Shown: positions 1 through 64,000 of the stretch, in pieces
How the letters are laid out: the number at the start of each line of letters is the position of its first letter
How positions within the stretch are numbered: position 1 is the first letter of the stretch
From: an uncultured Bacilli bacterium
GTDB lineage: Bacteria > Bacillota_I > Bacilli_A > RF39 > UBA660
Length of the DNA stretch: 64,000 nucleotides
NCBI GenBank assembly: GCA_947626595.1
Contig: CANQST010000001.1
Span: 1,076 to 65,075, forward strand
Direction of reading: 5' to 3'
Notes under the pieces: generated by a model
Database searches by the model: none
The model's input: the letters and a program-made list of their open reading frames with translations, nothing else
Told to the model about the DNA's origin: nothing
Made by a program: the position numbers and the translations under genes

Positions 1-114
1 AAAGTGTATAAATAATATTTATTGTGAGAAAATAGTTGCTTTAAAATATGAGAAAATTAAATTATTCAAGTAAGAAAAAATCAGTTATGTAAAGTTGTAA
101 TAACTGATTTTTTT

Positions 115-900
115 CTATCTTGTTAACTTTTTTTCAATAATAGTAATGATATAATACATTAGATAAGACATTATACCAAGAAGAAATATGGAAGAAATTA
201 CTAAATCAATATTAAATACTTGTGTTCCATACATTATTAAATAACCAAGACCTTTTTTTGATACTAGTAATTCACCCATTATACAACCTATTAAATCCAT
301 TGATATTGCTATTTTAAGGGATGAAAGTATTGTTTTATAATTGCTTGGTAAAATTACTTTCCAAAATATTTGCCATTTGCTAGCATTAAATGATTTCATT
401 AAGGTTACATAAGATTTATCAACACTTATAAAGCCATTGTAAATATTAATAATAGTGATAAAAATACTAATAAGTAGAGCCATGAAAACAATGGAATTAC
501 TACTTGTACCAATCCAAATAATTATTAATGGTCCTAAAGCAACTTTTGGTAGAGAATTGAGTATTGTTATATAAGGATCCATTATTTTAGATATTATTTC
601 AAAACGCCAAAATATTGTTGATACTAGGAAACTAATGGAAATTCCTAATATTAAACTTAATATTACTTCATAGAGTGTTATATATACATGTTTAAAAAGA
701 TTATTATCTTTAATTAAAGATATTAAAGTATTAATAATTCTATTTGGACTAGAAAATAGAAAGGTATTGACTATTTTTGCGTTAGCAAGAATTTGCCATA
801 TAATTATAAAACTAAAAATAATTAGAAGACGGCATATACATATTATAATTTTTTGTCTTTTTAATTTTTTTAAGTATTCTTTATGTTCATTACTTACCAT
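115..900 (-). CDS. ABC transporter permease, NitT/TauT (SsuC-like) family
   Basis: 261-aa polytopic membrane protein. Its start overlaps the upstream ATPase gene (translationally coupled 3-gene operon). Confidence 0.75.
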   Translation of the reverse strand: MVSNEHKEYLKKLKRQKIIICICRLLIIFSFIIIWQILANAKIVNTFLFSSPNRIINTLISLIKDNNLFKHVYITLYEVILSLILGISISFLVSTIFWRFEIISKIMDPYITILNSLPKVALGPLIIIWIGTSSNSIVFMALLISIFITIINIYNGFISVDKSYVTLMKSFNASKWQIFWKVILPSNYKTILSSLKIAISMDLIGCIMGELLVSKKGLGYLIMYGTQVFNIDLVISSIFLLGIMSYLMYYIITIIEKKLTR

Positions 901-1633
901 CTAAATCACTCCAAATCATATCATGATATTTTATAAATTCTTTTGTTTTTCTATTATTTAGTGGTGTTGATTTATTGGTTAATTTAATATTATATATCTT
1001 CTTTATTATAGCTGGTCTATTACTTAATACAATAACTCTATCAGCTATACTTATAGCTTGAGAAATATCGTGAGTTACCATGATGGCACTTTTTTCTTCA
1101 TTTTTAATAATATTATAAATATCTTCACTAACTTTAAGTCTTGATTGATAGTCAAGAGCACTAGTAGCTTCGTCTAAGAGTAATATATCTGGTTTTAAAG
1201 CTAGTGTTCTGATTAAAGCACATCTTTGTCTCATGCCTCCTGATAAACTTGATGGGTATTTATACATAAAGTCTTCTAAACCATAAGTCTTTAGTAAGTT
1301 AATAACATAATTTTTACTGTCATTAGTAAGTTTCTTTTCTACTTCTAAACCGACTAGGCAATTTTCTAGAATAGTTTTCCATGGGAAAAGACAGTCATTT
1401 TGTAGCATATAGCCAATAGATGTATCTTTCTTAAAAGAAAATGTTCCACTACTAGGTTTTTCTAGGTTCATTAAAATAGAAAGTAGAGTAGATTTACCAC
1501 AACCAGATGGTCCTACAATAGCAATTATTTCTTTTTCATTAACATCAAAAGAAATATCTGATAAGGCTACTACTTCTCCATCTTTATCATGATATATCTT
1601 TTTTAAATTATTAACTTTTAGTATTTTACTCAT
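890..1633 (-). CDS. ABC transporter ATP-binding protein (SsuB/TauB-like)
   Basis: Walker A GPSGCGKST, ABC signature LSGGMRQR, Walker B ILLLDEATSALD. Confidence 0.85.
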   Translation of the reverse strand: MSKILKVNNLKKIYHDKDGEVVALSDISFDVNEKEIIAIVGPSGCGKSTLLSILMNLEKPSSGTFSFKKDTSIGYMLQNDCLFPWKTILENCLVGLEVEKKLTNDSKNYVINLLKTYGLEDFMYKYPSSLSGGMRQRCALIRTLALKPDILLLDEATSALDYQSRLKVSEDIYNIIKNEEKSAIMVTHDISQAISIADRVIVLSNRPAIIKKIYNIKLTNKSTPLNNRKTKEFIKYHDMIWSDLDGK

Positions 1634-2609
1634 TATAAATCAACTTACTATATGGAACTTTTTTTTCTAAATCTTTGTTATCTATCATGATATCTTGTAA
1701 GTGATTGAAAGACTTTTTACTAAATTTAACTGTTTTAGGCCAAGCATCTATGTCACGATATCTTTTTATAACTTCTTCTAGGTCATCCAAGGAAGTATCG
1801 GGAAATTGTTTTATAATAGTTTTGGCTACTTGTTGGTTAGAATTATTATGGACATAGTCTAATCCTTTTTGTATGGCTTTAGTAAATTTTTCTATTAAGT
1901 CTTTATTTTCTTTGATAAAACTTTTTCTAGCTGAATAAGAAGTATAAGGAACAATACCTCCTAGTTCTCCAAGACTTGCGACGACGTAACCATATCCTTT
2001 TTTTTCTAGTTGTAAAGCATTGGGTTCAAATAAAGAAACTATATCTCCTTTACCTCCGATAAAGGCTCCACTCATAGCGGAAAAGGCAATTGAAGTGTCA
2101 ACGTATACATCTTTATCAGGATTTATTCCATTTTGTTTTAGAGCATATTTTAAGGTCATTACTGGCATACCACCAGCTCTACCACCAATTATAGTTTTTC
2201 CTTTTAAGTCTTTAACAGTAAAGTTATCTATTTTTTTTCTAGATACTAAGAAAGAACCATCTTTTTGAGTAAGTTGAGCAAAAGTTTTTAAATAATCTTT
2301 CTCACCACCATTATACACATAAATGGTTGCCTCACTTCCTGATAAACCAATATCGGCATCTTTTGATAATAAAGCTGCTGAAACTTTATCAGCTCCACTT
2401 GTTAAAATAAGTTCAACATCTAATCCTTCTTCTTTAAAATAACCTTTTTCTAAGGCAACATATTGAGGAGCATAAAAACATGTATGGGCAACTTCTGCTA
2501 GAGTTATTTTATTATTTTTATTTTCTTTATTAAAATCTAATAAAACACTTAATACTAAAAGTAATAGTAATAATCCACATCCAATAAAAATAAAAATTTG
2601 CTTCTTCAT
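1626..2609 (-). CDS. ABC transporter substrate-binding protein, NMT1/THI5-like
   Basis: N-terminal signal/lipobox-like FIGCGLLLLL. 327-aa periplasmic-binding fold. First gene of the minus-strand operon. Confidence 0.7.
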   Translation of the reverse strand: MKKQIFIFIGCGLLLLLLVLSVLLDFNKENKNNKITLAEVAHTCFYAPQYVALEKGYFKEEGLDVELILTSGADKVSAALLSKDADIGLSGSEATIYVYNGGEKDYLKTFAQLTQKDGSFLVSRKKIDNFTVKDLKGKTIIGGRAGGMPVMTLKYALKQNGINPDKDVYVDTSIAFSAMSGAFIGGKGDIVSLFEPNALQLEKKGYGYVVASLGELGGIVPYTSYSARKSFIKENKDLIEKFTKAIQKGLDYVHNNSNQQVAKTIIKQFPDTSLDDLEEVIKRYRDIDAWPKTVKFSKKSFNHLQDIMIDNKDLEKKVPYSKLIYNE

Positions 2610-2704
2610 AAATTCTCCTTTCTAACTAAAGTATTATATGAAAAAGTACAAAAAAGTGTCATTAAATTAAACTAGATAAATATATTTTACTAGGATGGTG
2701 GATT

Positions 2705-4060
2705 ATGAATAAAAGAATAGTATCTTTCTTAATAATTTTTTTATCAGTTTCTCTTGTTGTTTTAAGAAGTAGTGATTTTTTTAAAGAAAAGGAAAAAGTT
2801 CATAAGATAACGGGAATAGTTTTAAATAAGGAAAAAGATAAGGTCCTTTTTAAGACTAGTAATGGTACTTATACTTTTAAGTCTACTGATAATTTTTCTA
2901 TTGGAGATAATATTATAGTAGAATATACGGGGCTTTTAAATACTAATAGAAATATACAAGATATAAAAGTAGTTAATACTCTTCAAACTAGTGAAGAAAC
3001 TGATAGTAATAATATTCCTCTTTCTTGGTTAGATAATGGTATTTTTAAAGATTATTATGTTTTAGCTAAGAAGAAGTTAGAAGAGTTATCTTTAGAGGAA
3101 AAAATTAATCAACTTTTACTAGTAAAATATAGTTCTAAAGCTAAAGAAGATTTAGAAGAAAGAGCTTTTTCAGGTTTTGTTTTTTATGAAAATGATTTTA
3201 AAGATAAAACTAAGGAAGAAGTTATTTCTAATATGGATAGTTTAAATGAAAAATCTAAAATACCTCTTTTAATGGCAGTTGACGAAGAGGGAGGAGAAGT
3301 TGTTAGGGTAAGTAGTAATAAAAATTTGGTATCTACACCTTTTTTATCACCTAGTGAGCTTTATCAAAAGGGTGGGTTTAAGGAAATTGAAAAAGATACT
3401 ATTAATAAGAGTAATATTTTGAATAGTTTAAAGATAAATGTTAATTTAGCACCGGTAGTAGATGTTTCTAATAGTGATGAGGATTATATTTATGAGAGAA
3501 CTTTAAAAGAAGATACTTCTAAAGTTTCAGAGTTTGCGAAGACCGTTATAAAAGCTAGTAAAAATACTGGCGTATCTTATACTTTGAAACATTTTCCTGG
3601 TTATGGTAATAATGAGGATACGCATACTTCTAGTAGTACAGATATGAGATCTTTAGAATTGATTAAAGAAAGAGATATTCCACCTTTTAAAGAAGGTATT
3701 GCTGCGGGAGCAGAAGCTATTTTAGTAAGTCATAATATTGTTAATAGTATAGATAGTGAAAATCCATCTTCATTATCTGTCAAAGTCCATGAAATGTTAC
3801 GTAAAGATTTACAATTTAGTGGTATTGTTATTAGTGACGATATGGAAATGAAAGCTTTATCTGGAATAGAAGATAGTATTACGAAAGCTATAAGTAGTGG
3901 TAATGATTTAATAATAGTTGGAGATTATGCTAAAGCTTTTGAGGAAATAAAAAAATCATTAGAGGAAAAGAAGATAAGTAATAATTTAATTGATAGAGCG
4001 GTATTTAGAGTATTAGCTTGGAAATATTATAAGGGGTTATTTTTTGAAAAACATAAGTAA
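2705..4060 (+). CDS. membrane-anchored glycoside hydrolase family 3 (NagZ-like beta-N-acetylhexosaminidase)
   Basis: N-terminal TM segment, KHFPGYG motif typical of GH3/NagZ, D-rich catalytic region. Confidence 0.7.
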   Translation: MNKRIVSFLIIFLSVSLVVLRSSDFFKEKEKVHKITGIVLNKEKDKVLFKTSNGTYTFKSTDNFSIGDNIIVEYTGLLNTNRNIQDIKVVNTLQTSEETDSNNIPLSWLDNGIFKDYYVLAKKKLEELSLEEKINQLLLVKYSSKAKEDLEERAFSGFVFYENDFKDKTKEEVISNMDSLNEKSKIPLLMAVDEEGGEVVRVSSNKNLVSTPFLSPSELYQKGGFKEIEKDTINKSNILNSLKINVNLAPVVDVSNSDEDYIYERTLKEDTSKVSEFAKTVIKASKNTGVSYTLKHFPGYGNNEDTHTSSSTDMRSLELIKERDIPPFKEGIAAGAEAILVSHNIVNSIDSENPSSLSVKVHEMLRKDLQFSGIVISDDMEMKALSGIEDSITKAISSGNDLIIVGDYAKAFEEIKKSLEEKKISNNLIDRAVFRVLAWKYYKGLFFEKHK

Positions 4061-4090
4061 AAAACTTTCTTTTTCTTTATACTTATGTAG

Positions 4091-4119
4091 TTGACATGGT
4101 AAAACTTTTGTACTATAAT
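4091..4119 (+). promoter_or_regulatory. sigma-A promoter, TTGACA-17-TATAAT (perfect consensus)
   Basis: ttgacatggtaaaacttttgtactataat read directly from the sequence. Confidence 0.6.
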
Positions 4120-4141
4120 TGGTATGTAAGCAAAAAAAAGC

Positions 4142-4170
4142 TTGTCAAATAGGGCAATTTATGGTATAAT
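4142..4170 (+). promoter_or_regulatory. second sigma-A promoter, TTGTCA-17-TATAAT
   Basis: ttgtcaaatagggcaatttatggtataat, 51 bp downstream of the first promoter and ~25 bp before the RBS gaggggg. Confidence 0.6.
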
Positions 4171-4195
4171 ATGTACCAATTAAGTGAGGGGGATT

Positions 4196-5704
4196 ATGAA
4201 AATGAAATCACTAAAAAAAGTAACTAAAATACTATTAATTATGTTGCTTTCTTTAACAACTTTTGTTGAAACAGATTTTACGGCTAAAGCAGCTGAAAAA
4301 CAAATAGTTCTTGGTGAGTTGGAAGTTTTACCAAGATATATTGCCGGCGTTTTAATAGATGCCAAGAAGACAACAAGTGGACAATATGTTTACTGTGTTG
4401 ATAATAGTAAGGAGACTGCTAAGAATACAACAGCTAATCTAGTAGGAGAAGCTAATGCTGGCGTTACGGCTATTTTAAATAATGCTTATCCTGTAAAGAG
4501 TATAACTGGTGATAAGGCAAAGGATTATTACATTACTCAAGCTGCTATTTGGTGGTATTTGGATGATGTAACAGGTAGTTCTAACTTGGGTTCACAATTT
4601 AAAGAAACAGGAGCTGATCCACAAAATTTAAGAAGTTATATTAAAAATCTTGTTAATGTTGGAAAAAGTGGAAGTACAACTTATCAAACTGTTTTAACTT
4701 TGGGTACAAGTGATACTAATATGAATTTAAAAAGTGGTTATTATGTATCAAATGCTTTAAAGGCAACAAGTGTTTCTAATATTAATAGTTATACTGTTAG
4801 TTTACAAAATGCTCCAAGTGGTAGTGAAGTTTTCAATTCTAAAGGAGAAATTACTAATACTATTGCTTCTAATGATAGTTTTTATGTAAGAGTTCCTGTT
4901 AGTAAAGTAGAAAGTGCATCATTAACTATTGGTGTTACTATTACTGGTAAGAGCGCAATTAAGAAGGCTTATGTTTATCGACCTGTTAATGGTATGCAAG
5001 ATGTAACTTTATTGGAAGAAGAGACAAAATCTTCTAGTATAAATCTTACTTTAGCAACTTCTAAAGTAACAATTGTTAAAGTAGATGGTAAAACTAATAA
5101 ACCTTTAGCAGGAGCTAAATTAGTTTTAATGGACGCTAGTGGAAAAGAAATAACATCTTGGACTTCAACAGTTAATGGTCATGTTATTAGAAATTTAAAA
5201 GATGGTGAATATATTCTTAAAGAAGTATCTGCACCAAAAGGTTATAAATTAAATTCTAAACAACTTAAGTTTACTGTTGATAGTAAAAATAGAGATATTA
5301 AAATAAAAGTAGTTAATGAACCTAATGAAGTGGTTGTTAATATTACTAAGATAGATGCATCTACTAATAATCCATTAAGTGGAGCTATCTTAGTAGTAAA
5401 AGATGCTGATGGTAATATTGTTGCTCGTTTTACAAGTACTGATAAATCATATACTATTACTGATTTAGCTTATGGAACATATACTGTTGAGGAAGAAAAG
5501 GCACCTGCTGGTTATAAAGCTAGTGAGGAAAAAATAACATTTACTATTGATGAAGATCATTTATCACATCAAATAATGTTTGAAAATTATCCAGAGGTTG
5601 TTGTACCAGATACATCTTCTAGTTCATTACTATTTAGTTTATTAGGTATTAGCTTAATTGGTTTAGGAATTAGATTTGTATATAAAAATGGAAAGAAAGC
5701 TTAG
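4196..5704 (+). CDS. thioester-domain surface adhesin (TIE-protein-like) with Cna-B/SpaA isopeptide domains and C-terminal sorting signal
   Basis: Signal peptide. Cys in YVYCVD plus the TQAAIWWY thioester motif. Two prealbumin-like Cna-B repeats (GAKLVLMDASGKEI..., GAILVVKDADGNIV...). C-terminus VPDTS followed by a hydrophobic stretch and KNGKKA. Start could be 4184 (GTG), 4196 or 4202. Confidence 0.8.
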   Translation: MKMKSLKKVTKILLIMLLSLTTFVETDFTAKAAEKQIVLGELEVLPRYIAGVLIDAKKTTSGQYVYCVDNSKETAKNTTANLVGEANAGVTAILNNAYPVKSITGDKAKDYYITQAAIWWYLDDVTGSSNLGSQFKETGADPQNLRSYIKNLVNVGKSGSTTYQTVLTLGTSDTNMNLKSGYYVSNALKATSVSNINSYTVSLQNAPSGSEVFNSKGEITNTIASNDSFYVRVPVSKVESASLTIGVTITGKSAIKKAYVYRPVNGMQDVTLLEEETKSSSINLTLATSKVTIVKVDGKTNKPLAGAKLVLMDASGKEITSWTSTVNGHVIRNLKDGEYILKEVSAPKGYKLNSKQLKFTVDSKNRDIKIKVVNEPNEVVVNITKIDASTNNPLSGAILVVKDADGNIVARFTSTDKSYTITDLAYGTYTVEEEKAPAGYKASEEKITFTIDEDHLSHQIMFENYPEVVVPDTSSSSLLFSLLGISLIGLGIRFVYKNGKKA

Positions 5705-6326
5705 TTACATAAAAAAGAACTCTTCATTAGTGGCCTTAATAGGTAGCTTAATTACATTAATTGGAGGGTTCTTTCTTTCTTATAATTATATTCAGACTAA
5801 GAAAATGATAGCTTTTGATTATATGAATAATGCTATTTATGATGGTAGTGAAATAATTATAGAAACTGATAATCCTACATTAAATCTAGATAATAATTTA
5901 CCTGCTGAAGTTAGCAATGATTATATAGGATATTTGTCAATACCTAAGATAAACTTGAAGAAAGGTTTTCTTGATTTACGTTCTAGTGAAAATGATGTTG
6001 ATAAGAATATTCTTGTTGTTAAGGGTTCAACTTATCCTGATGTTGATAAGGGTAATTTGATAATAGCTGGACATTCTGGTACTGGTTGGAAAGCTTTTTT
6101 CAATGATTTATATAAACTAAATAAAAATGATTTAGTATATGTTTCTTATAAAGATAAAAAGTATACTTATAAAATTACTAATATTTATAAACAAGAAAAG
6201 ACAGGAACTGTTGCGATATATCGTGATTATGATAAAACAACACTTACTTTAATTACTTGTACGAACTTCGATACTAAGAGTCAAACAATCTATATTTCAG
6301 AATTAATTAGTGTCGAAGAAGAATAA
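5688..6326 (+). CDS. sortase (cysteine transpeptidase)
   Basis: N-terminal TM anchor, LIIAGHSG (catalytic His), TLITCT (catalytic Cys). Overlaps the end of the adhesin gene. No Arg visible in the expected position after the Cys. Confidence 0.75.
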   Translation: MERKLSYIKKNSSLVALIGSLITLIGGFFLSYNYIQTKKMIAFDYMNNAIYDGSEIIIETDNPTLNLDNNLPAEVSNDYIGYLSIPKINLKKGFLDLRSSENDVDKNILVVKGSTYPDVDKGNLIIAGHSGTGWKAFFNDLYKLNKNDLVYVSYKDKKYTYKITNIYKQEKTGTVAIYRDYDKTTLTLITCTNFDTKSQTIYISELISVEEE

Positions 6327-6350
6327 AATTAAATAAGGGGGTTAAGGGGT

Positions 6351-7232
6351 ATGGAAAAATTGTCGTTACTAGAAAAATTACAAATACTACTAAAAGTAAG
6401 TAAAAATTCTAAGTTATTTATTGTATTAATAATTTTTCTAATCTTTTTAGCTTATATATTATTTTCTACAAATAAGAAGAATAAGAAAACAACTAAGAGT
6501 ATTTTTGTCTTAATATATACCTTTATCTTCTTATTTATAGTTATAACTTATCATTCTTCTTTTGGAAAAATGTTTGATTATTTAATGAATAATTTATTTA
6601 TTATATTTTATTTTCCTAATTTAGCTATTTATCTTGTAGCGATTATAATTACTAATGTAATTGTATGGAAGAGTGTTTTTAGTGAAAAAATAGTTAAGTT
6701 TATTAAGTATCTTAATATTACTATTTTTTGTATTTTAAATTATTTACTTGCTTTGATATTAAGTGTTATTACTAGTAATAATTTAGATATATATACAGTA
6801 AGTTCTGTTTATAGTAATAAAAATGCTTTAGGTTTAATTGAATTATCAAGTACTATTTTTGTAGTTTGGGTAGTTTTCCTAATCGTTTATAAAATATATT
6901 TTACTTATCTAAATAAAGGTAAAAAGGTTTTGATGGAAAGAAAGTTACCTGATAATATAAGAGAAACTAGTATTCCTAGTAGTGTTAGATATGTTAAGAA
7001 TAAGAACTATAATATAAAAAATACATTAGAAGTAGAGAAAATAGAGAAGACTTTAACTTTAGAAGATTATAAATTATTATTAAATATGTTGAAAGAGAAA
7101 GAAAAAGTTGATTTATTTACTCACAATGATTTTTACAATGAACCTGAAATTATTGAGACTAAAAATATTGAAAGTGTTAAGGAACAGTCTATTTTTGAAG
7201 AATTAAAAGCTTTATATGATATTAATGAATAG
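6351..7232 (+). CDS. polytopic membrane protein, unknown function
   Basis: 293 aa, multiple hydrophobic helices, 24 bp downstream of the sortase gene. Confidence 0.45.
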   Translation: MEKLSLLEKLQILLKVSKNSKLFIVLIIFLIFLAYILFSTNKKNKKTTKSIFVLIYTFIFLFIVITYHSSFGKMFDYLMNNLFIIFYFPNLAIYLVAIIITNVIVWKSVFSEKIVKFIKYLNITIFCILNYLLALILSVITSNNLDIYTVSSVYSNKNALGLIELSSTIFVVWVVFLIVYKIYFTYLNKGKKVLMERKLPDNIRETSIPSSVRYVKNKNYNIKNTLEVEKIEKTLTLEDYKLLLNMLKEKEKVDLFTHNDFYNEPEIIETKNIESVKEQSIFEELKALYDINE

Positions 7233-7252
7233 GAGTAATTCCTATTTTTTTG
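7231..7252 (+). terminator. rho-independent terminator (stem tagga/tccta plus T7)
   Basis: taggagtaattcctattttttt. Confidence 0.4.
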
Positions 7253-7278
7253 GCTATAATAAATATATATAAATTTTT

Positions 7279-7305
7279 TTAGCACTTTCACTTGACAAGT
7301 GCTAA
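7279..7305 (+). promoter_or_regulatory. CIRCE (HrcA operator) inverted repeat TTAGCACTT-N9-AAGTGCTAA
   Basis: ttagcactttcacttgacaagtgctaa matches the CIRCE consensus TTAGCACTC-N9-GAGTGCTAA. It overlaps a TTGACA-17-TATATT promoter (7292-7320) directly upstream of hsp20. Confidence 0.75.
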
Positions 7306-7350
7306 AAATAGGTGTATATTATAGTTGTAATGAAAGGAAGATGATTAATT

Positions 7351-7734
7351 ATGAATTTAATCCCAAGAAATTTTTATCTAGACGATGTCTTTGATAATGC
7401 TAATGTAAACATTATGAAAAGTGATATCTATGAAAAAGGTGGTGTTTATCACATTGAAATGGAAATGCCAGGTTTTTCTAAAGAAGATATCAAGATAGAA
7501 ACAAAGGATGGGTATGTTACTATTAAAGCAACTAAGAAAGAAGTTTTAGACGAGGGTGATGAGAGTAAAAATTATCTTCGTCGTGAAAGAAGTTTTGGTG
7601 AATATGAGAGAAGTTTTTATTTAGGAGATTTTGATACTGATAAGGTTGAAGCTTCTTTCAAAGGTGGTATTCTAGAAGTAGTAGTACCTAAAAAAGAAGA
7701 ACAAGATAATAAGAAAACAATTGAAATTAAATAG
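7351..7734 (+). CDS. small heat-shock protein, Hsp20/alpha-crystallin family
   Basis: 127 aa with the alpha-crystallin domain signature (…GVYHIEMEMPGF…GILEVVVPK). Confidence 0.9.
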   Translation: MNLIPRNFYLDDVFDNANVNIMKSDIYEKGGVYHIEMEMPGFSKEDIKIETKDGYVTIKATKKEVLDEGDESKNYLRRERSFGEYERSFYLGDFDTDKVEASFKGGILEVVVPKKEEQDNKKTIEIK

Positions 7735-7794
7735 GCTTAGGTCTATTTTTTTTTAACTACTTATGGTAAAATAATAGTAATATTAAGGTAGGAG

Positions 7795-9981
7795 TTGGTT
7801 AGAGTGGTGAAGTTAGTAAATACTTATTTTGCTTTAAGTGCTTTGATTTTGAATATTATTTTAATTATCTTTTTTTATAATAAAAAGATAGATAGTAAGA
7901 AATACTTAAGATTACTACTATTTGGAATAGGAGAAGCAATATTTAATTTAGTAATAAATGTTTCTTTAATTAGAAATGGTTTTACATTGGAATTACTAAC
8001 TAAAATTAGCTATCTTTTACAAATTATTTTCTTAGACCTTTTGTTTTCCTATGTATATTCTCTTACTTCTAAGAGAAGTATACTTAAAGATATTATTTGT
8101 TATGGTGTTTCGACATTGTTTATTACTTTAATTATTGTTATGCCATTAAAAAAATCTTTAGTGGGGTTAGCAGATACTTTTTTACTTATTGGTTCTAGTT
8201 TCTTTATTGTTATGAGTTTGATTTATAGTTTAAAATATCTAATAAAAGATAAAGATAAAGCTAATTCTAGTTATTTATTATTTATTTTATTTGGATTAGT
8301 TCTTATATCTAAGTATATTAATGTTTTTTCTAATATAGGTTCTTATATGTATTCTCTTATTTTATTAGTTATTTTTATAGTTTTTGAAAATAATGATATA
8401 AAAACTATTAAGAAGTTAGAAAAGGCTAAAGAGAAAATTTCTAAAGAAAGTAAAAATAAAATGCAATTTATAACAGATTTATCTACGAGTATAAAAGAAC
8501 CTCTTGATAATATAGTTAATTTAAGTGAAGAAATTGAAAAAGAAGAAAGTTTAGATAAAGTAAAGGAAAGTACTAGGAATATAGTTAAAGAAGTAAATAC
8601 TTTAGAGGAAATAGTTAGTGGTGTTTTAGATATTTCTAGGATAAATACTGGTAATTTTGAAATTAAAAATGAACTCTATAATCCTAAGGATAAGTTTTTA
8701 GAGTTAGCTTTAAAGATGCAGGAGAAAATGAATGGTAAAGATATAGAGTTTTCATATAATATTGATCCATGTCTTCCAGAGCATTTATGTGGTGATTATT
8801 TGAATATAGAAAAAATAGTTGTTAATCTATTGAGTAATGCTTATAAGTATACAGATAGTGGTTATATTCATTTTGACGTTAGTGCGGTAGTTAATAATGG
8901 AATGTGTCGTTTGGTTATTTTTGTGGAAGATACAGGTAAGGGAATAAAGAGCGAAGATGTTGATAAATTATTTGATAAGTTAGATAATACTGATACAAAG
9001 TCTACGCCAATTAAAGGAACAGGAGTTGGATTGGCACTTACAAAAGAGTTAGTTGAAATGATGGGTGGAAAAATAATTGTTCATACTATTTATGGAGAAG
9101 GTTCAAAATTTAGTGTTGTTATTAATCAACAAGTAATAAATGAAGTAGGAAGTTCAATTAATCCTAATGGTTATAATGATATTTCTTGTTCTAATATGAG
9201 GGTAGTGGTAGTTGATGATGATGAGGTTAATTTAAAAGTAATTCAAAAACTTTTAGAGAGATTTTCTCTTACTGATGTTTTGCTTTTTAATAATACTTTG
9301 TCTTTAACATCAAAAATGAAAGAGAATTATAAATGTGATTTTATTTTACTTGATACAATAATGCCTAATGTGTCTTATGAAAAAGTTATTAAAGAATTAA
9401 GAGAAATACCGGACTTTGATATTCCAGTAGTAGCGCTAGTACCAAACTTTTCTAATGAAGAAAAGGATAAATATATAGAAAAGGGCTTTTTTGATGTACT
9501 AGGTAAACCTACTAAGAAGGAAGATTTAGTTGAGCTTCTTAATAAGATAAAGGAAAAAGCTAATAATATAGAAGATTTAGAAGTAGGAAAAAGTATTGTT
9601 GAACCACCTGCTATTGGTGATGTAGATTACTTAAAAAGTAGGGGTGTAGATATAGATAAATCTTTAGAGTTATTAGGTGATATGGAAATGTATAATGATA
9701 CTATAAAGGATTTTTTGAGTGAAGTAGAAGAAAAGTGGATGCGTATTGAGAGGTATAAATTAGAAGGTGATATGGAAAATTACGCTATTGATGTTCATTC
9801 ATTGAAGAGTGATGCTAAGTACTTGGGCTTTATGAAATTAGCTGATTTAAGTTATCAACATGAATTGTCTAGTAAGGCTAAAGATACTAACTTTATTGAT
9901 AAGAACTTTTCTATTTTAGAGGAAGAATTTAATAAAGTATTGAATATTGCTAAGGACTATGTGGAAAGATATTTAAAATAA
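7795..9981 (+). CDS. hybrid sensor histidine kinase (multi-TM sensor, HisKA-HATPase, receiver, Hpt)
   Basis: ~7 N-terminal TM helices, HATPase motifs (NLLSNAYKYT, GTGVGLAL), receiver domain (VVVVDDDEVN…LLDTIMP), C-terminal Hpt-like HSLKSDAKYLG. TTG start. Confidence 0.8.
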   Translation: MVRVVKLVNTYFALSALILNIILIIFFYNKKIDSKKYLRLLLFGIGEAIFNLVINVSLIRNGFTLELLTKISYLLQIIFLDLLFSYVYSLTSKRSILKDIICYGVSTLFITLIIVMPLKKSLVGLADTFLLIGSSFFIVMSLIYSLKYLIKDKDKANSSYLLFILFGLVLISKYINVFSNIGSYMYSLILLVIFIVFENNDIKTIKKLEKAKEKISKESKNKMQFITDLSTSIKEPLDNIVNLSEEIEKEESLDKVKESTRNIVKEVNTLEEIVSGVLDISRINTGNFEIKNELYNPKDKFLELALKMQEKMNGKDIEFSYNIDPCLPEHLCGDYLNIEKIVVNLLSNAYKYTDSGYIHFDVSAVVNNGMCRLVIFVEDTGKGIKSEDVDKLFDKLDNTDTKSTPIKGTGVGLALTKELVEMMGGKIIVHTIYGEGSKFSVVINQQVINEVGSSINPNGYNDISCSNMRVVVVDDDEVNLKVIQKLLERFSLTDVLLFNNTLSLTSKMKENYKCDFILLDTIMPNVSYEKVIKELREIPDFDIPVVALVPNFSNEEKDKYIEKGFFDVLGKPTKKEDLVELLNKIKEKANNIEDLEVGKSIVEPPAIGDVDYLKSRGVDIDKSLELLGDMEMYNDTIKDFLSEVEEKWMRIERYKLEGDMENYAIDVHSLKSDAKYLGFMKLADLSYQHELSSKAKDTNFIDKNFSILEEEFNKVLNIAKDYVERYLK

Positions 9982-10035
9982 CTTTCAAATTTTCTTTAAA
10001 TAAGTTATAATAATACTATTACAAGGAGGCAGAAG

Positions 10036-11190
10036 ATGGAAAGCGAAGTAATACTTGACGATAAAAATATTATAGTTATGAAATTATTACATTATTTTAT
10101 TACGGAAAAGAACTATAATCCCATCATTTTACAGGGTGTACAAAATGAAATTTGGTTAGAAAACTTAGACGAAGATGTTAAGGTTATTAGAATAGTTTCA
10201 GGTTATATTCATAATGATGAGCAATTTAGGTTTGATGTTTTTAAGACAAAGAGGATTTTAAAGAAGATAAAGAAGAAAACTTTTTCTTTTAATATTAATG
10301 TCTTTAGTTTCTTTTTAAATATGGGAGATAATGTTACTAATGAATTGAGTGATGGTTCTAAATTTTTAGCAGTAAATGCTCAAAATGAAGCTGCTATTAA
10401 GAAGGATCCTTTAGTTACTAAGACTTTTCCTGATTTAAAGAAAAATCTTACTTTTCATGAAAAGGGTGTTGAACTATTTATGAAAATAACTAAGGATATT
10501 AATGAACATAATATAAAAGACGCTAATAAGATGGAAAAAATATTTAGTAATAAGTATCCATTTGTTACTTATTTGCTTATTGCGATTAATGTTATATGTT
10601 TTATTGTGCCAATACTTTTTGGACAGTATGATAAGTTAATAGCGATGTTTTGTATTCATGGGCCTAGTATAAGGGCAGGGCAAATTTATCGTTTGTTGAC
10701 GGGAATTTTTCTTCATGGTGGTATTATGCATTTAGCTTTTAACTGTTATGCTTTATATGTTATAGGTAGTCAACTAGAAAGTTTAATGGGAAAATTTAAG
10801 TATATAATTATTTATTTGTTTTCTGGTATAACAGGGGCTTTATTTTCAATGACCTTTGGTGGCAGTTATGCATCAATTGGGGCCAGTGGAGCAATATTTG
10901 GATTAATGGGCTCATTACTTTATTTTGGTTATCATTATCGAGTATTTTTAGGCAATGTTGTTAAATCACAAATTCTTCCTTTAATAGTTATTAACTTAGT
11001 TTTAGGATTTATGATGAGTGGTGTTGATAATTTTGCTCATATTGGTGGTTTAATTGGAGGAGCTTTAGTTACTGTAGCTTTAGGTGTTAAAGAAAAAAGT
11101 AGTCTTTTTGAAATGATTAATGGTTGGATAGTAACAATTATTTTCTTGATATTTACTTATTATATGGCTTTTGTCTTAGCGGGAAGATAA
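10036..11190 (+). CDS. rhomboid-family intramembrane serine protease with N-terminal cytoplasmic extension
   Basis: GASGAIFGLMG (catalytic Ser), HLAFN, AHIGGLIGG (His). Confidence 0.8.
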   Translation: MESEVILDDKNIIVMKLLHYFITEKNYNPIILQGVQNEIWLENLDEDVKVIRIVSGYIHNDEQFRFDVFKTKRILKKIKKKTFSFNINVFSFFLNMGDNVTNELSDGSKFLAVNAQNEAAIKKDPLVTKTFPDLKKNLTFHEKGVELFMKITKDINEHNIKDANKMEKIFSNKYPFVTYLLIAINVICFIVPILFGQYDKLIAMFCIHGPSIRAGQIYRLLTGIFLHGGIMHLAFNCYALYVIGSQLESLMGKFKYIIIYLFSGITGALFSMTFGGSYASIGASGAIFGLMGSLLYFGYHYRVFLGNVVKSQILPLIVINLVLGFMMSGVDNFAHIGGLIGGALVTVALGVKEKSSLFEMINGWIVTIIFLIFTYYMAFVLAGR

Positions 11191-11254
11191 AAAGTTGTAT
11201 TTAGTTTTATAAAATGATAAAATAGAAGTATAAATATTATAGTGAGGTGATTTT

Positions 11255-11509
11255 ATGCAACCCGATAAAACAAGTCTATTTAGTGTTGTTGATTTAGATA
11301 CTAAAATAGTAAAAGAAGCATTAAGTGAAGTGTATAATGCATTAGAAGAAAGAGGTTATAATCCAACAAATCAAATAGTTGGTTACTTGATTAGTGGAGA
11401 CCCTGGTTATATTTCTAGTTATAAGGATGCTAGAGGGAAAATTCAAGAAGTGGACCGTGCTAAGATAGTAGAAATTCTTCTTACAGAATTTCAAAAGAAT
11501 AACAAATGA
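11255..11509 (+). CDS. IreB-family regulatory phosphoprotein (UPF0297)
   Basis: 84 aa. Conserved position immediately upstream of ruvX, as in Firmicutes. Confidence 0.65.
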   Translation: MQPDKTSLFSVVDLDTKIVKEALSEVYNALEERGYNPTNQIVGYLISGDPGYISSYKDARGKIQEVDRAKIVEILLTEFQKNNK

Positions 11510-11925
11510 GATATTTAGGACTTGATTTAGGAAGTAGGACTTTGGGTATTTCTATTAGCGACGATGGTGGAATTATTGCTCAAAGTTTAAAGATAATTAG
11601 ACATAATGAAGAGTATCAAAGATTGGTACAGGAAGTAAAAGAAATAGTTAATGACTGTAAAATAGAAAAAATTGTCTTAGGTTTTCCTAAGAATATGAAT
11701 AATACTGTGGGGCCTAAGGGAGAACTTAGTTTAGAGTTTAAGGAAATGCTAGAAAAAGAAATTAATGTTCCAGTCTTTTTACAGGACGAAAGATTAACGA
11801 CAGTAAGCGCTAATAATGTTTTGATTAGTGGTGGAGTATCACGAAAAAAGCGTAAAGGTGTTGTTGATAGTTTGGCCGCAACTATAATATTACAAACTTT
11901 TTTAGATAAGGAGAATAGAAAATGA
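11506..11925 (+). CDS. ruvX: Holliday junction resolvase-like RuvX/YqgF
   Basis: MRYLGLDLGSRTLGISISD N-terminus and RNase H-like fold signature. Confidence 0.85.
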   Translation: MRYLGLDLGSRTLGISISDDGGIIAQSLKIIRHNEEYQRLVQEVKEIVNDCKIEKIVLGFPKNMNNTVGPKGELSLEFKEMLEKEINVPVFLQDERLTTVSANNVLISGGVSRKKRKGVVDSLAATIILQTFLDKENRK

Positions 11926-12209
11926 AGAAGAATACTTTTTCCATGTTAAATGAAAATGGTGAAGAAATAGTTTATGATGTTTTATTTACTTTTGAAAGTG
12001 ATGAGACTAATAAGAATTATATTGTTTATACTGATAATTCTAAGGACCAAGAGGGTAATATCCAAGTTTATGCTTCAATTTATAATCCAGAGGATCCTAA
12101 GAGTAAATTAGAGGCAATTGAAACAGAAAAAGAATGGAAAGTAATTGAAACAATACTTAACACTTTACAAGAAGAAATTAGAAAGAAAACTGATAATGAT
12201 GAGCAATAG
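11922..12209 (+). CDS. DUF1292-family small protein
   Basis: 95-aa acidic protein at the conserved ruvX-mltG position. Confidence 0.55.
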   Translation: MKKNTFSMLNENGEEIVYDVLFTFESDETNKNYIVYTDNSKDQEGNIQVYASIYNPEDPKSKLEAIETEKEWKVIETILNTLQEEIRKKTDNDEQ

Positions 12210-12232
12210 CTCTTTATTTTTCTGGAGGTATT

Positions 12233-13312
12233 ATGGCAGTAAAAAGGGTAAAAAAGAAATTTTTAATACTTGGTATTATACTTTGTTTAATACTTGTTTT
12301 TGTACTTGGAGGAATTATTTTTCTTAAGAGTTCTTTAAGTGCTGTTGATAAGGAAGATAAGAAAGTGATTACGGTAGTTATACCAAATGGTAGTACAAGT
12401 ACAGATATAGGACATATTTTAAAGAATAAAGGTTTAATTAAGAATGAACTTGTTTTTAAGCTTTATTTGAAAGTAAAAAAAGCTAACTCTTTAAAAGCTA
12501 CTACTTATGAAATGAATAAGACAATGGATGTGGAAAAAATTGTTAAGATGCTTGAAGAGGGTAATTCTTATAATCCGGAACAAATAAAGATTACTTTTAA
12601 AGAGGGAAATAGAATAACAGATTATGCTAAAGAAATAGCTAATAAGACAAATCATTCTTATGAAGAAGTTATTGATGTTGTTAATAATAAAGATAATATT
12701 AAAAATTTTATAAATGAATATTGGTTTTTAACAGAAGAAGTGTTAAATGAAAATATTTATTATCCTTTAGAGGGGTATTTGGCTCCGGAAACTTATTATT
12801 TTGATAATAAGGATGTAGATGTTTTAAAGATAATAGATACTATGTTGAAAGAAATGGAAAATAATTTAGAGAAGTATCGTAGTAAAATAGAGGGAAATAT
12901 TGGTTATTATATAAAGATGGCTTCTATTGTTGAGTTAGAGGGTACAAATACTACTAATAGAAAAATGATAGTTGGTATTTTTCAAAATCGCCTTAACAAT
13001 AATATGAATTTAGGTAGTGATGTAACGACGTATTATGCTTTACAGAAAGATATGAAGAGTGATTTAACGACAGAAGAGTTTAATACAAGCAATCTTTATA
13101 ATACTAGAGGACCTGGTATGATAGGTAAGATGCCAATTGGAGCGATAGGAAGTTTTTCTTTATCAAGCTTAGAGGCTAGTGTAAATCCAACAAAAAATGA
13201 TTATTTATTTTTTGTTGCAGATAAAAAAGGAGAGGTTTATTATACCAAGACTAATCAAGAACATGAGGCGGTAATTGCGGAAATTAAAGAGAAAGGTGAT
13301 TGGATATGGTAG
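12233..13312 (+). CDS. mltG: endolytic murein transglycosylase MltG (YceG-like)
   Basis: N-terminal TM, YceG domain, conserved synteny. Confidence 0.85.
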   Translation: MAVKRVKKKFLILGIILCLILVFVLGGIIFLKSSLSAVDKEDKKVITVVIPNGSTSTDIGHILKNKGLIKNELVFKLYLKVKKANSLKATTYEMNKTMDVEKIVKMLEEGNSYNPEQIKITFKEGNRITDYAKEIANKTNHSYEEVIDVVNNKDNIKNFINEYWFLTEEVLNENIYYPLEGYLAPETYYFDNKDVDVLKIIDTMLKEMENNLEKYRSKIEGNIGYYIKMASIVELEGTNTTNRKMIVGIFQNRLNNNMNLGSDVTTYYALQKDMKSDLTTEEFNTSNLYNTRGPGMIGKMPIGAIGSFSLSSLEASVNPTKNDYLFFVADKKGEVYYTKTNQEHEAVIAEIKEKGDWIW

Positions 13313-13899
13313 ATAGTTTTAGTGTTATTAAAAGCATGAAGGAATATGCCGATAGAGAAAATGTTCCTATTATGAGGGAAGATGGTATTAATTATTTAGC
13401 TAAATATATTGAAAAAAATAAAGTAAAAAAAGTTTTAGAAATAGGAACGGCTATTGGTTATTCAGCTATTTTAATGGCTTTAGTTAATGATAGTGTGGAA
13501 ATTACTTCTATAGAAAGAGACGAAAAAAGATATTTAGAGGCTGTTAAAAATGTTAAAAAAATGGGGTTAGAAAAAAGAATTAATTTAATTTATAAAGATG
13601 CTATGGATGTTGTTTTAAAAGAAAAATTTGATTTAATTTTTATTGATGCTGCTAAAGCACAAAATATAAGATTTTTTGAGAAATTTGAAAAAAATCTAGA
13701 GCATGATGGTACAATTATTACTGATAATTTGAGTTTTCATGGTTTGGTTGATAAGAAAGAAGAAGAGATTGCTAGTAAGAATTTGCGTGCTTTGATTAGG
13801 AAAATTAAAAATTATATAACTTTTCTAAAGACAAATAAGAATTTTCAAACAGATTTTATTGATGTGGGAGATGGCTTAGCAGTTAGTAAAAGAAAATAA
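13300..13899 (+). CDS. SAM-dependent O-methyltransferase (YrrM-like, class I)
   Basis: VLEIGTAIGYSA SAM-binding motif. Same synteny as B. subtilis yrrL-yrrM. Confidence 0.8.
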   Translation: MDMVDSFSVIKSMKEYADRENVPIMREDGINYLAKYIEKNKVKKVLEIGTAIGYSAILMALVNDSVEITSIERDEKRYLEAVKNVKKMGLEKRINLIYKDAMDVVLKEKFDLIFIDAAKAQNIRFFEKFEKNLEHDGTIITDNLSFHGLVDKKEEEIASKNLRALIRKIKNYITFLKTNKNFQTDFIDVGDGLAVSKRK

Positions 13900-13911
13900 G
13901 GAAGAGATAAT

Positions 13912-14847
13912 ATGAGATATGCCCAAATACTAGAATGTAGTTCAACTTTAGGCAATTGTTGCAATGACTATGGATTAATTACTATTATTGATATAACTAG
14001 AAAAGTATTTGAATTAATTCAATTAATTGTACCGATACTACTTATGTTAATGATTACGGTACAGTTAGTTAAGATGGTTACTAATCCAGAAGATAAGAAA
14101 GATCCTAAAAAATTGGTTAATAAGATAATTGCGACTTTTGTATGTTTCTTTTTGCCAGTTATTGCGGATGTTGTAGTGGGACTTTTACCTAATAGTTTTA
14201 GTCTTTCTTCTTGTTGGAAAAATGCTAAGATTTCTAGAGAAATTTCAGCTAATAGTCCACTTGTTTATATTAAGGTAACAGATAGGGATCCTTATGCGAT
14301 AGTTACTGATGGTAGTGGGTATGATCCAGGTAATGAAAGACAACCAGGTTCGAGTGGCTCTTCTTCACCAACTGGTTCTGGTGCTCAGCGGTTGATTAGT
14401 GTGGCAGCTGGAGAAATTGGCAACCATGAGAGTAATGGTAGTCACAGTAAGTATGAAAGTTATAATGGTTTGGACTCTTCGCAACCATGGTGTGCGGCTT
14501 TTGTTTCTTGGTGTGCTGGGCAAGCGGGTTTTTTACAGTCAGGTATAATGCCAAAATTTACTCTTTGTTCAGCAGGGGCTGCTTGGTTTCAAAATAAAGG
14601 ACAATTTCATACAGAGGGAAGTGGCTATACTCCACAACCAGGAGATATTGTCTTTTATGGTGCAGGTGGTTCACAACACACAGGAATTGTGGAAAAAGTT
14701 GACGAAAACAATATTTATACAATAGAAGGAAATACTAGTTGCGAGGGAGAAGCACAAAGCAAATGTGGTGGAAGTGATGGTGTCTCTAGAAAAACACGTA
14801 ATAGGCATACTGGTTATGTTTATGGTTATGGAACTCCGGCTTATTAG
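13912..14847 (+). CDS. membrane-associated CHAP-domain peptidoglycan hydrolase/amidase
   Basis: N-terminal Cys-rich segment plus TM helices. C-terminal CHAP domain (QPWCAAFVSWCAG …HTGIV). The 3' half is visibly more GC-rich than its surroundings. Confidence 0.65.
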   Translation: MRYAQILECSSTLGNCCNDYGLITIIDITRKVFELIQLIVPILLMLMITVQLVKMVTNPEDKKDPKKLVNKIIATFVCFFLPVIADVVVGLLPNSFSLSSCWKNAKISREISANSPLVYIKVTDRDPYAIVTDGSGYDPGNERQPGSSGSSSPTGSGAQRLISVAAGEIGNHESNGSHSKYESYNGLDSSQPWCAAFVSWCAGQAGFLQSGIMPKFTLCSAGAAWFQNKGQFHTEGSGYTPQPGDIVFYGAGGSQHTGIVEKVDENNIYTIEGNTSCEGEAQSKCGGSDGVSRKTRNRHTGYVYGYGTPAY

Positions 14848-14860
14848 AAAGTGAGGTTAT

Positions 14861-15574
14861 ATGAAAAAGATATTTAAAAACAAAAATTTAACAGTACCTT
14901 TAATAGTTATTATAACTTTTCTTTTGGTTGTTTTTAATGTCTATTTTTATATAAACAGGAGTACTATTAATACTGATTATTATAGTATAAAAGAGACTAA
15001 TAATTTGATAGTTTACACAAGATATACTAAAACATATAAAGAAATTACAACGACAGTGCCTTATATTAATTTAAAAAAAGATATTATTGGGAATTTAAAT
15101 GAAGATATAAGGGAGATGGCTAATAATTATTTAAAAAATAATGAAAATGTTATTACTTATGATTATAAAATTAGTGGTGATATTTTATCGGTTGTTATGC
15201 AGATAAACTGTTATGACGAAGCTTTACCACAAGTTATCTTTAGAACTTATAATATTAATTTAAAGGAAGAAAGAATGCTTAGTGATAGTGATATTTTAGA
15301 TTTATATGGAATAGAGGAGAGCTTTGTTTCTGATAAGATAAAAGAAAGATTTGAAGATTTCTTTAAGGATGAGCGTGATAAAAAGATATTTGACGAAGAG
15401 TGTGATTATAAGTGTTTTCTTTATATGAGAGGAATAGATAATTATACTGATAATATTTATTATTATATTGAAGATGCTAAGTTATATGTTTATAAAGAAT
15501 TTAATATTTATTCTATTTATAATGAAGAAAAGTATTATCAAAATACTGATTTTAAAATAAAAATAACAGAATAG
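14861..15574 (+). CDS. hypothetical N-terminally anchored protein
   Basis: 237 aa, single N-terminal TM, no recognisable motif. Confidence 0.45.
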   Translation: MKKIFKNKNLTVPLIVIITFLLVVFNVYFYINRSTINTDYYSIKETNNLIVYTRYTKTYKEITTTVPYINLKKDIIGNLNEDIREMANNYLKNNENVITYDYKISGDILSVVMQINCYDEALPQVIFRTYNINLKEERMLSDSDILDLYGIEESFVSDKIKERFEDFFKDERDKKIFDEECDYKCFLYMRGIDNYTDNIYYYIEDAKLYVYKEFNIYSIYNEEKYYQNTDFKIKITE

Positions 15575-15636
15575 TTTAATTATTGTCATAGATAACTTCT
15601 TTTATTCATAGAATTAATTGAAATGGAGGAAGTCGT

Positions 15637-16146
15637 ATGATTAATAAACAAAACTTATGGTTTTTAACGTTATTTGCATTAATATTAGTTTTAAGTGTTT
15701 ATTATATTACTATGCCTAATGATTTATTAGTAGAGGCTTTAAAGAAAGAACCTACAGTTAAGGAAGAGAAGACAGAAGATAAAGAGGTAGTAGAGGAAGT
15801 ATCTAGTCTTGTTGCGATGAGGGTAAGTTTGGAAGAGGAAAGACAAACAGTTATGGACGAATTACAGGCGACTTTAACTAATGATAAGACAACTAGTGAA
15901 GAAAAGAATAATGCTTATGAACAATTAAAATATTTAAATGAAGTACAAGGTAAGGAAGAAGAGATAGAAAAGAAAATAAAGAAGAATTATGATATAGATT
16001 GCTTTGTTAAGATAGATAATAGTAATGCTAACTGTGTTTGTGTATCTGATAAACATGATAATACTCTTGCGAATAATATCATGCGTCTTATACAGGAAAA
16101 TTATAAAAATAAAATGTATACGACTGTTAAATTTCAAAAATCTTAG
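15637..16146 (+). CDS. spoIIIAH: stage III sporulation protein AH-like (SpoIIIAH)
   Basis: N-terminus MINKQNLWFLTLFALILVLSVYYITMP closely matches B. subtilis SpoIIIAH (…WLLTMLSLVVVLSVYYIMSP). Acidic linker and C-terminal YscJ-like region. Confidence 0.65.
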   Translation: MINKQNLWFLTLFALILVLSVYYITMPNDLLVEALKKEPTVKEEKTEDKEVVEEVSSLVAMRVSLEEERQTVMDELQATLTNDKTTSEEKNNAYEQLKYLNEVQGKEEEIEKKIKKNYDIDCFVKIDNSNANCVCVSDKHDNTLANNIMRLIQENYKNKMYTTVKFQKS

Positions 16147-16205
16147 TAGGTAAAAACAGACAACTAATTTTTGTTTTATCATAAAATACTTTAGGTGATA
16201 AGTTA

Positions 16206-16412
16206 ATGGCAAGTAATATATTAACGCCCCGTGAAAGAAGTATCTTTGAGCTTTTAATAGAAAATAAAAATACTAAAGAAATAGCTTTAGAGTTAGGTAT
16301 AAGTGAAAAAACAGTTCGTAATCATATATCAAATGTGATGCAAAAGCTTGGAGTAAGTGGTAGAGCTGGGGCAGTTGTCGAATTATTAAAACTTAAAGAA
16401 TTATCAATTTAA
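16206..16412 (+). CDS. gerE: LuxR-type sporulation transcription factor GerE
   Basis: 68 aa. LTPRERSIFELL…KEIALELGISEKTVRNHISNVMQKLGVSGRAGAVVELL is near-identical in pattern to B. subtilis GerE. Confidence 0.8.
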   Translation: MASNILTPRERSIFELLIENKNTKEIALELGISEKTVRNHISNVMQKLGVSGRAGAVVELLKLKELSI

Positions 16413-16440
16413 GCGTACTATAAGAGTACGTTTTTTCATA
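16413..16440 (+). terminator. rho-independent terminator
   Basis: agcgtactataagagtacgttttttc, with a perfect 6-bp stem (cgtact/agtacg) and a T-run. Confidence 0.6.
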
Positions 16441-16456
16441 TACTTTTTTAGGTGAT

Positions 16457-17404
16457 ATGATGCTTAGAACTAGAGCTATAAGGAAAATATTTATAACTAC
16501 TCTTTCTATGTTTATTATTTTAGCGGTTTTTTCATTGCCTACTTTTAAGAAGGAAGAAGTTTTAAAGGTAAATTTAGAAGTAGAAGAGAATAATACTTTA
16601 AAGACAAGTAGTATTTATCTTTTGAATGACGATAATTATTTGGTTAAGTCTAAGGCATTTATTGATGGAGGAAAACTAGAAGATAAAATTAGACAAATAC
16701 TTAGTAATTTAATTGTAAAGAAAAGTAGTACATTACCAACTGGATTAAGGGCTACTATTCCTAAGAATACAGCGATAAAGGAAATTATTATTAATAAAGG
16801 AATAGTGAGCATAAATTTTTCTAAGGAGATACTAAATGTTTCAGAAAAGACTGAGAAGCAAATGGTTACATCAATTGTTTATAGCCTTTTGGAGTTAAAA
16901 GAGTTAGAGGGCGTTATTGTTTTAGTTGAAGGTAATTCTTTATTAGAGTATCCTAATTCAAAGGAAAGGCTGCCAGCTGTTTTAGATAAAAAACTTGGTA
17001 TAAATAATAATTATTTACTTACTTCGAGAAAAGATATCTCTAAGGTAGTAGTTTATTATTTGGAAGATATTAATAATACTTTATACTATGTACCTGTTAC
17101 TAAATATGTAAATGATAGTAAAGAGAGAATAGAGATAATTATTGACGAATTAACAACTAGTTATATTTATGATGCTAATCTAATGAGCTTTTTAGATAGT
17201 AAGGTGGAGTTACTTAATTATTATGAAGAAAATGATGTTTTGTTTTTAAATTTTAATGATTATTTATATAATAGTAGTGATAAAGTTTTAGAAGAAGTTA
17301 TTTATAGTATAGCTTATTCTGTTTTTGATAATTATAATGTTAATATGGTAATGTTTGAAGTAAATGAAAAGCAAGTTAAGTATATATCAAGAGAAGATTT
17401 ATAA
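16457..17404 (+). CDS. gerM: GerM-domain sporulation/germination protein
   Basis: VVYYLEDINNTLYYVPVTKYVNDSKE matches the GerM motif VYYLAENEDSEYYVPVTKRIDNSEKD. N-terminal membrane anchor. Confidence 0.7.
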   Translation: MMLRTRAIRKIFITTLSMFIILAVFSLPTFKKEEVLKVNLEVEENNTLKTSSIYLLNDDNYLVKSKAFIDGGKLEDKIRQILSNLIVKKSSTLPTGLRATIPKNTAIKEIIINKGIVSINFSKEILNVSEKTEKQMVTSIVYSLLELKELEGVIVLVEGNSLLEYPNSKERLPAVLDKKLGINNNYLLTSRKDISKVVVYYLEDINNTLYYVPVTKYVNDSKERIEIIIDELTTSYIYDANLMSFLDSKVELLNYYEENDVLFLNFNDYLYNSSDKVLEEVIYSIAYSVFDNYNVNMVMFEVNEKQVKYISREDL

Positions 17405-17411
17405 AAGGAAA

Positions 17412-17438
17412 AAATCACTTTAAAACAAGTGATTTTTA
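17412..17438. terminator. bidirectional hairpin terminator (9-bp stem aaatcactt/aagtgattt)
   Basis: aaatcactttaaaacaagtgattttt lies between gerM (+) and the 3' end of tRNA-Arg (-). Confidence 0.5.
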
Positions 17439-17445
17439 ATACATA

Positions 17446-17522
17446 TGGTGTCCGCGAGGCGACTCGAACGCCTGACCGATCGCTTAGAAGGCGATTGCTC
17501 TATCCAGCTGAGCTACGCAGAC
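17446..17522 (-). tRNA. tRNA-Arg (anticodon TCT)
   Basis: The reverse complement gives GTCTGCGTAGCTCAGCTGGATAGAGCAATCGCCTTCTAAGCGATCGGTCAGGCGTTCGAGTCGCCTCGCGGACACCA. It has a 7-bp acceptor stem, a D-arm, the anticodon loop CTTCTAA (UCU), GTTCGAGTC T-arm, and an encoded CCA. Confidence 0.85.
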
Positions 17523-17633
17523 GGATATATTTCTTCGTTGCAGTAATACTATACCACATTTTTTTAATTTAGGGAATAGCTTTTTACATTTTATTTAAAA
17601 AAAATAAGCTCTAAATAGTTAGAACTTATCTAA

Positions 17634-18596
17634 TTATAGCGAAAATATATAAATATAGGCAATGGAGTTAGTAAAACAATAGAAATGATTATTATCTTTA
17701 TAATAAATAATATTTAAGTGGTTTTGTAAGGCAACATCTAGTAAATCTTTAAAGTTTTCTAGGAAGAAAGTTTGATAATTATTAAGATTAGGAATATTTT
17801 TAACATAGACGATTAATTCTTTATAATCTTTAAGAAAATTATTAAGTCTTTTTAAAGTATTTTTCTTTTGTTTATTATATATCTTAATTAGAGTAGTAGT
17901 ACTTATAATAAGGAGAATACTACCAAGAGAAAGAAGAATAAAGGAAATATTTTTAGATGTAGAAATAGTTCTTTTATAAGTTTTTTTAGTAGATTTAGTT
18001 TTTGTAACTTCTACTATTTTGTCTTTTAGGGGAATTATAAATTCTATTTCATCTTTTATTTTTTTATTAAGAGAATTAATTTTGTATGTTATAGAAAGTT
18101 CTAATTTTACATAGGCATTAGTAGATATATTATATGTATCTTCATAACTTTTTACTAGATTTTTATAGTAGTCATAGTCAATGCAGATATTTTTATTTAT
18201 TAAGTATTTCTTCTTAGTTATAGTTTTATTATTTTTATTAACAAAATTTTTCTTTTTCCAGATTTCTTTTTCTGTACCATTTTGATTAGTAAAGGTAGTA
18301 ATAAGTTCTTCTTTATAAATAGTAGTGTAAGAAATTTTTTCTTTGATATCATTATTTAATTGATAGAGAAAATTAATATTAAATGATTTGATGGCATTAC
18401 TTGGGAAAATACCTTTAGTAGTATTTTGATAAAAAGGGTTAGGTTTCAAATTAATAGTATAATTACTAATTTTATTTATTTCTATTTTATGGACTTTGAT
18501 ATTTTTATTAGATATAAAGATACTTAATGAAATAAGAAATATAGATATTAAAAGTAGAAAAATAGAAATATATTTTCGCATATTTTTCTTAAACAT
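17634..18596 (-). CDS. bitopic membrane protein (N-terminal TM, Asn/Lys-rich extracellular domain, second TM), last gene of the sipW operon
   Basis: 320 aa. Starts 5 bp after the sipW-like gene. Confidence 0.45.
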   Translation of the reverse strand: MFKKNMRKYISIFLLLISIFLISLSIFISNKNIKVHKIEINKISNYTINLKPNPFYQNTTKGIFPSNAIKSFNINFLYQLNNDIKEKISYTTIYKEELITTFTNQNGTEKEIWKKKNFVNKNNKTITKKKYLINKNICIDYDYYKNLVKSYEDTYNISTNAYVKLELSITYKINSLNKKIKDEIEFIIPLKDKIVEVTKTKSTKKTYKRTISTSKNISFILLSLGSILLIISTTTLIKIYNKQKKNTLKRLNNFLKDYKELIVYVKNIPNLNNYQTFFLENFKDLLDVALQNHLNIIYYKDNNHFYCFTNSIAYIYIFSL

Positions 18597-18600
18597 ATAA

Positions 18601-19683
18601 TCACCTTTTTAAAATTTCATGGAACCAAATAGATGGGTAACCTAGATATTTAAAACGAATTAGATATGTACCTTTAATTTGATTAACTTTTACTTTTTTG
18701 TAATCAGCGGTTTTATTATTATCACCTTTTGTTTGATATAAATTATTATTAATTTTTTTAATAATACGATGCGCAATTAACTGTTTATCTAATTCATAAA
18801 CAATAATAGTGTTTTCTTTAAGAGTTTCTTTTTCTTCTTTAGATAGTTTTTTTAAGATAATAATATCTCCTCTTTGATATGTTGGATACATACTATTAGA
18901 AAGGACTGCGACGGGGAAATATTTTAAAAAACCTAACATAAAACTTGAAAAAATAGTCGCAAAACCTAGTACAAATGCATATGGTAAAAGTGTAGAAGAT
19001 TTTTTCTTATCTATAAAGTAACTTTCTTCTTTTAATAAATAATATTTAATAGTAATGTATATTAATAATGATTTTATAATACTAATAGAGCCAGATATAA
19101 ACCAATTTATTTTAGGAAGAATAGGGAAAAGTAAGGGTGCAAATCTTTCTAAAATTAAGAAAATAATAGAAGTATAGTAACTGGTTTTATAACTTAGAAA
19201 TGTAGCGGTAATATGGGTTATAATAAGGGGAATAATTGTCTCTATAAAGTATTTAAATATAACTTCTTTATTACTTAGAGTAGGAAATGAACAATAGGGA
19301 AATGTAATAATAATTAGAAAAATGGTAATAAAAACGGGATTATTTCTTTTAAAAAGTAAAATACTTCGTAAATATTCTATGGAAAGAATAGGTATTCCTA
19401 CTAGAAAGATACTTTTTATAATATTAAGAAAGTTATATTTATATGGTGATGGTTTAAAACCACTTAGAAAACCAATACTAAAATATATAAGATAAGTAAA
19501 AATTTCTAATACAAAAATGATAATAAAATATTTTTTATTTTTGGGATAAGTAATGAGATGTTCTTTTTGATAATGAAGGGAAAATGAGAGTATAGATAGT
19601 CCTAAAAATATTTGGATAATATGATAAATATAGAGTTTTTTAAAGAAAAGTAGGATTAAAAATATTATTTTATTCTTGGACAT
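18601..19683 (-). CDS. SipW-type (archaeal/ER-type) signal peptidase I fused to an N-terminal ~230-aa polytopic membrane domain
   Basis: C-terminal S26B module with catalytic Ser in VLSNSMYPTYQRGD and His in LIAHRII. N-terminal ~7 predicted TM helices. 14-bp overlap with the upstream TasA-like gene. Confidence 0.65.
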   Translation of the reverse strand: MSKNKIIFLILLFFKKLYIYHIIQIFLGLSILSFSLHYQKEHLITYPKNKKYFIIIFVLEIFTYLIYFSIGFLSGFKPSPYKYNFLNIIKSIFLVGIPILSIEYLRSILLFKRNNPVFITIFLIIITFPYCSFPTLSNKEVIFKYFIETIIPLIITHITATFLSYKTSYYTSIIFLILERFAPLLFPILPKINWFISGSISIIKSLLIYITIKYYLLKEESYFIDKKKSSTLLPYAFVLGFATIFSSFMLGFLKYFPVAVLSNSMYPTYQRGDIIILKKLSKEEKETLKENTIIVYELDKQLIAHRIIKKINNNLYQTKGDNNKTADYKKVKVNQIKGTYLIRFKYLGYPSIWFHEILKR

Positions 19684-20170
19684 ATTCGATTATTCCTGTT
19701 ATAGTTTTAGTTTTACTATCATTTGGTTCTAAGTTTATATCTTTATCATAAGTAACTGTAATATTAAAAGATGTTTTATCGCCTGATTTTAAAATATTAC
19801 TAAGGGCAGTTGTTTCATAGGAAATAGCTTTAGAGCCATTAATTTCATCAGTTTGAAATAAGACATTTTTTAGTTTGGCATTTATTGTTCCTAGATTTTC
19901 AATGGTAACACGATAGGTAATAGTATCACCAGGATTTATTAATTTAGCATTAAAAGTAACTGTGGTATTGGTAAAATTAGGGTTTCCTGGATTTGTACCA
20001 TTAGTGGCATTTATTACTTCAACATTAGTAATACGAACATCCCAAGAGCTTATGATTTCAGCATTTCCTTTGAAATGAAACTCTGTTGCGAAAGAGGCAT
20101 ATCCAACGGCCATAATTAAAAGTAAGAGTAGGATAATACCTATTATTATATTTCTTTTTATTTGACGCAT
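19670..20170 (-). CDS. TasA/camelysin-like secreted protein with SipW-cognate signal peptide
   Basis: MRQIKRNIIIGIILLLLLIMAVGYASFATEF resembles the SipW-cognate signal class (…GGTYAYFSDTE). N/T-rich beta-rich body. RBS aaaggag 8 nt upstream of the ATG at 20170 (the ORF-track start at 20188 lies inside the RBS). Confidence 0.55.
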   Translation of the reverse strand: MRQIKRNIIIGIILLLLLIMAVGYASFATEFHFKGNAEIISSWDVRITNVEVINATNGTNPGNPNFTNTTVTFNAKLINPGDTITYRVTIENLGTINAKLKNVLFQTDEINGSKAISYETTALSNILKSGDKTSFNITVTYDKDINLEPNDSKTKTITGIIEYVQE

Positions 20171-20295
20171 AATTTCAACTCCTTTCATAAATTAAACTAT
20201 GAAAGGTTATTTAAAAATAGCAGTCCTCTTTAGTATTATATGTATTAATTTATTTTGTGATATAATTATATTAATAAAGAGAGGTAGTATTTTAA

Positions 20296-21015
20296 ATGAT
20301 TGATAAGTTACAAGAAATGATTAATGAAAGTAGTAATATTGTTTTCTTTGGAGGAGCTGGTGTCTCTACTGATAGTGGTATTAAAGATTTTCGTAGTAAA
20401 GATGGCCTTTATAGTATAAAAACAAAGTATAGAGCTGAAGATATGTTAAGTAGAGAAATGTTTTTTAGAAAGACAGCTTTGTTTTATGATTTTTATAAGG
20501 AAAACTTAAATTCTTTAGAAGTAGAGCCTAATATTACGCATAAGTTTTTAAAAGAGTTAGAAGATTGTTCTAAACTAAAGGCTATAATTACACAAAATAT
20601 TGATGGCTTACATACTAAGGCAGGGTGCAAAAATGTTTTAGAGCTTCATGGTAGTATTTATAGAAATCATTGTTTAGATTGTCATAAAAGTTTTTCGGCA
20701 GAATATGTTTTTTCTTCTAAAGGTATACCAATATGTAATCAGTGTGGAGGAATAATAAAACCTGATGTAGTTTTATATGGTGAGATGTTACCAAGTTGTT
20801 TTAATGATGCAATAGATTATATTAGAAAAGCTGATATGTTAATAGTAGCGGGAACTTCTTTAACTGTAGAACCTGCGAGTAGTCTAGTTAGGTTATTTAA
20901 AGGCAAATACTTAGTCATATTAAATAAGACTAAAACACCATATGATAGTTATGCTAATCTAGTCATAAATGCTTCCTTGAAGGATATATTTTCACAATTA
21001 AAAACCTCTAAGTAG
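20296..21015 (+). CDS. cobB: NAD-dependent protein deacylase, Sir2 family (CobB)
   Basis: GAGVSTDSGIKDFRS, Zn-binding CxxC…CxxC, GTSLTVEPA. Confidence 0.85.
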   Translation: MIDKLQEMINESSNIVFFGGAGVSTDSGIKDFRSKDGLYSIKTKYRAEDMLSREMFFRKTALFYDFYKENLNSLEVEPNITHKFLKELEDCSKLKAIITQNIDGLHTKAGCKNVLELHGSIYRNHCLDCHKSFSAEYVFSSKGIPICNQCGGIIKPDVVLYGEMLPSCFNDAIDYIRKADMLIVAGTSLTVEPASSLVRLFKGKYLVILNKTKTPYDSYANLVINASLKDIFSQLKTSK

Positions 21016-21018
21016 AGG

Positions 21019-21381
21019 TTATATGATAGTTGGCGCTAAGAATTTAAAGAAAGGAATATTTCTTAGTATACCATAGATAATAAATATGCCTATTAGAAAA
21101 TACCAAATAAAGGGTTCTAATTTCTTAGTTATTTTTTTATCTAATAATAAATAAATTAAATACATTATTAAACTAATAAATAATAAAGGATTAAAACGAA
21201 AAGCTTGGTAAAAATTTCCATGAAGTAGACTTCTAAACATTCTAGTAGAGCCACATCCAGGACAATATAAGTGAAAAATTAATCTAATAGGGCATTTTAA
21301 AAAGATATTAAAGTGTTCTCCAACTATTAAATAAATAACTAGGATAACTAGAAATATTCCAATATTTCTAATTTTTTTCAT
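21019..21381 (-). CDS. small membrane protein (DUF-like, 3-4 TM)
   Basis: 120 aa, hydrophobic. Confidence 0.4.
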   Translation of the reverse strand: MKKIRNIGIFLVILVIYLIVGEHFNIFLKCPIRLIFHLYCPGCGSTRMFRSLLHGNFYQAFRFNPLLFISLIMYLIYLLLDKKITKKLEPFIWYFLIGIFIIYGILRNIPFFKFLAPTII

Positions 21382-21382
21382 A

Positions 21383-21742
21383 TTAAATTACATTAGCATT
21401 CTTATCACTGATATTATTTAAATCATTTTGAATTAAACAGTAATTGACAATACCTAAACCAAATAATTGTAAAATGATATAAAGAATGGAATTATCGTCT
21501 GCTGGAAGATTGCATTTACTTTTAGCTTGAACAAGAGCTTTTCCCATTAGATAAGCCCAGTAGTAACCATAAATACCACAAGTAATTAAAGTGAAAAGAA
21601 AACATTTTCCACCAGAAAGTCTATCGTCTCCACTTACAATTCTTGCATCATCAGTGATGCTAATAAACCAAATAATGCCATAAATGCCACAAGTTACAAT
21701 TGTTAAAATAATGTTAGTTACAATATCTCTTTTCTTTATCAT
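21383..21742 (-). CDS. small membrane protein
   Basis: 119 aa, two hydrophobic hairpins, CGIYG repeats. Confidence 0.4.
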   Translation of the reverse strand: MIKKRDIVTNIILTIVTCGIYGIIWFISITDDARIVSGDDRLSGGKCFLFTLITCGIYGYYWAYLMGKALVQAKSKCNLPADDNSILYIILQLFGLGIVNYCLIQNDLNNISDKNANVI

Positions 21743-21837
21743 AAAACTTCCTCCTTATGAAAATAATATACCATATTCTTTAAAAAATGTATAGAAAAAG
21801 AAAAAAATTTAATACTAAGAATAGGAGGAATAATATT

Positions 21838-22275
21838 ATGAATGAAAATATAGAACTTTATAAGCATATTAATAAGGATTGTGATATGGCTATTTTTACA
21901 ATGGAAAAATTACTTAAAGAAATTAAAGAAAAAGATAATAAGATTAAAAACTTAATTGAAGATATTTTAAAAGAGTATAAAAAGTTTTATGAAGATAGTA
22001 AAAAGTATTTAAAGAAATGTAAAGTATGTGAAGAAGAAAATAGTACTTCTAGTAAGATGGGTGCTGGTATGGGAATTAAAAAAGAAGTACAAAAAGATAA
22101 TAGTGATGCGGCTATTGCGAGTATGATGATTGAAGGTATTTCTATGGGAACAATTGAAATGGAAAAGAAAATTATTAATTATAAAGATATTGTTTCTCAT
22201 AAAGAACTTAATATGGCGAAGGAATTTTTAAAGTTTCAAGAAAGGTCTATTTCTAAATTAAAAGAGTTTTTCTAA
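21838..22275 (+). CDS. hypothetical cytoplasmic protein
   Basis: Probable start at MNENIELYK, with RBS aggagg upstream. Confidence 0.45.
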   Translation: MNENIELYKHINKDCDMAIFTMEKLLKEIKEKDNKIKNLIEDILKEYKKFYEDSKKYLKKCKVCEEENSTSSKMGAGMGIKKEVQKDNSDAAIASMMIEGISMGTIEMEKKIINYKDIVSHKELNMAKEFLKFQERSISKLKEFF

Positions 22276-22330
22276 AATAAGTGTAGGAATACATTTATTT
22301 TTTTGGTAAAATTGACTTAGAGGTAAGTAT

Positions 22331-22831
22331 ATGTATAAAACTTTTTATGATAGTCCTATTGGTAAACTTATAATTTTAAGTGATGGGAAAAGTATTACTA
22401 ATTTATATATGGAAAAGCAAAAGTATATTAATCTAGAAAAGATAAGAGAAAGTATCGAAGATAATTCTTTAGAAGTATTTATAAGAGTAAAGGAATGTTT
22501 AGATAATTATTTTAATGGTAAAAAAGTTTCTTTTAGAGAAATACCTTTAAATTTAGAAGTAAGTGATTATAGGAAAAAAGTTTATGAGATATTACTAAAT
22601 ATTCCTTATGGTAAAATGAGAACTTATGGGGATATTGCTTTAGAAGTAGCTTCTTTAAATGGTAAAAATAAATGTAGTCAAGCGATAGGAAATGCAATAG
22701 GTCATAATCCTATTTCAATAATTATTCCATGTCATAGAGTAGTAGGTAAGAGTAATATAGGTGGTTATGCTGGAGGAGTTTCTAAAAAGAAAAAATTATT
22801 AGAAATAGAGGGAAATGTTAATTATAGTTGA
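22331..22831 (+). CDS. ogt: methylated-DNA--protein-cysteine methyltransferase (Ogt/MGMT)
   Basis: IPCHRVV active-site motif. Confidence 0.85.
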   Translation: MYKTFYDSPIGKLIILSDGKSITNLYMEKQKYINLEKIRESIEDNSLEVFIRVKECLDNYFNGKKVSFREIPLNLEVSDYRKKVYEILLNIPYGKMRTYGDIALEVASLNGKNKCSQAIGNAIGHNPISIIIPCHRVVGKSNIGGYAGGVSKKKKLLEIEGNVNYS

Positions 22832-22855
22832 CAAAGTTCCACTTCAAATAGGTAG

Positions 22856-23518
22856 ATGTCAACTGAAAGATACGATATACTTTTAAGCGAGGTGAGGAAA
22901 GTGGACTTAGGAAATAAGTTATTAGAATTAAGAAAGAAAAAGAATTTATCACAAGAGGAGGCAGCTTTTGAATTAAATGTTACAAGACAAACAATTTCAA
23001 AGTGGGAAACTAATCAAAGTGTACCTGATTTTAGTAAGCTTGTAGCCTTATGTGAGTTATATGAAATTACTCCTAATGATTTATTACTGGAAAAAGATAT
23101 TACCTTCAAAGAAAATTCTACTATCGAAGATAATTCTAAAGGTAAGAAAGCTAAAATGATAGGAGTGGGAATACTTCTATATTTTGTAGCGTGTGTTTTA
23201 GTTTTAATATCAATACCAGTAATGAAATTTAATCCTGTTATTTCGGTTAGTATATTTTTACTTATTTGTGGTATAGGTACATACATGATAATAGTTGCCT
23301 GCATAACATATTCAAAAAAGGAAGTAAATACTAAAGAAATAAAACTACGTAAGGAAATTTCTAGTATTATAGCTATAATGACAACAGTTATTTATTTACT
23401 AGTTAGTTTTATAACAGGTGCTTGGCATATTACTTGGATTATCTGGTTACTTTATGCAATACTAGAAGAAATAATTAAATTAATTTTTATACTTAAAGGA
23501 GATAATTATGAAGAATAG
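22856..23518 (+). CDS. XRE-family HTH regulator fused to a 4-TM membrane domain
   Basis: LSQEEAAFELNVTRQTISKWE helix-turn-helix, followed by hydrophobic helices. Start uncertain. Confidence 0.65.
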   Translation: MSTERYDILLSEVRKVDLGNKLLELRKKKNLSQEEAAFELNVTRQTISKWETNQSVPDFSKLVALCELYEITPNDLLLEKDITFKENSTIEDNSKGKKAKMIGVGILLYFVACVLVLISIPVMKFNPVISVSIFLLICGIGTYMIIVACITYSKKEVNTKEIKLRKEISSIIAIMTTVIYLLVSFITGAWHITWIIWLLYAILEEIIKLIFILKGDNYEE

Positions 23519-24383
23519 AAAACCAATTATTACATTAATTATTATTTTAGGAATAATTTTTGTTGTGGGATGTATTTTCTTCATAAAAATTATTAGTAGT
23601 AATAAACCTTTTATTTTTAACTATAAAGAAGAAAAGAAACTTGTTTTAGATAAGGAATATGATAATAATTTTGATAGTATTAATATTAATAGTAAAGCTT
23701 CTTCAATTAATGTTTTAGAGGGAAGAGAAGATAAAATACTTCTTAAAATTTATGGTAATAAAGATTATGTTAATGTAAATACTTCTAATATTTTAGATAT
23801 AAAAATTGAACAGGAAGATTGTCATTTCTTTTGTTTAGAAAAAACTATTTCGAGAATAGATATTTATTTACCATCTTCTTTTTCTAAAGAAATTAATATT
23901 ACTAATAATTATGGTGATACTAAGTTAGAAAATTTTGATAACATAGTTAGTAATATTTATAATGATTGTGGTGATATTATTATTGGAAGTATTAGAGATG
24001 GAAAGATTGAAAATGATTATGGTGATATTAAGATAGGTAAAGTAGATAGTGTTGATGTAAAGAATGATTGTGGCGATATTGATATAGGAGAAGTTAATAG
24101 TATAAAAGCACATAATTCTTATGGAGATATTTCTATTAAAAAGATAAATAATTATCTTAATATAGAAGACGACTGTGGAGATATAGAATTAAATAATATA
24201 AATTTAACTAAAAAGTCAACTATTAAGAATGATTATGGAGATATTGATATAGGAATGACCAATGATATTTATATTGATGCATCTGTTGATCTTGGAGATA
24301 TCTCTATTAACAATAATAATCATAAGAGTGATATAGTTTTAAAAATAGAAAATGATTGTGGCGATATAATAGTTGCTAATTAG
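23508..24383 (+). CDS. DUF4097 beta-helical 'putative adhesin' repeat protein (LiaG-like)
   Basis: N-terminal TM, then ≥8 repeats of N-D-[CY]-G-D-I-x-I-G. Overlaps the upstream XRE-TM gene (operon). Confidence 0.7.
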   Translation: MKNRKPIITLIIILGIIFVVGCIFFIKIISSNKPFIFNYKEEKKLVLDKEYDNNFDSININSKASSINVLEGREDKILLKIYGNKDYVNVNTSNILDIKIEQEDCHFFCLEKTISRIDIYLPSSFSKEINITNNYGDTKLENFDNIVSNIYNDCGDIIIGSIRDGKIENDYGDIKIGKVDSVDVKNDCGDIDIGEVNSIKAHNSYGDISIKKINNYLNIEDDCGDIELNNINLTKKSTIKNDYGDIDIGMTNDIYIDASVDLGDISINNNNHKSDIVLKIENDCGDIIVAN

Positions 24384-24454
24384 TATGTAAACTTAGAATA
24401 TTTTCTATTTAATTTTTTCAACTTTTACATTATAATTTTCTTAGAGGTTATATT

Positions 24455-25210
24455 ATGAGAAAAATATTTAAAATTTTTAAGTGCCTGATCTTTATTTTTA
24501 TAGCTATGTTACTAGGAGGAGCTTTGTCTTTATTTATTATTAATTATAAAGAAAAAGATTTACTAGAAAAAGAAATATTAGCTTTTCAAGATAAAGATTT
24601 AAGTAGGGATGACTTTACTGTTAAAGTTAAGACTAAAAAGAGTTATGCTTATATAGAAGAAACAATAAAAAAATATTATAAAGACTTATCAGATAATATA
24701 AAATCTATTAATTATTATTTAAGTAATAATAATTTTATAGAGATACTTTCAATAGAACAGTTAAAGAAAGATAGACCTAATTATACTTTTAGTCATGTTA
24801 CAGTTAAAAGTACTAAATCTAAAATAAATAAGGCTTTAGAGAATATTGATAATTTATGTAGTGAAGAAAATATTAAGAATTTGATTGATAAGAAGAAGTT
24901 TCATGATTATGATAGAAAATATTTTTCTGATTTATTTTTAGATACTATTTATTCTAATGGAGAAGCTATAAAGTTAGATAATACTAAAGAAGAGATGGAT
25001 AGGTTGTCTAAAGATTTAAATACTTTCTTGGATAAGATTGATAAAGTATTAACTTTTCTACATGATAATGATGATGACTTAGAGTTATCTAGTACTAAGG
25101 GAATTATTTTTGAGGACGAAGATATTAGTAATAGTTATAAGAAGTTATATAATGAACTTCAGGAAATAGCTGGTAATTTTGAAAAAGCAAGTGAAGAAGA
25201 TACTCTTTAA
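24455..25210 (+). CDS. hypothetical N-terminally anchored protein
   Basis: 251 aa, single TM. Confidence 0.45.
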   Translation: MRKIFKIFKCLIFIFIAMLLGGALSLFIINYKEKDLLEKEILAFQDKDLSRDDFTVKVKTKKSYAYIEETIKKYYKDLSDNIKSINYYLSNNNFIEILSIEQLKKDRPNYTFSHVTVKSTKSKINKALENIDNLCSEENIKNLIDKKKFHDYDRKYFSDLFLDTIYSNGEAIKLDNTKEEMDRLSKDLNTFLDKIDKVLTFLHDNDDDLELSSTKGIIFEDEDISNSYKKLYNELQEIAGNFEKASEEDTL

Positions 25211-25339
25211 TTAGAATATCTTTTTTATGTATTAGGAATTTGCTTGGTAAAGTAAATGAATTTATCTCTTAAGGTATGGTTTTAATAAGGTATTCGATTG
25301 ACGATTAAAGAAATTTGTTTTGTAATGTAATTGTCAGGA

Positions 25340-25640
25340 TGAATAAAATATGGTTATTAATAAAGCTTATAAGTTTAGACTTTATCCAGTTAAGAACAAA
25401 TAGTACTTATTAATAAATTTATTGGTAGTAGTCGCTTTGTTTATAATTACTATTTGAATAAAAAAGAAGAATTGTATAAAAGTTCTAAACAAAACTTATC
25501 TTTAAAAGATATGAAAAAAGATCTATTATCATTAGCTGTAGAATATCCTTGGTTAAAAGAAAAGAAGTGTTAGTGACTAACGGAAACTGGTCTCTAGAGG
25601 ATAGAAATATCTTATAAAAGAGAAAAAGACAAACCGTGAG
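25340..25640 (+). pseudogene. decayed N-terminal fragment of an IS200/IS605-family TnpB (OrfB)
   Basis: MVINKAYKFRLYPVKNK* matches the TnpB N-terminal consensus (M..KAYKFRLYP.KEQ). A later frame gives …LAVEYPWLKEKK (TnpB …EYPWLKEV… motif). Broken by multiple stops. Flanked by inverted 12-mers tttgtaatgtaa (25309-25320) / ttacattacaaa (25649-25660). Confidence 0.5.
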
Positions 25641-25725
25641 GTTTTGTTTTACATTACAAAATTGTAAGGTTAAATGAAATTTATTGTTATATAATAGATA
25701 TTAGGTGATATACGTGGAAAAAATA

Positions 25726-26379
25726 ATGATAATTGAAGACGATATTCAAATAAGAGAAAATTTAAAAGATTTATTAGAGAAAAATTCTTATCAAGTAGTG
25801 GTATTAGAAGACTTTAAAAATGCTTTAGAAAAAATATTATTAGAAAAGGCTAATTTATTATTACTAGATATAAATATTCCTTATATTAGTGGAGAAATAC
25901 TAATTCAAGATATTAGGAAAAAATCTAATATACCTATTATAATGGTTACTAGTTATAATAATGAAACAGACGAAGCTTTATCTATTTCTTATGGAGCAGA
26001 CGATTATATTACTAAGCCTTATAATCCTAATATTTTACTTTTAAGAATAAAAAATATTTTAAGAAGAGTAAATAAATATTATAATGATAAGATAATTTAT
26101 AAAGATTTAATTTTTGATATTTCTAAAGGAACAATTAAAAATAATAATAAAGAGATAATTCTTACTAAGAATGAAACTATTATTTTTTCTTATCTTCTTT
26201 CTCATAAAGAAGAAATTGTATCAAGAGATGAGCTTATGACTATTCTTTGGGATAATACTGAATTTATAAATGATAATACTTTAACAGTTAATATTAGTAG
26301 GCTTAGAAAAAAACTAGAAGAATTAGAAACAACTATTCATATAGATACTAGAAAGTCTAGGGGGTATATTCTATTATGA
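25726..26379 (+). CDS. OmpR-family response regulator (BceR-like)
   Basis: Receiver domain (MIIEDD…LLLLDINIPY…) and winged-helix output domain. Start at 25705 (GTG) or 25726 (ATG). Confidence 0.85.
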   Translation: MIIEDDIQIRENLKDLLEKNSYQVVVLEDFKNALEKILLEKANLLLLDINIPYISGEILIQDIRKKSNIPIIMVTSYNNETDEALSISYGADDYITKPYNPNILLLRIKNILRRVNKYYNDKIIYKDLIFDISKGTIKNNNKEIILTKNETIIFSYLLSHKEEIVSRDELMTILWDNTEFINDNTLTVNISRLRKKLEELETTIHIDTRKSRGYILL

Positions 26380-27377
26380 GATTAAAATATTATTTAATAG
26401 ATAAAATATATTTTATAATTATTTTTCTTAGTAGTTATCTTTTAATAACATTAATTCTTTTAGCGTTTAAACAAGAAGTGTTAATTATACCAATTAGTAT
26501 AATTTTACTTGTAAGTTTAATTTCTCTTCTTCTTATCGATTATTTTAGAAAAAGAAAATTTTATACTGATTTATTAGAAAATATTAATTATTTAGATAAA
26601 GCTTATATCGTTTTAGAGACTCTTAATAGACCAAGTTTTTATGAGGGAAAATTATTATATGATGCTTTTTATAAGATAAATAAATCAATGAATGAAAATA
26701 TAAAAGTAAAGGAAGAACAATTTGTTAATACTAAAGAGTATATTGAAATGTGGATACATGAAGTTAAAAAACCTATCGCTACACTTTCTTTAGTTCTTAA
26801 TAAAGCTCCACGTAAGACTAAGAATATTATTAAGAATTTAGAAGATTATGTTGATCAAGTTTTATATTATACGAGGAGTGAAAATGCTGAGAAAGATTAT
26901 TTTATTAAAGAAGTAGATTTATCAAGCGTTATAAAAAATGTTGGTGTTAGGAATATGGACGATTTACTTTTAAATAAAATTGATTTTAAAGTAGATAAGA
27001 TAACTTCTTTAGTGTATACTGATATGAAATGGTTAGAGTTTATTATAAATCAAATTATAAATAATTGTATTAAGTATAAGAAAAAAGAAAATTCTTATAT
27101 AAAGATATATGTATTAGAAGATAGTAATAAGACTGATTTAGTTATTGAAGATAATGGTATAGGTATTCCAGATATTGATATAAAAAGAGTTTTTGATAAG
27201 ACTTTTACAGGCTCTAATGGTATAAATAGAAGAACTTCAACAGGAATGGGTTTATATATTGCGAAGAATTTATGTCAAAGATTAGGACATAATATTAGTA
27301 TTATATCTGAAGAAAATTTATATACTAAGGTAATTATATCTTTTGGGAAGAGTAAGTACTTTGAAGTTTTAAAATGA
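26376..27377 (+). CDS. intramembrane-sensing histidine kinase (BceS-like)
   Basis: Two N-terminal TM helices with a minimal loop, H-box EMWIHEVKKPIA, HATPase (EDNGIGIP, GMGLYIAKNL). 4-bp overlap with the response-regulator gene. Confidence 0.8.
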   Translation: MRLKYYLIDKIYFIIIFLSSYLLITLILLAFKQEVLIIPISIILLVSLISLLLIDYFRKRKFYTDLLENINYLDKAYIVLETLNRPSFYEGKLLYDAFYKINKSMNENIKVKEEQFVNTKEYIEMWIHEVKKPIATLSLVLNKAPRKTKNIIKNLEDYVDQVLYYTRSENAEKDYFIKEVDLSSVIKNVGVRNMDDLLLNKIDFKVDKITSLVYTDMKWLEFIINQIINNCIKYKKKENSYIKIYVLEDSNKTDLVIEDNGIGIPDIDIKRVFDKTFTGSNGINRRTSTGMGLYIAKNLCQRLGHNISIISEENLYTKVIISFGKSKYFEVLK

Positions 27378-27460
27378 CAAAATTGTTAGGTTTTTGTAAT
27401 ATTTAATGTGCGACAAATAAATGGATTTAATTTAAAATGTTAGTTGTAAGGAGGGAATAT

Positions 27461-28225
27461 ATGAGTATTTTAAAAGTAGAAAAAATAGAAAAATACTATG
27501 GAAGTCGTTCTTCACTAACAAAAGCAATTGATAATATTTCTTTTGAAGTAGAAAAGGGAGAATTTGTTTGTTTTATGGGCGCTAGTGGGTCAGGTAAGAC
27601 GACGTTACTTAATTGTATTTCAACTATTGATAATGTAACTAGTGGTCATATTTTTTTAGGAGGTTACGATATTACTAAATTAAAAGGAAATGAACTAAAT
27701 AGATATCGTAGAGAGGAACTTGGTTTTATCTTTCAAGACTTTAATTTACTTGATACTTTAACAGCTTATGAAAATATTGCTTTAGCTTTATCTATTCAAA
27801 ATAGTAGAAATTTGGAAATTGATAGAAAAGTTAAAGCAATTGCGAGTGAGCTTGACATTAAAAATATTTTGGATAAGTATCCATATCAAATGAGTGGTGG
27901 TGAAAAGCAACGTGTTGCGAGTGCAAGAGCGGTTATTACTGATGCAAAATTAATCTTGGCGGATGAACCGACAGGGGCCTTGGACTCAAAATCTTCGAAG
28001 ATGCTTTTAGAAAAGTTTAATCATTTAAATAAGGTAATGGGTTCAACTATTTTGATGGTTACTCATGATGCTTTTAGTGCTAGTTATGCTAGTAGGGTAA
28101 TCTTTATTAAGGATGGTAAAATCTTTAAAGAAATAAATAGAGGAGAAACTTCTCGTAAAGATTTTTTTAATAAGATTATTGATGTAGTTACTTTACTAGG
28201 TGGAGATTTAAATGATGCTTTATAA
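27461..28225 (+). CDS. ABC transporter ATP-binding protein (BceA-like)
   Basis: RBS aaggaggg. Walker A GASGSGKTT, signature MSGGEKQRV, Walker B LILADEPTGALD. Confidence 0.85.
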   Translation: MSILKVEKIEKYYGSRSSLTKAIDNISFEVEKGEFVCFMGASGSGKTTLLNCISTIDNVTSGHIFLGGYDITKLKGNELNRYRREELGFIFQDFNLLDTLTAYENIALALSIQNSRNLEIDRKVKAIASELDIKNILDKYPYQMSGGEKQRVASARAVITDAKLILADEPTGALDSKSSKMLLEKFNHLNKVMGSTILMVTHDAFSASYASRVIFIKDGKIFKEINRGETSRKDFFNKIIDVVTLLGGDLNDAL

Positions 28226-30287
28226 ATTATCTTTAAAAAATATCAAGAGAAGTATTAAAGATTATGCCATCTATTTTTTTACTCTTATTCTTGGTGTTGC
28301 GATATTTTATGTTTTTAATGCTTTAGATAGTCAAACAGTAATGATGCAGGTTTCTTCTTCAACAGTTGAGTTAATTGAACTTATGATGCAGCTTCTTTCA
28401 GGTGTTAGCGTCTTTGTTTCTTTTATATTAGGTTTCTTAATTATCTATGCATCACGTTTTTTAATAAAAAGACGAAATAAAGAGTTTGCGATTTACTTAA
28501 CACTAGGTATGAGTAAAAGAAAAATATCATTAATTTTATTTTTTGAAACACTCTTTATTGGTATTATTTCTCTTATAGTTGGCATAGCTTTAGGTACAAT
28601 ATTATCACAATTTATGAGTTTGATAGTTGCGAATATGTTTGAAGCTGATTTAACTAAATTTGCTTTTATCTTTTCTTCTAAGGCATGTCTTAAAACTATT
28701 TTGTATTTTAGTATTATGTATTTACTAGTAATGATATTTAATATAATAAGTGTTAGTAAATGTAAATTAATTGACTTATTAAATAATTCAAAGAAAAGTG
28801 AAAAAATCAAATTAAAAAATCCATATCTATGTATAATAATCTTTATAGTTTCAAGTATTATATTAGGAAAAGCTTATTATATGGTAACTCATGATTTTCT
28901 TACTTTACAAGATTTTAGTGACGCAATGATACCTATTATAATGGGAGCAGTATCTACTTTCTTTATATTTTGGTCTTTATCTGGCTTAATTTTACGAATT
29001 TGTATGGAAAGGAAAAAGTTTTATTATAAAGGGTTAAATAGTTTTACGTTAAGAGAATTTTCTAGTAAGATAAATACAACTGTTTTTTCCACAACTATTA
29101 TTTGTTTAATGTTATTTGTAACTATTTGTTTAATATCAGCTTGCTTTACAGTTAAAAACTCTATGAACGCTAATATTAAAAAACTTGCTCCTGTTGATTT
29201 TGATTTTTCAACTTATATTAATATGGAAAATAGATATGACGAATTTAGAAAATATGGTTTTAATGATGCTCAGATAAGAAATTCTTCTTATAATGTTATA
29301 GAAAAATTTAAATTATTTGATTTTGATATTACTAAGTACTTAAAAAATTATATTGAGATAAATACTTACGCTACTAGGGAATTAACATTTGGTGATACTT
29401 TAGGAAGAAAGTTTGAAGAAGTAAGTAAAATGTTTCCATTTTTGGATTGTACTGAGGAAGAACTTATTATGAAGATTAGTGATTATAATAAAGTTGCGAA
29501 GCTTTATAAAATGAAAGAATATTCTTTAGATAATAATCAATATATGATTATTGCGGATTTCAAATCAATGATTGAAGTTAGAAATATGGCTTTAAAAGAA
29601 AAAGAAGAAATTACAGTATTTGGTAAGACTTTAAAACCAAAATATACTTCTTGTCAAGATGGTTTTTTAGAGATGTCTAGTCAACATATTAATACTGGAA
29701 TAATACTAGTTCCTGATAATGTTGTTAAGGAGGAATACGTATATGATAATCATTTAATAGGTAATTATAATTTAACTAGTAAAGAAGAAATAAGTAATTT
29801 AGAAGATAAAATTAATTCTTTAGGCAATCTTCCTAAAGTAGAAGAATATTTATTACCAGCTGGGTCTACTAAATTAGCTATTATGGAAGCAACTATTGGA
29901 TTATCTGCTATGGTAACATTTATTGGTCTATACTTAGGTATTATCTTCTTAATTAGTAGTGCCGCTATTTTAGGACTAAAAGAATTATCGGAAAGTAGTG
30001 ATAATAAGAATAAATATCTTATATTAAGAAAGATTGGAGCAGACGAAAAATTAATTAATAGAGCCTTATTTAAACAAATATTAATTACTTTTATATTGCC
30101 TTTAATATTAGCTTTAATTCACTCTATCTTTGGTATAATGTTTGCGATTAAAGTTTTAGAAGTATTTGGTAATGAACAGTTAATTCCATCTATTATTATG
30201 ACAGCTTTCATTTTAGTTATTATTTATGGTGGATATTTCTTAATAACTTATTATTGTAGTAAAAATATTATTAAAGAGAGAATTTAA
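28212..30287 (+). CDS. FtsX-family ABC permease with large extracellular loop (BceB-like)
   Basis: 691 aa, 10 predicted TM helices in a 4+6 arrangement with a ~220-aa loop. Overlaps the ATPase gene. Confidence 0.8.
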   Translation: MMLYKLSLKNIKRSIKDYAIYFFTLILGVAIFYVFNALDSQTVMMQVSSSTVELIELMMQLLSGVSVFVSFILGFLIIYASRFLIKRRNKEFAIYLTLGMSKRKISLILFFETLFIGIISLIVGIALGTILSQFMSLIVANMFEADLTKFAFIFSSKACLKTILYFSIMYLLVMIFNIISVSKCKLIDLLNNSKKSEKIKLKNPYLCIIIFIVSSIILGKAYYMVTHDFLTLQDFSDAMIPIIMGAVSTFFIFWSLSGLILRICMERKKFYYKGLNSFTLREFSSKINTTVFSTTIICLMLFVTICLISACFTVKNSMNANIKKLAPVDFDFSTYINMENRYDEFRKYGFNDAQIRNSSYNVIEKFKLFDFDITKYLKNYIEINTYATRELTFGDTLGRKFEEVSKMFPFLDCTEEELIMKISDYNKVAKLYKMKEYSLDNNQYMIIADFKSMIEVRNMALKEKEEITVFGKTLKPKYTSCQDGFLEMSSQHINTGIILVPDNVVKEEYVYDNHLIGNYNLTSKEEISNLEDKINSLGNLPKVEEYLLPAGSTKLAIMEATIGLSAMVTFIGLYLGIIFLISSAAILGLKELSESSDNKNKYLILRKIGADEKLINRALFKQILITFILPLILALIHSIFGIMFAIKVLEVFGNEQLIPSIIMTAFILVIIYGGYFLITYYCSKNIIKERI

Positions 30288-30288
30288 A

Positions 30289-30612
30289 ATGAAAAAGATA
30301 CCTATTGTAATGATAATAATATTATTTATATTAATTATTATATGTATTTATGATTGTTTGTTTAGTAAAAGTAAAATGTATTATACAAAGGTTACTAATA
30401 AAGAAGTAGAAGTAAGTAATAATAAGTATGAGTATAATTTATTAATGTATGATAAGAATGGTATGGGAAAGAGAATAGCTTTTAAGAGTAGTAGGTTACT
30501 TAAGGAAAATGCTTATTTAAAAATAAAGTATTATAGTATTAGTAGGGTTAACATTTGGGAAGAAATAGATTTTAGTAAATTACCTAGTAAAGTTAAAGAG
30601 AAATATAGTTAA
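30289..30612 (+). CDS. small N-terminally anchored protein
   Basis: 107 aa. Starts 2 bp after the BceB-like gene. Confidence 0.45.
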   Translation: MKKIPIVMIIILFILIIICIYDCLFSKSKMYYTKVTNKEVEVSNNKYEYNLLMYDKNGMGKRIAFKSSRLLKENAYLKIKYYSISRVNIWEEIDFSKLPSKVKEKYS

Positions 30613-30620
30613 AGTTATAA

Positions 30621-30644
30621 AGGAATTCTTGAGTTCCTTTTTTC
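30621..30644 (+). terminator. rho-independent terminator
   Basis: aggaattcttgagttcctttttt. Confidence 0.45.
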
Positions 30645-30708
30645 TTTACAATGTAAGGAATAGTGGTGTAAAATATAAGTATATAGTAGGGGATATTTGG
30701 AGGTATTT

Positions 30709-33207
30709 ATGAGGTCAAAAAGAGGTTTTACTTTAGTTGAGTTAATTGTCGCAGTATCTATTATGTCAATAATAGTAATTTTAGCTATTCCCTCAATTGG
30801 AGCAATTCAAAAAAGAAATGCTTTAAAGAGGTATGAAAATTATGGAGAGACAGTTCTTACTAGTGGAAAGCTTTATACTGATAGTAATGAAATAGATATG
30901 TTTGGTTATGATAGTGATGGTTGCTATGACATAAGTTTTGAGAAAATGTTTTATAAAAAATTACTAAAAGATATAGACTATAAAGATGTAACTTGTGCCG
31001 ATAATGAAACTAAAAAGACTTTTGTAAGAGTTAAAAAGCTAGATGGTAATATAAGATATCAACTTTCTATTAGATGTATTGATGGAAGTAATAAGGAAGT
31101 TTATTATGAACCTATAAAAAATCCAATATGTGCTGGAGAAAAATCTCATGAAGGACCTAAGGTAGTAGTAAGTCCTAAGAATACTAGTGGAGTATATAAA
31201 AGTGAAAATGAAAGTTATAAAGTAAGTATAACAGTAAAAGATGATGATGGATTACTTGAAAATAATGAGTTACAGTATTCATGGTGTAAGACAGCTAACT
31301 GTAGTGATGTTACAAGTTATACTACTTTAAGATTTGAAAATAAAAGAGATGTAAAGTCAGCTAGTAAGAAAATAAAAAGACCTAAGGGTGATGGAGTATA
31401 TTATTTAAAGATACATCCAACAGTGGTAGTAGATGTCTTTAATAACGCTACTCATGATGATGCGATATATGGACCATATAATTTTGATACAACACCTCCT
31501 ATTGTAATAGTAAATGCTTATGTAAATGGAACTCAAACTAAGGTTACAGCTGCTGTTATTAGTAGTAGAAAGGTTAAAGGAAAAGAAGATAACCTGATAG
31601 CTTATCAAACGGGAAATATAAATTATAATGATTATCAGAAATTATATAGTAATAAATGGGCTAATAAAGCTAACTTTCCAAGTGGAATATATTATGAGGT
31701 TACTTATAAAGATGATGATGCTTATAAGTTAGGAGTTAAAGGCTCAGGAATAAAAAGCATTGTTTGGAAAGAAAATGAAAGTGATAAAACAACTGGTGGC
31801 GAAGTAAAAGGAAATACGAAATTACCTATTAATGCTAATGGAAAAAGTGGAGCGGCACTAAATAAAGATGGGCATAGAAAAGGTCAAATAACAGTTACTG
31901 ATAATGCTGGAAATTATGTTGTAGTGAATGTTGAAGCATACATTGATTTAACGCTTCCAGGATGTAAAAGTAGTGGTGGAAAAGACGAGTGGATTAATGC
32001 TGCAAGTAATCCAGGATATCGCACAGTAACAGGAACGTGTAGTGATGCTATGAGTGGCTGTGTAGATAAAACTGTTAAATATGATTATAAAGACGATATC
32101 AATACAACGACGGCTGGACCACAAAAAAATGTAAAGGATTATGCTGGTAATGAAAATTCTTGTCCTAATGACCAGATAGTTAAAATAGATAAGACTGCTC
32201 CTACATGTACATCAAATGCTAATTATACTAGTAAGAGCGCAAAAGGATGGTTGAATGCTAGTGATAAAAATGGAAAAGTAACAGTATCTGCTACATGCAG
32301 TGATCCTGGCGCTTATGCAAGTGGATGTAAATCAGTACCAAATTCATTAGTATATTCAACCGATATGAATGAAAAGATAAGTCCTGGAACTGTTTATGAC
32401 AATGCTAATAATTCTACGAAATGTGGAGAAGTAGCGGTTAAAATAGATAAGACAAAACCTACAATATCTTTGACAAGACGTAAATATTCTTCTTATACTA
32501 GTGGTAGTGGTTGTTCAGGAAGAGATATGGGTGCATACCCTAATAATACTTGGACAAACGATCAGTGTGTAAAGGTAACTGCTAGTTTTGAAGATAATTT
32601 GAGTGGAATAGATACTAAAGTATATAGTAGAACTGGTTTTTCAGAAGACAAAACGAATGTGTCTGTTTCTAATCCTCACAGTGTATCTAAGCGAAAAGAA
32701 AGTTCAAGTACCATAACTTATAATATAACAGATAAGGCTGGTAATTCTGCCAGTGCAACTGCTAAAGTAAAATTGGATAGAACAAAGCCTACTTGCTCTA
32801 TATCTGATGCTAGAGCTGGTACGTATAGTGTTGCTTTTAAAGTAAATTGTTCTGATAGTGGAGGTAGCCATTTAACTAATTGCGCTGGTGCTAGTTATAG
32901 TGATAAAAAGAATTCTAAAAGTGTAAATAAGGACGAAAATAGTAGCAAAACTTTTTATGTTAATGATGCGGCAGGAAACTCTAATTCTTGTTCAGTAACA
33001 ATATATCATAATGCAAATCCAGTATGCGGTTCTTATGATTGTAGTGAAAGCTATAGCATGACTGATACTAATGGATGTCCAGAAGTTGCTTGTGCTTGTT
33101 ATGAGTGTAAGGATGGGTATAATTTGAGTTATAATTATGATAACCCAATGTGTTATATGACTTGTACAAAACCGAAGACATGTAATTATACTTGTTATCA
33201 TACATAG
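30709..33207 (+). CDS. giant modular type IV pilin-like protein (class III signal peptide, repeat domains, Cys-rich tail)
   Basis: RBS ggagg. N-terminus MRSKRGFTLVELIVAVSIMSIIVILAIP is a prepilin leader with G-1/F+1/E+5. Four ~95-aa repeats, each beginning xDxTxPT[CI]. C-terminal 60 aa contain 14 Cys. Confidence 0.7.
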   Translation: MRSKRGFTLVELIVAVSIMSIIVILAIPSIGAIQKRNALKRYENYGETVLTSGKLYTDSNEIDMFGYDSDGCYDISFEKMFYKKLLKDIDYKDVTCADNETKKTFVRVKKLDGNIRYQLSIRCIDGSNKEVYYEPIKNPICAGEKSHEGPKVVVSPKNTSGVYKSENESYKVSITVKDDDGLLENNELQYSWCKTANCSDVTSYTTLRFENKRDVKSASKKIKRPKGDGVYYLKIHPTVVVDVFNNATHDDAIYGPYNFDTTPPIVIVNAYVNGTQTKVTAAVISSRKVKGKEDNLIAYQTGNINYNDYQKLYSNKWANKANFPSGIYYEVTYKDDDAYKLGVKGSGIKSIVWKENESDKTTGGEVKGNTKLPINANGKSGAALNKDGHRKGQITVTDNAGNYVVVNVEAYIDLTLPGCKSSGGKDEWINAASNPGYRTVTGTCSDAMSGCVDKTVKYDYKDDINTTTAGPQKNVKDYAGNENSCPNDQIVKIDKTAPTCTSNANYTSKSAKGWLNASDKNGKVTVSATCSDPGAYASGCKSVPNSLVYSTDMNEKISPGTVYDNANNSTKCGEVAVKIDKTKPTISLTRRKYSSYTSGSGCSGRDMGAYPNNTWTNDQCVKVTASFEDNLSGIDTKVYSRTGFSEDKTNVSVSNPHSVSKRKESSSTITYNITDKAGNSASATAKVKLDRTKPTCSISDARAGTYSVAFKVNCSDSGGSHLTNCAGASYSDKKNSKSVNKDENSSKTFYVNDAAGNSNSCSVTIYHNANPVCGSYDCSESYSMTDTNGCPEVACACYECKDGYNLSYNYDNPMCYMTCTKPKTCNYTCYHT

Positions 33208-33236
33208 AAAAAACGTCATTAAAAGTAGGTGATAAA

Positions 33237-33920
33237 ATGCTTATTTTAGCAAGTGATTTTGACGATACTTTATTTGTAAAAGAAAAAGATGTTTTAGAAG
33301 AAAATATTAAAGCTATTAAGAAGTTTATTACTAATGGAAATATTTTCTGTATAATTACAGGAAGAAATTATTCTTATTTAAAGAAAGATTTGAATAAATA
33401 TAATATTCCTTATAGTTATTTAATTTGTTGTGATGGAGCGAAGATATTTAATAATATGGATTATTGTATAGATACATATCTTTTGAGTGAAGAAAAAATA
33501 AATAAATGTATTAAAGTTTTAGAAGAAGAAAATTGTAAGTACTATTTGGACGATGGTTATAATAGGACTTTTAATAAGAATGATACTATTAAAGTAGTGG
33601 GAATTATTGATAATACTATAGATAAAGAAAAAATAATTACTAAGTTAAATAAACTAAATCTTTATTCATATTTAAGTAGTGAACATATTAATATAGTAGA
33701 TAATTCGGTTAATAAACTTAATAGTTTGAAAAGACTAATTAATATTGAACAGTTAGATATAAATAACTTATATGTTATAGGTAATGAGGTAAATGATTTA
33801 GAAATGCTTAAATATTTTGATGGGGCTGTTATGAAAAAACATAGTAGTATACTTAATGATTTAAATAAGAAAGAATATGATTACTTATATCAGTATATAG
33901 AAGAATTGAGCAATAATTAA
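33237..33920 (+). CDS. HAD-superfamily hydrolase (Cof-like)
   Basis: MLILASDFDDTLF motif I (DxD). GDxxND motif near the C-terminus (GNEVNDLEML). Confidence 0.75.
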   Translation: MLILASDFDDTLFVKEKDVLEENIKAIKKFITNGNIFCIITGRNYSYLKKDLNKYNIPYSYLICCDGAKIFNNMDYCIDTYLLSEEKINKCIKVLEEENCKYYLDDGYNRTFNKNDTIKVVGIIDNTIDKEKIITKLNKLNLYSYLSSEHINIVDNSVNKLNSLKRLINIEQLDINNLYVIGNEVNDLEMLKYFDGAVMKKHSSILNDLNKKEYDYLYQYIEELSNN

Positions 33921-33945
33921 TTCTTCTTTTCATATACTTTTATAG

Positions 33946-34551
33946 GTGATTTTGTTGAGTAATTTTATCTTAAATTTAATAGATAATTATGGTTATTTAG
34001 GTATGTTTCTAGGTATGATTTTAGAAGCTGTTATTATAATTATTCCAAGTGAAGCTATTTTAGCAACCGGTGGAATACTTGCAAGTAGAGGAATATTTAC
34101 TTTTTGGTTTGCTTTTTTAACGGGACTTTTGGGAAGTGTTTTTTGCGCTATAGTAATTTACTTTATGGGTTATTTTGGTGGGAAAAGTTTTATAAGTAAG
34201 TATGGTAAATATTTTTTTATGAAAGAAGAAGATATTAATAAATCAGATACATGGTTTAATAAGTATGGAATGATGGGAGCATTAATAGGAAGAAATTTTC
34301 CTATTATTAGAACACTTATTTCTCTACCTATTGGTATAATGAGGTTATCTTTTATTAAATTTGTTATTTATACAATAATAGGTTCTATTCCTTGGACTTT
34401 TCTTTTTGTTTATTTAGGTTACTCATTAGGAGATAATTGGATTTTTATAAATACTTATATTTCTAAGTTAAAAATACCTATAATAATACTGTTAGTTTTT
34501 ATTGTAGGTAAATGGTTACTTAAAATGGTGAAAAAGTACTTATTTTACTAG
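33946..34551 (+). CDS. DedA/SNARE-associated family membrane protein
   Basis: Characteristic pattern of hydrophobic helices plus G-rich re-entrant loops (GYFGGK…IGRNFPIIRT). Confidence 0.75.
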   Translation: MILLSNFILNLIDNYGYLGMFLGMILEAVIIIIPSEAILATGGILASRGIFTFWFAFLTGLLGSVFCAIVIYFMGYFGGKSFISKYGKYFFMKEEDINKSDTWFNKYGMMGALIGRNFPIIRTLISLPIGIMRLSFIKFVIYTIIGSIPWTFLFVYLGYSLGDNWIFINTYISKLKIPIIILLVFIVGKWLLKMVKKYLFY

Positions 34552-34607
34552 CATTTTTAGAAAAAGTGTGTTATACTTTAGGACGTGTTGTAAAGAGGTG
34601 TAGTAAA

Positions 34608-36425
34608 ATGGAAAAAAGAAATATCGCAATAATTGCTCATGTAGATCATGGTAAAACAACTTTAGTAGATGGTATTTTAAAACATTCTGGTATGTTTCGT
34701 GATAATGAAGATATCTCTAATATATCAATGGATTCCAATGATTTGGAGAAGGAACGTGGTATCACTATTTTAGCAAAGACAACGGCTCTTGATTATAAAG
34801 GAGTACGTATTAATATTCTAGATACTCCAGGTCATGCTGACTTCGGTGGAGAAGTTGAGCGTATAATGAATATGGTAGATGGAGTGCTACTTGTTGTTGA
34901 TGCTTATGAAGGGGCTATGCCACAGACAAGATTTGTTCTTAAAAAAGCTTTTGAAGCTAAAGTTAAGCCTATTGTTGTTATTAATAAGGTTGATAAACCT
35001 AGTGCTAGATGTAAACAAGTAGTTGACGAAGTGCTTGATTTGTTTATTGAGTTAGGAGCAGATGATGAGCAACTTGATTTTAAGGTATTGTATGCATCCG
35101 CTGTTAATGGAACATGTTCTTTAAGTGATGATTTATCTACGCAAACAGAAGGTTTTACTGAGATACTTGATACTATATTGGAAGAAATTCCAGAACCTAA
35201 AGGTGATAGTAATGCCCCACTTCAATTTCAACCAGCTTTACTTGATTATAATGAATTTGTTGGTCGTATTGGAATTGGTCGTGTTCATAATGGCAAAATT
35301 AAAACAGGAGAAGTTGTTACTTGTGTTAGATTAGATGGTTCTACTAAGGAATTTAGAATTCAAAAATTATTTGGTTTTTATGGTTATAATCGTATTGAAA
35401 TAGAAGAAGCTGAAGCTGGTGATATCGTTGCGGTTGCGGGACTTAGTGATATTTCAGTAGGAGAAACTTTATGTAATAAAGATAATATTTTACCTTTACC
35501 AAAGCTTCATATTGATGAGCCAACTTTACAAATGACTTTTGGTACTAACTCTTCACCTTTTGTAGGTCGTGATGGCAAAATAGTAACGGCTCGTAAAATA
35601 GAAGAAAGACTTCTTCGTGAAACACAAAGAGATGTTAGTCTAAAAGTTGAGCCTGCTACTAATGAGTCTTTCTTAGTAAGTGGTAGAGGAGAGTTACATT
35701 TAGGAATTTTAATTGAAAATATGCGTCGTGAAGGCTTTGAGTTAGAAGTATCAAAGCCAACGGTTATTATTAAAGAAGTAAATGGGGTAAAATGTGAACC
35801 ATATGAGGAATTACAAATAGAATTACCTGAAGAAAGTGTTGGGGCTGTTATTGAACAATTAGGTATACGTGGTGGAAAGATGGAAAGTATGACTAACTTT
35901 GAAAATCAAGTAAGATTACTTTATACTATTCCATCTCGTGGTTTAATTGGTTTTTCAACAGAGTTTTTGACATTAACTAAGGGCTATGGTATTATGAACC
36001 ATACTTTCAAAGAATATCTTCCTTATGAAAATATGGTAATTGGTGAAAGAAAACTTGGTGTTTTAGTTTCTATGGAAAATGGAAGTGCTACGGCTTATTC
36101 TATCGGTAATTTAGAAGATAGAGGAGTTATGTTCATTGAACCAGGTTGTGAAGTTTATGAAGGTATGGTTATAGGTGAGTGTAATCGTGATAATGATTTA
36201 GCTGTTAATGTTGTTAAGGGTAAACAGCTTACTAATACTAGAGCCGCTGGTTCCGACCATACTGTTGTCTTGAAAAGACCAAGACCTATTTCGTTAGAGT
36301 ATGCTCTTGATTATATTAATTCTGACGAATTAGTTGAAGTAACACCAAACTTTATTCGTATTAGAAAGAAAATCTTAAATACCGAAGAAAGAAAGAAATT
36401 TGATGCTAAAAATAAAAATAGTTAG
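34608..36425 (+). CDS. typA: translational GTPase TypA/BipA
   Basis: AHVDHGKTTL (G1), DTPGHADF (G3), NKVD (G4). EF-G-like domains. Confidence 0.9.
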   Translation: MEKRNIAIIAHVDHGKTTLVDGILKHSGMFRDNEDISNISMDSNDLEKERGITILAKTTALDYKGVRINILDTPGHADFGGEVERIMNMVDGVLLVVDAYEGAMPQTRFVLKKAFEAKVKPIVVINKVDKPSARCKQVVDEVLDLFIELGADDEQLDFKVLYASAVNGTCSLSDDLSTQTEGFTEILDTILEEIPEPKGDSNAPLQFQPALLDYNEFVGRIGIGRVHNGKIKTGEVVTCVRLDGSTKEFRIQKLFGFYGYNRIEIEEAEAGDIVAVAGLSDISVGETLCNKDNILPLPKLHIDEPTLQMTFGTNSSPFVGRDGKIVTARKIEERLLRETQRDVSLKVEPATNESFLVSGRGELHLGILIENMRREGFELEVSKPTVIIKEVNGVKCEPYEELQIELPEESVGAVIEQLGIRGGKMESMTNFENQVRLLYTIPSRGLIGFSTEFLTLTKGYGIMNHTFKEYLPYENMVIGERKLGVLVSMENGSATAYSIGNLEDRGVMFIEPGCEVYEGMVIGECNRDNDLAVNVVKGKQLTNTRAAGSDHTVVLKRPRPISLEYALDYINSDELVEVTPNFIRIRKKILNTEERKKFDAKNKNS

Positions 36426-36428
36426 AAA

Positions 36429-36466
36429 ATAGCCAAAAAGGTTATTTTTTTCTTGGCTATTTTAGT
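36429..36466 (+). terminator. rho-independent terminator (10-bp stem aaatagccaa/ttggctattt)
   Basis: aaaatagccaaaaaggttatttttttcttggctatttt. Confidence 0.65.
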
Positions 36467-36506
36467 AATTGTTTGCTATAATGGTATTAAAGATAGGTGA
36501 GGTTAA

Positions 36507-37184
36507 TTGAAAGATAAGTTAGATGGCAAAAAAATGAGTGCTGAAGAATTAGCAAAAACACAGGTTCTTAACTTAAGTGATGTAGAAAGGATTGCTAGTT
36601 ATGAGAAGATGGTAAGTAAAAAGCCAGCTATTGTTATAGGAATAATTGGTTTATTTGCTTTAAGTCTAGGAATTTTTTACCCTAAAATAGTATCTTTTAT
36701 GAATAACGAAGAAGATAAAGGAGAAGTTTATAATAGAGTAGAAAAAGAAGAAGATAAAGAAATTCTTACTAATGATGTTACGACGCAATTAACCTGTACA
36801 AAAAGTTCTTTAGGAAATGCTGATGGTGTTGATTATTCTCTAACTTATAATTATACTTTCAAAAATGATGCCTTACAAAATTATACTAAATTAGCTATTT
36901 ATAATGCCAATGCTACTATTCCAACTAGTGCTAGTTCTATTGAAGGTTTATATAATGGTTTTGTTAGTTTTAGTACGACGCCAGTTACTGGTTACTTTTT
37001 ACAGGCTAGTAAAACTACTAATGGATTTACTGTTAGTTTAAATGTTGATTTGACTAAGTTTAATATTTCAACTTTACCTGATATTAATAAAACTCATTTT
37101 GTATCTAATGTTGAATTTAGTTTAAATGAAAAGAAGGATATAGTTAGTAATATTAGTATAAGTAATGGATTTACTTGTAGATAA
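36507..37184 (+). CDS. bitopic membrane protein, unknown function
   Basis: 225 aa, TTG start, one TM (IVIGIIGLFALSLGIF), S/T/N-rich ectodomain. Confidence 0.45.
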   Translation: MKDKLDGKKMSAEELAKTQVLNLSDVERIASYEKMVSKKPAIVIGIIGLFALSLGIFYPKIVSFMNNEEDKGEVYNRVEKEEDKEILTNDVTTQLTCTKSSLGNADGVDYSLTYNYTFKNDALQNYTKLAIYNANATIPTSASSIEGLYNGFVSFSTTPVTGYFLQASKTTNGFTVSLNVDLTKFNISTLPDINKTHFVSNVEFSLNEKKDIVSNISISNGFTCR

Positions 37185-37185
37185 A

Positions 37186-37216
37186 GAAAAAAATAACTGC
37201 TTTTAGGCAGTTTTTT
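37186..37216. terminator. bidirectional terminator between convergent genes
   Basis: aaaaaataactgcttttaggcagttttttc (stem actgc/gcagt) flanked by A-run and T-run. Confidence 0.5.
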
Positions 37217-37385
37217 CATTTTTCTTTAAAGTTCTTTTTTCTTTAGTTGTAATTCTAACTTTAGTACCATCACTTAATCTATGTACTTGTAAATTTAAGT
37301 TTTGTGTACTGTTAGTTGTATTTAGAGCATGAGAACGAATTCTTTTTTTCATATTTGGTTTTCTTATGCTTGCATTAATTGCCAT
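37203..37385 (-). CDS. rpmB: 50S ribosomal protein L28
   Basis: MAINASIRKPNMKKRIRSHALNTTNSTQNLNLQVHRL…KVRITTKEKRTLKKN matches the bL28 pattern (…R.SHA.N.T.R.F.PNLQ…). RBS aaggaggg directly upstream. The ORF-track entry 37203-37472 is over-extended. Confidence 0.85.
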   Translation of the reverse strand: MAINASIRKPNMKKRIRSHALNTTNSTQNLNLQVHRLSDGTKVRITTKEKRTLKKNEKTA

Positions 37386-37446
37386 ACTATCCCTCCTTTG
37401 GTGTATCTGCTTTATAACTTTATCATAAAAGGTGCGAATTGTCAAA

Positions 37447-37474
37447 TAAAAATCGCAAAATAAAAATCGCAAAA
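37447..37474. repeat. tandem 14-bp direct repeat (taaaaatcgcaaaa ×2) in the rpmB/37531 divergent intergenic region
   Basis: Read directly from the sequence. Possible operator. Confidence 0.5.
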
Positions 37475-37530
37475 AACTATTGGCAATAAAGGTTTTTTCC
37501 TGTATAGTAGTGAATTAGGGGAGATGTTAC

Positions 37531-38055
37531 ATGCAAGATAGAGAAAAGATAATAAGGCAAATAGAAAAATATCGAAATAATTCATGGTTTTATAATAGAG
37601 GAGAAATAGAAGATTTTGAAAGAAGAATTTTAGAATGTAGGAATAGTGAATATTGCTATTTCTTTGCAAGAGAAATTAGGGATGCTGATATAGAAAGTCA
37701 TGAAAAAGTAGTTTTAGAAGAAAAGATATTTAAGTATAATTATTTGTTTGCGAAAAATATAATAGGGGCAGATGTTTTAGCTCATGGAAAAGTAGTTATT
37801 GATACTTGTAATCCTAAGTTTAATTATATGTTTGCTCGTGATGTAAGAGGGGCTTTAGTTTTAGATCATGGCGATGTTGTTTTACAAAGTGGAGATCCTA
37901 AATATAATTATTTGTTTGCTAAGAATGTAGTTGGTGCTGATATAGAGAAACATATGGAAATACTTAAGAAAGATAAAAATATTGATTATGTTTATTTGCT
38001 TGATTTAGAAAAAAGTATGGAAAAAGCAAAACAATTAGTAAAAACTTACCAATAA
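37531..38055 (+). CDS. protein with 3-4 internal ~33-aa tandem repeats (YNYLFAKN.VGAD…HGKVV)
   Basis: Repeats visible in the translation: FKYNYLFAKNIIGADVLAHGKVV / PKFNYMFARDVRGALVLDHGDVV / PKYNYLFAKNVVGADIEKH. Confidence 0.5.
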   Translation: MQDREKIIRQIEKYRNNSWFYNRGEIEDFERRILECRNSEYCYFFAREIRDADIESHEKVVLEEKIFKYNYLFAKNIIGADVLAHGKVVIDTCNPKFNYMFARDVRGALVLDHGDVVLQSGDPKYNYLFAKNVVGADIEKHMEILKKDKNIDYVYLLDLEKSMEKAKQLVKTYQ

Positions 38056-38110
38056 TCTTGGTAGTTTTTCTTTTTCTATGATAAAATATTTTAGGAGAAG
38101 AGGTAGAAAA

Positions 38111-40264
38111 ATGAATGAATTAATTATAGAAGAAATTGCTAAGGATTTAAATATTACAACTAAACAGGTAAGTGTTGTTTTAACTTTACTTAGTGATGGT
38201 AATACTATTCCTTTTATTGCGAGATATCGTAAGGAAGCAACAGGTGCTTTAAGTGAAGAAGAAATTAAAGCTATTAATGAAGTATATATTTATCAAGAAA
38301 ACTTACTTAAAAGAAAAGAAGATGTTATTAGATTAATTGAAGAGAAGGGACTTCTTACGGAAGAGTTAAAAAATTCTATTTTAAATTGTAAGAAGTTAGT
38401 TGAAGTAGAAGATTTGTATAGGCCTTATAAGGAAAAGAAGAAGACAAAAGCAACTGAAGCTATAGCTTTAGGTTTAGAAGGGCTTGCTAAAATGATTATG
38501 GCTTTTCCAATGGATGGAGATATTAATGATTTAGCAAGTCGTTTTGCTAAGAATGATTTAAGTGTTTCTAAATGTATAGAGGGCGCTAAATATATTATTG
38601 CGGAGTGGATAAGTGATAATGCTAGTTATCGTAAATGGATAAGAAGTTATTTTTATAAGAATGGAGTTATTGTTACTAAAGTTAAGAAGAATAATCCTGA
38701 TAGTAAAAAAGTATATGAGATGTATTATGATTATATGGAAGCTGTTAAGAGTATAAAGCCCCATCGTATTTTAGCGATTAATCGTGCTGAAAATGAGAAA
38801 GTTATTACGGTTAATATTGATGTAAGTAAGGAAGATGTTATTAATTACTTGGAAAGAAAAATTATTAAGAATGATAAAAGTTTTGTTGTATCATATGTAA
38901 AGGATGCAATAGAAGATGCTTATAAGAGATTAATTGAGCCATCAATTGAAAGAGAAGTTAGAAGTGAATTAACTGAAGTAGGAATTGATGCTGCTATTAA
39001 GAATTTTGGAGATAATTTGGAGGCTTTACTTTTAACGCCACCTATTAAAGAGAAAGTTGTTTTGGGCTTTGATCCAGGATTTGTTAATGGATGTAAGTTA
39101 GCTGTTGTTGATAAAAATGGCAAGTATTTAAATTCATGTGTTATTAAGCCTTTTTTAAATAATATTAAAGATAGTGATGTTAAAAAGTGTAAGGAAATAG
39201 TAGTTGATTTAATAAAAAAATATAATGTCGATGTTATTGCGATAGGAAATGGTACAGCTTCACGTGAGTCAGAGAAGTTTTGTAGTGATATTATAAATGA
39301 ATATAATCTTTCTTGTAAGTATGTGATAGTTTCAGAGGCAGGAGCATCTATTTATAGTGCATCAGAAGTGGCGATAGAAGAATTTCCAGATATGGCTGTT
39401 GAAAAAAGAAGTGCAGTAAGTATTGGAAGAAGACTTCAAGACCCATTAGCTGAACTGGTTAAAATTCCACCTGAAGGAATAGGTGTTGGTCTTTATCAAC
39501 ATGATGTTCAAGGTAAGAAACTTTCACAGTCACTAGATTTTGTTGTGGAAAAGTGTGTTAATAGTGTTGGGGTTAATGTTAATACAGCTTCTGTTTCTTT
39601 ACTAAAATATGTTTCTGGTGTAACTAAAGCAGCAATTAAAAAGATAATCGATTATCGTGAAGAGCATGGGAAGATTTCTTCTAGAGAAGAGATAAGAAAG
39701 AAAAAACTTTTAACAGATAAAGCTTATGAACAAGCTATTGGCTTTTTAAGAGTAGTTGATGGAGATAATGTTTTAGATAAGACAGCTATTCACCCAGAAA
39801 GTTATGATGTTGCGTTAAAGTTATTAGAAAAAATTAATTTTAATTTAAGTGATATTGGTAGTGAAAAGCTAATTAAGGTAGTAGATACAATGGATGTTAA
39901 TAATATGGCTAAAGAGTTAGGTACAGATATTTATACTTTAGAAGATGTTATTGCATCTTTGAAAAAGCCTAATCTAGATCCAAGGGATGAGATGCCACAG
40001 CCAATTTTAAAGAGTGATGTTTTAGATATAAAAGATTTAACTATTGGAATGAAATTACAGGGAACAGTTCGCAATGTAGTTGATTTTGGAGCTTTTATTG
40101 ATATTGGACTTCACCAGGATGGTTTAGCTCATGTATCAAAACTATCTAATAAATTTATTAAGCATCCTAGTGAAGTAGTGAGTGTTGGAGATATTGTTGA
40201 TTGTTATGTAGAAGATATTTCTTTGGAAAAAGAAAAAGTAGCTTTAAGTCTTATTCCTAGATAA
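38111..40264 (+). CDS. tex: transcription accessory protein Tex (S1-domain, YqgF/HhH)
   Basis: RBS aggag. N-terminal helix-turn-helix region, YqgF-like GFDPGFVNGCKLAVVD, HhH motifs, C-terminal S1 domain (GTVRNVVDFGAFIDIG). Confidence 0.85.
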   Translation: MNELIIEEIAKDLNITTKQVSVVLTLLSDGNTIPFIARYRKEATGALSEEEIKAINEVYIYQENLLKRKEDVIRLIEEKGLLTEELKNSILNCKKLVEVEDLYRPYKEKKKTKATEAIALGLEGLAKMIMAFPMDGDINDLASRFAKNDLSVSKCIEGAKYIIAEWISDNASYRKWIRSYFYKNGVIVTKVKKNNPDSKKVYEMYYDYMEAVKSIKPHRILAINRAENEKVITVNIDVSKEDVINYLERKIIKNDKSFVVSYVKDAIEDAYKRLIEPSIEREVRSELTEVGIDAAIKNFGDNLEALLLTPPIKEKVVLGFDPGFVNGCKLAVVDKNGKYLNSCVIKPFLNNIKDSDVKKCKEIVVDLIKKYNVDVIAIGNGTASRESEKFCSDIINEYNLSCKYVIVSEAGASIYSASEVAIEEFPDMAVEKRSAVSIGRRLQDPLAELVKIPPEGIGVGLYQHDVQGKKLSQSLDFVVEKCVNSVGVNVNTASVSLLKYVSGVTKAAIKKIIDYREEHGKISSREEIRKKKLLTDKAYEQAIGFLRVVDGDNVLDKTAIHPESYDVALKLLEKINFNLSDIGSEKLIKVVDTMDVNNMAKELGTDIYTLEDVIASLKKPNLDPRDEMPQPILKSDVLDIKDLTIGMKLQGTVRNVVDFGAFIDIGLHQDGLAHVSKLSNKFIKHPSEVVSVGDIVDCYVEDISLEKEKVALSLIPR

Positions 40265-40340
40265 AGCTTCTTTTTTCTTCAAAAATTCTTTTCTTTAATT
40301 ATAAAATATGTTATAGTAAAAACAAGTTGGGGGAGAAAGT

Positions 40341-42791
40341 ATGAATAATAAGAGTTTAACAAAAGAAGAAGATTTACGTGCTAAGGAAGTTTTAAAATTA
40401 CTAGAGGAAGTTTCTACTTTAGAAGAGGCTTTAAAGAGTAAGATTACTTTAAATGATATAAGGATTACTAGGACGTATATAATTAAAAGAATAAATTTAT
40501 TAAAGGGACAGAAGAAGAAATACTTCTATGATAGTGATTTTTATAATTATGAAAAGTGTAAAGAAAAGATTTCTTTTTATAAGAAGAAATTTGCTTTTTT
40601 AGGTAAGTTAAGAGAAGAGTATGCTGCTATTTCTAGTATTGTATCTAAAAATAGTTCTTCTATTGATAAGAAGATGTATGCTGTTAATAATATTTTGATG
40701 TTAGACTTTTTCTTTTCTAGTACTGATAAAGAATTATTTATGCATTTTTTAGAGGAAAAAGATACTCTTAAAAGAATAGATATATTAACAAAACTTAGAG
40801 AATTATATATAAATGCTACTTATCATTTATATAGAGCTAAGAAGACTAAGCAGGAAGAAATTTATAAGATTATTGCGAGAGAAAATGGTTTAGATGGAGG
40901 ACTTAAAAAGAATAGAAAAGAGTTTTCTTTATTACTACAACAAGAACGTTATAGGGAATTAAGAAAAGAATTACTTTTAGTTAAAGAACAATATAGTAAG
41001 AGTAAAAGATTTTTAGAAGAATTAGAAAGATTAATTAAGTATGAACAAAAAGATTGTGATAATCTAGTTCCAAAGAAATGTTTAGAGATAGACGATACTG
41101 ATTATGAAGAGATAATTGGTGATAAGTGTGGAAAGAACTTTATTAAGAGATTGGAAAATATTAGAGATGGTAAGTATATTAGAAAGTATGGTTTAGGGTT
41201 AGAAAAGTTTGTTCCTAATGAGGTATTGGAGGTATTTAATGAGTTAGAAAAGCTTGAGGATACTTCTAAGGAAGAGGCTTGTGTTTTAGCGATTGATGTC
41301 TTAAAGAATAAACTTCGTATTCTTAAGAAGGGATTAAATCCATATGATGATGTGGAAAGAAAATTTTTAAAGATGCTTATTAAGATGTTTGAAGATATGA
41401 GACCTTTAAAAATAGAAGAAGATGTTATAGATACAAGTGTTTATTATGATATTGTGGAGGCATTATGTCATAATGATAATAATTATTCATACATTGAAAG
41501 ATTAATTAGAGAAAATTCAAATATAAGAAATGCTAGAAAGAATAATTATCATATAATTATAAGTTTACTTGATAGTTATATTTTAAGTTCTAAGTTGAAA
41601 TTAGCAGAACAAGGTTTTAATTTTATAGAGCCAGATTTTTATAAGGAAATAATTAAGGCTTTTTATAAAAATAAAGTTATTCTTACCGAGGAAGAACAAG
41701 AAATTATTAATAGTAGATTAAGTGAATTTGAAGCTTATGTTAATGATGTTGGCAGAAAGAAATATGGCTTAGTTGGGGTTATTAATAAGAGTATAGAAGA
41801 TTTAAGGACGTGTGGATTTCAACAGGTAAAAAGTGATGTTGATAATGATAAGCTAGTACAAGAGATTAGTTTGTTAGATTTTAATAAGGAAAGAGTAATT
41901 AATAATTATATGCATAAATATTCTTTTTATAAAGATGGCTCTAACAGCAGAGTATTTATGATAGATGGTATTGATAATTGTTGCTTTTCTATTAATTATG
42001 AGGATTATAGGGATGTTGTTTTTGGAGTACATTTTCTAGATACTAGTAAATTAGTAGAAGAAGATAGTGAAATAGTAAAGGCTGCAATGGAAGGAAGAAA
42101 TGTACTTCCTAAGATGGAAAAGGGAATAAATCCGGTTATGAGTTTTACTTGTCATTTCTTAGATTATAAGCATTTTTCAGAGTGGAGAATAGAACCAGGA
42201 ATTGTTTATGTTGATAAAGTTTATAATAGTTTTGATATAGATAGATATAGGGAAGATGAGACTTTAAAGAATATGTATATTTTCCTAAATAATTTTAAAG
42301 ATATAGAAAATAAAGAGAGTATCTATTCAACTTCAGGTGTAAAAGATGTTGTTTTTAAAGATATATCTAATTATTTAAAAAAGAAATTTAGGGATTATAA
42401 ATTGCCATTTATTTATGAAAAAACACAAGAAGAAGCAGAAGATATAATTAGAGTAAATCATAATTCTATATGTGATAAGTTAAGTAAAATTCCTAAGAAG
42501 GAAGCTCATAGAATATTTGCGGTTATAGACGAAGAAATGGATAAGTATTATGTTCCAAGAGGAGATAGAAAAGTTGATGTTTCTTTAGATACTAGTACTT
42601 TCTTAGGTTATTATTTAATGAATATTTTAGGAAAAATTCAAAAGAATAAGTATGATATTGATAAAGAAAGTGAAAATTTAAAAAATTATTTGGAAAAATT
42701 AAATGGTAGACGAGCTTACCTACCAGTAGGAATTATTAAAAATAATGAAAAGAAAATTAGGAGAATGGTTAGAGATTATAAGAAAAAGTAG
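40341..42791 (+). CDS. large hypothetical cytoplasmic protein; C-terminal half with degenerate RNB (RNase II/R)-like motifs
   Basis: 816 aa. VFMIDGIDNCCFSIN…GVHFLDTSKLV resembles RNB motifs (TIDG..A.D.DDA.S / VHIADVSHYV) but lacks the catalytic Asp cluster. Confidence 0.5.
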   Translation: MNNKSLTKEEDLRAKEVLKLLEEVSTLEEALKSKITLNDIRITRTYIIKRINLLKGQKKKYFYDSDFYNYEKCKEKISFYKKKFAFLGKLREEYAAISSIVSKNSSSIDKKMYAVNNILMLDFFFSSTDKELFMHFLEEKDTLKRIDILTKLRELYINATYHLYRAKKTKQEEIYKIIARENGLDGGLKKNRKEFSLLLQQERYRELRKELLLVKEQYSKSKRFLEELERLIKYEQKDCDNLVPKKCLEIDDTDYEEIIGDKCGKNFIKRLENIRDGKYIRKYGLGLEKFVPNEVLEVFNELEKLEDTSKEEACVLAIDVLKNKLRILKKGLNPYDDVERKFLKMLIKMFEDMRPLKIEEDVIDTSVYYDIVEALCHNDNNYSYIERLIRENSNIRNARKNNYHIIISLLDSYILSSKLKLAEQGFNFIEPDFYKEIIKAFYKNKVILTEEEQEIINSRLSEFEAYVNDVGRKKYGLVGVINKSIEDLRTCGFQQVKSDVDNDKLVQEISLLDFNKERVINNYMHKYSFYKDGSNSRVFMIDGIDNCCFSINYEDYRDVVFGVHFLDTSKLVEEDSEIVKAAMEGRNVLPKMEKGINPVMSFTCHFLDYKHFSEWRIEPGIVYVDKVYNSFDIDRYREDETLKNMYIFLNNFKDIENKESIYSTSGVKDVVFKDISNYLKKKFRDYKLPFIYEKTQEEAEDIIRVNHNSICDKLSKIPKKEAHRIFAVIDEEMDKYYVPRGDRKVDVSLDTSTFLGYYLMNILGKIQKNKYDIDKESENLKNYLEKLNGRRAYLPVGIIKNNEKKIRRMVRDYKKK

Positions 42792-42922
42792 GTAGTAAAT
42801 AAGAGGCTATTTAGAAACTAGATTATTGGTTTCTTGATAGTTTTTTATTTTGTCAATTTACAGTAAAGTATTTTACATATAGAAGTATTTTTGCTATAAT
42901 AGTTTACTAGTTAGGAGATATT

Positions 42923-43717
42923 ATGGAAGTACTTAGTAAAATCAGTGATATTGGAAGTGTGAGGCCAACTAATGAAGATGCTTGCTTGTATTTAGTTCAC
43001 CCTAAAAATAAGAATTATAAGTTACTGGCAGTGGCAGATGGTATGGGTGGAAAGGCTTATGGTGAGGTTGCTTCTAATTATACAATAGAAAAACTTGAGA
43101 AATGGTTTTTACGAAGAGATATAAAGAGTTTTAATGATAGTAAAAAATTAGTTTTGTCAATTACTAGGCTGATTAAGAGAATAAATAATGAGTTAATTTC
43201 TTTGTATGGGGAAAATATAATGGGAACAACTTTGTCTATGGCTTTGATAACTAGGAAAAATACGCTTATATTTAATGTTGGTGACTCTAGATGTTATATT
43301 TATAAAGAAAATAAGTTATATCAAGTAACGGAAGACGATTCTGATGTTTGGATGTATTATAAGTATGGTAATGTAAACAAGGAAGATTTAAGGTACTTCG
43401 CCATGAGTAATTTGATAAATGCTTGCATTGGATTAAATAATAATTTGTGTAAAGTTAGTAGTAAAGTAATTGCGAATGATTATGAGATGGTTTTACTACT
43501 TACTGATGGGGTTACTGATTTACTTACGGATAGAAAGATTAGTAGAATTATAAGGAAGTATCCTAAGGAAGAGATATTACCAAAACTTATTAATGAAGCT
43601 ATTAATGTTGATCAAAAATTATCAGTACCTTTACGATTAAAAAGAAAATATTTGGCTAATTTTGTTGTACCTTTTAGTGGAAGAGATAATGCTAGTGGGG
43701 TAATTTATGCTAAATAG
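42923..43717 (+). CDS. PP2C-family Ser/Thr protein phosphatase
   Basis: LLAVADGMGG metal-binding motif, LLLTDGVTD motif. Confidence 0.8.
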   Translation: MEVLSKISDIGSVRPTNEDACLYLVHPKNKNYKLLAVADGMGGKAYGEVASNYTIEKLEKWFLRRDIKSFNDSKKLVLSITRLIKRINNELISLYGENIMGTTLSMALITRKNTLIFNVGDSRCYIYKENKLYQVTEDDSDVWMYYKYGNVNKEDLRYFAMSNLINACIGLNNNLCKVSSKVIANDYEMVLLLTDGVTDLLTDRKISRIIRKYPKEEILPKLINEAINVDQKLSVPLRLKRKYLANFVVPFSGRDNASGVIYAK

Positions 43718-43837
43718 TTGTGCTAAATGCACAATGAAAATGCTGCTAAACGCACAACAAAAACCGTGCTAATTGCACAACAGGTATTGCCATAATTCCT
43801 TTTTTTTTGTAAAATATACTTGAGGAGGCAGTATATT

Positions 43838-45121
43838 ATGGCTTTAACTAAGAAAAATTATCGTGAAAGATTAATTGATAGTGAGATAAGTGAATTACTT
43901 AAAATGTTTGGTGCAATAAGTATAGAAGGACCGAAATATTGTGGAAAGACTTGGACAGCTTCTAATCATGCTAATTCTTCAGTATTACTATCTAAATCTA
44001 GTAATCCTAATTCTGATTATCAGAAAGCTTTAATAAATCGAGAATTAATATATACTGATATTTTTCCACAGCTTATAGACGAATGGCAGTCTATTGCGGA
44101 AATTTGGGATGATGTTAGGACAAAGTGTGACGAAGATGGTAAAAAAGGTAAGTTTATATTGACTGGTTCTTCAGTTCCAGCTAGACCTGAAGATATTTTT
44201 CACTCAGGAGCTGGAAGAATTTATAAACTAAATATGTATACTATGTCTTTATATGAGTCTTTGGACTCTGAGGGTGTGGTATCACTTAGTGATTTATTTG
44301 AAAATAAAGATATTGCGGTTAATTTAAAAAATAAACCAACAATTGAAAAATTGGCGGATTTAATTATTCGTGGAGGTTGGCCTGCTAGTTTAGATTATGA
44401 GGCGAAAAACTATTATCGTCTACCAGAAAGTTATATTACTGATGTATTGGACCATGATATAAATTATGATAATGTTACACGTGATAAAGAAAAAATGTTA
44501 ATGTTACTTAGATCATTAGCGAGAAACGAGTCAACACTTGTTACTAATGAGAAACTTATAAATGATATTGAAGATTATACAACAGAAGAAAATTATCAAA
44601 TAAGTAGAAATACTTTGGCTGATTATTTAACTGTTTTAAAAAATATTCATTTAATACAAGACCAGTTACCCTTTTCTACTAAAATTCGTTCAAGTGTAAG
44701 AGTTGGTAAAAGTGCTAAAAGACATTTTTCTGATCCATCACTAGCTTGCTCTGTTTTGGGCTTAAGACAGGAACAATTAATAAATGATTTAGAATTGTTT
44801 GGCTTTATGTTTGAAGCGTTAGTTGTTAGAGATTTAAGAATATATATTGAGCATTTGGGTGGACATATTTATCATTTCCATGATAATAATACTGGTGAAG
44901 AGGTTGATGCTATTGTTGAACTAAGAGATGGAACTTATGGCGCTATTGAAATTAAATTGGGCGTAGGTAAGATAGAAGAAGCTGCTAATAACTTGCTAAA
45001 ATTTTCAAAAAGTTGTGAAGTACCTCCTAAATTTTTATGCGTAATAAGTGGTATGATAGATTATGCTTATAAAAGAAAAGATGGAATTTATGTTGTTCCT
45101 ATAACTGCTTTAAAACCATAA
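43838..45121 (+). CDS. AAA+ ATPase with C-terminal DUF4143-type domain
   Basis: RBS gaggagg. Walker A GPKYCGKT, Walker B-like FILTGSS. Archaeal-ATPase-like architecture. Confidence 0.7.
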   Translation: MALTKKNYRERLIDSEISELLKMFGAISIEGPKYCGKTWTASNHANSSVLLSKSSNPNSDYQKALINRELIYTDIFPQLIDEWQSIAEIWDDVRTKCDEDGKKGKFILTGSSVPARPEDIFHSGAGRIYKLNMYTMSLYESLDSEGVVSLSDLFENKDIAVNLKNKPTIEKLADLIIRGGWPASLDYEAKNYYRLPESYITDVLDHDINYDNVTRDKEKMLMLLRSLARNESTLVTNEKLINDIEDYTTEENYQISRNTLADYLTVLKNIHLIQDQLPFSTKIRSSVRVGKSAKRHFSDPSLACSVLGLRQEQLINDLELFGFMFEALVVRDLRIYIEHLGGHIYHFHDNNTGEEVDAIVELRDGTYGAIEIKLGVGKIEEAANNLLKFSKSCEVPPKFLCVISGMIDYAYKRKDGIYVVPITALKP

Positions 45122-45184
45122 AATAAAAAAATATAGTATAAATTGTTCATTTCTTCTCATTATATTAATGGGAGGAATAAAATT

Positions 45185-45829
45185 ATGAAAAAATTATTTG
45201 TAGTATTAATTGGTCTTTTAGCTTTTACAGGATGTTCTACGAATATGAATACACCTACAGCGAAAGTAGAGGAATTTTTAGGTAAGTATCAAAAGATGGA
45301 TGACGAGGTGCTAGAACAGCTAGATAATACTTTAGAGCAAGATACTAGTATGAGTGATGTGCAAAAGAAAGAGTATCGAATGCTTCTAGAAAAGCAATAT
45401 CAAAATTTATCTTATAAAATAAAAAACGAAGATATAAAAGACGATACTGCGACAGTTGATGTTGAAATAGAAGTATATGACTATGCTACTTCAATTAGAA
45501 AATCTAGAGAATATTACAAAGAACATAAAGACGAATTTGAAAAAGAAAAAGAAACTATTAATGAAGAAGGTATTTTAGACAATGATGGGTCTAATACCAC
45601 TGATAAAGAAGATAATAATGCTGATAAAGATAATACAGACGAAGCTAGTAATGGTTTAATTGATACGATTAGTGAATTTATTGATTATAAAATTGACCAA
45701 TTAAAAAATGTTACAGAAAAAGTTAAATATGAGATAACTTTTAATCTTACTAAGGAAGATAATAAGTGGAAAATTGAAGATATAAGTGATATTGATATAG
45801 AAAAAATTCATGGACTTTACGAAGAATAG
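45185..45829 (+). CDS. lipoprotein, unknown function
   Basis: RBS gggagg. Signal with lipobox LLAFTGCS. Acidic, D/E/K-rich mature protein. Confidence 0.65.
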   Translation: MKKLFVVLIGLLAFTGCSTNMNTPTAKVEEFLGKYQKMDDEVLEQLDNTLEQDTSMSDVQKKEYRMLLEKQYQNLSYKIKNEDIKDDTATVDVEIEVYDYATSIRKSREYYKEHKDEFEKEKETINEEGILDNDGSNTTDKEDNNADKDNTDEASNGLIDTISEFIDYKIDQLKNVTEKVKYEITFNLTKEDNKWKIEDISDIDIEKIHGLYEE

Positions 45830-45916
45830 TTAAAAAAGATATAAATATGGAAAAAGAAACTTTCATTTTCCATATTTTTTTGGTATACTGTAAAGTAGGA
45901 ATAGAGGGTGTTTAAA

Positions 45917-47872
45917 ATGCTAGGAACAATTAAGGAAATAATTGATAATACGGTTATTATTAAGCTTAGTATTGATATTAACGAACAGCCTAATCTTATT
46001 AATATTCATGTTGTTTTTGACGATGGTTCTCATAGAAAAGTAGTTGGAGAGATTGCGAATGTTAATCAACATGAAATGGTTGTTAATATAGTAGGAGAAA
46101 TTGATAATAATAGTTTTATACCTGGTTCTAGTTCTAAACCGTCTTTTAAATCAAATATTAGAATAATTGATGCTAGCGAGTTACAGTTATTACTTGGACC
46201 TCAAGAAGTAGGAGAGGGTAAGACTAATTTTGGAACTAGTAATGTTTATGAGGGATATAAGATAAATATTGAAGTAAATGATTTTTTTAATACGCATTTT
46301 GCTATACTAGGAAATAGTGGTGCTGGTAAAAGTTGTACGGTTGCATCTATTTTGCAAAAATTGTTTACTAGTAGTAAGACACCACCAATTAATTCTAATC
46401 TTTTCTTTTTTGATGCTTATGGTGAATATACGAATGCTTTTAGTAAATTACATGAGGTAAATCCTTTATTAAATTATAAAACTTATACTACTAATACTGT
46501 TGATCCAGAATGTGATATATTAAGAATACCACCATGGTTACTTGATGTTGACGATTTGGCTTTATTATTAGATGTTACTACACCATCACAAATTCCAATG
46601 ATTGAAAAGACCCTTAAATTAGTTCCTATTTTGACTGGTAGTAGTGAGAATGTTATTAAAAGAAAAAATGATATAATTGCTAGGGCATTACAAGATATTC
46701 TTTTATCAGGAAATGACTCCACGAAGATAAGGGACCAAGTAATAGGTGTTTTAACAAAATTTAATACACCAACTTTAAACTTAGAGACGCAAATAGTTCA
46801 ACCTGGTTATACAAGAACTTTTAAACAATGTTTATTTGTTGATAAAAGTGGTAAGATGCAAGAGATGGAATTAGTCGTAGAATTTGTTAGAGGCTATATT
46901 CTAGAAGTAACAGAAGAAATTCCACAGGATGAGTTAAATCCTTATTATACTTTGACTGATTTGGAGTCTGCTATGGAGTTTGCTTTAATTAGTGAAGGTA
47001 TTTTAAAGAGTGATAAAGTTTTTGATTATGCTAATATTATAAGCGTTAGACTACATACTTTAGCAACAGGAGATTATAAGTCATATTTTGAATATCCTAC
47101 TTTTGTTAATAGAGACCAGTATATTGAAGATTTAATGACTAATGAAAATAATCAGAAGTGTCAAATAGTTAATTTTAATATCAATTATATTGATGACCGT
47201 TTAGCTAAAGTATTTACTAAAATATTATCACGAATGCTTTTTTTGAAATCTAGTACGACTAAGCCTCGTGGTAGTAGAGCATTTCATATAATAATAGAAG
47301 AGGCCCATCGTTATGTTCAACATGATAGTGATGTAGAGATACTTGGTTATAATATCTTTGAAAGAATTACTAAAGAGGGACGTAAATATGGAACTTTCTT
47401 AGCTCTTATTACGCAAAGACCTAGTGAGTTGTCTGATACTTGTATTTCACAATGTGCTAATTTTATTGTTTTAAGAACATTACATCCAGTTGATTTAAAT
47501 TATATAAAAGAGATGGTACCTAATGTTACTTCAGAAGTTGTATTGCAATTAAAGAACTTAAAACCAGGTAACTGTATTGCCTTTGGTTCAGCTTTTAAAG
47601 TACCTATTCCAATGTATATTGATTTGCCTAATCCAAGACCTTTGAGTAATAATGTTGATTTAAATACGGTTTGGTATAGACAAATATCTTCACCGGGAGC
47701 AAGAGAAATATTACCAGGAGTTAATCCTAATTTAGCACCTAGTCCTGTTAGTCAAATGCCAGTTGCTCCTCAAGCAGCAGTACAGGGACAAGTTCAAGCT
47801 TTGCCGGTACAACAACAAATGGCATATGCTCAGGCACAAGCTCAAGCTCAGCCTGGACAAGTAGCAGCATAA
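45917..47872 (+). CDS. HerA/FtsK-superfamily ATPase with N-terminal HAS-barrel and Q/A-rich C-terminal tail
   Basis: N-terminal HAS-barrel-like region. Walker A GNSGAGKS, Walker B HIIIEEAHRYV, LITQRPSEL (HerA-type motif). C-terminus PQAAVQGQVQALPVQQQMAYAQAQAQAQPGQVAA. Confidence 0.7.
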   Translation: MLGTIKEIIDNTVIIKLSIDINEQPNLINIHVVFDDGSHRKVVGEIANVNQHEMVVNIVGEIDNNSFIPGSSSKPSFKSNIRIIDASELQLLLGPQEVGEGKTNFGTSNVYEGYKINIEVNDFFNTHFAILGNSGAGKSCTVASILQKLFTSSKTPPINSNLFFFDAYGEYTNAFSKLHEVNPLLNYKTYTTNTVDPECDILRIPPWLLDVDDLALLLDVTTPSQIPMIEKTLKLVPILTGSSENVIKRKNDIIARALQDILLSGNDSTKIRDQVIGVLTKFNTPTLNLETQIVQPGYTRTFKQCLFVDKSGKMQEMELVVEFVRGYILEVTEEIPQDELNPYYTLTDLESAMEFALISEGILKSDKVFDYANIISVRLHTLATGDYKSYFEYPTFVNRDQYIEDLMTNENNQKCQIVNFNINYIDDRLAKVFTKILSRMLFLKSSTTKPRGSRAFHIIIEEAHRYVQHDSDVEILGYNIFERITKEGRKYGTFLALITQRPSELSDTCISQCANFIVLRTLHPVDLNYIKEMVPNVTSEVVLQLKNLKPGNCIAFGSAFKVPIPMYIDLPNPRPLSNNVDLNTVWYRQISSPGAREILPGVNPNLAPSPVSQMPVAPQAAVQGQVQALPVQQQMAYAQAQAQAQPGQVAA

Positions 47873-47980
47873 ATCGATAAAAATAGTGGTTTAGAAGAGA
47901 AAAATGAAATTTAATCTTTTTCTTTTCACACTTTTATGGTAAAATTAGTTATAGTTAGAAAATAGTTTGGAGGTAAAATT

Positions 47981-48421
47981 ATGGCTTTAGATAAATTAAA
48001 AGGTTTATTTGGCGGAGAAGATAATGACGAAAAAGAAGTATCACCAGATGAAGAGTATTATACAACTTCAAGAGAAGAATTTCATACTACTAATGGAGAT
48101 GCTGAAAGCAAAATGATGCTTTTAGAGCCTCGTGCTTATTCTGAAAGTCAACAGATTGCTGATTACTTAAAGAGTCGTAGTGCAGTAGTTGTTAATTTAA
48201 AGAGAGTAACCCCTGATGTTGCGAAAAGAATAGTTGACTTTTTGTATGGTTGCATTTATGCTATAGGTGGTGATTTGCAAAAACTAGGTGGAGGCATTTT
48301 CTTATGTACGCCAAACAATGTTAATGTTGAGGGAAAAATTAGTGAAGATACAACTACCCAAGGAAAGCAAAGTCGCAACAAGAAAGAAAAAACGACAGAA
48401 GAAGAGGAAGATTTCTTTTAA
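47981..48421 (+). CDS. sepF: cell division protein SepF
   Basis: DUF552 core: …[32 protein letters not shown]…FLCTPNNV. Confidence 0.8.
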
Positions 48422-48446
48422 AATAGCCGTTTCCTGAGGTGATTAT

Positions 48447-48884
48447 ATGGAAAAATTTAGTTATGAGGCTAATGGATATAATCGAGCTCAAGTTAATCAG
48501 TTTGTAAGTGATGTAATTAAAGAGACAGAGGGTATTGTTACTAAATGTCGAGAACAAAGAAATGATATAGAGAAGTTAAAAGCTGAACTTGAACATTATA
48601 GGAATTTAGAGAGAACTCTGAATTTAGCGATTATTAAGGCAGAAGAGACAGCTGATAATATTAAAAGAGTAGCAAGAGAAGAGTCTGAAATGATAGTGAC
48701 GGATGCTAAACATAATGCTTCTCGAATTGTAAATGAGGCTCTTTTAAAGGCTGAAAAGATACAAGCCAATACTGATACCTTAGAACAGAATATGAAAATT
48801 TTTAAGAGAAAATTGAAACTTATTATAGAACAGCAACTTGCTGTAGTTGACGAAATAGAAGTTTTAGAATTAGACCCAAAATAA
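48447..48884 (+). CDS. DivIVA-domain protein (GpsB/DivIVA-like)
   Basis: N-terminal DivIVA lipid-binding domain (FSYEANGYNRAQVNQF), coiled-coil C-terminus. Confidence 0.7.
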   Translation: MEKFSYEANGYNRAQVNQFVSDVIKETEGIVTKCREQRNDIEKLKAELEHYRNLERTLNLAIIKAEETADNIKRVAREESEMIVTDAKHNASRIVNEALLKAEKIQANTDTLEQNMKIFKRKLKLIIEQQLAVVDEIEVLELDPK

Positions 48885-48889
48885 AAAGA

Positions 48890-49447
48890 CTAAATGGCAC
48901 GCATTTGGTCTTTTCCTTTGTAAGGATTTTTCTTATCAATTTTATCAGTAAAGATAATTCCATCTAAATGGTCTATTTCATGTTGAAAAGCAATAGCTAA
49001 TTCTTCACGACCACGGACATGTACTTTTCTTCCATCAATATCATATGCTTCAACAGTAACACGGGCATAGCGAGGAACTATTCCTTCAACTTCACGATTG
49101 ACACTTAAGCAGCCTTCACCATTTTCTACATAAATCTGTTCAACAGAATTACTAATAATTCTAGGATTTATTAAGACATAAGTTTCAAACTGGCCTTCTT
49201 CATATTCATTTACAACAACAAAGTATCTTTTAGCAACTCCTAATTGAATAGCGGCCATACCCATACCTGGTCTTAAATCATATTTTTCAGCTAATTCTTC
49301 AATTTGAGAATTATGTAAATACTCAGTCATTGTTTCAATTAATTTTTTATCTTCTTTAGTTAAAGGAAAACTAACTTCTTTACTGATAGTTCTTAAACGT
49401 TTATCTTTTTCGTCTAGTATATCTTTTGTTTTTAGCATATCAACCAC
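48890..49447 (-). CDS. def: peptide deformylase
   Basis: GMGMAAIQLG, EGCLSV, HEIDHLDG — the three PDF signature motifs. Confidence 0.9.
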   Translation of the reverse strand: MVDMLKTKDILDEKDKRLRTISKEVSFPLTKEDKKLIETMTEYLHNSQIEELAEKYDLRPGMGMAAIQLGVAKRYFVVVNEYEEGQFETYVLINPRIISNSVEQIYVENGEGCLSVNREVEGIVPRYARVTVEAYDIDGRKVHVRGREELAIAFQHEIDHLDGIIFTDKIDKKNPYKGKDQMRAI

Positions 49448-49458
49448 CTCAACTTCCT

Positions 49459-50370
49459 TTATTTTACTACATTTTTGTAAATTTTTAAATTGTTTTTTTG
49501 CTTTTCTTTTATTTTTATTTCAATGAGACTTATAATACTTTTAATTAATTCTTTAGAATTATTATCTTCAAATTCAAAATAATCGTCTAAAGCAATAGAT
49601 AAAGTATCAAATAAATCATTACCAAAAAGATTATTAAAATTATCTTTAATAAGAGAAATATTTCCTAGTAAAGAGTCTTCTTCAAAGATATCTCTAAATA
49701 GTTCTTCTTGCCAAAGATTATCAAAAAGACAAACAATATTTTCATAGCCATCAATACTATCTAGTTGTTTTAAATCAAGGCTTTTAAAAAATTGTAATTC
49801 TTCTTTACTAAAAAGATTATAATCTAAATTCTTAATAGTAGAACACATTTGTCTAGTTTGTAAAGTATTAATAACTTCTTCAAATATTTGATTAGTATTT
49901 TTAATAGAGCCATCTTCAAAAAATTCATTGGTAAAAATACCAGTTCTAGATGTAAAGTAATTATCAGAATAAGAATAACTTTTGAAAAAACTTTTTATTA
50001 TATGAGAAAATTCATGAATAAGACCATTAAGAATAGTAGAATTATTGTATAGAGAGCTTAATAATATTTTAGGATTTTCAATAACTACTTCATTTTTATT
50101 AAAACCAATACCATTATATGATAAGCCAACTGGTGCTACTTCGTCATTTACGTTATCTTCTTCCATATATAAATTTAATTCAGGGTGATTTAGAACCATG
50201 TTATCTAAGGGAAGAGGTTCAATATAAATATCAGTATTTGAAACAACATATTCAACAATATCTTTGGGATACTTATTTAATAAAGCAAATGTTGCGAATA
50301 AAAGATAATAATAGTTTTTTTCTTCTTTTTTAGATAAAAGTATTTGTTTAGCTTGAAAAAATTCTTCCAT
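49459..50370 (-). CDS. hypothetical acidic protein with HExxH motif
   Basis: 303 aa. GLIHEFSHII is a candidate zincin motif with no obvious third ligand. Confidence 0.45.
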   Translation of the reverse strand: MEEFFQAKQILLSKKEEKNYYYLLFATFALLNKYPKDIVEYVVSNTDIYIEPLPLDNMVLNHPELNLYMEEDNVNDEVAPVGLSYNGIGFNKNEVVIENPKILLSSLYNNSTILNGLIHEFSHIIKSFFKSYSYSDNYFTSRTGIFTNEFFEDGSIKNTNQIFEEVINTLQTRQMCSTIKNLDYNLFSKEELQFFKSLDLKQLDSIDGYENIVCLFDNLWQEELFRDIFEEDSLLGNISLIKDNFNNLFGNDLFDTLSIALDDYFEFEDNNSKELIKSIISLIEIKIKEKQKNNLKIYKNVVK

Positions 50371-50456
50371 ATTTCCCCCCTAAATGCTACTATATAATAC
50401 TATAAAATGCTTTAAAAGTAAAGAAAAATAGATATCAAAAGATATCTATAAGGACT

Positions 50457-50591
50457 TTATTTATTTCTAACTCCTAAAACTATTACCAAAAGAATAAATA
50501 ATACTAAGATAATTGGGTAACTAGAAGAAGTAGTAGTATAATTAGAAGTTGTATAGTTTCCATTACAAGAATTGGCTGTGTAGTAATACAT
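50457..50591 (-). CDS. YjcZ-family small sporulation protein (44 aa)
   Basis: Not in the ORF track (<60 aa). MYYYTANSCNGNYTTSNYTTTSSSYPIILVLFILLVIVLGVRNK has a Y/S/T/N-rich head plus the hydrophobic tail …ILVLFILLVIV typical of YjcZ. Strong RBS aaggagg 7 nt upstream. Confidence 0.5.
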   Translation of the reverse strand: MYYYTANSCNGNYTTSNYTTTSSSYPIILVLFILLVIVLGVRNK

Positions 50592-50707
50592 AAGACTATC
50601 CTCCTTTACTTAATCTATTATAAAGTATGTAAATTTACAAGATTTGTTAATAAAAGTAACCTATAAAGTTAGATAATGTGATATATTATATAGTAAGGAG
50701 TGGAAAT

Positions 50708-51832
50708 ATGAGAAGAGTACTTAAATGTATTGATAAGCCATTGTTAATATCTTGTATTATCTTATTTGCTTTAGGGCTAGTAATGATTTTTTCGGCTTCT
50801 AATGTTACGGCTTATATGTATCATAATGTAAGTACTTATTACTATTTTATAAGACAAGTAATTATTTTAGTAATTAGTGTTATAGTCTCTTGTATTCTTT
50901 TGTTTTTAAATCCTAAAAAGCATTATTATAAGACATCAATGCTTGGTATGATAATAATTATTGCGGTATTAATAGTATTGCTTATTGTTGGAGATCCACA
51001 AAATGATATGGTTGGTTGGTTTGATTTAGGTTTTTTCAATGTTCAACCTAGTGAGTTTGCGAAAGTTATTACAATTGTTTTTTTAGCTAGTTATTATAGT
51101 AAATATAAATTAGATACGTATGCTAAATGCTTGATACCAATAGTTTTATGTGTAGTAATTGCAGGACTTATCTTTTTACAACCGGACTTAGGTACAACAA
51201 TTATTTATACTTTAATAGTTGGACTTATCTTTTTAGCGGCTCCTGTTAGGAAAGATTTGAAAGTAAAAATAGTTTTTATTGTATTTAGTTTTTTAGTATT
51301 TGGAGTTATCTTTTTAGTAAGTTTTGGTAAAAACATATTAGAAGATAGACAGATTAGTCGTTTTAACTTTACTAATCCATGTGCAAGAATATTAGAGGAT
51401 GGTAATCAAGTATGTAATTGCTACATAGCGATAAATAATGGAGGTTTAACGGGAGTAGGTTTAGGTAATTCGACACAAAAGTATTTGTATTTACCAGAAC
51501 CTTATACGGACTTTATTTTTGCGATTATAGTTGAAGAGTTGGGTGTAGTTACTGGTATAGGTATAATTCTTATGTATATGTTTATTTTATATAGAATTTT
51601 AAGAATAGGTAGGAAAAGCGATACTAGAGGAGCACTTATTTGTTATGGTGTAGCTTGCTATATATTTTTACATATTGCGATTAATTTACTTGGTATATTT
51701 GGACTTATGCCTATGACAGGAGTACCTCTTCCTTTTATGAGTTATGGTGGTAGTTTTACAATATGTTTAATCGCAGCTTTAACTTTTGTACAAAGAATAA
51801 GTATTCAAAATGGTTTAAGTAAGGAAAATTAG
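50708..51832 (+). CDS. SEDS-family peptidoglycan glycosyltransferase (FtsW/RodA/SpoVE)
   Basis: RBS aaggag. 10-TM SEDS pattern, GGLTGVGLGNS, PEPYTDFIFA, LPFMSYGGS. Confidence 0.85.
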   Translation: MRRVLKCIDKPLLISCIILFALGLVMIFSASNVTAYMYHNVSTYYYFIRQVIILVISVIVSCILLFLNPKKHYYKTSMLGMIIIIAVLIVLLIVGDPQNDMVGWFDLGFFNVQPSEFAKVITIVFLASYYSKYKLDTYAKCLIPIVLCVVIAGLIFLQPDLGTTIIYTLIVGLIFLAAPVRKDLKVKIVFIVFSFLVFGVIFLVSFGKNILEDRQISRFNFTNPCARILEDGNQVCNCYIAINNGGLTGVGLGNSTQKYLYLPEPYTDFIFAIIVEELGVVTGIGIILMYMFILYRILRIGRKSDTRGALICYGVACYIFLHIAINLLGIFGLMPMTGVPLPFMSYGGSFTICLIAALTFVQRISIQNGLSKEN

Positions 51833-51834
51833 TT

Positions 51835-52326
51835 ATGATTTATTTAATTTCAGATACTCATTTTTATCATGACAATATTATTAAGTATTGTAATAGGCCA
51901 TTTAAAGATTATAAGGAAATGAATAGAGTTTTGATTGATAATTGGAATAAGGTTGTTAGTGAAAAAGATGTTGTTTATCATTTAGGGGACTTTGCTAAAG
52001 GAGAAGTTTATTTAAAAGAATTAGTTTCTAAGTTAAATGGAAAGATTTATTTATTAAGAGGTAATCATGATAAGAAAAATATAAAGTTTTATAAAGAGTG
52101 TGGATTAGAGGTAATACGTAATAAGACTAAGTTAGAAGAGTATAAGGTTATTCTTAGTCATAGTCCTCTTTTAGATGGAGAAATTCCAGAAGGGTATGTT
52201 AATATACATGGACATATTCATAATAATGATTTGGATGATTGCTATTTGAAAGATAGGCACATTAATGTATCAGTAGAAAATATTGGTTACAAGCCGGTTG
52301 AGATAGAGGAGTTACTGGCTAAGTAA
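51835..52326 (+). CDS. metallophosphoesterase (calcineurin-like)
   Basis: DTHFYHD, GDFAKG, GNHD motifs. Confidence 0.75.
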   Translation: MIYLISDTHFYHDNIIKYCNRPFKDYKEMNRVLIDNWNKVVSEKDVVYHLGDFAKGEVYLKELVSKLNGKIYLLRGNHDKKNIKFYKECGLEVIRNKTKLEEYKVILSHSPLLDGEIPEGYVNIHGHIHNNDLDDCYLKDRHINVSVENIGYKPVEIEELLAK

Positions 52327-52343
52327 ATTTAGGGGAGTTTTAA

Positions 52344-53540
52344 ATGAAACGTATACTTATGAATAAAAATGTAGAAGTTTTGGTTGTTGAATATGATACG
52401 GCAACAGGAGTTTTTAATAGTATATATGAAGTTAAAAATATTGATTATGCACCATATATTTTAAAAAGTTTTTATAAAGAAAATGATATTAATGACACTT
52501 TCTTTAGAAGTAGTTTGAGTGAATGGTTTAAAGATAGAGGTATTCCTTCATGGCGTGATAAGTTAGATTTATTATTACATAGATTAAATATAACAGCGCC
52601 TTATGAACTTTTAGATAAGGCATTTGGATTATCTTTATCAGATCAGTATTGGCTAAAGCCTTTTGATAGTGATATTAAATATAATGATATTAACTTTTTT
52701 GATAATGACTTTGATTACGCTGAATTTATGGAGGCTTCATTATCAACTAATAGTAAAATAATAACTAAAGAGGCATCTTTGAAAACACCTAATAATACTA
52801 CAGATGGAATGCTTCAAAAAGCTTGGATTATTGATAATGGGGTAAGATACTTATTAAAGGGTGGATACAAAAATGAAACTTTACAACCATTTAATGAAGT
52901 ATTAGCTAGTGAGATATGTGAAAGATTAGGATTTAATCATGTAAAATATACAATAGATACATATAAAGATAAAGTTGTTTCTAAGTGTCCATGTTTTATA
53001 ACAAAAGATACGGAGTTAGTTACATGCTACCAAATAAAAAATGATATGAACAGGCATGATAGTGTAGAAGATTATAATGAATATATTAGGAAATTAGAAG
53101 ATAATGGAATAGAAAGTGCTAGAGAAAAAGTAGAAAATATGTATATTCTAGATTTCCTTATCATGAATGAAGATAGGCATTTAAACAATTTTGGAATTAT
53201 AAGGGATGTTAATACTTTAAAATGGTTAGATGTTGCGCCTATATTTGATAATGGACAAAGTTTAAATATTGAGTATTATGACGAAGAGGAATTACATATT
53301 TCTGGAGAAGGAAGATTGTTTTATGAGATAAAGCCTTTTGACGAAATAATAAAGGTAGTTAAGAATTTAAAAAGAATTGATATAGAAGAATTAGATGGTA
53401 TAGTAGAGTGGTTTGATAATTTATTACATAAATATCAGCATTTAACTCATTATTCTGATATGAGAATTAATAGATTATGTACTTTACTTAATAGACAGAT
53501 TAACAAGTTAAAGGAATTAATAGAAAAAGAAAACACTTAA
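52344..53540 (+). CDS. HipA-like Ser/Thr kinase domain protein (orphan, no HipB partner)
   Basis: ILDFLIMNEDRHLNNFGII matches the HipA catalytic loop (…GNxDxHxKNfS…). APIFDNG matches HipA (L)APAYD. Confidence 0.6.
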   Translation: MKRILMNKNVEVLVVEYDTATGVFNSIYEVKNIDYAPYILKSFYKENDINDTFFRSSLSEWFKDRGIPSWRDKLDLLLHRLNITAPYELLDKAFGLSLSDQYWLKPFDSDIKYNDINFFDNDFDYAEFMEASLSTNSKIITKEASLKTPNNTTDGMLQKAWIIDNGVRYLLKGGYKNETLQPFNEVLASEICERLGFNHVKYTIDTYKDKVVSKCPCFITKDTELVTCYQIKNDMNRHDSVEDYNEYIRKLEDNGIESAREKVENMYILDFLIMNEDRHLNNFGIIRDVNTLKWLDVAPIFDNGQSLNIEYYDEEELHISGEGRLFYEIKPFDEIIKVVKNLKRIDIEELDGIVEWFDNLLHKYQHLTHYSDMRINRLCTLLNRQINKLKELIEKENT

Positions 53541-53623
53541 TCATGGCAAATGGTTAAGTGTTTTAACAAAGAAATTTATCATAAAATATTGAATTGTTAT
53601 AGTACAATCACTTAGTGATGACT

Positions 53624-53707
53624 ATGAGTAAAAAAGATTTTTTAATACTTTCTCAAGTACTAATAATAATTTTATTTATAGTACTATTATTATTAAACAC
53701 TATATAA
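53624..53707 (+). CDS. 27-aa hydrophobic peptide, type I toxin-like (copy 1)
   Basis: MSKKDFLILSQVLIIILFIVLLLLNTI has a charged head plus a single TM. Followed by hairpin terminators. Weak SD. Confidence 0.4.
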   Translation: MSKKDFLILSQVLIIILFIVLLLLNTI

Positions 53708-53888
53708 TTACATAGCAAAAAATAAAACAATAGCGCTCAATCAAGTAGGTTGAGTACTCTTTCAATTTCTTTGGAGGAAGTACTCACTGCTAACAAGTAT
53801 CTTCCTTTTTTATTTTATGCAAATTTCTTTGACATATTAAATATAACATATTTCAAATAAAAATGCAACAAATTTTTTACAAAAAGTG

Positions 53889-53917
53889 TTGCATAAAATA
53901 TACATCTGTTATATAAT
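53889..53917 (+). promoter_or_regulatory. sigma-A promoter TTGCAT-17-TATAAT for copy 2 of the small-peptide gene
   Basis: ttgcataaaatatacatctgttatataat. Confidence 0.55.
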
Positions 53918-53945
53918 GTAAATGGAAGATATTTGTGAGAGTGCG

Positions 53946-53963
53946 ACCTCCTAAAAAGGAGGT
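53946..53963 (+). promoter_or_regulatory. 5'-UTR hairpin sequestering the Shine-Dalgarno (acctcc-taaaaa-ggaggt)
   Basis: A perfect 6-bp stem whose 3' arm is the SD aggagg 8 nt upstream of the ATG at 53971. This is a hallmark of type I toxin mRNAs. Confidence 0.5.
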
Positions 53964-53970
53964 GGTTACT

Positions 53971-54054
53971 ATGAGTAAAAAAGATTTTTTAATACTTTTT
54001 CAAGTACTAATAATAATTTTACTTATAGTACTATTACTATTAGACGCTATATAA
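53971..54054 (+). CDS. 27-aa hydrophobic peptide, type I toxin-like (copy 2)
   Basis: MSKKDFLILFQVLIIILLIVLLLLDAI. Strong SD aaggaggtgg. Followed by a perfect 11-bp-stem hairpin and a second terminator. Confidence 0.45.
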   Translation: MSKKDFLILFQVLIIILLIVLLLLDAI

Positions 54055-54405
54055 TTACGTAGAAAAAATAAAATAATAATAGCACTCAATCAAATGGATT
54101 GAGTGCTTTAACCAATACTGGAGGAAGTACTCGATACCAAACAAGTATCTTCCTTTTTTTATTTTATGCAAATTTCTTTGACATATTAAATATAACATAT
54201 TTTTAATAAAAACGCAACAAATTTTCCACTTAATTTATACTGGCTCTCCAGCCAGTAGTTCCTAACTAAGTATTAATTGTATAATTTAATCAGAGTAAGC
54301 TAGCATCTAGCTAGCTTACATTTCTCCTCTTAGTAGCAGCATTGTAATACTATCTTAGTATTAAATCAAATTATATGTAGATAATAATTGTAGGTGATGG
54401 TCTTC

Positions 54406-54453
54406 ATGAATAAGTTAAAAAATAGGCGCAATATATATATATATATATTATAG
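54406..54453 (+). other. orphaned translation-initiation region and signal-peptide N-region (MNKLKNRRNIYIYIL*) of the downstream FGE-domain gene, out of frame
   Basis: SD aggtga 8 nt upstream of ATG 54406. The 15-codon frame ends at TAG 54451-54453. The downstream ORF's frame is open back to 54426 (…YIYIYIIAVGIVIGFGSLVYAVGSVIESKSV…) and is +2 relative to this ATG. Confidence 0.6.
54431..54448 (+). repeat. (AT)9 dinucleotide simple-sequence repeat inside the 5' coding region
   Basis: atatatatatatatatat. Loss of one AT unit (or gain of two) fuses ATG 54406 to the FGE-domain ORF. Confidence 0.85.
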
Positions 54454-54524
54454 CTGTTGGAATAGTAATAGGGTTTGGTAGTTTAGTCTACGCAGTAGGT
54501 TCAGTAATAGAAAGTAAGTCAGTT

Positions 54525-55892
54525 TTGTATAATAGAACTATAAGTGGTGGAAGTTCAGATAATGTACAGGGTTCAATAGACGAATTATATAAAATGAGTG
54601 GAGTAAGTACTACTCAATATAAGGAAGAAATTTTAAACGGAGCAGACCCAGTATTGGGTGAAGGAATGATACCAGTAACTTTAGATGGTGATGGGACAGT
54701 AAAGTACGCTAATTTAAATACACCTTGGTATAAATATGAAGAAAAGAAATGGGCAAATGCAGTAATACTTAAGAGTAATCCAAGTAAAAGTTATAAAACA
54801 GGGGATATAATCTCAGAAAACGATATTGAGAGTTATTTTGTGTGGGTTCCAAGATTTAAATACAAAATATGGAACTTAACAAGTGAAGATGGGTATCAAG
54901 ATACATTTACTAATACTGCTAATGATGCTAATTCTATAAGACAACTTACTGGAAAAGCAAGATTAATAGACATAATATTTGAAGATAAAGATGCACAACC
55001 ATCAACTACAATAGCATTAAATTTATATTATACCCATCCAGCGTTTACTGCTTTTAGAGTAAATGGTTTATGGATAGCTAAATTTGAAGCTAGTGGTACA
55101 ACAAGTGCCATAACAGTAAAACCAAATATGACTTCTTTAAGAAGTACCACAGTTGGTTCTTTTTGGCATGCATTTTATGATTATAAAAATACTAGTGGAA
55201 ATCATAATACTAATTTAGATCCACACATGATAAAGAACACTGAATGGGGAGCAGTCGCCTATCTTTCTCATTCAGTATATGGAATAGGTAAAGAAGTAAA
55301 TGTAAATAATAATTTAAGTTTTAAAACAGGTTATTCGGCGGCATCAAATACTGACCAAAGTTCATATTCTGGAACTACCGGAACTAAAGAAATTACTGAT
55401 GATGATGGACCAGCAGTAACACAACCATATAATACATCAACTGGCTATCTTGCTTCAACAACAGGAAATATCACAGGAATATATGATATGAGTGGTGGTG
55501 CTTGGGAATTTGTAGCAGGTTATCTTGACCCTTATGGACTTAGTAATAATAGTGGGGTAGCAAGTGGCTTAACGGCTACTGATTTAGCTAAAGCACAGTA
55601 CTTTGACCAATATTCTGGTGCTTTAACATGGTCTTCTTACAGTAAGAGAATTGTTGGAGACGCCACTGGAGAGTTAGGTCCTTTCTACTATTATAAAGAT
55701 AAAGATAATTCTAGTCGCACTCATAATGGATGGTATGCTGACAGCTCTAATTTTATTGAACCTATCAATACTTGGTTTGTTAGAGGTGGTTATTGTGCTG
55801 ATGGAGTACTAGCTGGTCAGTTTAATTTTGATAGGTATACTGGAGGCATGAATGTCAATCGTGGTTCTAGGTTTGTTCTTGCAGTAAAGTAA
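54525..55892 (+). CDS. secreted FGE-sulfatase/SUMF1-domain protein (paralog A), currently separated from its start and signal peptide by a frameshift
   Basis: FGE-domain motifs: HPAFTAFRVNGLWIAKFEAS, MIKNTEWGAVAYL (≈LPTEAEWEYAA), GIYDMSGGAWEFV (≈GLYDMAGNVWEW), VRGGYC (≈RGGSW), NRGSRFVLA (≈GFR). The TTG at 54525 is only the first in-frame start codon in the ORF track. Confidence 0.65.
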   Translation: MYNRTISGGSSDNVQGSIDELYKMSGVSTTQYKEEILNGADPVLGEGMIPVTLDGDGTVKYANLNTPWYKYEEKKWANAVILKSNPSKSYKTGDIISENDIESYFVWVPRFKYKIWNLTSEDGYQDTFTNTANDANSIRQLTGKARLIDIIFEDKDAQPSTTIALNLYYTHPAFTAFRVNGLWIAKFEASGTTSAITVKPNMTSLRSTTVGSFWHAFYDYKNTSGNHNTNLDPHMIKNTEWGAVAYLSHSVYGIGKEVNVNNNLSFKTGYSAASNTDQSSYSGTTGTKEITDDDGPAVTQPYNTSTGYLASTTGNITGIYDMSGGAWEFVAGYLDPYGLSNNSGVASGLTATDLAKAQYFDQYSGALTWSSYSKRIVGDATGELGPFYYYKDKDNSSRTHNGWYADSSNFIEPINTWFVRGGYCADGVLAGQFNFDRYTGGMNVNRGSRFVLAVK

Positions 55893-55917
55893 AAGGAAAA
55901 AGGATGTGATTTATATT

Positions 55918-57900
55918 ATGAATAATAGAAAACAAAAATATATAATAATTGGAGCTTTATGTTTAGTTGTAACTCTACTGTCTATAGGTTATGCTGTATT
56001 GTCTGCTACCTTAAGAATTAATGGAACAGCAAAAGTATCAGGTGAAAAATGGAGTGTTGAGTTTGTAGAAAAGCAAGCGAGGACAATACCAAAAGGTAAA
56101 GCTGCTTGTGATATTGGTACTATCGCTAATACTTCAGTAACAAACCTATTAGCTAAAGTAAAGGTACCAGGAGATAGTTGTACATTTACTATACCAGTAG
56201 AAAATACTGGAACATTGGATGCAAGTTTAGTTGATGTTACTAATAAAGCTTTGTCTTTGTCATATGATGGAAATCAAGAGGATATTGATATCATAAGTAG
56301 TTATATAACTTATGATGTTAGATATGGTAACACACAAGTAAATAATGAAACTAATTTTGATAGCATTGATATCTTAGAGCCAGGTGAAAGAGAAACTATA
56401 ACTTTAAAAGTAGAATTTAAAGAAGAAGCAACACAAATACCAAATGCAGTTGTAACAGTAACAGGATTAGATAGAACTTTTAATTTTGAAAATAAGGTTG
56501 GTTCAAGTACTACTAGTCCAACACCTAACACAACTCCAGTGTTCAATGATACAAGTGGAGCTAATCAACCTGTGCTTAGTGACAATATGATACCTGTAGT
56601 ATATGACGAAACAAGAAAAGAATGGGTAAAACAAAATTTAGATAAAAGTTATGATTATTCACAACAAGTATGGGCTAATGCTGTAACTGTAGTTGAAGAT
56701 GGAACCCAAACAAGAAGTTATTATAAGAAAGCCAAAGCTGGAACTGTTATATCAATGGAAGATATAAACACAATGTGGGTATGGATACCAAGATATAGTT
56801 ATACTATTAAGAGTGAAGATGGGGAGAACTATTATGGTAAAGCAAGTTCAGATAATCAAAGTCCAACACAAGAATTACCTGGAGAAATAGATGTTAAGTT
56901 TATACCCATAAGTGAAAATGATAGTGATGGTAGTGCTCAATACACAGAAGAAGAACCAACTGGATGGTTTACCCCACCAGGGTTTAAATTTGGAGATAAA
57001 GATTTATCAGGGGTTTGGGTAGGAAAGTTTGAGACAGGTTCAATTGATGGAACAGATCATGGAGATGTAGAAACAGATAACTTAGTGGCAATTAAGCCTA
57101 ATATAACATCTTGGAGAAATATTAGAGTATCAACCTTAGAATTAGTTTCCATGGGATTAACTAAAACTGGAAATGTTTATGGTTTTGATAATACCTATGA
57201 TAGTCATGCAATTAAGAATACCGAATGGGCACTTATGGTATACTTAACTCAAAGTAAATATGGTAAATATGGAAATGCATTATATACAGGATCTAGTAAA
57301 GAAGTTTACATTAACAATTACAATAAGTATGTTACTGGCTGTTCGGGTGGAGCCGGTGCTGCAGATATTTCTTCAGAATGTTCTTATCATTATGATAATT
57401 TAACGACAAAAGGACAAGGGACTGGATATGCTGGAGCTGGTGCTTCAACAACTGGAAATGTTTATGGAATATATGATACTAATGGTGGCGCTTGGGAGTA
57501 TGTAATGGGAAGTTATTCAGCTGGAGGACAAAAATATTCTGGAACAGCAGTGTCAAACAATTCTGGATATGTAGGTAAAATTAATAGTGGAACTGCCGAT
57601 TTTAGTGAAAATGCTAGAGAATGGCAAGCTGATAAATATTATGACTTTTATACCAGCGGAGATACATTAACAGCATGTAATGGTAACCCATGTAAAGGTC
57701 ATGCTTTAAATGAGTTTTCACAATGGTATAATGATGGAATGTTTTTTATATTGAGTTCTTACCCATGGCTATATAGAGGTCATGATTATGGCTATAATGC
57801 AACAAGTGGAATTTTTGGATTTTCACGTAGTGGTGGTCATGCGTATGGTGGTGCAAGAGGAAATGATAGTTTCCGTATAGTCCTAACCCCTAACAATTAA
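55918..57900 (+). CDS. secreted protein with SipW-cognate signal, TasA/camelysin-like N-domain and C-terminal FGE-sulfatase/SUMF1 domain (paralog B)
   Basis: MNNRKQKYIIIGALCLVVTLLSIGYAVLSATL signal. Residues ~30-210 parallel the 172-aa TasA-like protein (PGDSCTFTIPVENTGTLDASL vs PGDTITYRVTIENLGTINAKL). The C-terminal half is collinear with paralog A (IKNTEWALMVYL, GIYDTNGGAWEYV, GFSRSGG…SFRIVLTP). Confidence 0.75.
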   Translation: MNNRKQKYIIIGALCLVVTLLSIGYAVLSATLRINGTAKVSGEKWSVEFVEKQARTIPKGKAACDIGTIANTSVTNLLAKVKVPGDSCTFTIPVENTGTLDASLVDVTNKALSLSYDGNQEDIDIISSYITYDVRYGNTQVNNETNFDSIDILEPGERETITLKVEFKEEATQIPNAVVTVTGLDRTFNFENKVGSSTTSPTPNTTPVFNDTSGANQPVLSDNMIPVVYDETRKEWVKQNLDKSYDYSQQVWANAVTVVEDGTQTRSYYKKAKAGTVISMEDINTMWVWIPRYSYTIKSEDGENYYGKASSDNQSPTQELPGEIDVKFIPISENDSDGSAQYTEEEPTGWFTPPGFKFGDKDLSGVWVGKFETGSIDGTDHGDVETDNLVAIKPNITSWRNIRVSTLELVSMGLTKTGNVYGFDNTYDSHAIKNTEWALMVYLTQSKYGKYGNALYTGSSKEVYINNYNKYVTGCSGGAGAADISSECSYHYDNLTTKGQGTGYAGAGASTTGNVYGIYDTNGGAWEYVMGSYSAGGQKYSGTAVSNNSGYVGKINSGTADFSENAREWQADKYYDFYTSGDTLTACNGNPCKGHALNEFSQWYNDGMFFILSSYPWLYRGHDYGYNATSGIFGFSRSGGHAYGGARGNDSFRIVLTPNN

Positions 57901-57902
57901 AC

Positions 57903-57935
57903 ATAAAAAAGACTTGGCTAATCGTCAAGTTTTTC
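57903..57935. terminator. bidirectional terminator between convergent genes
   Basis: aaaaaagacttggctaatcgtcaagtttttc (stem gacttg/caagt). Confidence 0.45.
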
Positions 57936-58241
57936 TTTTAAATTATCATAAATTTTATAAAGTCTTTGAACATTGTTTTCTAAGAAGTAATAATGAAATA
58001 TATATGGAATAAATAGTATTATCATAAGAATAAATAAGATAAATAATAAAACATTTTCTAAGGCTAAAAAGCCTAGTAAAAATAAACAAGCAACTATTCC
58101 AACAAAGACTGTTACAATTAAATGTATTAGTCTTTCATGTTGAAAAAATTTAATCTTTATAAGGACTTGTTCTAATTCTTCTTTAGATAAGTTCTTTTTC
58201 TTTTCTAATTCTTTTATATAGTTTTCTAAGTATTCTTTCAT
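57918..58241 (-). CDS. small membrane protein
   Basis: 107 aa, two TM helices. Overlaps the gmk start by 4 bp. Confidence 0.5.
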   Translation of the reverse strand: MKEYLENYIKELEKKKNLSKEELEQVLIKIKFFQHERLIHLIVTVFVGIVACLFLLGFLALENVLLFILFILMIILFIPYIFHYYFLENNVQRLYKIYDNLKEKLDD

Positions 58242-58933
58242 TGTATCTTCTCCGCTAAATTAATATTTTCAAATTTTTCGTCCATTAATAATTCATGTAT
58301 TTCTTCTTCTTTAGTATCAAGGAAAACTTCTTCTATTCTATCGACACGACATTTTTCAGCTTTAAGAATAGCTTCAACTTTATTAATGGCATCTTCTAAT
58401 ATATCATTAACTACAACGTAGTTATATTTAGATACTTCATTTATTTCTTTATAGGCTTTATTAAATCTTTCAATTATTTTATCATTAGTATCAGTATTTC
58501 TTAATTTTAGTCTTTGTACTAATGTTTTTAAAGATGGTGGCATTATAAAGATAAATATAGCTTCAGGTATTAGTTTTTTAATATTAGATGCTCCTTCAAT
58601 TTCTATTTCTAGGATAACATCTATTCCTTGTTCTAGTTTTTCTTTGATAAAGTTTTTTGGTGTACCATAGTAATTTCCTACATAGTTAGTGTATTCTAAG
58701 AAGTAATCTTTTTTTATTAGTTCTTCAAATTCTTCTTTAGATACAAAATTATAAGTTACTCCATCTATATCATTATCACGCATAGGACGAGAAGTTGTAG
58801 ATATAGATAGAGTTCTAGTTTTATTATCATTTTCTAATAGTCCTTTAATAATACTTCCTTTACCTCCACCACTAGGTGAAGATATAACAATTACTTGACC
58901 TGTTTTCTTTTCTTTAATCATAAATCCTCCCAT
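58238..58933 (-). CDS. gmk: guanylate kinase
   Basis: P-loop SSPSGGGKGS. GMP-binding region (…RPMRDNDIDGVTY…). Confidence 0.85.
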   Translation of the reverse strand: MGGFMIKEKKTGQVIVISSPSGGGKGSIIKGLLENDNKTRTLSISTTSRPMRDNDIDGVTYNFVSKEEFEELIKKDYFLEYTNYVGNYYGTPKNFIKEKLEQGIDVILEIEIEGASNIKKLIPEAIFIFIMPPSLKTLVQRLKLRNTDTNDKIIERFNKAYKEINEVSKYNYVVVNDILEDAINKVEAILKAEKCRVDRIEEVFLDTKEEEIHELLMDEKFENINLAEKIQ

Positions 58934-60108
58934 TTAATAGGAAATATTTTTTCCTCTAATTTTTCTTTACTTAGAATATCATAAATAGCTTGAATTTTTA
59001 ATTCTAATTCTAACATTTCGTCTTTATCTCTTTTTATTTTACTAATTATAGGAATATTTATATCTTTTTTTATGTAATTTAGATAGTTTTTTCCTTTATT
59101 ATTAAAACCTAGTATTCTAATATATTTAACTTCTTTCAATGAATTAGCTTTATCTTTAGTAAAGTTACATAGTATATGAAGTAACATTCTTTTTATTTTA
59201 TTTTCTGTAATTCTTTTTTCTTTTAGATTATTTACTAATTCTTGATAAGTATTACTTTTTAATATTTCTTTTTTTAATTTTTTTTCTAAACCAGTATCAA
59301 CTGTTTGATATTTTAATAAGTTATCTTCTGTTAATATTTTATATTTTAAGAAAGGAAAATATTCTTCAATGAAGTGTAAATCTTGGAGATAATTTAGAGT
59401 ATAACTTGGAACTTCTTCTTTTATTTCTTTTTTTTCATATAAAGCTTTTCTAATAGCGGTAGCGGATGAGTTATTATTTAATTCTAGACTATGATAATTA
59501 TTTGTTCTTTTAATTGTTTCATAGGTAATTTTATAATTATTTTTAAGTATTGTTTTTATGTAACTTATTCCTAAGAGATCATTAGGGGTATTAATTTCTT
59601 TATTAGTTAAGTCTTTTAGTGCTAATGATAAGCTAGTAGGGTAGTTGTTTCCAAATTTAGAATATATTTTAACTAATTTGTCAAAGTCAGGGTTGTTTAT
59701 TTCTGCTTTAGCAATTTCTTCTAAGTCATTTACATTATCTGTTTCACTTCCAAAGATAATTCTTTCACAATTTAAGTGTTCTAATATAGTAATGGCACCA
59801 TAACTAAAGTAATCAGCACTTTGAGTTGCGAATGGGAAAGGTAATTCTACTATTAAGTCGATACCAGCAGTAAGAGCTATTTTTACTTTTTTATCTTTAC
59901 TAATGATACTAGCTTCTCCTCTTTGAGTAAAGTTAGTACTTAATACTAGTATAATTACATGGTTTTTATATTTTTCTTTTATTTTTTGTAAATGATATAA
60001 ATGGCCATTATGAAAAGGATTATATTCTGCGATAATACCAATTGCTTTGATAAGTATTCCCCCTTTCTTTGTAAGTATTCTATCACAAAAGTTACTAAAT
60101 AAAAACAT
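58918..60108 (-). CDS. tmcAL: tRNA(Met) cytidine acetate ligase TmcAL (YlbM/UPF0348 nucleotidyltransferase)
   Basis: IGIIAEYNPFHNGHLYH (HxGH nucleotidyltransferase motif). True start uncertain, because there is no good RBS at the first ATG. Confidence 0.65.
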   Translation of the reverse strand: MFLFSNFCDRILTKKGGILIKAIGIIAEYNPFHNGHLYHLQKIKEKYKNHVIILVLSTNFTQRGEASIISKDKKVKIALTAGIDLIVELPFPFATQSADYFSYGAITILEHLNCERIIFGSETDNVNDLEEIAKAEINNPDFDKLVKIYSKFGNNYPTSLSLALKDLTNKEINTPNDLLGISYIKTILKNNYKITYETIKRTNNYHSLELNNNSSATAIRKALYEKKEIKEEVPSYTLNYLQDLHFIEEYFPFLKYKILTEDNLLKYQTVDTGLEKKLKKEILKSNTYQELVNNLKEKRITENKIKRMLLHILCNFTKDKANSLKEVKYIRILGFNNKGKNYLNYIKKDINIPIISKIKRDKDEMLELELKIQAIYDILSKEKLEEKIFPIKWEDL

Positions 60109-60198
60109 TTATTTACTGTAAAGTGCATAAAATTAAATGTAAAGTTGTAAAGAGTGGTTACAAATATGATATAATAAATTAACTAAAGGGATGATTGA

Positions 60199-61275
60199 AT
60201 GAGAGTTGTTGTGGTTGCGGGTGGTACTGGAGGACATATTTATCCAGCTATTGCGATTATTAATAAGATTAAAGAAAAGGAACCAAATAGTTCTATTTTA
60301 TATATTGGAACAACTGACCGTATGGAAAAAGATATTATTCCGAAGTTAGATATTCCTTTTATAGGAATTGAAATGAGTGGTTTAGATAGAAAGAATATTT
60401 TTTCTAATATAAGTGTTTTGAAGAAGTTTATGAAAGCCGTTAAAAAAGCTAAAGAAATTATTAAAGATTTTAGACCAGATGTGGTTGTGGGTGCGGGTGG
60501 TTATATAACGGCTCCTGTTTTATATGCCTCTTATAAATTAAATATTCCAGTATTAATTCATGAACAGAATTCTCTACCAGGTATGTCTAATAAGTTTATA
60601 TCAAAGTTTGCGAGTAAAATATGTGTATCACTTCCTAGTAGTGTTAAGTACTTTCCTGAAGAAAAGGTTGTTTATACAGGAAATCCTAGAAGTGAAGAGA
60701 TAATTTCTAAAGAAGTTTTTTTGAAGAAAAATTTGGGATTTAGTGAAGATAAAAAGTTAGTAGTTTTAGTGATGGGATCTTTGGGTTCTTTAACAATGAG
60801 TGAGAAGATAAGAGAGTTAATTCCTAAATTTAAAGATAAATTTTATCAAGTATTAGTTATTACTGGTAATAATTATTATGATTCTTATAAAGATGTAGAA
60901 ATTCCTAGTAATGTTAAAGTAGTTGCTTTTTTAGATAATTTAATTAATCTTTTAAAAGATACAGATTTACTTGTATCAAGAGCAGGGGCATCTACTATTG
61001 CGGAAATTACAGCTATTGGACTACCAGCTATTTTAGTACCATCTCCTTATGTGACTAATAACCATCAAGAGAAAAATGCGATGGCTTTAGAGGAAAAGGG
61101 GGCTTGCTTAATTATTAGGGAAGAAGAATTTTCTTCAGAAAAATTGTTAAAAGAAATCGATAATATCTTTTGTAATAGAGAAATTTATAGTAAAATGAAA
61201 GAGGCCAGTAAAAAATTAGGTGTTAATAATTCGGCAACTAGAATATATGAGGAAATTAGAAAGATTATTAGGTGA
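60199..61275 (+). CDS. murG: UDP-GlcNAc:lipid I N-acetylglucosaminyltransferase MurG
   Basis: GGTGGHIYPAIA, GAGGYITAP, and C-terminal GASTIAEI…PY…HQ..NA motifs. Confidence 0.9.
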   Translation: MRVVVVAGGTGGHIYPAIAIINKIKEKEPNSSILYIGTTDRMEKDIIPKLDIPFIGIEMSGLDRKNIFSNISVLKKFMKAVKKAKEIIKDFRPDVVVGAGGYITAPVLYASYKLNIPVLIHEQNSLPGMSNKFISKFASKICVSLPSSVKYFPEEKVVYTGNPRSEEIISKEVFLKKNLGFSEDKKLVVLVMGSLGSLTMSEKIRELIPKFKDKFYQVLVITGNNYYDSYKDVEIPSNVKVVAFLDNLINLLKDTDLLVSRAGASTIAEITAIGLPAILVPSPYVTNNHQEKNAMALEEKGACLIIREEEFSSEKLLKEIDNIFCNREIYSKMKEASKKLGVNNSATRIYEEIRKIIR

Positions 61276-61279
61276 AGAT

Positions 61280-62188
61280 ATGAGTGATTTAATTGAAAAA
61301 CTTAATTCTTTAAATATAGGTAAAGTAGAAGAGAATGTTTCTTTGAGTAAGCTAACTACTTATAAGGTAGGTGGCCGTGTTAAGGCATTAGTTTATCCTA
61401 AGGATATTTCTTCTTTAACTAGGCTATTACGTTTTTTAAGGGGAGAAAATATTCTTTTTAAGGTAATAGGTAATGGTAGTAATCTTTTATTTAGTGATAA
61501 GTTTTATGATGGGGTTATTATTAAGTTAAGTGAGTTTAATGATATTAAATTTTTAAATAGAGAAAAAATTAGAGTAGGGGCTGGATTTTCGTTAATGAAG
61601 TTAAGTTTATTAGCGGCAAGAAAGGGTCTTACTGGTTTGGAATTTGCATCTGGTATTCCAGGAAGTATTGGTGGCAGCGTTTTTATGAATGCGGGAGCTT
61701 ATAAGAGTGATATGGGCTATGTTGTTAAGGAAGTTAAAGTGTTGACACCAGATTTTAAAGTAATTACTTTAGAGAATAAGGAAATGAATTTTCATTATCG
61801 TACTTCTTTTTTGCAGAGACATCCTGATTATATTTGCTTAGAAGTTTTAATAAAATTAAAGAAGGGTAAAAGGGAAGCTATTGAAGAGGTAATTAAAGAA
61901 AGAAAAAAAAGGAGATTGGACTCTCAACCATTAGAATACCCATCAGCAGGAAGTGTTTTTCGTAATCCTCCGGGAATGTTTGCGGGTGAATTAATTGAAA
62001 ATATTGGCTTAAAGGGTAAAAGAATAGGTGGAGCTATGGTTAGTAAGAAACATGCTAATTTTATAATAAATTATCAGAAGGCAACTAGTAACGATATAAA
62101 AAAATTAATCGATTTAGTACATAGTGAAGTCTTAGAAAAATATAATGTCGATATGAAAATAGAACAAGAATTTGTAAATTGGGAGTAA
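61280..62188 (+). CDS. murB: UDP-N-acetylenolpyruvoylglucosamine reductase MurB
   Basis: Start at MSDLIEKLN. FAD-binding YKVGG…GNGSNLL, and C-terminal GSVFRNP…AGELIE. Confidence 0.9.
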   Translation: MSDLIEKLNSLNIGKVEENVSLSKLTTYKVGGRVKALVYPKDISSLTRLLRFLRGENILFKVIGNGSNLLFSDKFYDGVIIKLSEFNDIKFLNREKIRVGAGFSLMKLSLLAARKGLTGLEFASGIPGSIGGSVFMNAGAYKSDMGYVVKEVKVLTPDFKVITLENKEMNFHYRTSFLQRHPDYICLEVLIKLKKGKREAIEEVIKERKKRRLDSQPLEYPSAGSVFRNPPGMFAGELIENIGLKGKRIGGAMVSKKHANFIINYQKATSNDIKKLIDLVHSEVLEKYNVDMKIEQEFVNWE

Positions 62189-62191
62189 GAT

Positions 62192-62881
62192 ATGGCTAAA
62201 AAAATAGTTAAGAAGAGAAAATTGAAAGTATTTAATTTTTTATTAGTTCTTTTGATTTTAACAGGACTATTTTTTGGCGTTAAATTATATTTGGATGTTC
62301 CTCTTAAAAATATAATTATTAAGAATAGTACTTATTTAAATGACGATTATATTATTGATTTAGCTAAGATAAGGAATTATCCTAAGTATTATTATTTTTC
62401 TACTTATAAGATAAAGAAGAAATTAGAGAAGTCTTCTTATATTAAGTCGGTTAAGGTAAAGAGGAGTTTTTTTCATGTTTTAACTATTGAAGTAGTTGAA
62501 AGTATACCTCTTTTTTATGATAGTGTTTCTAAAAAGTATGTTTTAGATACTAAAAAAAAGGTAGATAGTGATGCGATATCTTCTTCTTTTAGGGTACCAA
62601 GAGTTATTAATGAAGTTCCAGATAATAAGTATAATAAACTTATAAAATCAATGGGTCTTATAAGTAAAGATATTTTAGGGAAAATATCAGATATTGAGTA
62701 TCAACCAAATAATTTAGATAAGGATCGTTTTTTACTTTATATGGATGATGGTAATATGGTTTATTTGACATTAACTAAGTTTAAGACAATGAACTATTAT
62801 AATAAGGTTTTAAGTCAACTAGAGGGACATAAAGGTATTCTTTATTTAGATAATGGTAATCACTTTCAAATAAAGGAGTAG
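62192..62881 (+). CDS. divIB: cell division protein DivIB/FtsQ (POTRA)
   Basis: N-terminal TM then POTRA-like domain. Conserved position after murB. Confidence 0.7.
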   Translation: MAKKIVKKRKLKVFNFLLVLLILTGLFFGVKLYLDVPLKNIIIKNSTYLNDDYIIDLAKIRNYPKYYYFSTYKIKKKLEKSSYIKSVKVKRSFFHVLTIEVVESIPLFYDSVSKKYVLDTKKKVDSDAISSSFRVPRVINEVPDNKYNKLIKSMGLISKDILGKISDIEYQPNNLDKDRFLLYMDDGNMVYLTLTKFKTMNYYNKVLSQLEGHKGILYLDNGNHFQIKE

Positions 62882-62887
62882 ATATAG

Positions 62888-64000
62888 TGAAGAAATATTT
62901 AAAGTATATATTATTATTTCTTTATTTTAGTGTATGCTTAATTATATGCTATACAGTATTTAGAAATGATACTTTTGTTAATTATGGCTTTAGCTACGCT
63001 ATTAGTAGAGGAGAAATACCATATAGAGATTTTAATTTAGTTGTACCCCCTCTTTCCCCATTAATTTATTCGATATTTTTACTTTTTAATAAATCTATTT
63101 TAACTTATTATTTGACACAAGCTTTTTTCTTAACAGTATTTTCTTATTTTATTTTTAAGTTACTTGGTAATAAGGGATATTTATTTTTACTTTTAATGAT
63201 GTTACCTTTTCCTATTGCCTTTGTTAGTTGTATGTATCCAGGATATAATTTTTTAGTATTTTTTCTTTTAATAGTTTTAATTTATTTAGAAAAAGAAAAG
63301 AAAAGTGATTTATTAATTGGGCTTATTATAGGATTTATTTTTTGTACTAAGCAAACACTAGGGGTTTTAGTATTACCTAATATTTATTTTTTATTTAAGG
63401 ATAGAAAAAAGTTTGGTAAAAGAGCATTAGGTTTTTTAATACCAGTAGGAGTAATGTTTTTATATTTATTAATTACTAAGAGTTTATATCAATTTATTGA
63501 TTTATGCTTTTTAGGTTTGTTTGATTTTAATAATAGTAATTCTTATGTTAATATTTTTTATTTAATAGTACTAATTGTATCAATAGGATTAGTTTTATTT
63601 AAAATAATTAATAATAAAAAAAATATTATTAATTATTATGTTTTGTTTTTTGTAATTATAAGTATTCCAATAATTGATTTTTATCATGTTTCTTATTTTA
63701 CTTTAGCAGTAATTTTGCTTTTTTTAATGGATTTTAAACTAAAAAGAAATATAGTAAAACAAAGTATTCTTTTTATGGTTAGTATTAGTAGTATATGGAT
63801 GTTTATACAGGTTAAGTATATTGATAACTTTACTATTTCTAGTTTACATAATTTTCCTTTCTTAGTTGCGTCAAATGATTATTTTAAATTTATTAAGGAA
63901 GTTGATGATTATACTAAGACATTAGATAAGAAAGTAATTTACTTAGTAAGAGGTACAGAAGATTATTTATTTAAAATTATGAATGATAAAGATATTACTT
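62888..64000 (+). CDS. polytopic membrane protein (glycosyltransferase-C/ArnT-like?), partial — runs off the window end
   Basis: GTG start. Frame open to position 64000 (VKKYLKYILLFLYFSVCLIICYTVF… ≥10 hydrophobic helices). Absent from the ORF track, presumably because no stop lies within the window. Confidence 0.5.

Follow-up and report, generated by a model that had tools for sequence, protein, structure and literature searches.

A conserved thioester-adhesin operon of gut RF39-type bacteria encodes a dedicated sortase in which glutamine appears to take the place of the catalytic arginine

In the sortase literature up to 2026, the arginine of the His-Cys-Arg triad is called "strictly conserved in all sortases" and is held to be necessary for catalysis (PMC3019223; PMC13257024). 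In known sortases it sits near the start of strand beta8 (PMC3019223, PMC11231552), and in S. aureus SrtA it is required for efficient catalysis, as Marraffini 2004 is cited in PMC11231552. Class D sortases, such as B. subtilis YhcS with its LPDTS/LPDTA substrates and C. perfringens SrtD (4d70), are small and lidless enzymes that carry a single N-terminal anchor and are encoded next to their one substrate. Class C pilus sortases, for example S. pneumoniae SrtC-3 with its substrate RrgC (VPDTG), are linked in operons with their substrates, and the signals of their pilins (V/I/Y-P-x-T-G) resemble the one described below (PMC11231552). A dedicated sortase for a thioester adhesin with a Val-Pro-initial signal is known from S. 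pyogenes, where the class B pilus sortase Spy0129 acts on the adhesin Cpa (VPPTG) and on the pilin Spy0128 (EVPTG) (PMC3019223). In these two signals, however, the proline is placed differently from that of VPxT, and Spy0129 has a canonical Cys221-His126-Arg229 triad and the fold of class B, to which extra helices are added. On the substrate side, the class II TIE adhesins BaTIE (6fwv), SaTIE, EfmTIE86 and the TIE protein of plasmid pLS20 share one architecture. BaTIE-type proteins carry LPXTG and are served by canonical sortases, whereas pLS20 TIE, which promotes mating-pair formation in conjugation (PMC8092201), has neither a sorting signal nor a sortase.

The locus that we describe has the same TIE architecture, yet it combines a VPxT signal with a private sortase lacking the arginine. 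It lies in a 64-kb stretch of DNA (the window) from a gut RF39-type bacterium of the low-GC Bacilli, and represents a conserved operon of an adhesin, its dedicated sortase and a membrane protein (Table 1). The sortase coding sequence overlaps the adhesin stop by 17 nt. Taken as a whole, the locus is best explained as an operon whose VPxT sortase is predicted to be an active His-Cys-Gln enzyme of an undescribed family, a reading to which we assign a probability of about 0.7.

Table 1. Features of the adhesin-sortase operon, in window coordinates
Feature	Position	Strand	Details
Distal sigma-A-type promoter P1	4091..4119	+	TTGACA-17-TATAAT, 12/12
Proximal promoter P2, extended -10	4142..4170	+	TTGTCA-17-TGgTATAAT, 11/12
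TIE-type adhesin CDS	4202..5704	+	500 aa from ATG 4202; alternative starts 4196, 4184
Thioester domain (Pfam TED)	4388..4657	+	Cys65 codon 4394-4396, Gln113 codon 4538-4540
Two SpaA/CnaB-type (prealbumin-like) stalk domains	5063..5551	+	PF17802, two stretches, E 6.2e-40
Cell-wall sorting signal	5603..5701	+	VPDTS 5603-5617, hydrophobic helix 5618-5683, KNGKKA 5684-5701
Dedicated sortase	5688..6326	+	212 aa; N-terminal membrane anchor 5724-5792
Sortase active-site codons	6072-6074, 6258-6260, 6282-6284	+	His129, Cys191, Gln199, respectively
Third gene, polytopic membrane protein	6351..7232	+	293 aa; ~5 TM helices and a charged C-terminal helical region

The open reading frame of the adhesin extends from 4184 to 5704, and its likeliest start, ATG 4202, begins 9 nt after a GAGGGGG Shine-Dalgarno sequence (4186-4192). 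A signal peptide covers approximately residues 1-30, ending in AKA before AE. The first-pass annotation had taken the protein for a TIE-like adhesin because of a Cys...TQAAIWWY signature and two CnaB-type domains, and Pfam bears this out, with matches to TED (PF08341, E 7.9e-11) and to two SpaA/CnaB domains (PF17802, E ~6e-40); the thioester pair lies in YVYC(65)VDN and TQ(113)AAIWWY. The TIGR03934 TQXA model scores 22.5, under its cutoff of 30.4. The nearest solved relative is BaTIE of B. anthracis (6fwv, E 5.5e-35), the alignment spanning the thioester and CnaB domains. By homology, the Cys65-Gln113 thioester of the anchored adhesin could bond covalently to a target amine. A search of the adhesin for a YPKN-type pilin motif found none.

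At its C-terminus the adhesin has VPDTS, then a membrane helix and finally KNGKKA. No other xPxTx motif in any open reading frame of the window precedes a hydrophobic stretch with a basic tail, a chance match inside FtsW excepted. VPDTS had been proposed as the real sorting motif, and the orthologs agree: VP[DN]T is kept in 78 of 78 distinct RF39-type orthologs, and VPxT, mostly as EVP[N/S]TG, in all 41 distant cognate substrates. Val, Pro and Thr are invariant across the distinct cognate signals (119/119), and over 1.7 Mb of loci VPxT signals are essentially limited to cognate substrate genes. Because B. subtilis YhcR carries LPDTS, which is identical to x-P-D-T-S save at position 1, and pneumococcal RrgC carries VPDTG (PMC11231552), the motif is in itself only mildly unusual. 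Positions 2-5 (PDTS) match YhcR, and the distinctive point is the Val at position 1, present in 119 of 119 substrates and thus a family-wide invariant. All cognate substrates checked by Pfam are thioester adhesins, with TED and CnaB domains in both branches of the family, one in RF39-type genomes and one on mobile elements. The Gln-type sortase family thus appears to be specialised for the V-P-x-T signals of thioester (TIE) adhesins.

Is the product of 5688-6326 a sortase, and of which class? By sequence and by fold it is a true sortase. PF04203 matches with 74.6 bits (cutoff 26.6), and TIGR01076 (sortase_fam) with 64.6 (cutoff 39.35). The AF2 model (pLDDT 90, pTM 0.80) is an eight-stranded beta-barrel of the sortase fold, and the top 50 Foldseek matches in the PDB are all sortases (probability 1.0, TM ~0.76-0.79 on target). 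The His and Cys recognised in the first reading are confirmed by alignment, His129 (AGHSG) and Cys191 (TLITC) pairing with His120 and Cys184 of SrtA. All NCBIfam class models score under their cutoffs: class C 64.8/160, SrtD 55/140, class D 50.7/165, class E 40/160, class F 31.5/166 and class GN 27.9/158. Class C is the best-scoring of these, and the best PDB sequence match is Ebp SrtC (24rr), with SrtD (4d70) among the best (E 5e-16). Class C traits were nevertheless absent from the sortase, which has no lid, ends at residue 212 and forms no helix or hydrophobic segment beyond beta8. It also lacks the Arg and the C-terminal anchor of class C enzymes, its score is far under 160, and its substrate has no pilin motif; as there is neither lid nor pilin motif, and only a single substrate, we discarded the hypothesis of a pilus. 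With class D the enzyme shares the single N-terminal anchor, the small lidless domain and the adjoining substrate gene, and the nearest proteins in PLSDB are annotated as class D. Those PLSDB proteins are all canonical class D sortases, with 30-40% identity to the enzyme, and class D differs from the present family in the Gln for the catalytic Arg, the invariant Val at position 1, the thioester-adhesin substrates and the model scores, 51-55 here against 140-165. The window and the loci, 1.7 Mb in all, yielded no second, canonical sortase. In their source annotation the family members are called only "sortase", and their cluster records supplied no name. A literature search on sortases without the Arg, on those of RF39 and on VPxT motifs turned up no account of the family, although subscription journals were thinly covered and an earlier report is possible.

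There is no Arg after Cys191. The first-pass annotation had pointed this out, and the absence extends to the whole family, but the site is not merely empty: Gln199 stands at the Arg position. All 120 close homologs read TCTN.D..QT[IV]Y, and Arg is absent from every one of the best 150 among the 50%-identity representatives, the most distant of which have ~37% identity. At position 199, the 132 full-length 50%-identity representatives have Gln in 130 cases, Asn in one and a gap in one; of the 252 family members examined in total, 250 have Gln at the Arg position. Among 49 diverse members the invariant columns are N102, P117, H129, G131, F138, Y161, G173, C191 and Q199. The family profile pairs kQivyiaeLv with KRYVVAGDLV of B. 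anthracis SrtA, and in an offset test Gln opposite Arg reaches 6.6-7.0, every other register remaining at or below 0.5. In the AF2 model Q199 is close to the start of beta8, and beta7 and beta8 form a tight hairpin that could set it several residues along the strand from Cys191. The alignment of the sortase to S. aureus SrtA made with hhalign ends before beta8 and so is uninformative on this point. We conclude that, by alignment, an invariant Gln occupies the beta8 site held by Arg in described sortases.

Could the Arg have been displaced and not lost? Across the family it is truly absent, with no basic replacement nearby: neither the close homologs nor the 50%-identity representatives have a conserved Lys or Arg in the beta7/beta8 loop between Cys and Gln. 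Two further residues were rejected. Thr200 was placed opposite the Arg by single-sequence phmmer, but the Arg pairs with Q199 in the family profile, in hmmalign and in the offset test, and beyond the RF39 clade position 200 is variable. Arg98 is a second Arg that never changes within the RF39 clade, but the rest of the family has N, D or E there. A transfer of the catalytic function to Arg179 in the beta6/beta7 loop (IYRDY) or to Lys171 (KTG), which would leave Gln199 a structural role only, is a rival reading. Position 179 is basic in 92% of the 132 representatives (R 111, K 11) and Lys171 is Lys in 128 of them, the aligned positions are not basic in canonical sortases (E171 and P163 in SaSrtA), and in known sortases one wall of the substrate groove is made by the beta6/beta7 loop (PMC11231552). 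We consider such a transfer unlikely, as some members carry N, A or C at position 179 and neither basic residue is invariant, whereas Gln199 is, its one exception being Asn, likewise an amide.

Since the Arg of SrtA is required for efficient catalysis, a Gln sortase may be slow or work by a different mechanism. That the protein is a dead relic, retained as a chaperone or retention factor, is hardly credible, the one argument for it being the loss of a residue reported essential in SrtA; His, Cys, TLxTC, Gln and the P-x-T of the substrate are all invariant over hundreds of species and on mobile elements, which would not be so if the active site were dead. On the best reading, the protein is an active and dedicated His-Cys-Gln enzyme of an undescribed family, its activity and the role of Gln being predictions.

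Papain-family cysteine proteases rely on a Cys25-His159 pair helped by the side-chain amide of Gln19 in the oxyanion hole. In the mechanism that we propose for the sortase, the signal peptide would export the adhesin, which its C-terminal helix and basic tail would hold in the membrane. The membrane-anchored sortase would then cleave VPDTS between Thr and Ser, with Cys191 as the nucleophile and His129 as acid/base. The side-chain amide of Gln199 could provide Arg-type hydrogen bonds to the scissile carbonyl or oxyanion and to the P1 Thr, perhaps assisted by the family-specific Arg179 and Lys171 of the beta6/beta7 region. This role of Gln199 would resemble that of Gln19 in papain, an analogy of mechanism only; the folds are unrelated and no homology is claimed. 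Finally, the amine of a peptidoglycan precursor would resolve the acyl-enzyme, fixing the adhesin to the wall. FtsW/RodA is encoded in the window, which we count as a sign of a wall. For RF39 bacteria, PMC10868615 predicts that most have peptidoglycan but that they make it incompletely, so that the precursor amine is a tentative acceptor.

The cassette is widespread. The RF39-type sortase gene is present in at least 322 GTDB species genomes, and the substrate lies directly upstream in 79 of 80 genome loci and in 63 of the 64 metagenome loci that have upstream sequence. In gut RF39-type species the cassette is chromosomal, and the gene for the 293-aa membrane protein directly follows the sortase in all 80 RF39-type loci. 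This protein has no Pfam or NCBIfam match, none of its 372 homologs is named, and its AF2 model (pLDDT 75) found no match in a fold search of the PDB. The distant branch of the family sits on conjugative-type mobile elements, where the gene for the membrane protein is absent. It is very abundant, one cluster holding 1650 member sequences and one protein recurring in 484 collection blocks, and the role of pLS20 TIE in mating-pair formation fits this location.

The unusual, obligatory membrane partner bears on another possibility, namely that the enzyme is active but does not anchor proteins to peptidoglycan, the adhesin being polymerised, transferred to another acceptor, perhaps with the 293-aa protein taking part, or simply released by hydrolysis. 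The closest sequence models, those of the pilin polymerases of class C, and the predicted incomplete wall synthesis of RF39 (PMC10868615) point the same way. An adhesin without a YPKN-type motif, a sortase with neither class C lid nor C-terminal anchor and the single substrate gene per locus argue against it, as does the mobile-element branch, which keeps the sortase-substrate pair without the partner; we regard it as quite improbable and favour anchoring to the wall by the His-Cys-Gln enzyme.

Twin promoters upstream of the adhesin had suggested strong or dual regulation. Both promoters are indeed present, but only the proximal P2 is kept among species, so that dual regulation is not general to the cassette. 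P1 is the sole perfect match within 64 kb; the window holds six sites that deviate from the consensus at no more than one position, two of them in the 135-bp spacer upstream of the adhesin. In ~70 of 77 RF39-type loci a P2-type element (TTGxxA-17-TGnTATAAT) precedes the adhesin start by 40-60 nt, whereas P1 is matched in ~30 of the 77 by weaker sequences only, TTTCCA-17-TATAAT at -95 to -128 being an example. The perfect P1 is particular to this genome. Transcription would most likely start at P2, with P1 reinforcing it here.

What does the cassette mean for the bacteria that carry it? We see an even chance that the family constitutes a seventh, previously unrecognised sortase class, which uses His-Cys-Gln (rarely Asn) strictly on the VPxT signals of thioester adhesins, which the conjugative elements of gut Firmicutes spread as a module for mating or attachment, and which became fixed in RF39 as a core chromosomal adhesin cassette, where a new membrane protein was recruited. 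If the enzyme is active, the "essential" sortase Arg is dispensable, and the pair of sortase and tag would be orthogonal for protein engineering, a strict V-P-x-T sortase being a possible ligation tool. Given that a natural family, found in hundreds of gut species and on highly abundant mobile elements, has an invariant Gln instead, the long-debated role of the Arg becomes directly testable, both as to hydrogen-bond donor versus charge and as to oxyanion hole versus substrate positioning. On gut conjugative elements the module is likely a mating adhesin, and in RF39, a prevalent uncultured lineage of the human and animal gut, the cassette would be the main covalent adhesin system.

By sequence and by predicted fold, the protein encoded downstream of the adhesin is a sortase. 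It scores 74.6 bits against PF04203 and 64.6 bits against the general sortase model TIGR01076, reaches the threshold of none of the class-specific NCBIfam sortase models, and carries a single membrane helix at its N-terminus. When its AlphaFold2 model (pLDDT 90, pTM 0.80) was compared with the PDB by Foldseek, the best 50 matches were all sortases. The protein fails one defining feature of sortases, the His-Cys-Arg triad. His129 (AGHSG) and Cys191 (TLITC) align to the S. aureus SrtA residues His120 and Cys184, and the sequence following Cys191, TNFDTKSQTIYISELISVEEE, contains no Arg, as the first-pass annotation had claimed.

The aligned sequences indicate that absence of the Arg is a family trait and that a Gln occupies its position. 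The best 120 homologues (64-100% identity) all read TL[IV]TCTN.D..[ST]QT[IV]YI[AS]EL. HMMER, run exhaustively against 1.84 billion cluster representatives, produced 2,506 matches, and in all of the best 150 of these (to ~37% identity, E 1e-28) the Arg is missing and TLxTC is followed by a loop of 5-9 residues and Q-[TILV]-[VI]-[YFVI]-[IV]. When 49 diverse members are aligned, just nine columns stay unchanged: N102, P117, H129, G131, F138, Y161, G173, C191 and Q199. Position 199 is Gln in 130 of 132 full-length representatives, Asn in one and a gap in one. The Asn member (P0146, ..STRENTIYIAEL), the only full-length member examined with another residue at this position, has an Arg three residues before; its Asn is also an amide.

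Could the Arg be displaced rather than lost? Single-sequence alignments suggested Thr200 as the counterpart of the canonical Arg, a reading ruled out by the family-profile alignment, in which kQivyiaeLv pairs with KRYVVAGDLV of B. anthracis SrtA, and by an offset test that scored, for every register considered, the eight residues that follow. With Gln opposite Arg the scores were 6.6-7.0, and at all other offsets no more than 0.5, against both B. anthracis SrtA and S. aureus SrtA, the latter sequence checked by its H120/C184/R197 numbering. In the AlphaFold2 model Q199 lies early in beta8, as does the canonical Arg in known sortase structures (PMC3019223, PMC11231552). No conserved basic residue lies between Cys and Gln in the 120 closest homologues or the best 150 of the 2,506 matches. 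The Arg is truly absent, with Gln199 in its place. Arg98 was rejected as a replacement, being invariant in the RF39 clade and conserved nowhere else. Arg179 (92% basic) and Lys171 (97% Lys), family-specific residues of the beta6/beta7 region in the 132 representatives, are candidates for a helper or substitute.

The flagged region, in chromosomal DNA of 27% GC, consists of a 135-bp spacer followed by three co-directional, closely packed genes. The adhesin is a predicted secreted protein (signal peptide AKA|AE) with a thioester domain (Pfam, E 7.9e-11), two SpaA/CnaB domains (E 6e-40) and the thioester pair Cys65 (YVYCVDN) and Gln113 (TQAAIWWY). Among solved structures it is closest to BaTIE, a class II thioester adhesin from B. 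anthracis (6fwv, E 5.5e-35), and the alignment spans both the thioester and the stalk domains. The earlier assignment of thioester and Cna-B-type domains is borne out, and so is that of VPDTS as the sorting motif: the C-terminus reads as a classical tripartite wall-sorting signal, the sole plausible one within the 64-kb window.

Features of the adhesin-sortase region, its neighbours and related loci (window positions unless a locus is named)
Feature	Position	Strand	Remarks
GH3 gene	2705-4060	+	membrane-anchored, NagZ-like beta-N-acetylhexosaminidase; between ABC-binding gene and adhesin
P1, distal promoter	4091-4119	+	12/12 match; only perfect one in 64 kb
P2, proximal promoter	4142-4170	+	11/12 match; TG extended -10
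Adhesin ORF	4184-5704	+	likeliest start ATG 4202, 9 nt 3' of GAGGGGG; 500 aa
Adhesin C-terminus		+	VPDTS, 22-residue hydrophobic segment, KNGKKA; from sequence
Sortase gene	5688-6326	+	17-nt overlap with adhesin stop
293-aa polytopic membrane protein gene	6351-7232	+	3' of sortase in 80/80 RF39-type loci, 38-61% identity
Near-consensus promoter	7292-7320	+	TTGACA-17-TATATT, 11/12
Hsp20/alpha-crystallin gene	7351-7734	+	directly 3' of preceding promoter
Hybrid histidine kinase	7795-9981
Rhomboid protease	10036-11190
836-aa protein	30697-33207	+	N-terminal prepilin-type N-methylation motif (PF07963)
HerA/DUF87-type ATPase	45908-47872	+
HipA_C-domain kinase-like protein	52344-53540	+
Distant-branch core (L081-L165)	e.g. 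L161 4651-20657		ParA, ParB, 233-aa ORF, adhesin, sortase, two small ORFs, 2,598-aa SNF2/ResIII helicase, DpnD/PcfM
1,011-aa ORF	L003 1-3033		end NPNTN, helix, basic tail (class B-like signal)
330-aa ORF	L057 11981-12970		IPDTG
Second VPNTA protein	L029 11128-12237

Judged from the signals of its relatives, the substrate varies together with the enzyme. When GTDB was scanned with one genome per species, a relative turned up in at least 322 genomes; their labels are uncultured Bacilli, Mollicutes, Tenericutes, Mycoplasmatota or Candidatus Faecimonas, and we read them as gut RF39-type lineages. The adhesin gene lies directly upstream in 79 of the 80 best RF39-type loci, the exception being incomplete at that end, and the signal is V-P-[D/N]-T-x in 78 of 78 distinct sequences (position 5 A, S, N, G, D or K). 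Likewise, in a distant metagenomic branch, whose sortases are 35-40% identical to the window enzyme, the substrate gene is directly upstream in 63 of the 64 loci having upstream sequence. These substrates (Pfam, n=4) have 820-1130 aa, a thioester domain and 5-8 CnaB domains, and V-P-x-T occurs in 41 of 41 distinct signals, mostly as EVP[N/S]TG, with a helix and then a tail rich in Lys behind it. Across both branches, all 119 signals keep Val, Pro and Thr unchanged. In 1.7 Mb of fetched DNA no second sortase was found, and, apart from one additional signal in L029, those of VPxT type were essentially limited to these cognate genes. Three RF39-type loci (L003, L057, L029) hold further possible sortase substrates; no second sortase was seen in them.

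Both twin promoters are present as first described, but only P2 is kept across loci, the perfect-consensus P1 being particular to the window genome. In ~70 of 77 orthologous loci TTGxxA-17-TGnTATAAT precedes the start of the adhesin by 40-60 nt, which makes P2 the conserved one of the two predicted promoters. A second, weaker TATAAT element lies 50-70 bp further upstream in ~30 of the 77.

The two branches occupy different settings. The RF39 cassette is chromosomal and syntenic, with an ABC substrate-binding gene (NMT1 family) upstream in 49 of 80 loci. The GH3 gene looks like a lineage-specific insertion beside the cassette, since among 80 related loci it occurs here only in the window genome and L001. 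The 293-aa protein (motifs MFDYMMNNLFIxIYFPNLAIY and LIELSSTIF..W, charged C-terminal helical region) has 372 unnamed homologues and no family match in Pfam or NCBIfam or structural match in the PDB. Further along the window lie an Hsp20 gene with its own near-consensus promoter, followed by kinase and rhomboid protease genes, and an 836-aa protein whose size exceeds what is usual for type IV pilin-like proteins; the HerA/DUF87-type ATPase and HipA_C-domain protein may be defence or toxin-related. The distant branch is without the 293-aa gene and lies in a conjugative-type mobile-element core whose left flanks vary from contig to contig; other members carry a MobA/VirD2 relaxase (Pfam; L127) and, by eye, an SSB-like ORF. 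It is very abundant in gut metagenomes, one 90% cluster having 1,650 member sequences and one protein having entries in 484 collection blocks. The mobile setting fits the known role of the class II thioester adhesin of plasmid pLS20 in mating-pair formation (PMC8092201).

How might such an enzyme work? The adhesin would be exported via Sec and retained in the membrane by its C-terminal helix; Cys191 would attack the bond between Thr471 and Ser472, His129 would act as acid/base, the amide of Gln199 would take the role ascribed to Arg, and a peptidoglycan precursor would resolve the intermediate. SrtA in which Arg197 was replaced by citrulline reportedly preserved much activity (Frankel et al., Biochemistry 2007); if this holds, Gln, being a neutral hydrogen-bond donor, could plausibly serve. 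The role ascribed to Arg is substrate orientation and oxyanion stabilisation (PMC3019223). FtsW/RodA is encoded in the window, and RF39 members are mostly predicted to be walled (PMC10868615).

Class D sortases come closest in architecture (a single anchor at the N-terminus, no lid, and a gene beside that of one substrate) and in the PDTS part of the signal. Given that B. subtilis YhcR, the YhcS substrate, has LPDTS and pneumococcal RrgC has VPDTG (PMC11231552), and that S. pyogenes Cpa is a thioester adhesin also with a Val-Pro signal, whose sortase Spy0129, however, retains the Arg (PMC3019223), the VPDTS motif by itself is a modest variation. Papers as late as 2026 restate universal His-Cys-Arg conservation in sortases (PMC13257024), and no description of a Gln-type family was found in the literature searched, which includes few subscription journals. 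The finding of the first-pass annotation is real, and more general than was visible from the window sequence alone: the new element is an Arg-to-Gln sortase family with invariant Val specificity, whose activity and mechanism are predicted.

Follow-up and report, generated by a model that had tools for sequence, protein, structure and literature searches.

Three adjacent genes on the minus strand of an uncultured low-GC gut bacterium, 2.5 kb in all, encode a small secreted protein (p1), a signal peptidase fused to a large membrane domain (p2) and a bitopic membrane protein (p3). What do they build, and why does the peptidase carry an extra domain? The initial annotation had read these genes as a sipW-tasA-like operon. 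TasA-superfamily fibres form the protein scaffold of Bacillus and several archaeal biofilms, and a related module, the abpX locus of archaea and Bacillota, combines a 10-TM SPase I with a DUF5305 accessory protein (bioRxiv 10.64898/2026.01.04.697558). We analysed the stretch of 64,000 nucleotides that contains the operon (the window) together with related loci from other genomes.

Layout of the operon and its relatives

The features discussed below are as follows.

17634-18596, minus strand: p3, DUF5305 bitopic membrane protein, 320 aa
18601-19683, minus strand: p2, full ORF, 360 aa
18601..18924, minus strand: p2 catalytic domain, ER/archaeal-type (S26B) signal peptidase I (TIGR02228)
18769-18771 and 18892-18894, minus strand: p2 catalytic residues His305 and Ser264, respectively, accompanied by GDNN with Asp321, and by Asp327
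18925..18990, minus strand: p2 ninth TM helix, residues 232-253, the peptidase's anchor (hydropathy peak)
19006..19683, minus strand: p2 N-terminal domain, residues 1-226, predicted 8-helix degenerate CAAX-protease (CPBP/Abi) fold
19366..19377, minus strand: invariant Glu103-x-x-Arg106 in helix 4 of the p2 N-terminal domain, near its cytoplasmic end (family alignment)
19670-20188, minus strand: p1, ORF as listed, 172 aa
19670..20170, minus strand: p1, putative AbpX-like (TasA-superfamily) secreted subunit, 166 aa from an ATG with RBS at 20170
20051..20095, minus strand: p1 predicted N-terminal donor strand, residues 26-40, SFATEFHFKGNAEII, with an alternating hydrophobic pattern
20096..20170, minus strand: p1 predicted signal peptide, residues 1-25, MRQIKRN-IIIGIILLLLLIMAV-GYA, with one hydrophobic segment (residues 8-26)
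20155..20235, minus strand: p1 leader hairpin, in which CCUUUCAUA pairs with UAUGAAAGG and would sequester the Shine-Dalgarno sequence (inverted repeat 20181-20206)
55906..57900, plus strand: 664-aa paralogue with p1-like signal, donor strand and beta-sandwich, unlinked to the operon

The ORF listing confirms the coordinates of the three minus-strand ORFs and the 14-nt overlap of p1 and p2 (19670-19683) given in the initial annotation; the gap between p2 and p3 is 4 nt. The motifs quoted there are also present, IMAVGYASFATEF in p1 and both SNSMYPT (Ser264) and IAHRII (His305) in p2, and its description of a compact three-part operon, made up of a small secreted beta-sandwich protein, an S26B peptidase-polytopic fusion and a bitopic membrane protein, holds.

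A genome scan with a 13-sequence alignment retrieved 80 related loci, from gut MAGs of rabbit, human and deer. The order p1-p2-p3 is kept in ~75 of 83 loci, from different species, and p3 adjoins p2 in 76 of the 83. Some loci are multi-paralogue, with 3-4 copies of p1, and p1-related ORFs of ~295 aa also occur. Among the neighbouring ORFs that we checked, none adjoining the operon is an SLH or LPXTG anchor, sortase or c-di-GMP gene. The genes that flank the operon, on the opposite strand, are spoIIIAH, gerM and gerE-like.

The fused signal peptidase and its DUF5305 neighbour

Judged from its sequence, the C-terminal module of p2 is an ER/archaeal-type signal peptidase I, with a Ser nucleophile and a His base. 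It scores 76.9 bits against TIGR02228 (cutoff 51.85; residues 228-351), and its best PDB sequence matches are human SEC11C (1.3e-6) and then SEC11A, with the p2 motifs aligned to SGSMEP, HRVIK and TKGDNN of SEC11C. Across 234 full-length relatives, S264, H305 and R306 are 100% conserved and D321 and D327 99%. The anchor helix, which is preceded by a Lys-rich cytoplasmic loop, aligns with the N-terminal TM region of SEC11C. The module had been annotated as an S26B peptidase of the SipW type: the S26B assignment stands, but the SipW assignment does not, as the score against the SipW equivalog NF046067 is 61 bits, below the cutoff of 190.

The fusion of this peptidase to a large polytopic domain is genuine and conserved. 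p2 is a single unbroken ORF with no internal start ahead of the anchor helix, and among 234 non-identical relatives the fused protein has a median length of 381 aa (range 333-414). Because these relatives share the fused length, p2 is not an assembly artefact, and together with the lack of an internal start they also rule out a split gene. A stand-alone gene for the N-terminal domain was rejected as well: a profile of this domain yielded 1,586 clusters at 50% identity, in which the short matches are scattered over 151-311 aa, show no discrete length and fit contig-end fragments. The fusion, which had been flagged as unusual, is so relative to SipW, but it is the norm in the p2 family and was already noted for abpX loci (bioRxiv 10.64898/2026.01.04.697558).

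AlphaFold2 (AF2) confidently models the N-terminal domain with eight helices, rather than the ~7 TM helices initially counted ahead of the peptidase; with the anchor helix, p2 has ~9 TM helices. The modeled domain has the eight helices of the CPBP fold, and its best structural match is SpdC. At the sequence level, none of 37 p2 members matches PF02517 at E<=0.1, and a search of PDB sequences with the domain profile returned a spurious low-complexity match to NCX_Mj alone. CPBP motif 1 is EExxxR, with a spacing of +4 from the catalytic Glu to the Arg (PMC12260438); p2 has a single Glu at a spacing of +3, and of the 234 full-length relatives 100% have E103 and 98% have R106. For motif 2 (FxxxH) and motif 3 (HxxxD/N), there is no conserved helix His in these relatives, and the top His column (56%), position 83, falls in a loop. 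Because Glu103 and Arg106 alone are conserved and the His residues are not, we consider the domain probably non-catalytic. Conservation of Glu103 at 100% nevertheless exceeds the obvious need of a purely structural scaffold, and counts against the view that the domain is one. An exosortase or archaeosortase was also considered for this domain and rejected: the only Cys of the window protein, C131, is unconserved (best Cys column 42%), and p1 lacks a C-terminal sorting signal. That this extra domain has a CAAX-protease fold appears not to have been described before.

p3 scores 56 bits against PF17231 (DUF5305; cutoff 29; residues 113-316), and a comparison with PDB sequences gave nothing meaningful. 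Two hydropathy peaks place TM1 at residues 10-28 and TM2 at 219-237, leaving ~29-218 extracytoplasmic and a cytoplasmic tail at 238-320, in agreement with the earlier description of p3 as bitopic, to which a family can now be added. That family also includes TafG and the "SPase I accessory" protein of AbpX loci, and the architecture of p3 fits the published description of DUF5305 (bioRxiv 10.64898/2026.01.04.697558).

The putative secreted subunit and an unlinked paralogue

The 172 aa first given for p1 correspond to the ORF listed from 20188, but the likelier start is the ATG at 20170, with AAAGGAG 8 nt before it, which agrees with one gene call and gives 166 aa. The leader RNA around this start folds at -18.6 kcal/mol (z -3.7). 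The pairing CUUUCAUA...UAUGAAAGGAG recurs in three other loci (L005, L009 and L067); in most other loci the Shine-Dalgarno sequence is mostly unpaired. The hairpin may have a function at p1.

The end of the signal is well conserved among 129 family members (M20 99%, G23 81%, Y24 98%) and aligns in position with ...GLTYA|QWSE of AbpX; cleavage is predicted after G-Y-A. Its proposed SipW-cognate character survives as a motif likeness by eye (VGY[AS]xFAT vs GGTWAAFND), but the TIGR04088 model matches neither p1 nor any of 32 family members. The segment that follows has the family consensus [AS]FATQLxINGTAEI, with F (73%) or L (26%) at mature position 2 and an alternation of L31, I33, G35, A37 and I39, in which L31 is conserved in 81%, G35 in 99% and I39 in 93% of the family; W43 is found in 100%. 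The register of this predicted donor strand is that of W2/L6/L8 in AbpX, a protein that polymerises via donor-strand complementation and in which an acidic residue at mature position 4 is tied to Ca2+-mediated strand donation (bioRxiv 10.64898/2026.01.04.697558). The acidic residue expected from AbpX is absent from the p1 family, where position 4 is T (68%), S (14%) or Q (14%); the window p1 carries Thr, followed by Glu at position 5. The mature window protein has a pI of 4.99 and 11% D/E, compared with family medians of 4.38 and 12.5%.

The AF2 model of p1 (pLDDT 88) consists of an N-terminal helix and a 7-strand beta-sandwich with a free N-terminal segment, and structure searches return generic beta-sandwiches. 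The best PDB sequence match of the p1 family alignment (A4) is AbpX (9sj2_C, E 0.069), and another AbpX entry ranks fourth (E 0.84). With the P. abyssi AbpX sequence (bioRxiv 10.64898/2026.01.04.697558), hhalign gives 93.4% and E 2.5e-7 over 123 columns that take in the signal end, the donor strand and the sandwich. The window p1 has no match at E<=1 to the Peptidase_M73 (PF12389), TasA (NF046066) or TapA models, and its family-model matches are sub-threshold ones to DUF11, CARDB and DUF7507; within the family, 14 of 32 members have sub-threshold Peptidase_M73 matches (best E 5.9e-4) and 2 of 32 match TasA, at 5e-4. The label TasA/camelysin-like thus gives way, as no M73 or TasA model is reached and AbpX is found by hhalign instead. 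Because the AbpX alignment reaches 93%, whereas that with TasA covers a 30-column PGD..N.G motif alone, we would place p1, with modest support, in the AbpX clade of the TasA superfamily rather than with TasA/camelysin. Taken alone, the HMM evidence for the AbpX assignment is weak (E 0.069).

The 664-aa paralogue encoded elsewhere in the window has a p1-like module in its first ~200 aa, followed by a Ser/Thr/Pro linker and a C-terminal domain of ~450 aa. It matches the A4 HMM with E 9.9e-27 and p1 itself by BLASTP (4e-11, 29% identity over 102 aa, including ...SIGYAVLSATLRINGTA); in Pfam it has a weak DUF11 match only. We place it in the same system because its N-terminal module is common to p1, as a candidate second substrate or tip/adhesin subunit.

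Proposed assembly route and comparison with known systems

We think it probable, with room for doubt, that the three genes make up a minimal abpX-type locus, one that specifies an extracellular fibre module of the TasA superfamily. p1 would be exported by its N-terminal signal-anchor, and p2, through its extracytoplasmic site Ser264/His305, would cut it behind M-A-V-G-Y-[AS], a motif that is nearly invariant. The freed N-terminus, [AS]-F-A-T-Q/E-L/F-x-I/F-N/K-G-..., would form an amphipathic strand that enters the beta-sandwich of the next subunit, giving a fibre by donor-strand complementation. The N-terminal domain of p2 would serve as a degenerate CAAX-protease-fold scaffold, in cis with the peptidase's anchor helix, most likely docking the substrate's signal-anchor or gating access to the peptidase without cutting. 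p3 would be a non-catalytic partner of the peptidase, and the 664-aa paralogue may be processed by p2 and added as a tip or adhesin subunit. A more specific proposal, which we offer tentatively and hold to be less likely true than false, is that the N-terminal domain, the SEC11-like module and the DUF5305 protein constitute a dedicated prokaryotic "signal peptidase complex", whose polytopic scaffold captures the signal-anchor of fibre subunits by the invariant Glu/Arg pair at the cytoplasmic face of the membrane and in this way couples cleavage to donor-strand assembly.

Other readings compete with this picture. The N-terminal domain of p2 could be an active glutamate-dependent intramembrane protease, making p2 a two-protease enzyme: the signal peptide would be taken off at the S26B site, and the CPBP site would break down the freed peptide or cut the substrate a second time. 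We find this unlikely: motifs 2 and 3 are without a conserved His or Asn/Asp (the 56% His column being in a loop), no member matches the Pfam CPBP model, and both SpdC, which matches best by structure, and the known signal peptidase partner, SpbR, are non-catalytic. In addition, positive-inside topology puts the Glu/Arg pair where its helix meets the cytoplasm, across the membrane from the peptidase site. About as unlikely, and if anything a shade less so, is that p1 stays a monomer, an Ig-like protein of the DUF11/CARDB type that is secreted or surface-bound, needs a dedicated signal peptidase and forms no fibre. The sub-threshold DUF11/CARDB/DUF7507 matches of the window p1, the generic beta-sandwiches found by structure and the missing calcium-linked acidic residue would all suit such a protein. 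However, the AbpX alignment extends beyond the sandwich to the donor-strand region, the segment after the cleavage site is conserved like the fold core (G35 99%, I39 93%, W43 100%), the multi-paralogue loci (3-4 p1 copies) and the p1-related ORFs of ~295 aa are reminiscent of sets of major and minor pilins, and every characterised system with a peptidase-plus-DUF5305 context makes filaments.

The reading closest to the original one, a canonical tapA-sipW-tasA homologue with p1 as TasA/camelysin orthologue, p2 as SipW orthologue and p3 as TapA-like anchor, is very improbable. The resemblance of the p1 signal to the SipW-cognate type, the PGD..N.G motif common to the p1 family and TasA, and the weak M73/TasA matches of some family members speak for it. 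It is contradicted by the family thresholds (TasA/M73 and the SipW equivalog, 61 against 190): the window p1 has no M73, TasA, TapA or TIGR04088 match, p3 belongs to DUF5305 and not to TapA, and both the gene order and the fused domain are unlike those of the Bacillus operon.

If the more specific proposal of a dedicated signal peptidase complex is right, p2 would be a hard-wired, in-cis counterpart of the SpbR-SpsB regulatory pair, and many uncultured small-genome gut Bacillota would build TasA-superfamily fibres with a calcium-independent variant of the AbpX donor strand. The locus itself points to a divergent AbpX-type version that is common among uncultured gut Bacillota of low GC. The degenerate CAAX-protease fold, with the SpbR precedent, provides a testable idea for how the 10-TM signal peptidases of these systems work. 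With just three genes in 2.5 kb, the module is also a handy reconstitution system.

Among known systems, the SpbR-SpsB and SpdC-SagB pairs resemble p2 in having a polytopic CPBP-fold partner, with motifs 2 and 3 degenerate, of an extracytoplasmic enzyme. p2 differs from SpbR-SpsB in joining both parts in one polypeptide and in having an ER-type (Ser/His) peptidase, SpsB being of the bacterial P-type (Ser/Lys). The S. aureus type I signal peptidase SpsB is bound in trans, and regulated, by SpbR, a protein resembling a degenerate CAAX protease; SpbR and SpdC are non-catalytic, with degenerate motifs 2 and 3, and contact a single-pass enzyme by its TM helix and ectodomain, controlling its activity (PMC12260438). 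Haloarchaeal Tafi, or Tat-dependent bundling pili (TafA/E, TafD, TafG), likewise have a dedicated S26 peptidase and a DUF5305 protein: pilin processing requires TafD, as shown by deletion and complementation, and TafG accompanies it (PMC11821415; PMC12337348). Unlike p2, TafD combines four TM helices with an extracellular domain at its C-terminus and lacks an N-terminal 8-helix domain, and unlike p1 the Tafi substrates take the Tat pathway and the pilins belong to another clade. The eukaryotic signal peptidase complex (SEC11A/C, SPCS1-3) contains the nearest solved relatives of the p2 catalytic module, SEC11C/A, and likewise works with non-catalytic membrane partners, to which DUF5305 has been likened (bioRxiv 10.64898/2026.01.04.697558); for the partners the analogy is one of function only. 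The B. subtilis tapA-sipW-tasA operon also encodes a dedicated ER-type (Ser/His) signal peptidase with its fibre subunit, and TasA shares with p1 a signal end of the G-x-[YW]-A-x-F style, a donor strand after it and the PGD..N.G motif; the differences are that p1 fails TasA/M73, p2 fails the SipW equivalog and DUF5305 takes the place of TapA. SipW is ~190 aa long, without the 8-helix domain.

The closest likeness is to the AbpX loci of Pyrodictium abyssi and its archaeal and Bacillota/Chloroflexota homologues, where the subunit is likewise a small, acidic beta-sandwich protein whose Sec signal is followed by an amphipathic donor strand, aromatic at mature position 2, and where a TIGR02228 signal peptidase of ~380 aa and ~10 TM lies alongside, with a DUF5305 accessory gene. 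In P. abyssi itself, the gene after abpX encodes a 380-aa SPase I, which gives 98.9% over 321 columns against the p2 family. The motifs G[FL]xxGF, ExxR and P[IL][IL]P are colinear in the two (32 residues, then 84 vs 88), the P. abyssi enzyme having EMVR at the ExxR position, 32 residues past G[FL]xxGF. Because a comparison of the N-terminal domain by itself with this enzyme is weak (hhalign probability 0.8%, HMM 9 bits), homology of that domain across both systems rests on motif colinearity and equal architecture. p1 differs from AbpX in its low identity (~23%), in Thr rather than an acidic residue at mature position 4, and in being less acidic (pI ~4.0 and ~15% D/E for AbpX); the hosts, uncultured low-GC gut bacteria, also set these loci apart from those described, as does the absence of adjoining SLH/LPXTG anchor, sortase and c-di-GMP genes. 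Because modules of this type were first described in early 2026 (bioRxiv 10.64898/2026.01.04.697558), the operon is not novel in kind and is most likely a divergent addition to them.

Organization of the operon

The operon consists of three consecutive minus-strand ORFs, located exactly where the initial annotation had placed them:

19670-20188, minus strand: p1, the candidate fibre subunit, ORF of 172 aa
18601-19683, minus strand: p2, a signal peptidase fused to a membrane N-domain, ORF of 360 aa
17634-18596, minus strand: p3, a DUF5305 protein, ORF of 320 aa
20155-20235, minus strand: predicted p1 leader hairpin, in which CCUUUCAUA pairs with UAUGAAAGG, sequestering the Shine-Dalgarno sequence in the fold

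In the ORF listing p1 shares 14 nt with p2, and a 4-nt gap separates p2 from p3. Judging from a preceding AAAGGAG-N8, translation of p1 more likely begins at the ATG at 20170 (166 aa), a start also used by one public gene call. RNA folding gave the leader hairpin -18.6 kcal/mol (z -3.7). This pairing recurs 5' of p1 in three other species (L005, L009 and L067) and is not general: in only 24 of 80 relatives are at least 3 of 4 Shine-Dalgarno bases paired.

A divergently transcribed SIR2-family gene flanks the operon on one side and a tRNA-Arg gene on the other. G+C is ~26% across the window, and GC skew is strongly and near-uniformly positive over positions 1-64000 (cumulative skew rising from 0 to 9.1), which suggests that the entire window is the leading strand of one replichore. 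At 13912-14847 (plus strand), a 311-aa protein has a T4SS-pilin-like membrane region at its N-terminus together with a CHAP peptidoglycan-hydrolase domain (precomputed Pfam, identical locus L001); its neighbours are sporulation-type genes (SpoIIIAH-like, GerM/Germane and GerE-like).

Scanning one genome per species yielded 415 p2 relatives. The best 80 of these 415 loci all come from uncultured gut MAGs (rabbit, human and deer) labelled Bacilli, Clostridia, Tenericutes/Mycoplasmatota or Acholeplasmataceae, one of them a closed 1.26-Mb genome. The order p1-p2-p3 is kept in ~75 of 83 loci.

The p1 family and its paralogues

The initial annotation described p1 as TasA/camelysin-like with a SipW-cognate signal. 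The motifs it cited are all present in the p1 and p2 sequences, but neither label was supported: models for TasA/camelysin, TapA and the SipW-cognate signal did not match the window p1, whose only family matches (DUF11, CARDB and DUF7507) were all sub-threshold. In the wider family, weak matches to Peptidase_M73 occur in 14 of 32 members and to TasA in 2 of 32; against B. subtilis TasA, a 30-column PGD..N.G[ST][IL] motif alone aligns. For the family alignment A4 (45 clusters), the best PDB sequence match is AbpX, the archaeal fibril protein of P. abyssi (9sj2_C, E 0.069; also 9rhp_A, E 0.84), and hhalign aligned the two with 93.4% probability over 123 columns spanning the signal peptide end, the following strand and the sandwich.

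The AF2 model of p1 (pLDDT 88) shows a seven-strand sandwich after an N-terminal helix. Across 129 family members the end of the signal, M-[AS]-V-G-Y-[SA], is near-invariant, and the post-signal segment [AS]-F-A-T-Q-L-x-I-N-G-T-A-E-I...W is kept as strongly as the core. A cut after G-Y-[AS], a predicted site for which the AbpX signal junction (...LTYA/QWSETLSLS) serves as the model, would leave a strand at the new N-terminus, its position 2 occupied by Phe and positions 6 and 8 by hydrophobic residues. Mature position 4 is Thr in p1, whereas in AbpX it is acidic, a feature tied there to calcium binding (bioRxiv 10.64898/2026.01.04.697558).

Related loci hold additional p1-type ORFs, reminiscent of how other donor-strand systems combine major and minor subunits. 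Three or four p1 paralogues are present in some loci; L062, L065, L075, L078 and L079 have four, with three preceding p2 and the fourth following p3. In eight loci (L009, L016, L027, L033, L036, L042, L053 and L076), a p1-related ORF of ~295 aa lies 5' of p2, in six of the eight between p1 and p2. This ORF, absent from the window, has its signal/donor-strand region in common with p1, making it a candidate minor or anchoring subunit. The window does contain a p1 paralogue 36 kb from the operon, beside a second, related ORF:

55906-57900, plus strand: 664-aa p1 paralogue (A4 HMM, E 9.9e-27)
54525-55892, plus strand: 455-aa ORF, by eye a paralogue of the C-terminal domain of the 664-aa protein

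The first ~200 residues of the 664-aa protein comprise a p1-type signal/donor-strand motif (...SIGYA/VLSATLRINGTA) and a PGD..ENTGT sandwich; a Ser/Thr/Pro linker then leads into a ~450-aa domain that matched no Pfam model. Such a layout makes the protein a candidate for a second p2 peptidase substrate or for a tip/adhesin subunit. The 455-aa ORF has neither a signal peptide nor a Pfam match; motifs seen by eye in both proteins include HMIKNTEWGAVAYL and GIYDMSGGAWEFV, the latter resembling an FGE-sulfatase/C-type-lectin-like signature, although no model matched at E<=0.01. Between the 455-aa ORF and a HipA-like kinase gene (52344-53540) lies a duplicated ~320-nt unit with near-identical small plus-strand ORFs at 53615-53707 and 53935-54054 (…MSKKDFLIL[SF]QVLIIIL[FL]IVLLLL…), each of which precedes a similar short ORF.

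A signal peptidase with a degenerate CAAX-protease-like domain

For the C-terminal module of p2, the initial assignment to S26B is right and that to SipW orthology is wrong: residues 228-351 score 76.9 bits against TIGR02228, the archaeal/ER-type signal peptidase I model (cutoff 51.85), but only 61 bits against the Bacillus SipW equivalog cutoff of 190, and among proteins of solved structure human SEC11C (E 1.3e-6) and SEC11A are nearest in sequence. Ser264, His305 and Arg306 are kept in 100%, and Asp321 and Asp327 in 99%, of 234 non-identical full-length relatives.

The fusion to a membrane domain is genuine (the ORF is uninterrupted, and 49 of 49 close clusters are 320-396 aa long), but it is the rule rather than unusual. 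A profile of the N-domain alone (residues 1-226) found 1,586 clusters at 50% identity, 1,224 of them at E<=1e-10; 121 of the best 150 are at least 330 aa, and the others have the scattered lengths typical of contig-end fragments. No Pfam model matched this region in any p2 family member. AF2, given 27 sequences, predicted eight helices (pLDDT 90.9, pTM 0.86) with a clear, degenerate CAAX-protease (CPBP) type fold, and the four structural matches listed below are all CPBP/Abi superfamily members.

Structural matches of the N-domain model (protein; chain; the two values for the match)
S. aureus SpdC/LyrA; 6u0o_A; 12.6; 201
CAAX protease Rce1; 4cad_C; 11.5; 199
APH-1; 8oqz_C; 7.5; 137
TMEM147; 6w6l_4; 6.5; 137

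The positive-inside rule puts the N-terminus in the cytoplasm together with the Lys-rich loops that follow helices 2, 4 and 8, and predicts that a ninth helix (residues 232-253) carries the catalytic domain to the outside. Active CPBP members carry EExxxR, FxxxH and HxxxD/N motifs (PMC12260438). Of these, the 234 relatives keep only a pair resembling the first motif, Glu103 (100%) and Arg106 (98%), in an I-E-x-x-R stretch close to where helix 4 ends; the pair should be cytoplasmic because the neighbouring Lys-rich loops are; Gly71, Gly75, Asn91, Pro187 and Pro190 are also kept.

Alongside the families, folds, residue conservation and synteny established here, we propose that p1 is exported and then cleaved after G-Y-[AS] by Ser264/His305 of p2, and that cleaved p1 would polymerise by donating its new N-terminal strand. 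The N-domain may have no catalytic role and act instead as a scaffold, docking the signal-anchor or gating the peptidase, a role modelled on the S. aureus pairs SpbR with SpsB and SpdC with SagB; SpbR, itself degenerate and CAAX-protease-like, binds SpsB, a signal peptidase, at both its TM helix and its ectodomain and regulates its activity (PMC12260438). p3 could be an additional peptidase partner.

A passive scaffold does not explain the absolute conservation of Glu103. The main rival reading attributes it to residual catalysis by the N-domain, which we consider improbable; no conserved His was found in any N-domain helix of the 234 full-length relatives. Speculatively, Glu103 could instead bind the substrate signal at its basic n-region (MRQIKRN; consensus MKNxKN).

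Relationship to AbpX loci

p3 belongs to DUF5305 (56 bits, cutoff 29) and has two TM segments, a ~190-aa extracytoplasmic domain and a ~80-aa cytoplasmic tail, an architecture matching both the "SPase I accessory" protein of abpX loci (bioRxiv 10.64898/2026.01.04.697558) and TafG of haloarchaeal Tafi loci (PMC11821415, PMC12337348). The gene after abpX in P. abyssi encodes a 380-aa S26 peptidase, which a profile alignment matched to the p2 family over 321 columns (98.9%). The N-domain alone scores poorly against this enzyme, the sequences being strongly diverged and different in composition; G[FL]xxGF, ExxR and P[IL][IL]P nevertheless occur in the same order, spaced by 32 and 84 residues in p2 and by 32 and 88 in the P. 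abyssi peptidase.

Ten TM helices are described for the SPase I encoded at bacterial and archaeal abpX loci, where a DUF5305 accessory protein is usually present too (bioRxiv 10.64898/2026.01.04.697558). Fibre loci of the AbpX type, with their polytopic SPase I and DUF5305 protein, are thus already known, in a 2026 preprint only and, for bacteria, bioinformatically only. The window locus adds a new and divergent representative, originating in uncultured gut bacteria, with a minimal operon of three genes that no anchor or regulator gene adjoins and a p1 missing the calcium-linked acidic donor-strand residue of AbpX. That preprint does not mention a CAAX/CPBP fold for the SPase I, and our literature search found no paper linking TasA, CPBP and signal peptidase. 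What appears to be new is the fold assigned to the N-domain and its parallel with SpbR-SpsB; with these, an "unusual architecture" becomes a hypothesis that can be tested.

Follow-up and report, generated by a model that had tools for sequence, protein, structure and literature searches.

How is a gene to be read whose product, more than 800 residues long, begins like a type IV prepilin, when the DNA around it encodes no other part of a pilus? In the window (the whole 64-kb stretch of DNA that was analysed), the ORF list shows an uninterrupted open reading frame at 30697..33207 on the plus strand. The ATG at 30709 is preferred to the TTG at 30697 as its start codon because a GGAGG ribosome-binding site sits 5 nt before the ATG; the TTG overlaps that site. 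An earlier note on this DNA placed the gene correctly at 30709-33207 and gave its product 836 aa, a length that belongs to the TTG start; from the ATG the protein has 832 aa. One member of the public protein collection, P0001, is 100% identical to it. A promoter-like site further upstream is weak evidence, since shuffled sequence yields about as many such sites. We interpret the gene as encoding a modular type IV pilin, probably a minor pilin and adhesin of the filament tip, whose assembly machinery is encoded elsewhere, and we assign this explanation, taken whole, a probability of about 0.62. The features of the gene and its product are as follows, with the basis for each in parentheses.

30645..30674, plus strand: promoter-like site TTTACA-18-TAAAAT (consensus scan, 10/12 matches)
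30699..30703, plus strand: ribosome-binding site GGAGG, 5 nt upstream of the ATG (direct sequence reading)
30709..33207, plus strand: coding sequence of the putative modular prepilin, 832 aa, stop codon included (ORF list)
30709..30726, plus strand: leader peptide MRSKRG (aa 1-6), with predicted prepilin peptidase cleavage after Gly6 (PF07963, TIGR02532, F1 alignment, G-1 conservation)
30727..30885, plus strand: alpha-1 helix (aa 7-59); its alpha-1N is hydrophobic, and Glu11, which is E+5, is invariant (AlphaFold helix 9-59 in both models; alignment to PilE1)
30886..31152, plus strand: globular head (aa 60-148), a four-stranded sheet with invariant C72, C96, C123, and C141 (model and invariant columns)
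31153..31494, plus strand: domain D1 (aa 149-262), a beta-sandwich and, with the pilin module, part of a conserved 270-aa "carrier" (model, pLDDT about 85-95)
31495..31941, plus strand: domain D2 (aa 263-411), a larger beta-sandwich, disordered over an insertion at aa 292-305 (AlphaFold model)
31942..32184, plus strand: domain D3 (aa 412-492), four-Cys Ig-like, starting IDLTLPGC (motif; Cys 419, 444, 451, 485; pLDDT about 90)
32185..32442, plus strand: domain D4 (aa 493-578), four-Cys Ig-like, starting IDKTAPTC (Cys 500, 530, 540, 572; model)
32443..32772, plus strand: domain D5 (aa 579-688), Ig-like of a different type, DNLSGID ... DKAGNSAS (sub-threshold Pfam and NCBIfam matches; model)
32773..33003, plus strand: domain D6 (aa 689-765), four-Cys Ig-like, starting LDRTKPTC (Cys 696, 714, 725, 761; lower-confidence model, pLDDT 35-69)
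33004..33204, plus strand: C-terminal tail (aa 766-832), 10 Cys, no recognisable family, structure not predicted (Cys count; pLDDT about 30)

Judged by its sequence, the N-terminus carries a true prepilin signal of class III. The segment MRSKRG/FTLVELIVAV, where the slash marks the predicted cleavage site, scores 30 bits against the Pfam N_methyl model PF07963 (cut-off 21.2) and 25.5 bits against TIGR02532 (cut-off 16.3), so the class III signal with Glu+5 described in the earlier note is recognised by both models. Strict and relaxed patterns run across all six frames of the window find no other prepilin-like N-terminus. Among 68 full-length and 24 N-terminal aligned homologs, F+1 (F7), T+2 (T8), L+3 (L9), and E+5 (E11) are invariant, and G-1 (G6) is at least 90% conserved, being Ala otherwise. 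Loss of G-1 and E+5 in orthologs had been named beforehand as the observation that would speak for an ordinary membrane anchor; the 68 homologs show no such loss. More broadly, the pattern G[FYM]T[LMV][IVL]E occurs close to the N-terminus in 131 of the 142 family proteins retrieved, and the remaining 11 are Ala-1 variants, one +4 variant, or fragments. The features that mark a type IV pilin at the level of signal and conservation are present: a short basic leader ending in Gly, a hydrophobic alpha-1N segment, Glu+5, and retention of G-1, F+1, and E+5.

The region that follows the leader also resembles a pilin. When a profile of the first 150 aa was compared with PDB sequences, 20 of the 22 matches were type IV pilins or pseudopilins, including Geobacter PilA-N, S. 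sanguinis PilE1, MshA, PilA, GspG, and PpdD. The F1 of the mature solved pilins aligns on F7, and the alignment with PilE1 (8pfb) spans all 53 residues of alpha-1. AlphaFold models the pilin module alone as a helix at 9-59 (51 residues) with a four-stranded sheet (pLDDT 87, pTM 0.72); the strands of the head lie at 70-76, 105-111, 114-124, and 130-134, with pLDDT 84-97. Because a Foldseek search of the pilin module against the PDB returned no significant match (best E 0.47), assignment of a pilin fold to the head rests on the topology of the model and the match over alpha-1. A profile of the head plus D1, with alpha-1N removed, found no meaningful match among PDB sequences.

C-terminal of the head, about 680 residues are modelled by AlphaFold as six beta-sandwich (Ig-like) domains in a row and a 67-residue tail, the full order being helix plus small sheet, six beta-sandwiches, and a tail left unmodelled. 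Whether the repeats might be Ig-like had been posed earlier as a question for structure prediction, and the model answers it with Ig-like beta-sandwich domains. The combination that defines a modular pilin, namely a pilin module joined to modules foreign to type IV pilus biology, is found here, with all six beta-sandwiches and the tail lying after aa 148. Inspection of the sequence had led to a description of four tandem modules of about 95 aa, each beginning with the motif [IL]D[KRL]T[AKL]P[TG]. The motif does occur at four sites (aa 412, 493, 579, and 689); the modules, however, range from 77 to 110 aa and are not of a single kind, three being four-Cys domains (aa 412-492, 493-578, and 689-765) and one an Ig-like domain of an "SGID...DxAGN" type (aa 579-688). 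Two further beta-sandwiches predicted upstream (aa 149-262 and 263-411) were absent from that description. D2 is common to this protein and its closest homologs, P0002 and P0003, and the D3-type module is present in up to 11 copies in homologs. The repeat modules are real but very diverged, too diverged to be caught by comparison of the protein with itself by BLAST, which finds no internal similarity at E<=10, or by Tandem Repeats Finder, which reports only a trivial 11-bp repeat. Pfam scores for the extra domains are all sub-threshold; for D5, the sub-threshold matches are to Invasin_D3, HYR, Big_3_2, and an OmpL47-type domain, and the four-Cys module, "IDKTAPTC...GTCSD.GGSGC...DNAGNS..C", has no Pfam model.

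The cysteine-rich end of the protein requires a correction. Where 14 cysteines had been attributed to the C-terminal 60 aa, we count 10; the figure of 14 applies to the last 137 aa, which take in four from the last Ig-like module along with the 10 of the tail. The whole protein contains 30. The tail has no match in Pfam or NCBIfam even at E<=1, and its assignment to TSP1 or another known domain was rejected accordingly. Cys-rich tails that are comparable to this one, and cannot be aligned with it, occur in 33 of 120 homologs. The C-terminus, ...CTKPKTCNYTCYHT, carries no sorting signal, and an LPXTG sortase-anchored protein was likewise rejected.

Homologs are numerous and share the N-terminal part of this architecture. 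We found 305, nearly all with PF07963 and ranging from 460 to 1400 aa, and a phmmer search with the N-terminal carrier (aa 1-274) identified at least 551 clusters (50% identity) at E<=1e-10. The family is seen only in MAGs of uncultured gut Bacilli or "Mollicutes", in lineages whose gut hosts include humans and herbivores. The 270-aa carrier is conserved in about 75 of the 120 homologs retrieved, while the proteins are otherwise only 25-50% identical and their C-terminal modules differ from one homolog to another: four-Cys Ig, TSP1, Big_3_2, Big_3_3, ALK/LTK glycine-rich, Gly_rich_2, and Cys-rich tails. Several paralogs often occur in one MAG, and in almost every one of about 38 loci examined the genes lie scattered. 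A constant carrier with C-terminal modules shuffled among paralogs is the pattern that would be expected for a diversifying adhesin repertoire. The pilin head, the first domain, and the four-Cys repeat have no Pfam or NCBIfam models, and family members are annotated only through a 27-residue N-terminal motif. Matches to "Imm1" in homologs were disregarded as summed fragments with no passing stretch. Short family members, considered as candidates for a major pilin, proved to be truncated or frameshifted fragments. The published "conserved pilin" of TANB77 (PMC11680825) belongs to an unrelated Tad-like cluster with pilins of 143-236 aa.

The genes next to the large pilin do not form a pilus locus. 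Upstream are an OmpR-type regulator, a histidine kinase, an ABC ATPase, a 691-aa FtsX permease, and a DUF1093 gene, and downstream is a Cof-type HAD hydrolase, in agreement with the BceAB module and HAD hydrolase reported as neighbours in the earlier note. A sortase and its TED/SpaA substrate are encoded in the window as well. PilB, PilC, PilD, and ComG genes had been reported missing from the window, and our searches agree: neither motif scans nor Pfam scans of some 40 ORFs, nor a tblastn search using the ATPase and the minor pilins of a relative, revealed a second pilin or an ATPase, prepilin peptidase, or platform protein of a type IV filament (T4F) in the 64 kb. About 9 kb past the right end of the window likewise contains no T4F genes, and no peptidase A24 motif occurs in the window, in that extension, or in 766 kb of related loci. 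There is no synteny between the window and the loci of the closest homologs, and the window lacks the membrane protein of about 245 aa that, in distant relatives, comes after large pilins. Only 2 of some 38 loci have the pair spoIIGA-sigE adjoining large pilins, and a link to sporulation was set aside as probable coincidence.

Relatives supply part of what the window lacks. The MAG Lapin-026__bin111, with two homologs whose carrier is about 50% identical, encodes a GspE/PilB-type ATPase. GspE/PilB models give it 458 and 432 bits, and the ComGA model 265 bits, under that model's cut-off of 300. The ATPase gene adjoins two small pilin-like genes, and a distance of 7 kb separates it from one large pilin; no platform protein (PilC/GspF) was seen. 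Among more than 8000 relatives, the best 120 clusters, many of them MAG-derived and two labelled Bacilli bacterium MAG, have an ATPase core of 87-94% identity, and the same two pilin-like neighbours recur. T4F genes are dispersed in the related genomes. Because the homologous genes are scattered, and because a related MAG has a PilB/GspE-type ATPase with two pilin-like genes, distant machinery for the large pilin is plausible.

T4F machinery need not imply a true pilus. The protein might instead be cleaved by the peptidase and handled by T4F components on a short pseudopilus or membrane-proximal assembly, with the exposure of large Ig-rich proteins through the wall as its only role; such an arrangement, which we consider unlikely, would be closer to a T2SS pseudopilus or to the "bindosome" of archaea than to a long retractile fibre and its tip. 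The Sulfolobus "bindosome" is a T4F-like assembly system for surface display of archaeal substrate-binding proteins that bear class III signals. Those are large non-pilin proteins with a prepilin-type signal, but they are archaeal and different proteins, and they are an analogue for this arrangement only. Loci around family members lend it some support. The canonical GFTLxE motif is found only on ORFs of at least about 370 aa, mostly 600-1000 aa, and the few small pilin-like ORFs, located beside the ATPase and in one case upstream of a large pilin (locus L007), have degenerate motifs. Large pilins lie side by side, in runs of up to four, and the family matches include neither a small major pilin of the same family nor a paralog that consists of the pilin module alone. 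An invariant E+5 is as expected of stacking subunits, the exceptional conservation of the ATPase across many MAG-derived clusters suggests a core function, and sortases are reported missing in some related orders (PMC10868615). Against this, a major pilin may lie elsewhere, T4F genes being dispersed, and the sortase with its TED/SpaA substrate in the window indicates that the organism is not without conventional display.

A role as minor pilin in DNA uptake by a ComG-type pilus, with an extension that captures DNA or anchors the Com pilus, is very unlikely for the protein, even though no type IV filament is commoner in Bacilli than the Com pilus (PMC7212644, PMC12153270). The ComGE equivalog is its top NCBIfam match by E-value (3.8e-07), and ComGC, ComGF, and ComGD match too; these matches, however, span only aa 3-47, the shared alpha-1N, and all score under their cut-offs (ComGE 30.1 against 49, ComGC 21.1 against 75, ComGF 18.5 against 80, and ComGD 14.2 against 70). 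The window contains no comG operon, and the architecture of an Ig-like stalk is that of an adhesin and not of a DNA-binding protein. The sub-cut-off ComG scores, together with the far higher scores of the clade's ATPase on GspE/PilB than on ComGA, make a ComG system less likely than a PilB-type system. Finally, an ordinary uncleaved signal-anchor, which would make this a type II membrane-anchored surface protein unrelated to filaments and prepilin-like by resemblance only, is highly improbable even though neither the window nor its extension yielded a T4F gene or a prepilin peptidase, as the motif clears two curated cut-offs, the profile is specific in matching solved pilins, and a Glu within the hydrophobic helix, for which a simple anchor has no need, is invariant along with F+1, T+2, and L+3 across homologs of 25-50% identity.

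The reading we prefer, a modular adhesin pilin displayed by machinery encoded at a distance, was proposed in the earlier note and is supported in its testable parts: the signal is kept among homologs, the profile finds pilins in the PDB, and a pilin head is followed by a string of Ig-like domains. Established knowledge of T4F, and of the modular pilins PilB and PilC of S. sanguinis and CofB of ETEC, suggests how such a protein would work. The alpha-1N helix would insert it in the membrane, a prepilin peptidase encoded elsewhere in the genome would cut the leader and methylate Phe1, and PilB-type ATPase machinery, also encoded elsewhere, would build the pilin module into a filament. Since an extension of this bulk cannot be packed into the shaft, the protein would most probably sit at the tip and be a minor pilin of low abundance. 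Some tip-most subunits, such as GspK, lack E+5; the invariant E+5 of this family is as compatible with a place in the shaft, or beneath another subunit, as with the tip. The Ig-like stalk would keep the variable Cys-rich end module off the fibre, and that module may bind a gut ligand, whether on the host, mucus, a food particle, or another microbe. From its architecture alone the protein is probably an adhesin, one whose tail contains no recognisable binding domain.

Modular pilins occur widely, numbering over 1,200 proteins in 264 architectures and reaching lengths of 860 aa; they probably stand exposed at the tip, and PilB's role as an adhesin is proven (Raynaud et al. 2021, PMC8179133). PilB (vWA) and PilC (lectin) of S. 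sanguinis are close in design to the protein described here: the hosts are monoderm, the class III signal has E+5 (PMC8179133; Shahin et al. 2023, PMC9934059), and a small pilin module bears a C-terminal non-pilin graft for which tip display and adhesion are proposed. The profile of the present family, moreover, aligns over the whole of alpha-1 with PilE1, the major pilin of that same pilus. The graft differs, being about 680 aa with six beta-sandwiches and a Cys-rich tail rather than a single vWA or lectin domain, and so does the genetic setting, since the present gene lies outside a pil locus and belongs, unlike PilB and PilC, to a family with several scattered paralogs per genome and shuffled C-termini. 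CofB of ETEC and TcpB of Vibrio cholerae, thought to sit at the pilus tip (PMC8179133), are also large minor pilins in which the pilin module is followed by a beta-repeat and a beta-sandwich domain; they are, however, diderm type IVb pilins with long leaders, encoded inside a pilus operon, and carry two extra domains, not six. Neither is among the PDB profile matches, and there is no sequence similarity to them beyond alpha-1N.

Similar in overall size is a Candidatus Falkowbacteria pilin of 860 residues with 12 IPR013211 repeats (PMC8179133), which likewise couples a prepilin signal to a long tandem array of small repeats. Its repeat family is different, as is its taxon (here gut Bacilli MAGs), and the 270-aa carrier of the present family takes in a conserved first beta-sandwich. 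For the stalk, Foldseek with the whole model superposes the C-terminal 680 aa on the Ig-like stalks of GhpA, SiiE, and RTX adhesins with E of 1e-9 to 1e-6. The presumed role, holding a binding module off the cell, is the same, whereas those proteins depend on T1SS or other export and are not pilins; identity is 9-14%, and TM-scores are low (0.15-0.27) because only the type of domain is shared, not the whole arrangement.

The modular pilin design is already known (Raynaud et al. 2021), and this protein is a further example, so the gene extends an established principle and overturns nothing. Modular pilins are thought to account for the way in which simple type IV filaments come by many functions, and few have been studied so far (PilB and PilC of S. 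sanguinis, CofB and TcpB, and ComZ). The present gene is part of a large unnamed family of no fewer than 551 clusters at 50% identity. A bolder proposition, which we offer as speculation and think rather improbable, is that the T4F of this clade is a general display system, not a conventional pilus, made up of an ultra-conserved PilB-type ATPase and two conserved small pilin-like proteins, with genes dispersed round the chromosome, and having as its main clients a multi-paralog, fast-shuffling set of giant pilins in which a constant 270-aa carrier is joined to variable Ig, TSP1, glycine-rich, and Cys-rich modules. Such a system, if real, would replace or supplement sortase-anchored adhesins, possibly with "bottle-brush" filaments composed mostly of large subunits. 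If the large pilins are adhesins, they would be likely determinants of the attachment of these poorly known gut bacteria to host, mucus, and particles, and candidates for strain-level variation and immune recognition.

The gene at 30709-33207 on the forward strand encodes a protein beginning MRSKRG/FTLVELIVAV, the only prepilin-like N-terminus found in the window when all frames were searched with strict and relaxed patterns. Its scores of 30 bits to Pfam N_methyl (curated threshold 21.2) and 25.5 bits to TIGR02532 (curated threshold 16.3) bear out the class III signal with Glu at +5 read by the earlier note. In the ORF list the frame is unbroken from 30697 to 33207, and the 836 residues first reported are the length counted from a TTG at 30697. 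Because that codon overlaps a GGAGG ribosome-binding site (30699-30703), which lies five bases before an ATG at 30709, the ATG is the more sensible start biologically, and the product is 832 aa long.

Loss of G-1 and E+5 among orthologs had been raised as grounds for doubting a pilin signal, and the opposite is seen: in alignments of 68 full-length homologs and, separately, of 24 N-terminal modules, F7, T8, L9 and E11 (E+5) are invariant and G6 is at least 90% conserved. The pattern G[FYM]T[LMV][IVL]E occurs near the N-terminus in 131 of 142 family sequences retrieved; the other 11 are Ala-1 variants, one +4 variant, or fragments truncated at the N-terminus. A profile of the first ~150 residues, run against all PDB sequences at E<=1, gave 22 matches, 20 of them type IV pilins or pseudopilins (Geobacter PilA-N, S. 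sanguinis PilE1, MshA, several PilA, GspG and PpdD). F7 aligns with the first residue of the mature solved chains, and with PilE1 the match extends over the full 53 residues of alpha-1. A helix at 9-59 packed on a four-stranded sheet is predicted by AlphaFold both for the complete protein (pLDDT 74.5) and for its first 148 residues alone (pLDDT 87, pTM 0.72). Signal and alpha-1 together make membership in the type IV pilin superfamily well supported; the head of the pilin module, a region with four invariant cysteines (C72, C96, C123 and C141), is a new variant.

After residue 148, the AlphaFold model has six beta-sandwich domains, followed by a tail that it does not resolve:

Domains of the protein beyond the pilin module (residues)
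149-262: D1, beta-sandwich
263-411: D2, beta-sandwich
412-492: D3, beta-sandwich, four-Cys module
493-578: D4, beta-sandwich, four-Cys module
579-688: D5, beta-sandwich of another Ig-like type
689-765: D6, beta-sandwich, four-Cys module
766-832: Cys-rich tail, pLDDT ~30, no modelled structure

The motif [IL]D[KRL]T[AKL]P[TG] is present at residues 412, 493, 579 and 689, as expected of the four tandem modules described earlier, and the predicted beta-sandwiches agree with the Ig-like structure suggested for them; the modules measure 77-110 aa rather than ~95, and are too diverged for Tandem Repeats Finder or self-BLAST to detect as internal repeats. D3, D4 and D6 share the form IDKTAPTC ... GTCSD.GGSGC ... 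DNAGNS..C, which is repeated up to 11 times in homologs and covered by no Pfam model, its IDKTxP end alone grazing Big_3_2. D5 has sub-threshold matches to Invasin_D3, HYR, Big_3_2 and an OmpL47-type domain. Because the whole model matches the Ig-like strings of adhesin stalks (GhpA, SiiE, RTX adhesins, and also complement MG domains, at E 1e-9 to 1e-6 with low TM-scores), the grafted part is modelled as an elongated stalk with no specific enzyme or receptor fold. The protein has 30 cysteines, 10 in its final 60 residues; the 14 that the earlier note assigned to that segment belong to the last 137. The tail matched no family in Pfam or NCBIfam. At least six cysteines per 60 residues are found at the C-terminal end of 33 of 120 homologs, and no alignment was possible among these tails.

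A search with the full-length protein gave 305 homologs at E<=1e-3, of which almost all carry PF07963 and have lengths of 460-1400 aa. The whole of the first 270 residues (pilin module plus D1, the carrier) is common to about 75 of the best 120 homologs, at 30-69% identity, and the C-terminal architectures of these differ. When 1.84 billion cluster representatives were searched exhaustively by phmmer with residues 1-274, 1025 proteins matched at E<=1e-3, of which 551 also passed E<=1e-10. C-terminal modules in the family include TSP1 repeats, ALK/LTK glycine-rich, Gly_rich_2, Big_3_2, Big_3_3 and Big_13. The median cysteine content is 28 per member, which we judge unusual for an extracellular protein of a presumed anaerobe. 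No published description of the family was found in the literature; the "conserved pilin" of TANB77 was considered and rejected as part of an unrelated Tad-like system.

In GTDB contigs (one genome per species) the carrier occurs at 36 loci, 35 of them in MAGs labelled uncultured Bacilli, Mollicutes, Tenericutes, Mycoplasma sp., Firmicutes, Bacillales or "uncultured bacterium", the exception being one bin labelled Acidaminococcus. The MAGs come from rabbit, goat, deer and human gut, and three to four loci per MAG are common. The nearest relative in this collection, which does not include the window's own genome, is rabbit MAG Lapin-016__bin45, with a carrier 69% identical; at its locus (L007), a 198-aa ORF at 4385-4981 with the degenerate prepilin N-terminus MNNRG/FAKFEVL (G-1, F+1, E+5) lies immediately 5' of a 608-aa family pilin, and has no counterpart in the window. 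At loci of distant relatives, a gene for a ~245-aa single-pass membrane protein comes after every large pilin gene (L001 12743-13501 and 15299-16027; L004 12609-13334 and 15887-16651). These form one family (mutual identity 25-27%, conserved cysteines, no Pfam family, no homolog in the window) and may be dedicated accessory factors. Large pilins of two unrelated MAGs (L001 3872-12721, L003 8894-14316) lie directly beside the sporulation genes spoIIGA-sigE, with a SpoIVB-type peptidase added in L003. Such neighbours occur at only 2 of ~38 loci and may be coincidence, or may link large pilins to spore surface structures.

The gene's neighbours and the other surface systems and ORFs of the window are as follows:

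25705-30612, forward: complete Bce-like peptide-resistance module, directly upstream of the pilin gene
17634-20188, reverse: three genes in a row, TasA/camelysin-like, SipW-like and DUF5305
54525-57900, forward: second region with a TasA/camelysin-like N-terminus
4184-6326, forward: TED/SpaA surface protein and sortase
13912-14847, forward: PF18895 plus CHAP protein
40341-42791, forward: 816-aa ORF, no Pfam family
37531-38055, forward: 174-aa ORF, no Pfam family, internal ~20-aa repeats (…KFNYMFARDV…/…KYNYLFAKNV…)
36507-37184, forward: 225-aa ORF, no Pfam family

The upstream module encodes an OmpR-type regulator, a histidine kinase, an ABC ATPase, a 691-aa FtsX-type permease and a DUF1093/YxeA-like protein, which we take, by comparison with B. 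subtilis, to be the Bce/YxdJKLM-YxeA arrangement. Downstream are a Cof-type HAD hydrolase, a DedA/VTT protein and TypA/BipA, so the flanking BceAB module and HAD hydrolase were rightly noticed before. A weak hairpin and T-run at 30620-30645, between module and pilin gene, were seen by eye and not flagged by the terminator scan. The reverse-strand set encodes a secreted protein of 172 aa that has a TasA/camelysin-like signal (...AVGYASFATEFHFKGNAEI) and weak CARDB/DUF7507 matches, a polytopic membrane protein of 360 aa with a SipW-like signal peptidase S24/S26 domain at its end, and a DUF5305 protein. An N-terminus of the same type (...SIGYAVLSATLRINGTAKV) is found on a 664-aa protein at 55906-57900, and the two regions resemble a SipW-dependent system of their own, for a fibre or matrix. 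Because a sortase gene comes after that of a 506-aa surface protein with a thioester domain and two SpaA-type domains, the window also encodes a conventional sortase-dependent adhesin or pilin. The unusual 311-aa fusion of a type IV secretion system pilin domain (PF18895, 33.8 bits) to a CHAP peptidoglycan hydrolase domain is possibly a remnant of a conjugative element. The window's G+C is ~27%, and since it encodes MurG, MurB, FtsW, a sortase and a GerM-like protein, the organism is walled and probably forms spores.

Further type IV filament genes are absent from the window, in line with the earlier note. Motif searches found no T2SSE Walker-B/Asp-box, A24 or other pilin; tblastn found no match to a relative's ATPase and minor pilins; none of the ~40 window ORFs scanned has a T4F Pfam family. 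The nine kb past the right end, via an FtsQ-like protein, hold only cell-division and envelope genes. Large pilins across ~38 loci sit in unrelated contexts without synteny to the window, and scattered placement is typical of the family. The one exception, MAG Lapin-026__bin111, has two homologs ~50% identical in the carrier, and encodes a 722-aa ATPase 7 kb upstream of a 1006-aa member (GspE model 458 bits, PilB 432, ComGA 265 against a cut-off of 300). The ATPase gene is transcribed divergently from a pair of small pilin-like genes (N-termini GFVLVE and GMTAIE). More than 8000 proteins are related to the ATPase core; in the best 120 clusters identity is 87-94% over 418 residues, and two of these clusters are labelled Bacilli bacterium MAG. 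Three ATPase loci from relatives were examined:

L008, 586-3968: PilB/GspE-type ATPase
L041, 8246-11947: PilB/GspE-type ATPase
L042, 8546-11842: PilB/GspE-type ATPase

In all three the ATPase is divergent from two small pilin-like genes. Its recurrent neighbours are these two, a PDZ protease and a thymidylate kinase gene; neither a platform protein nor a peptidase is encoded within 10 kb. The ATPases, 467-732 aa in total length, have a low-complexity C-terminal extension that is rich in Pro, Gln and Lys and varies greatly in length. The conserved ATPase and recurring pilin-like neighbours, with no platform or peptidase nearby, point to a highly conserved PilB-type system in this clade, its genes dispersed. 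Because the residues for cleavage and assembly are strictly conserved, we infer that the window's own genome encodes such a system and a prepilin peptidase.

Sequence and model evidence shows the class III signal, the pilin alpha-1 and head, and the 680-aa Ig-like stalk with its Cys-rich end, as well as a large family whose members keep the carrier and vary at the C-terminus. By what is known of type IV filaments, and of modular pilins as reviewed in PMC8179133 and PMC10191384, the protein would be inserted in the membrane by alpha-1N, cleaved after Gly6, methylated on Phe7 and extracted by a PilB-type ATPase into a growing filament. Its extension cannot be accommodated in the shaft, which would place the protein at the tip or close by, its distal modules binding ligand. 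We give this reading, a modular pilin at or near the tip with machinery encoded elsewhere and ligand-binding distal modules, a probability of about 0.62. The main rival, which we consider unlikely, is that the machinery is a display system for large proteins, without a conventional major-pilin fibre: near family members the canonical GFTLxE motif is confined to large ORFs, the few small pilin-like ORFs having degenerate motifs, large pilins occur in clusters, the search among family members gave no paralog made of the head alone, and E+5 is invariant. A ComG pseudopilin role is decidedly improbable, since equivalog thresholds were failed and the ATPase type fits poorly. A plain signal anchor is more improbable still, as it leaves the invariant Glu and pilin-specific profile matches unexplained.

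Modular pilins were defined by Raynaud et al. 2021 (PMC8179133), who counted over 1,200 of them in 264 architectures, up to 860 residues long; S. sanguinis PilB was shown there to be an adhesin, and CofB and TcpB are further examples, with beta-domains. A pilin module with a grafted Ig-like stalk fits that architectural definition, in keeping with the modular pilin first suggested. The window's protein differs in graft length and composition, in a first beta-sandwich that is conserved together with the pilin module, and in a four-Cys repeat absent from domain databases, and its family in high cysteine content and in scattered, multi-paralog genes. Unsurprising in principle, the protein has its use in annotation and in understanding the biology of gut Bacilli that remain uncultured.
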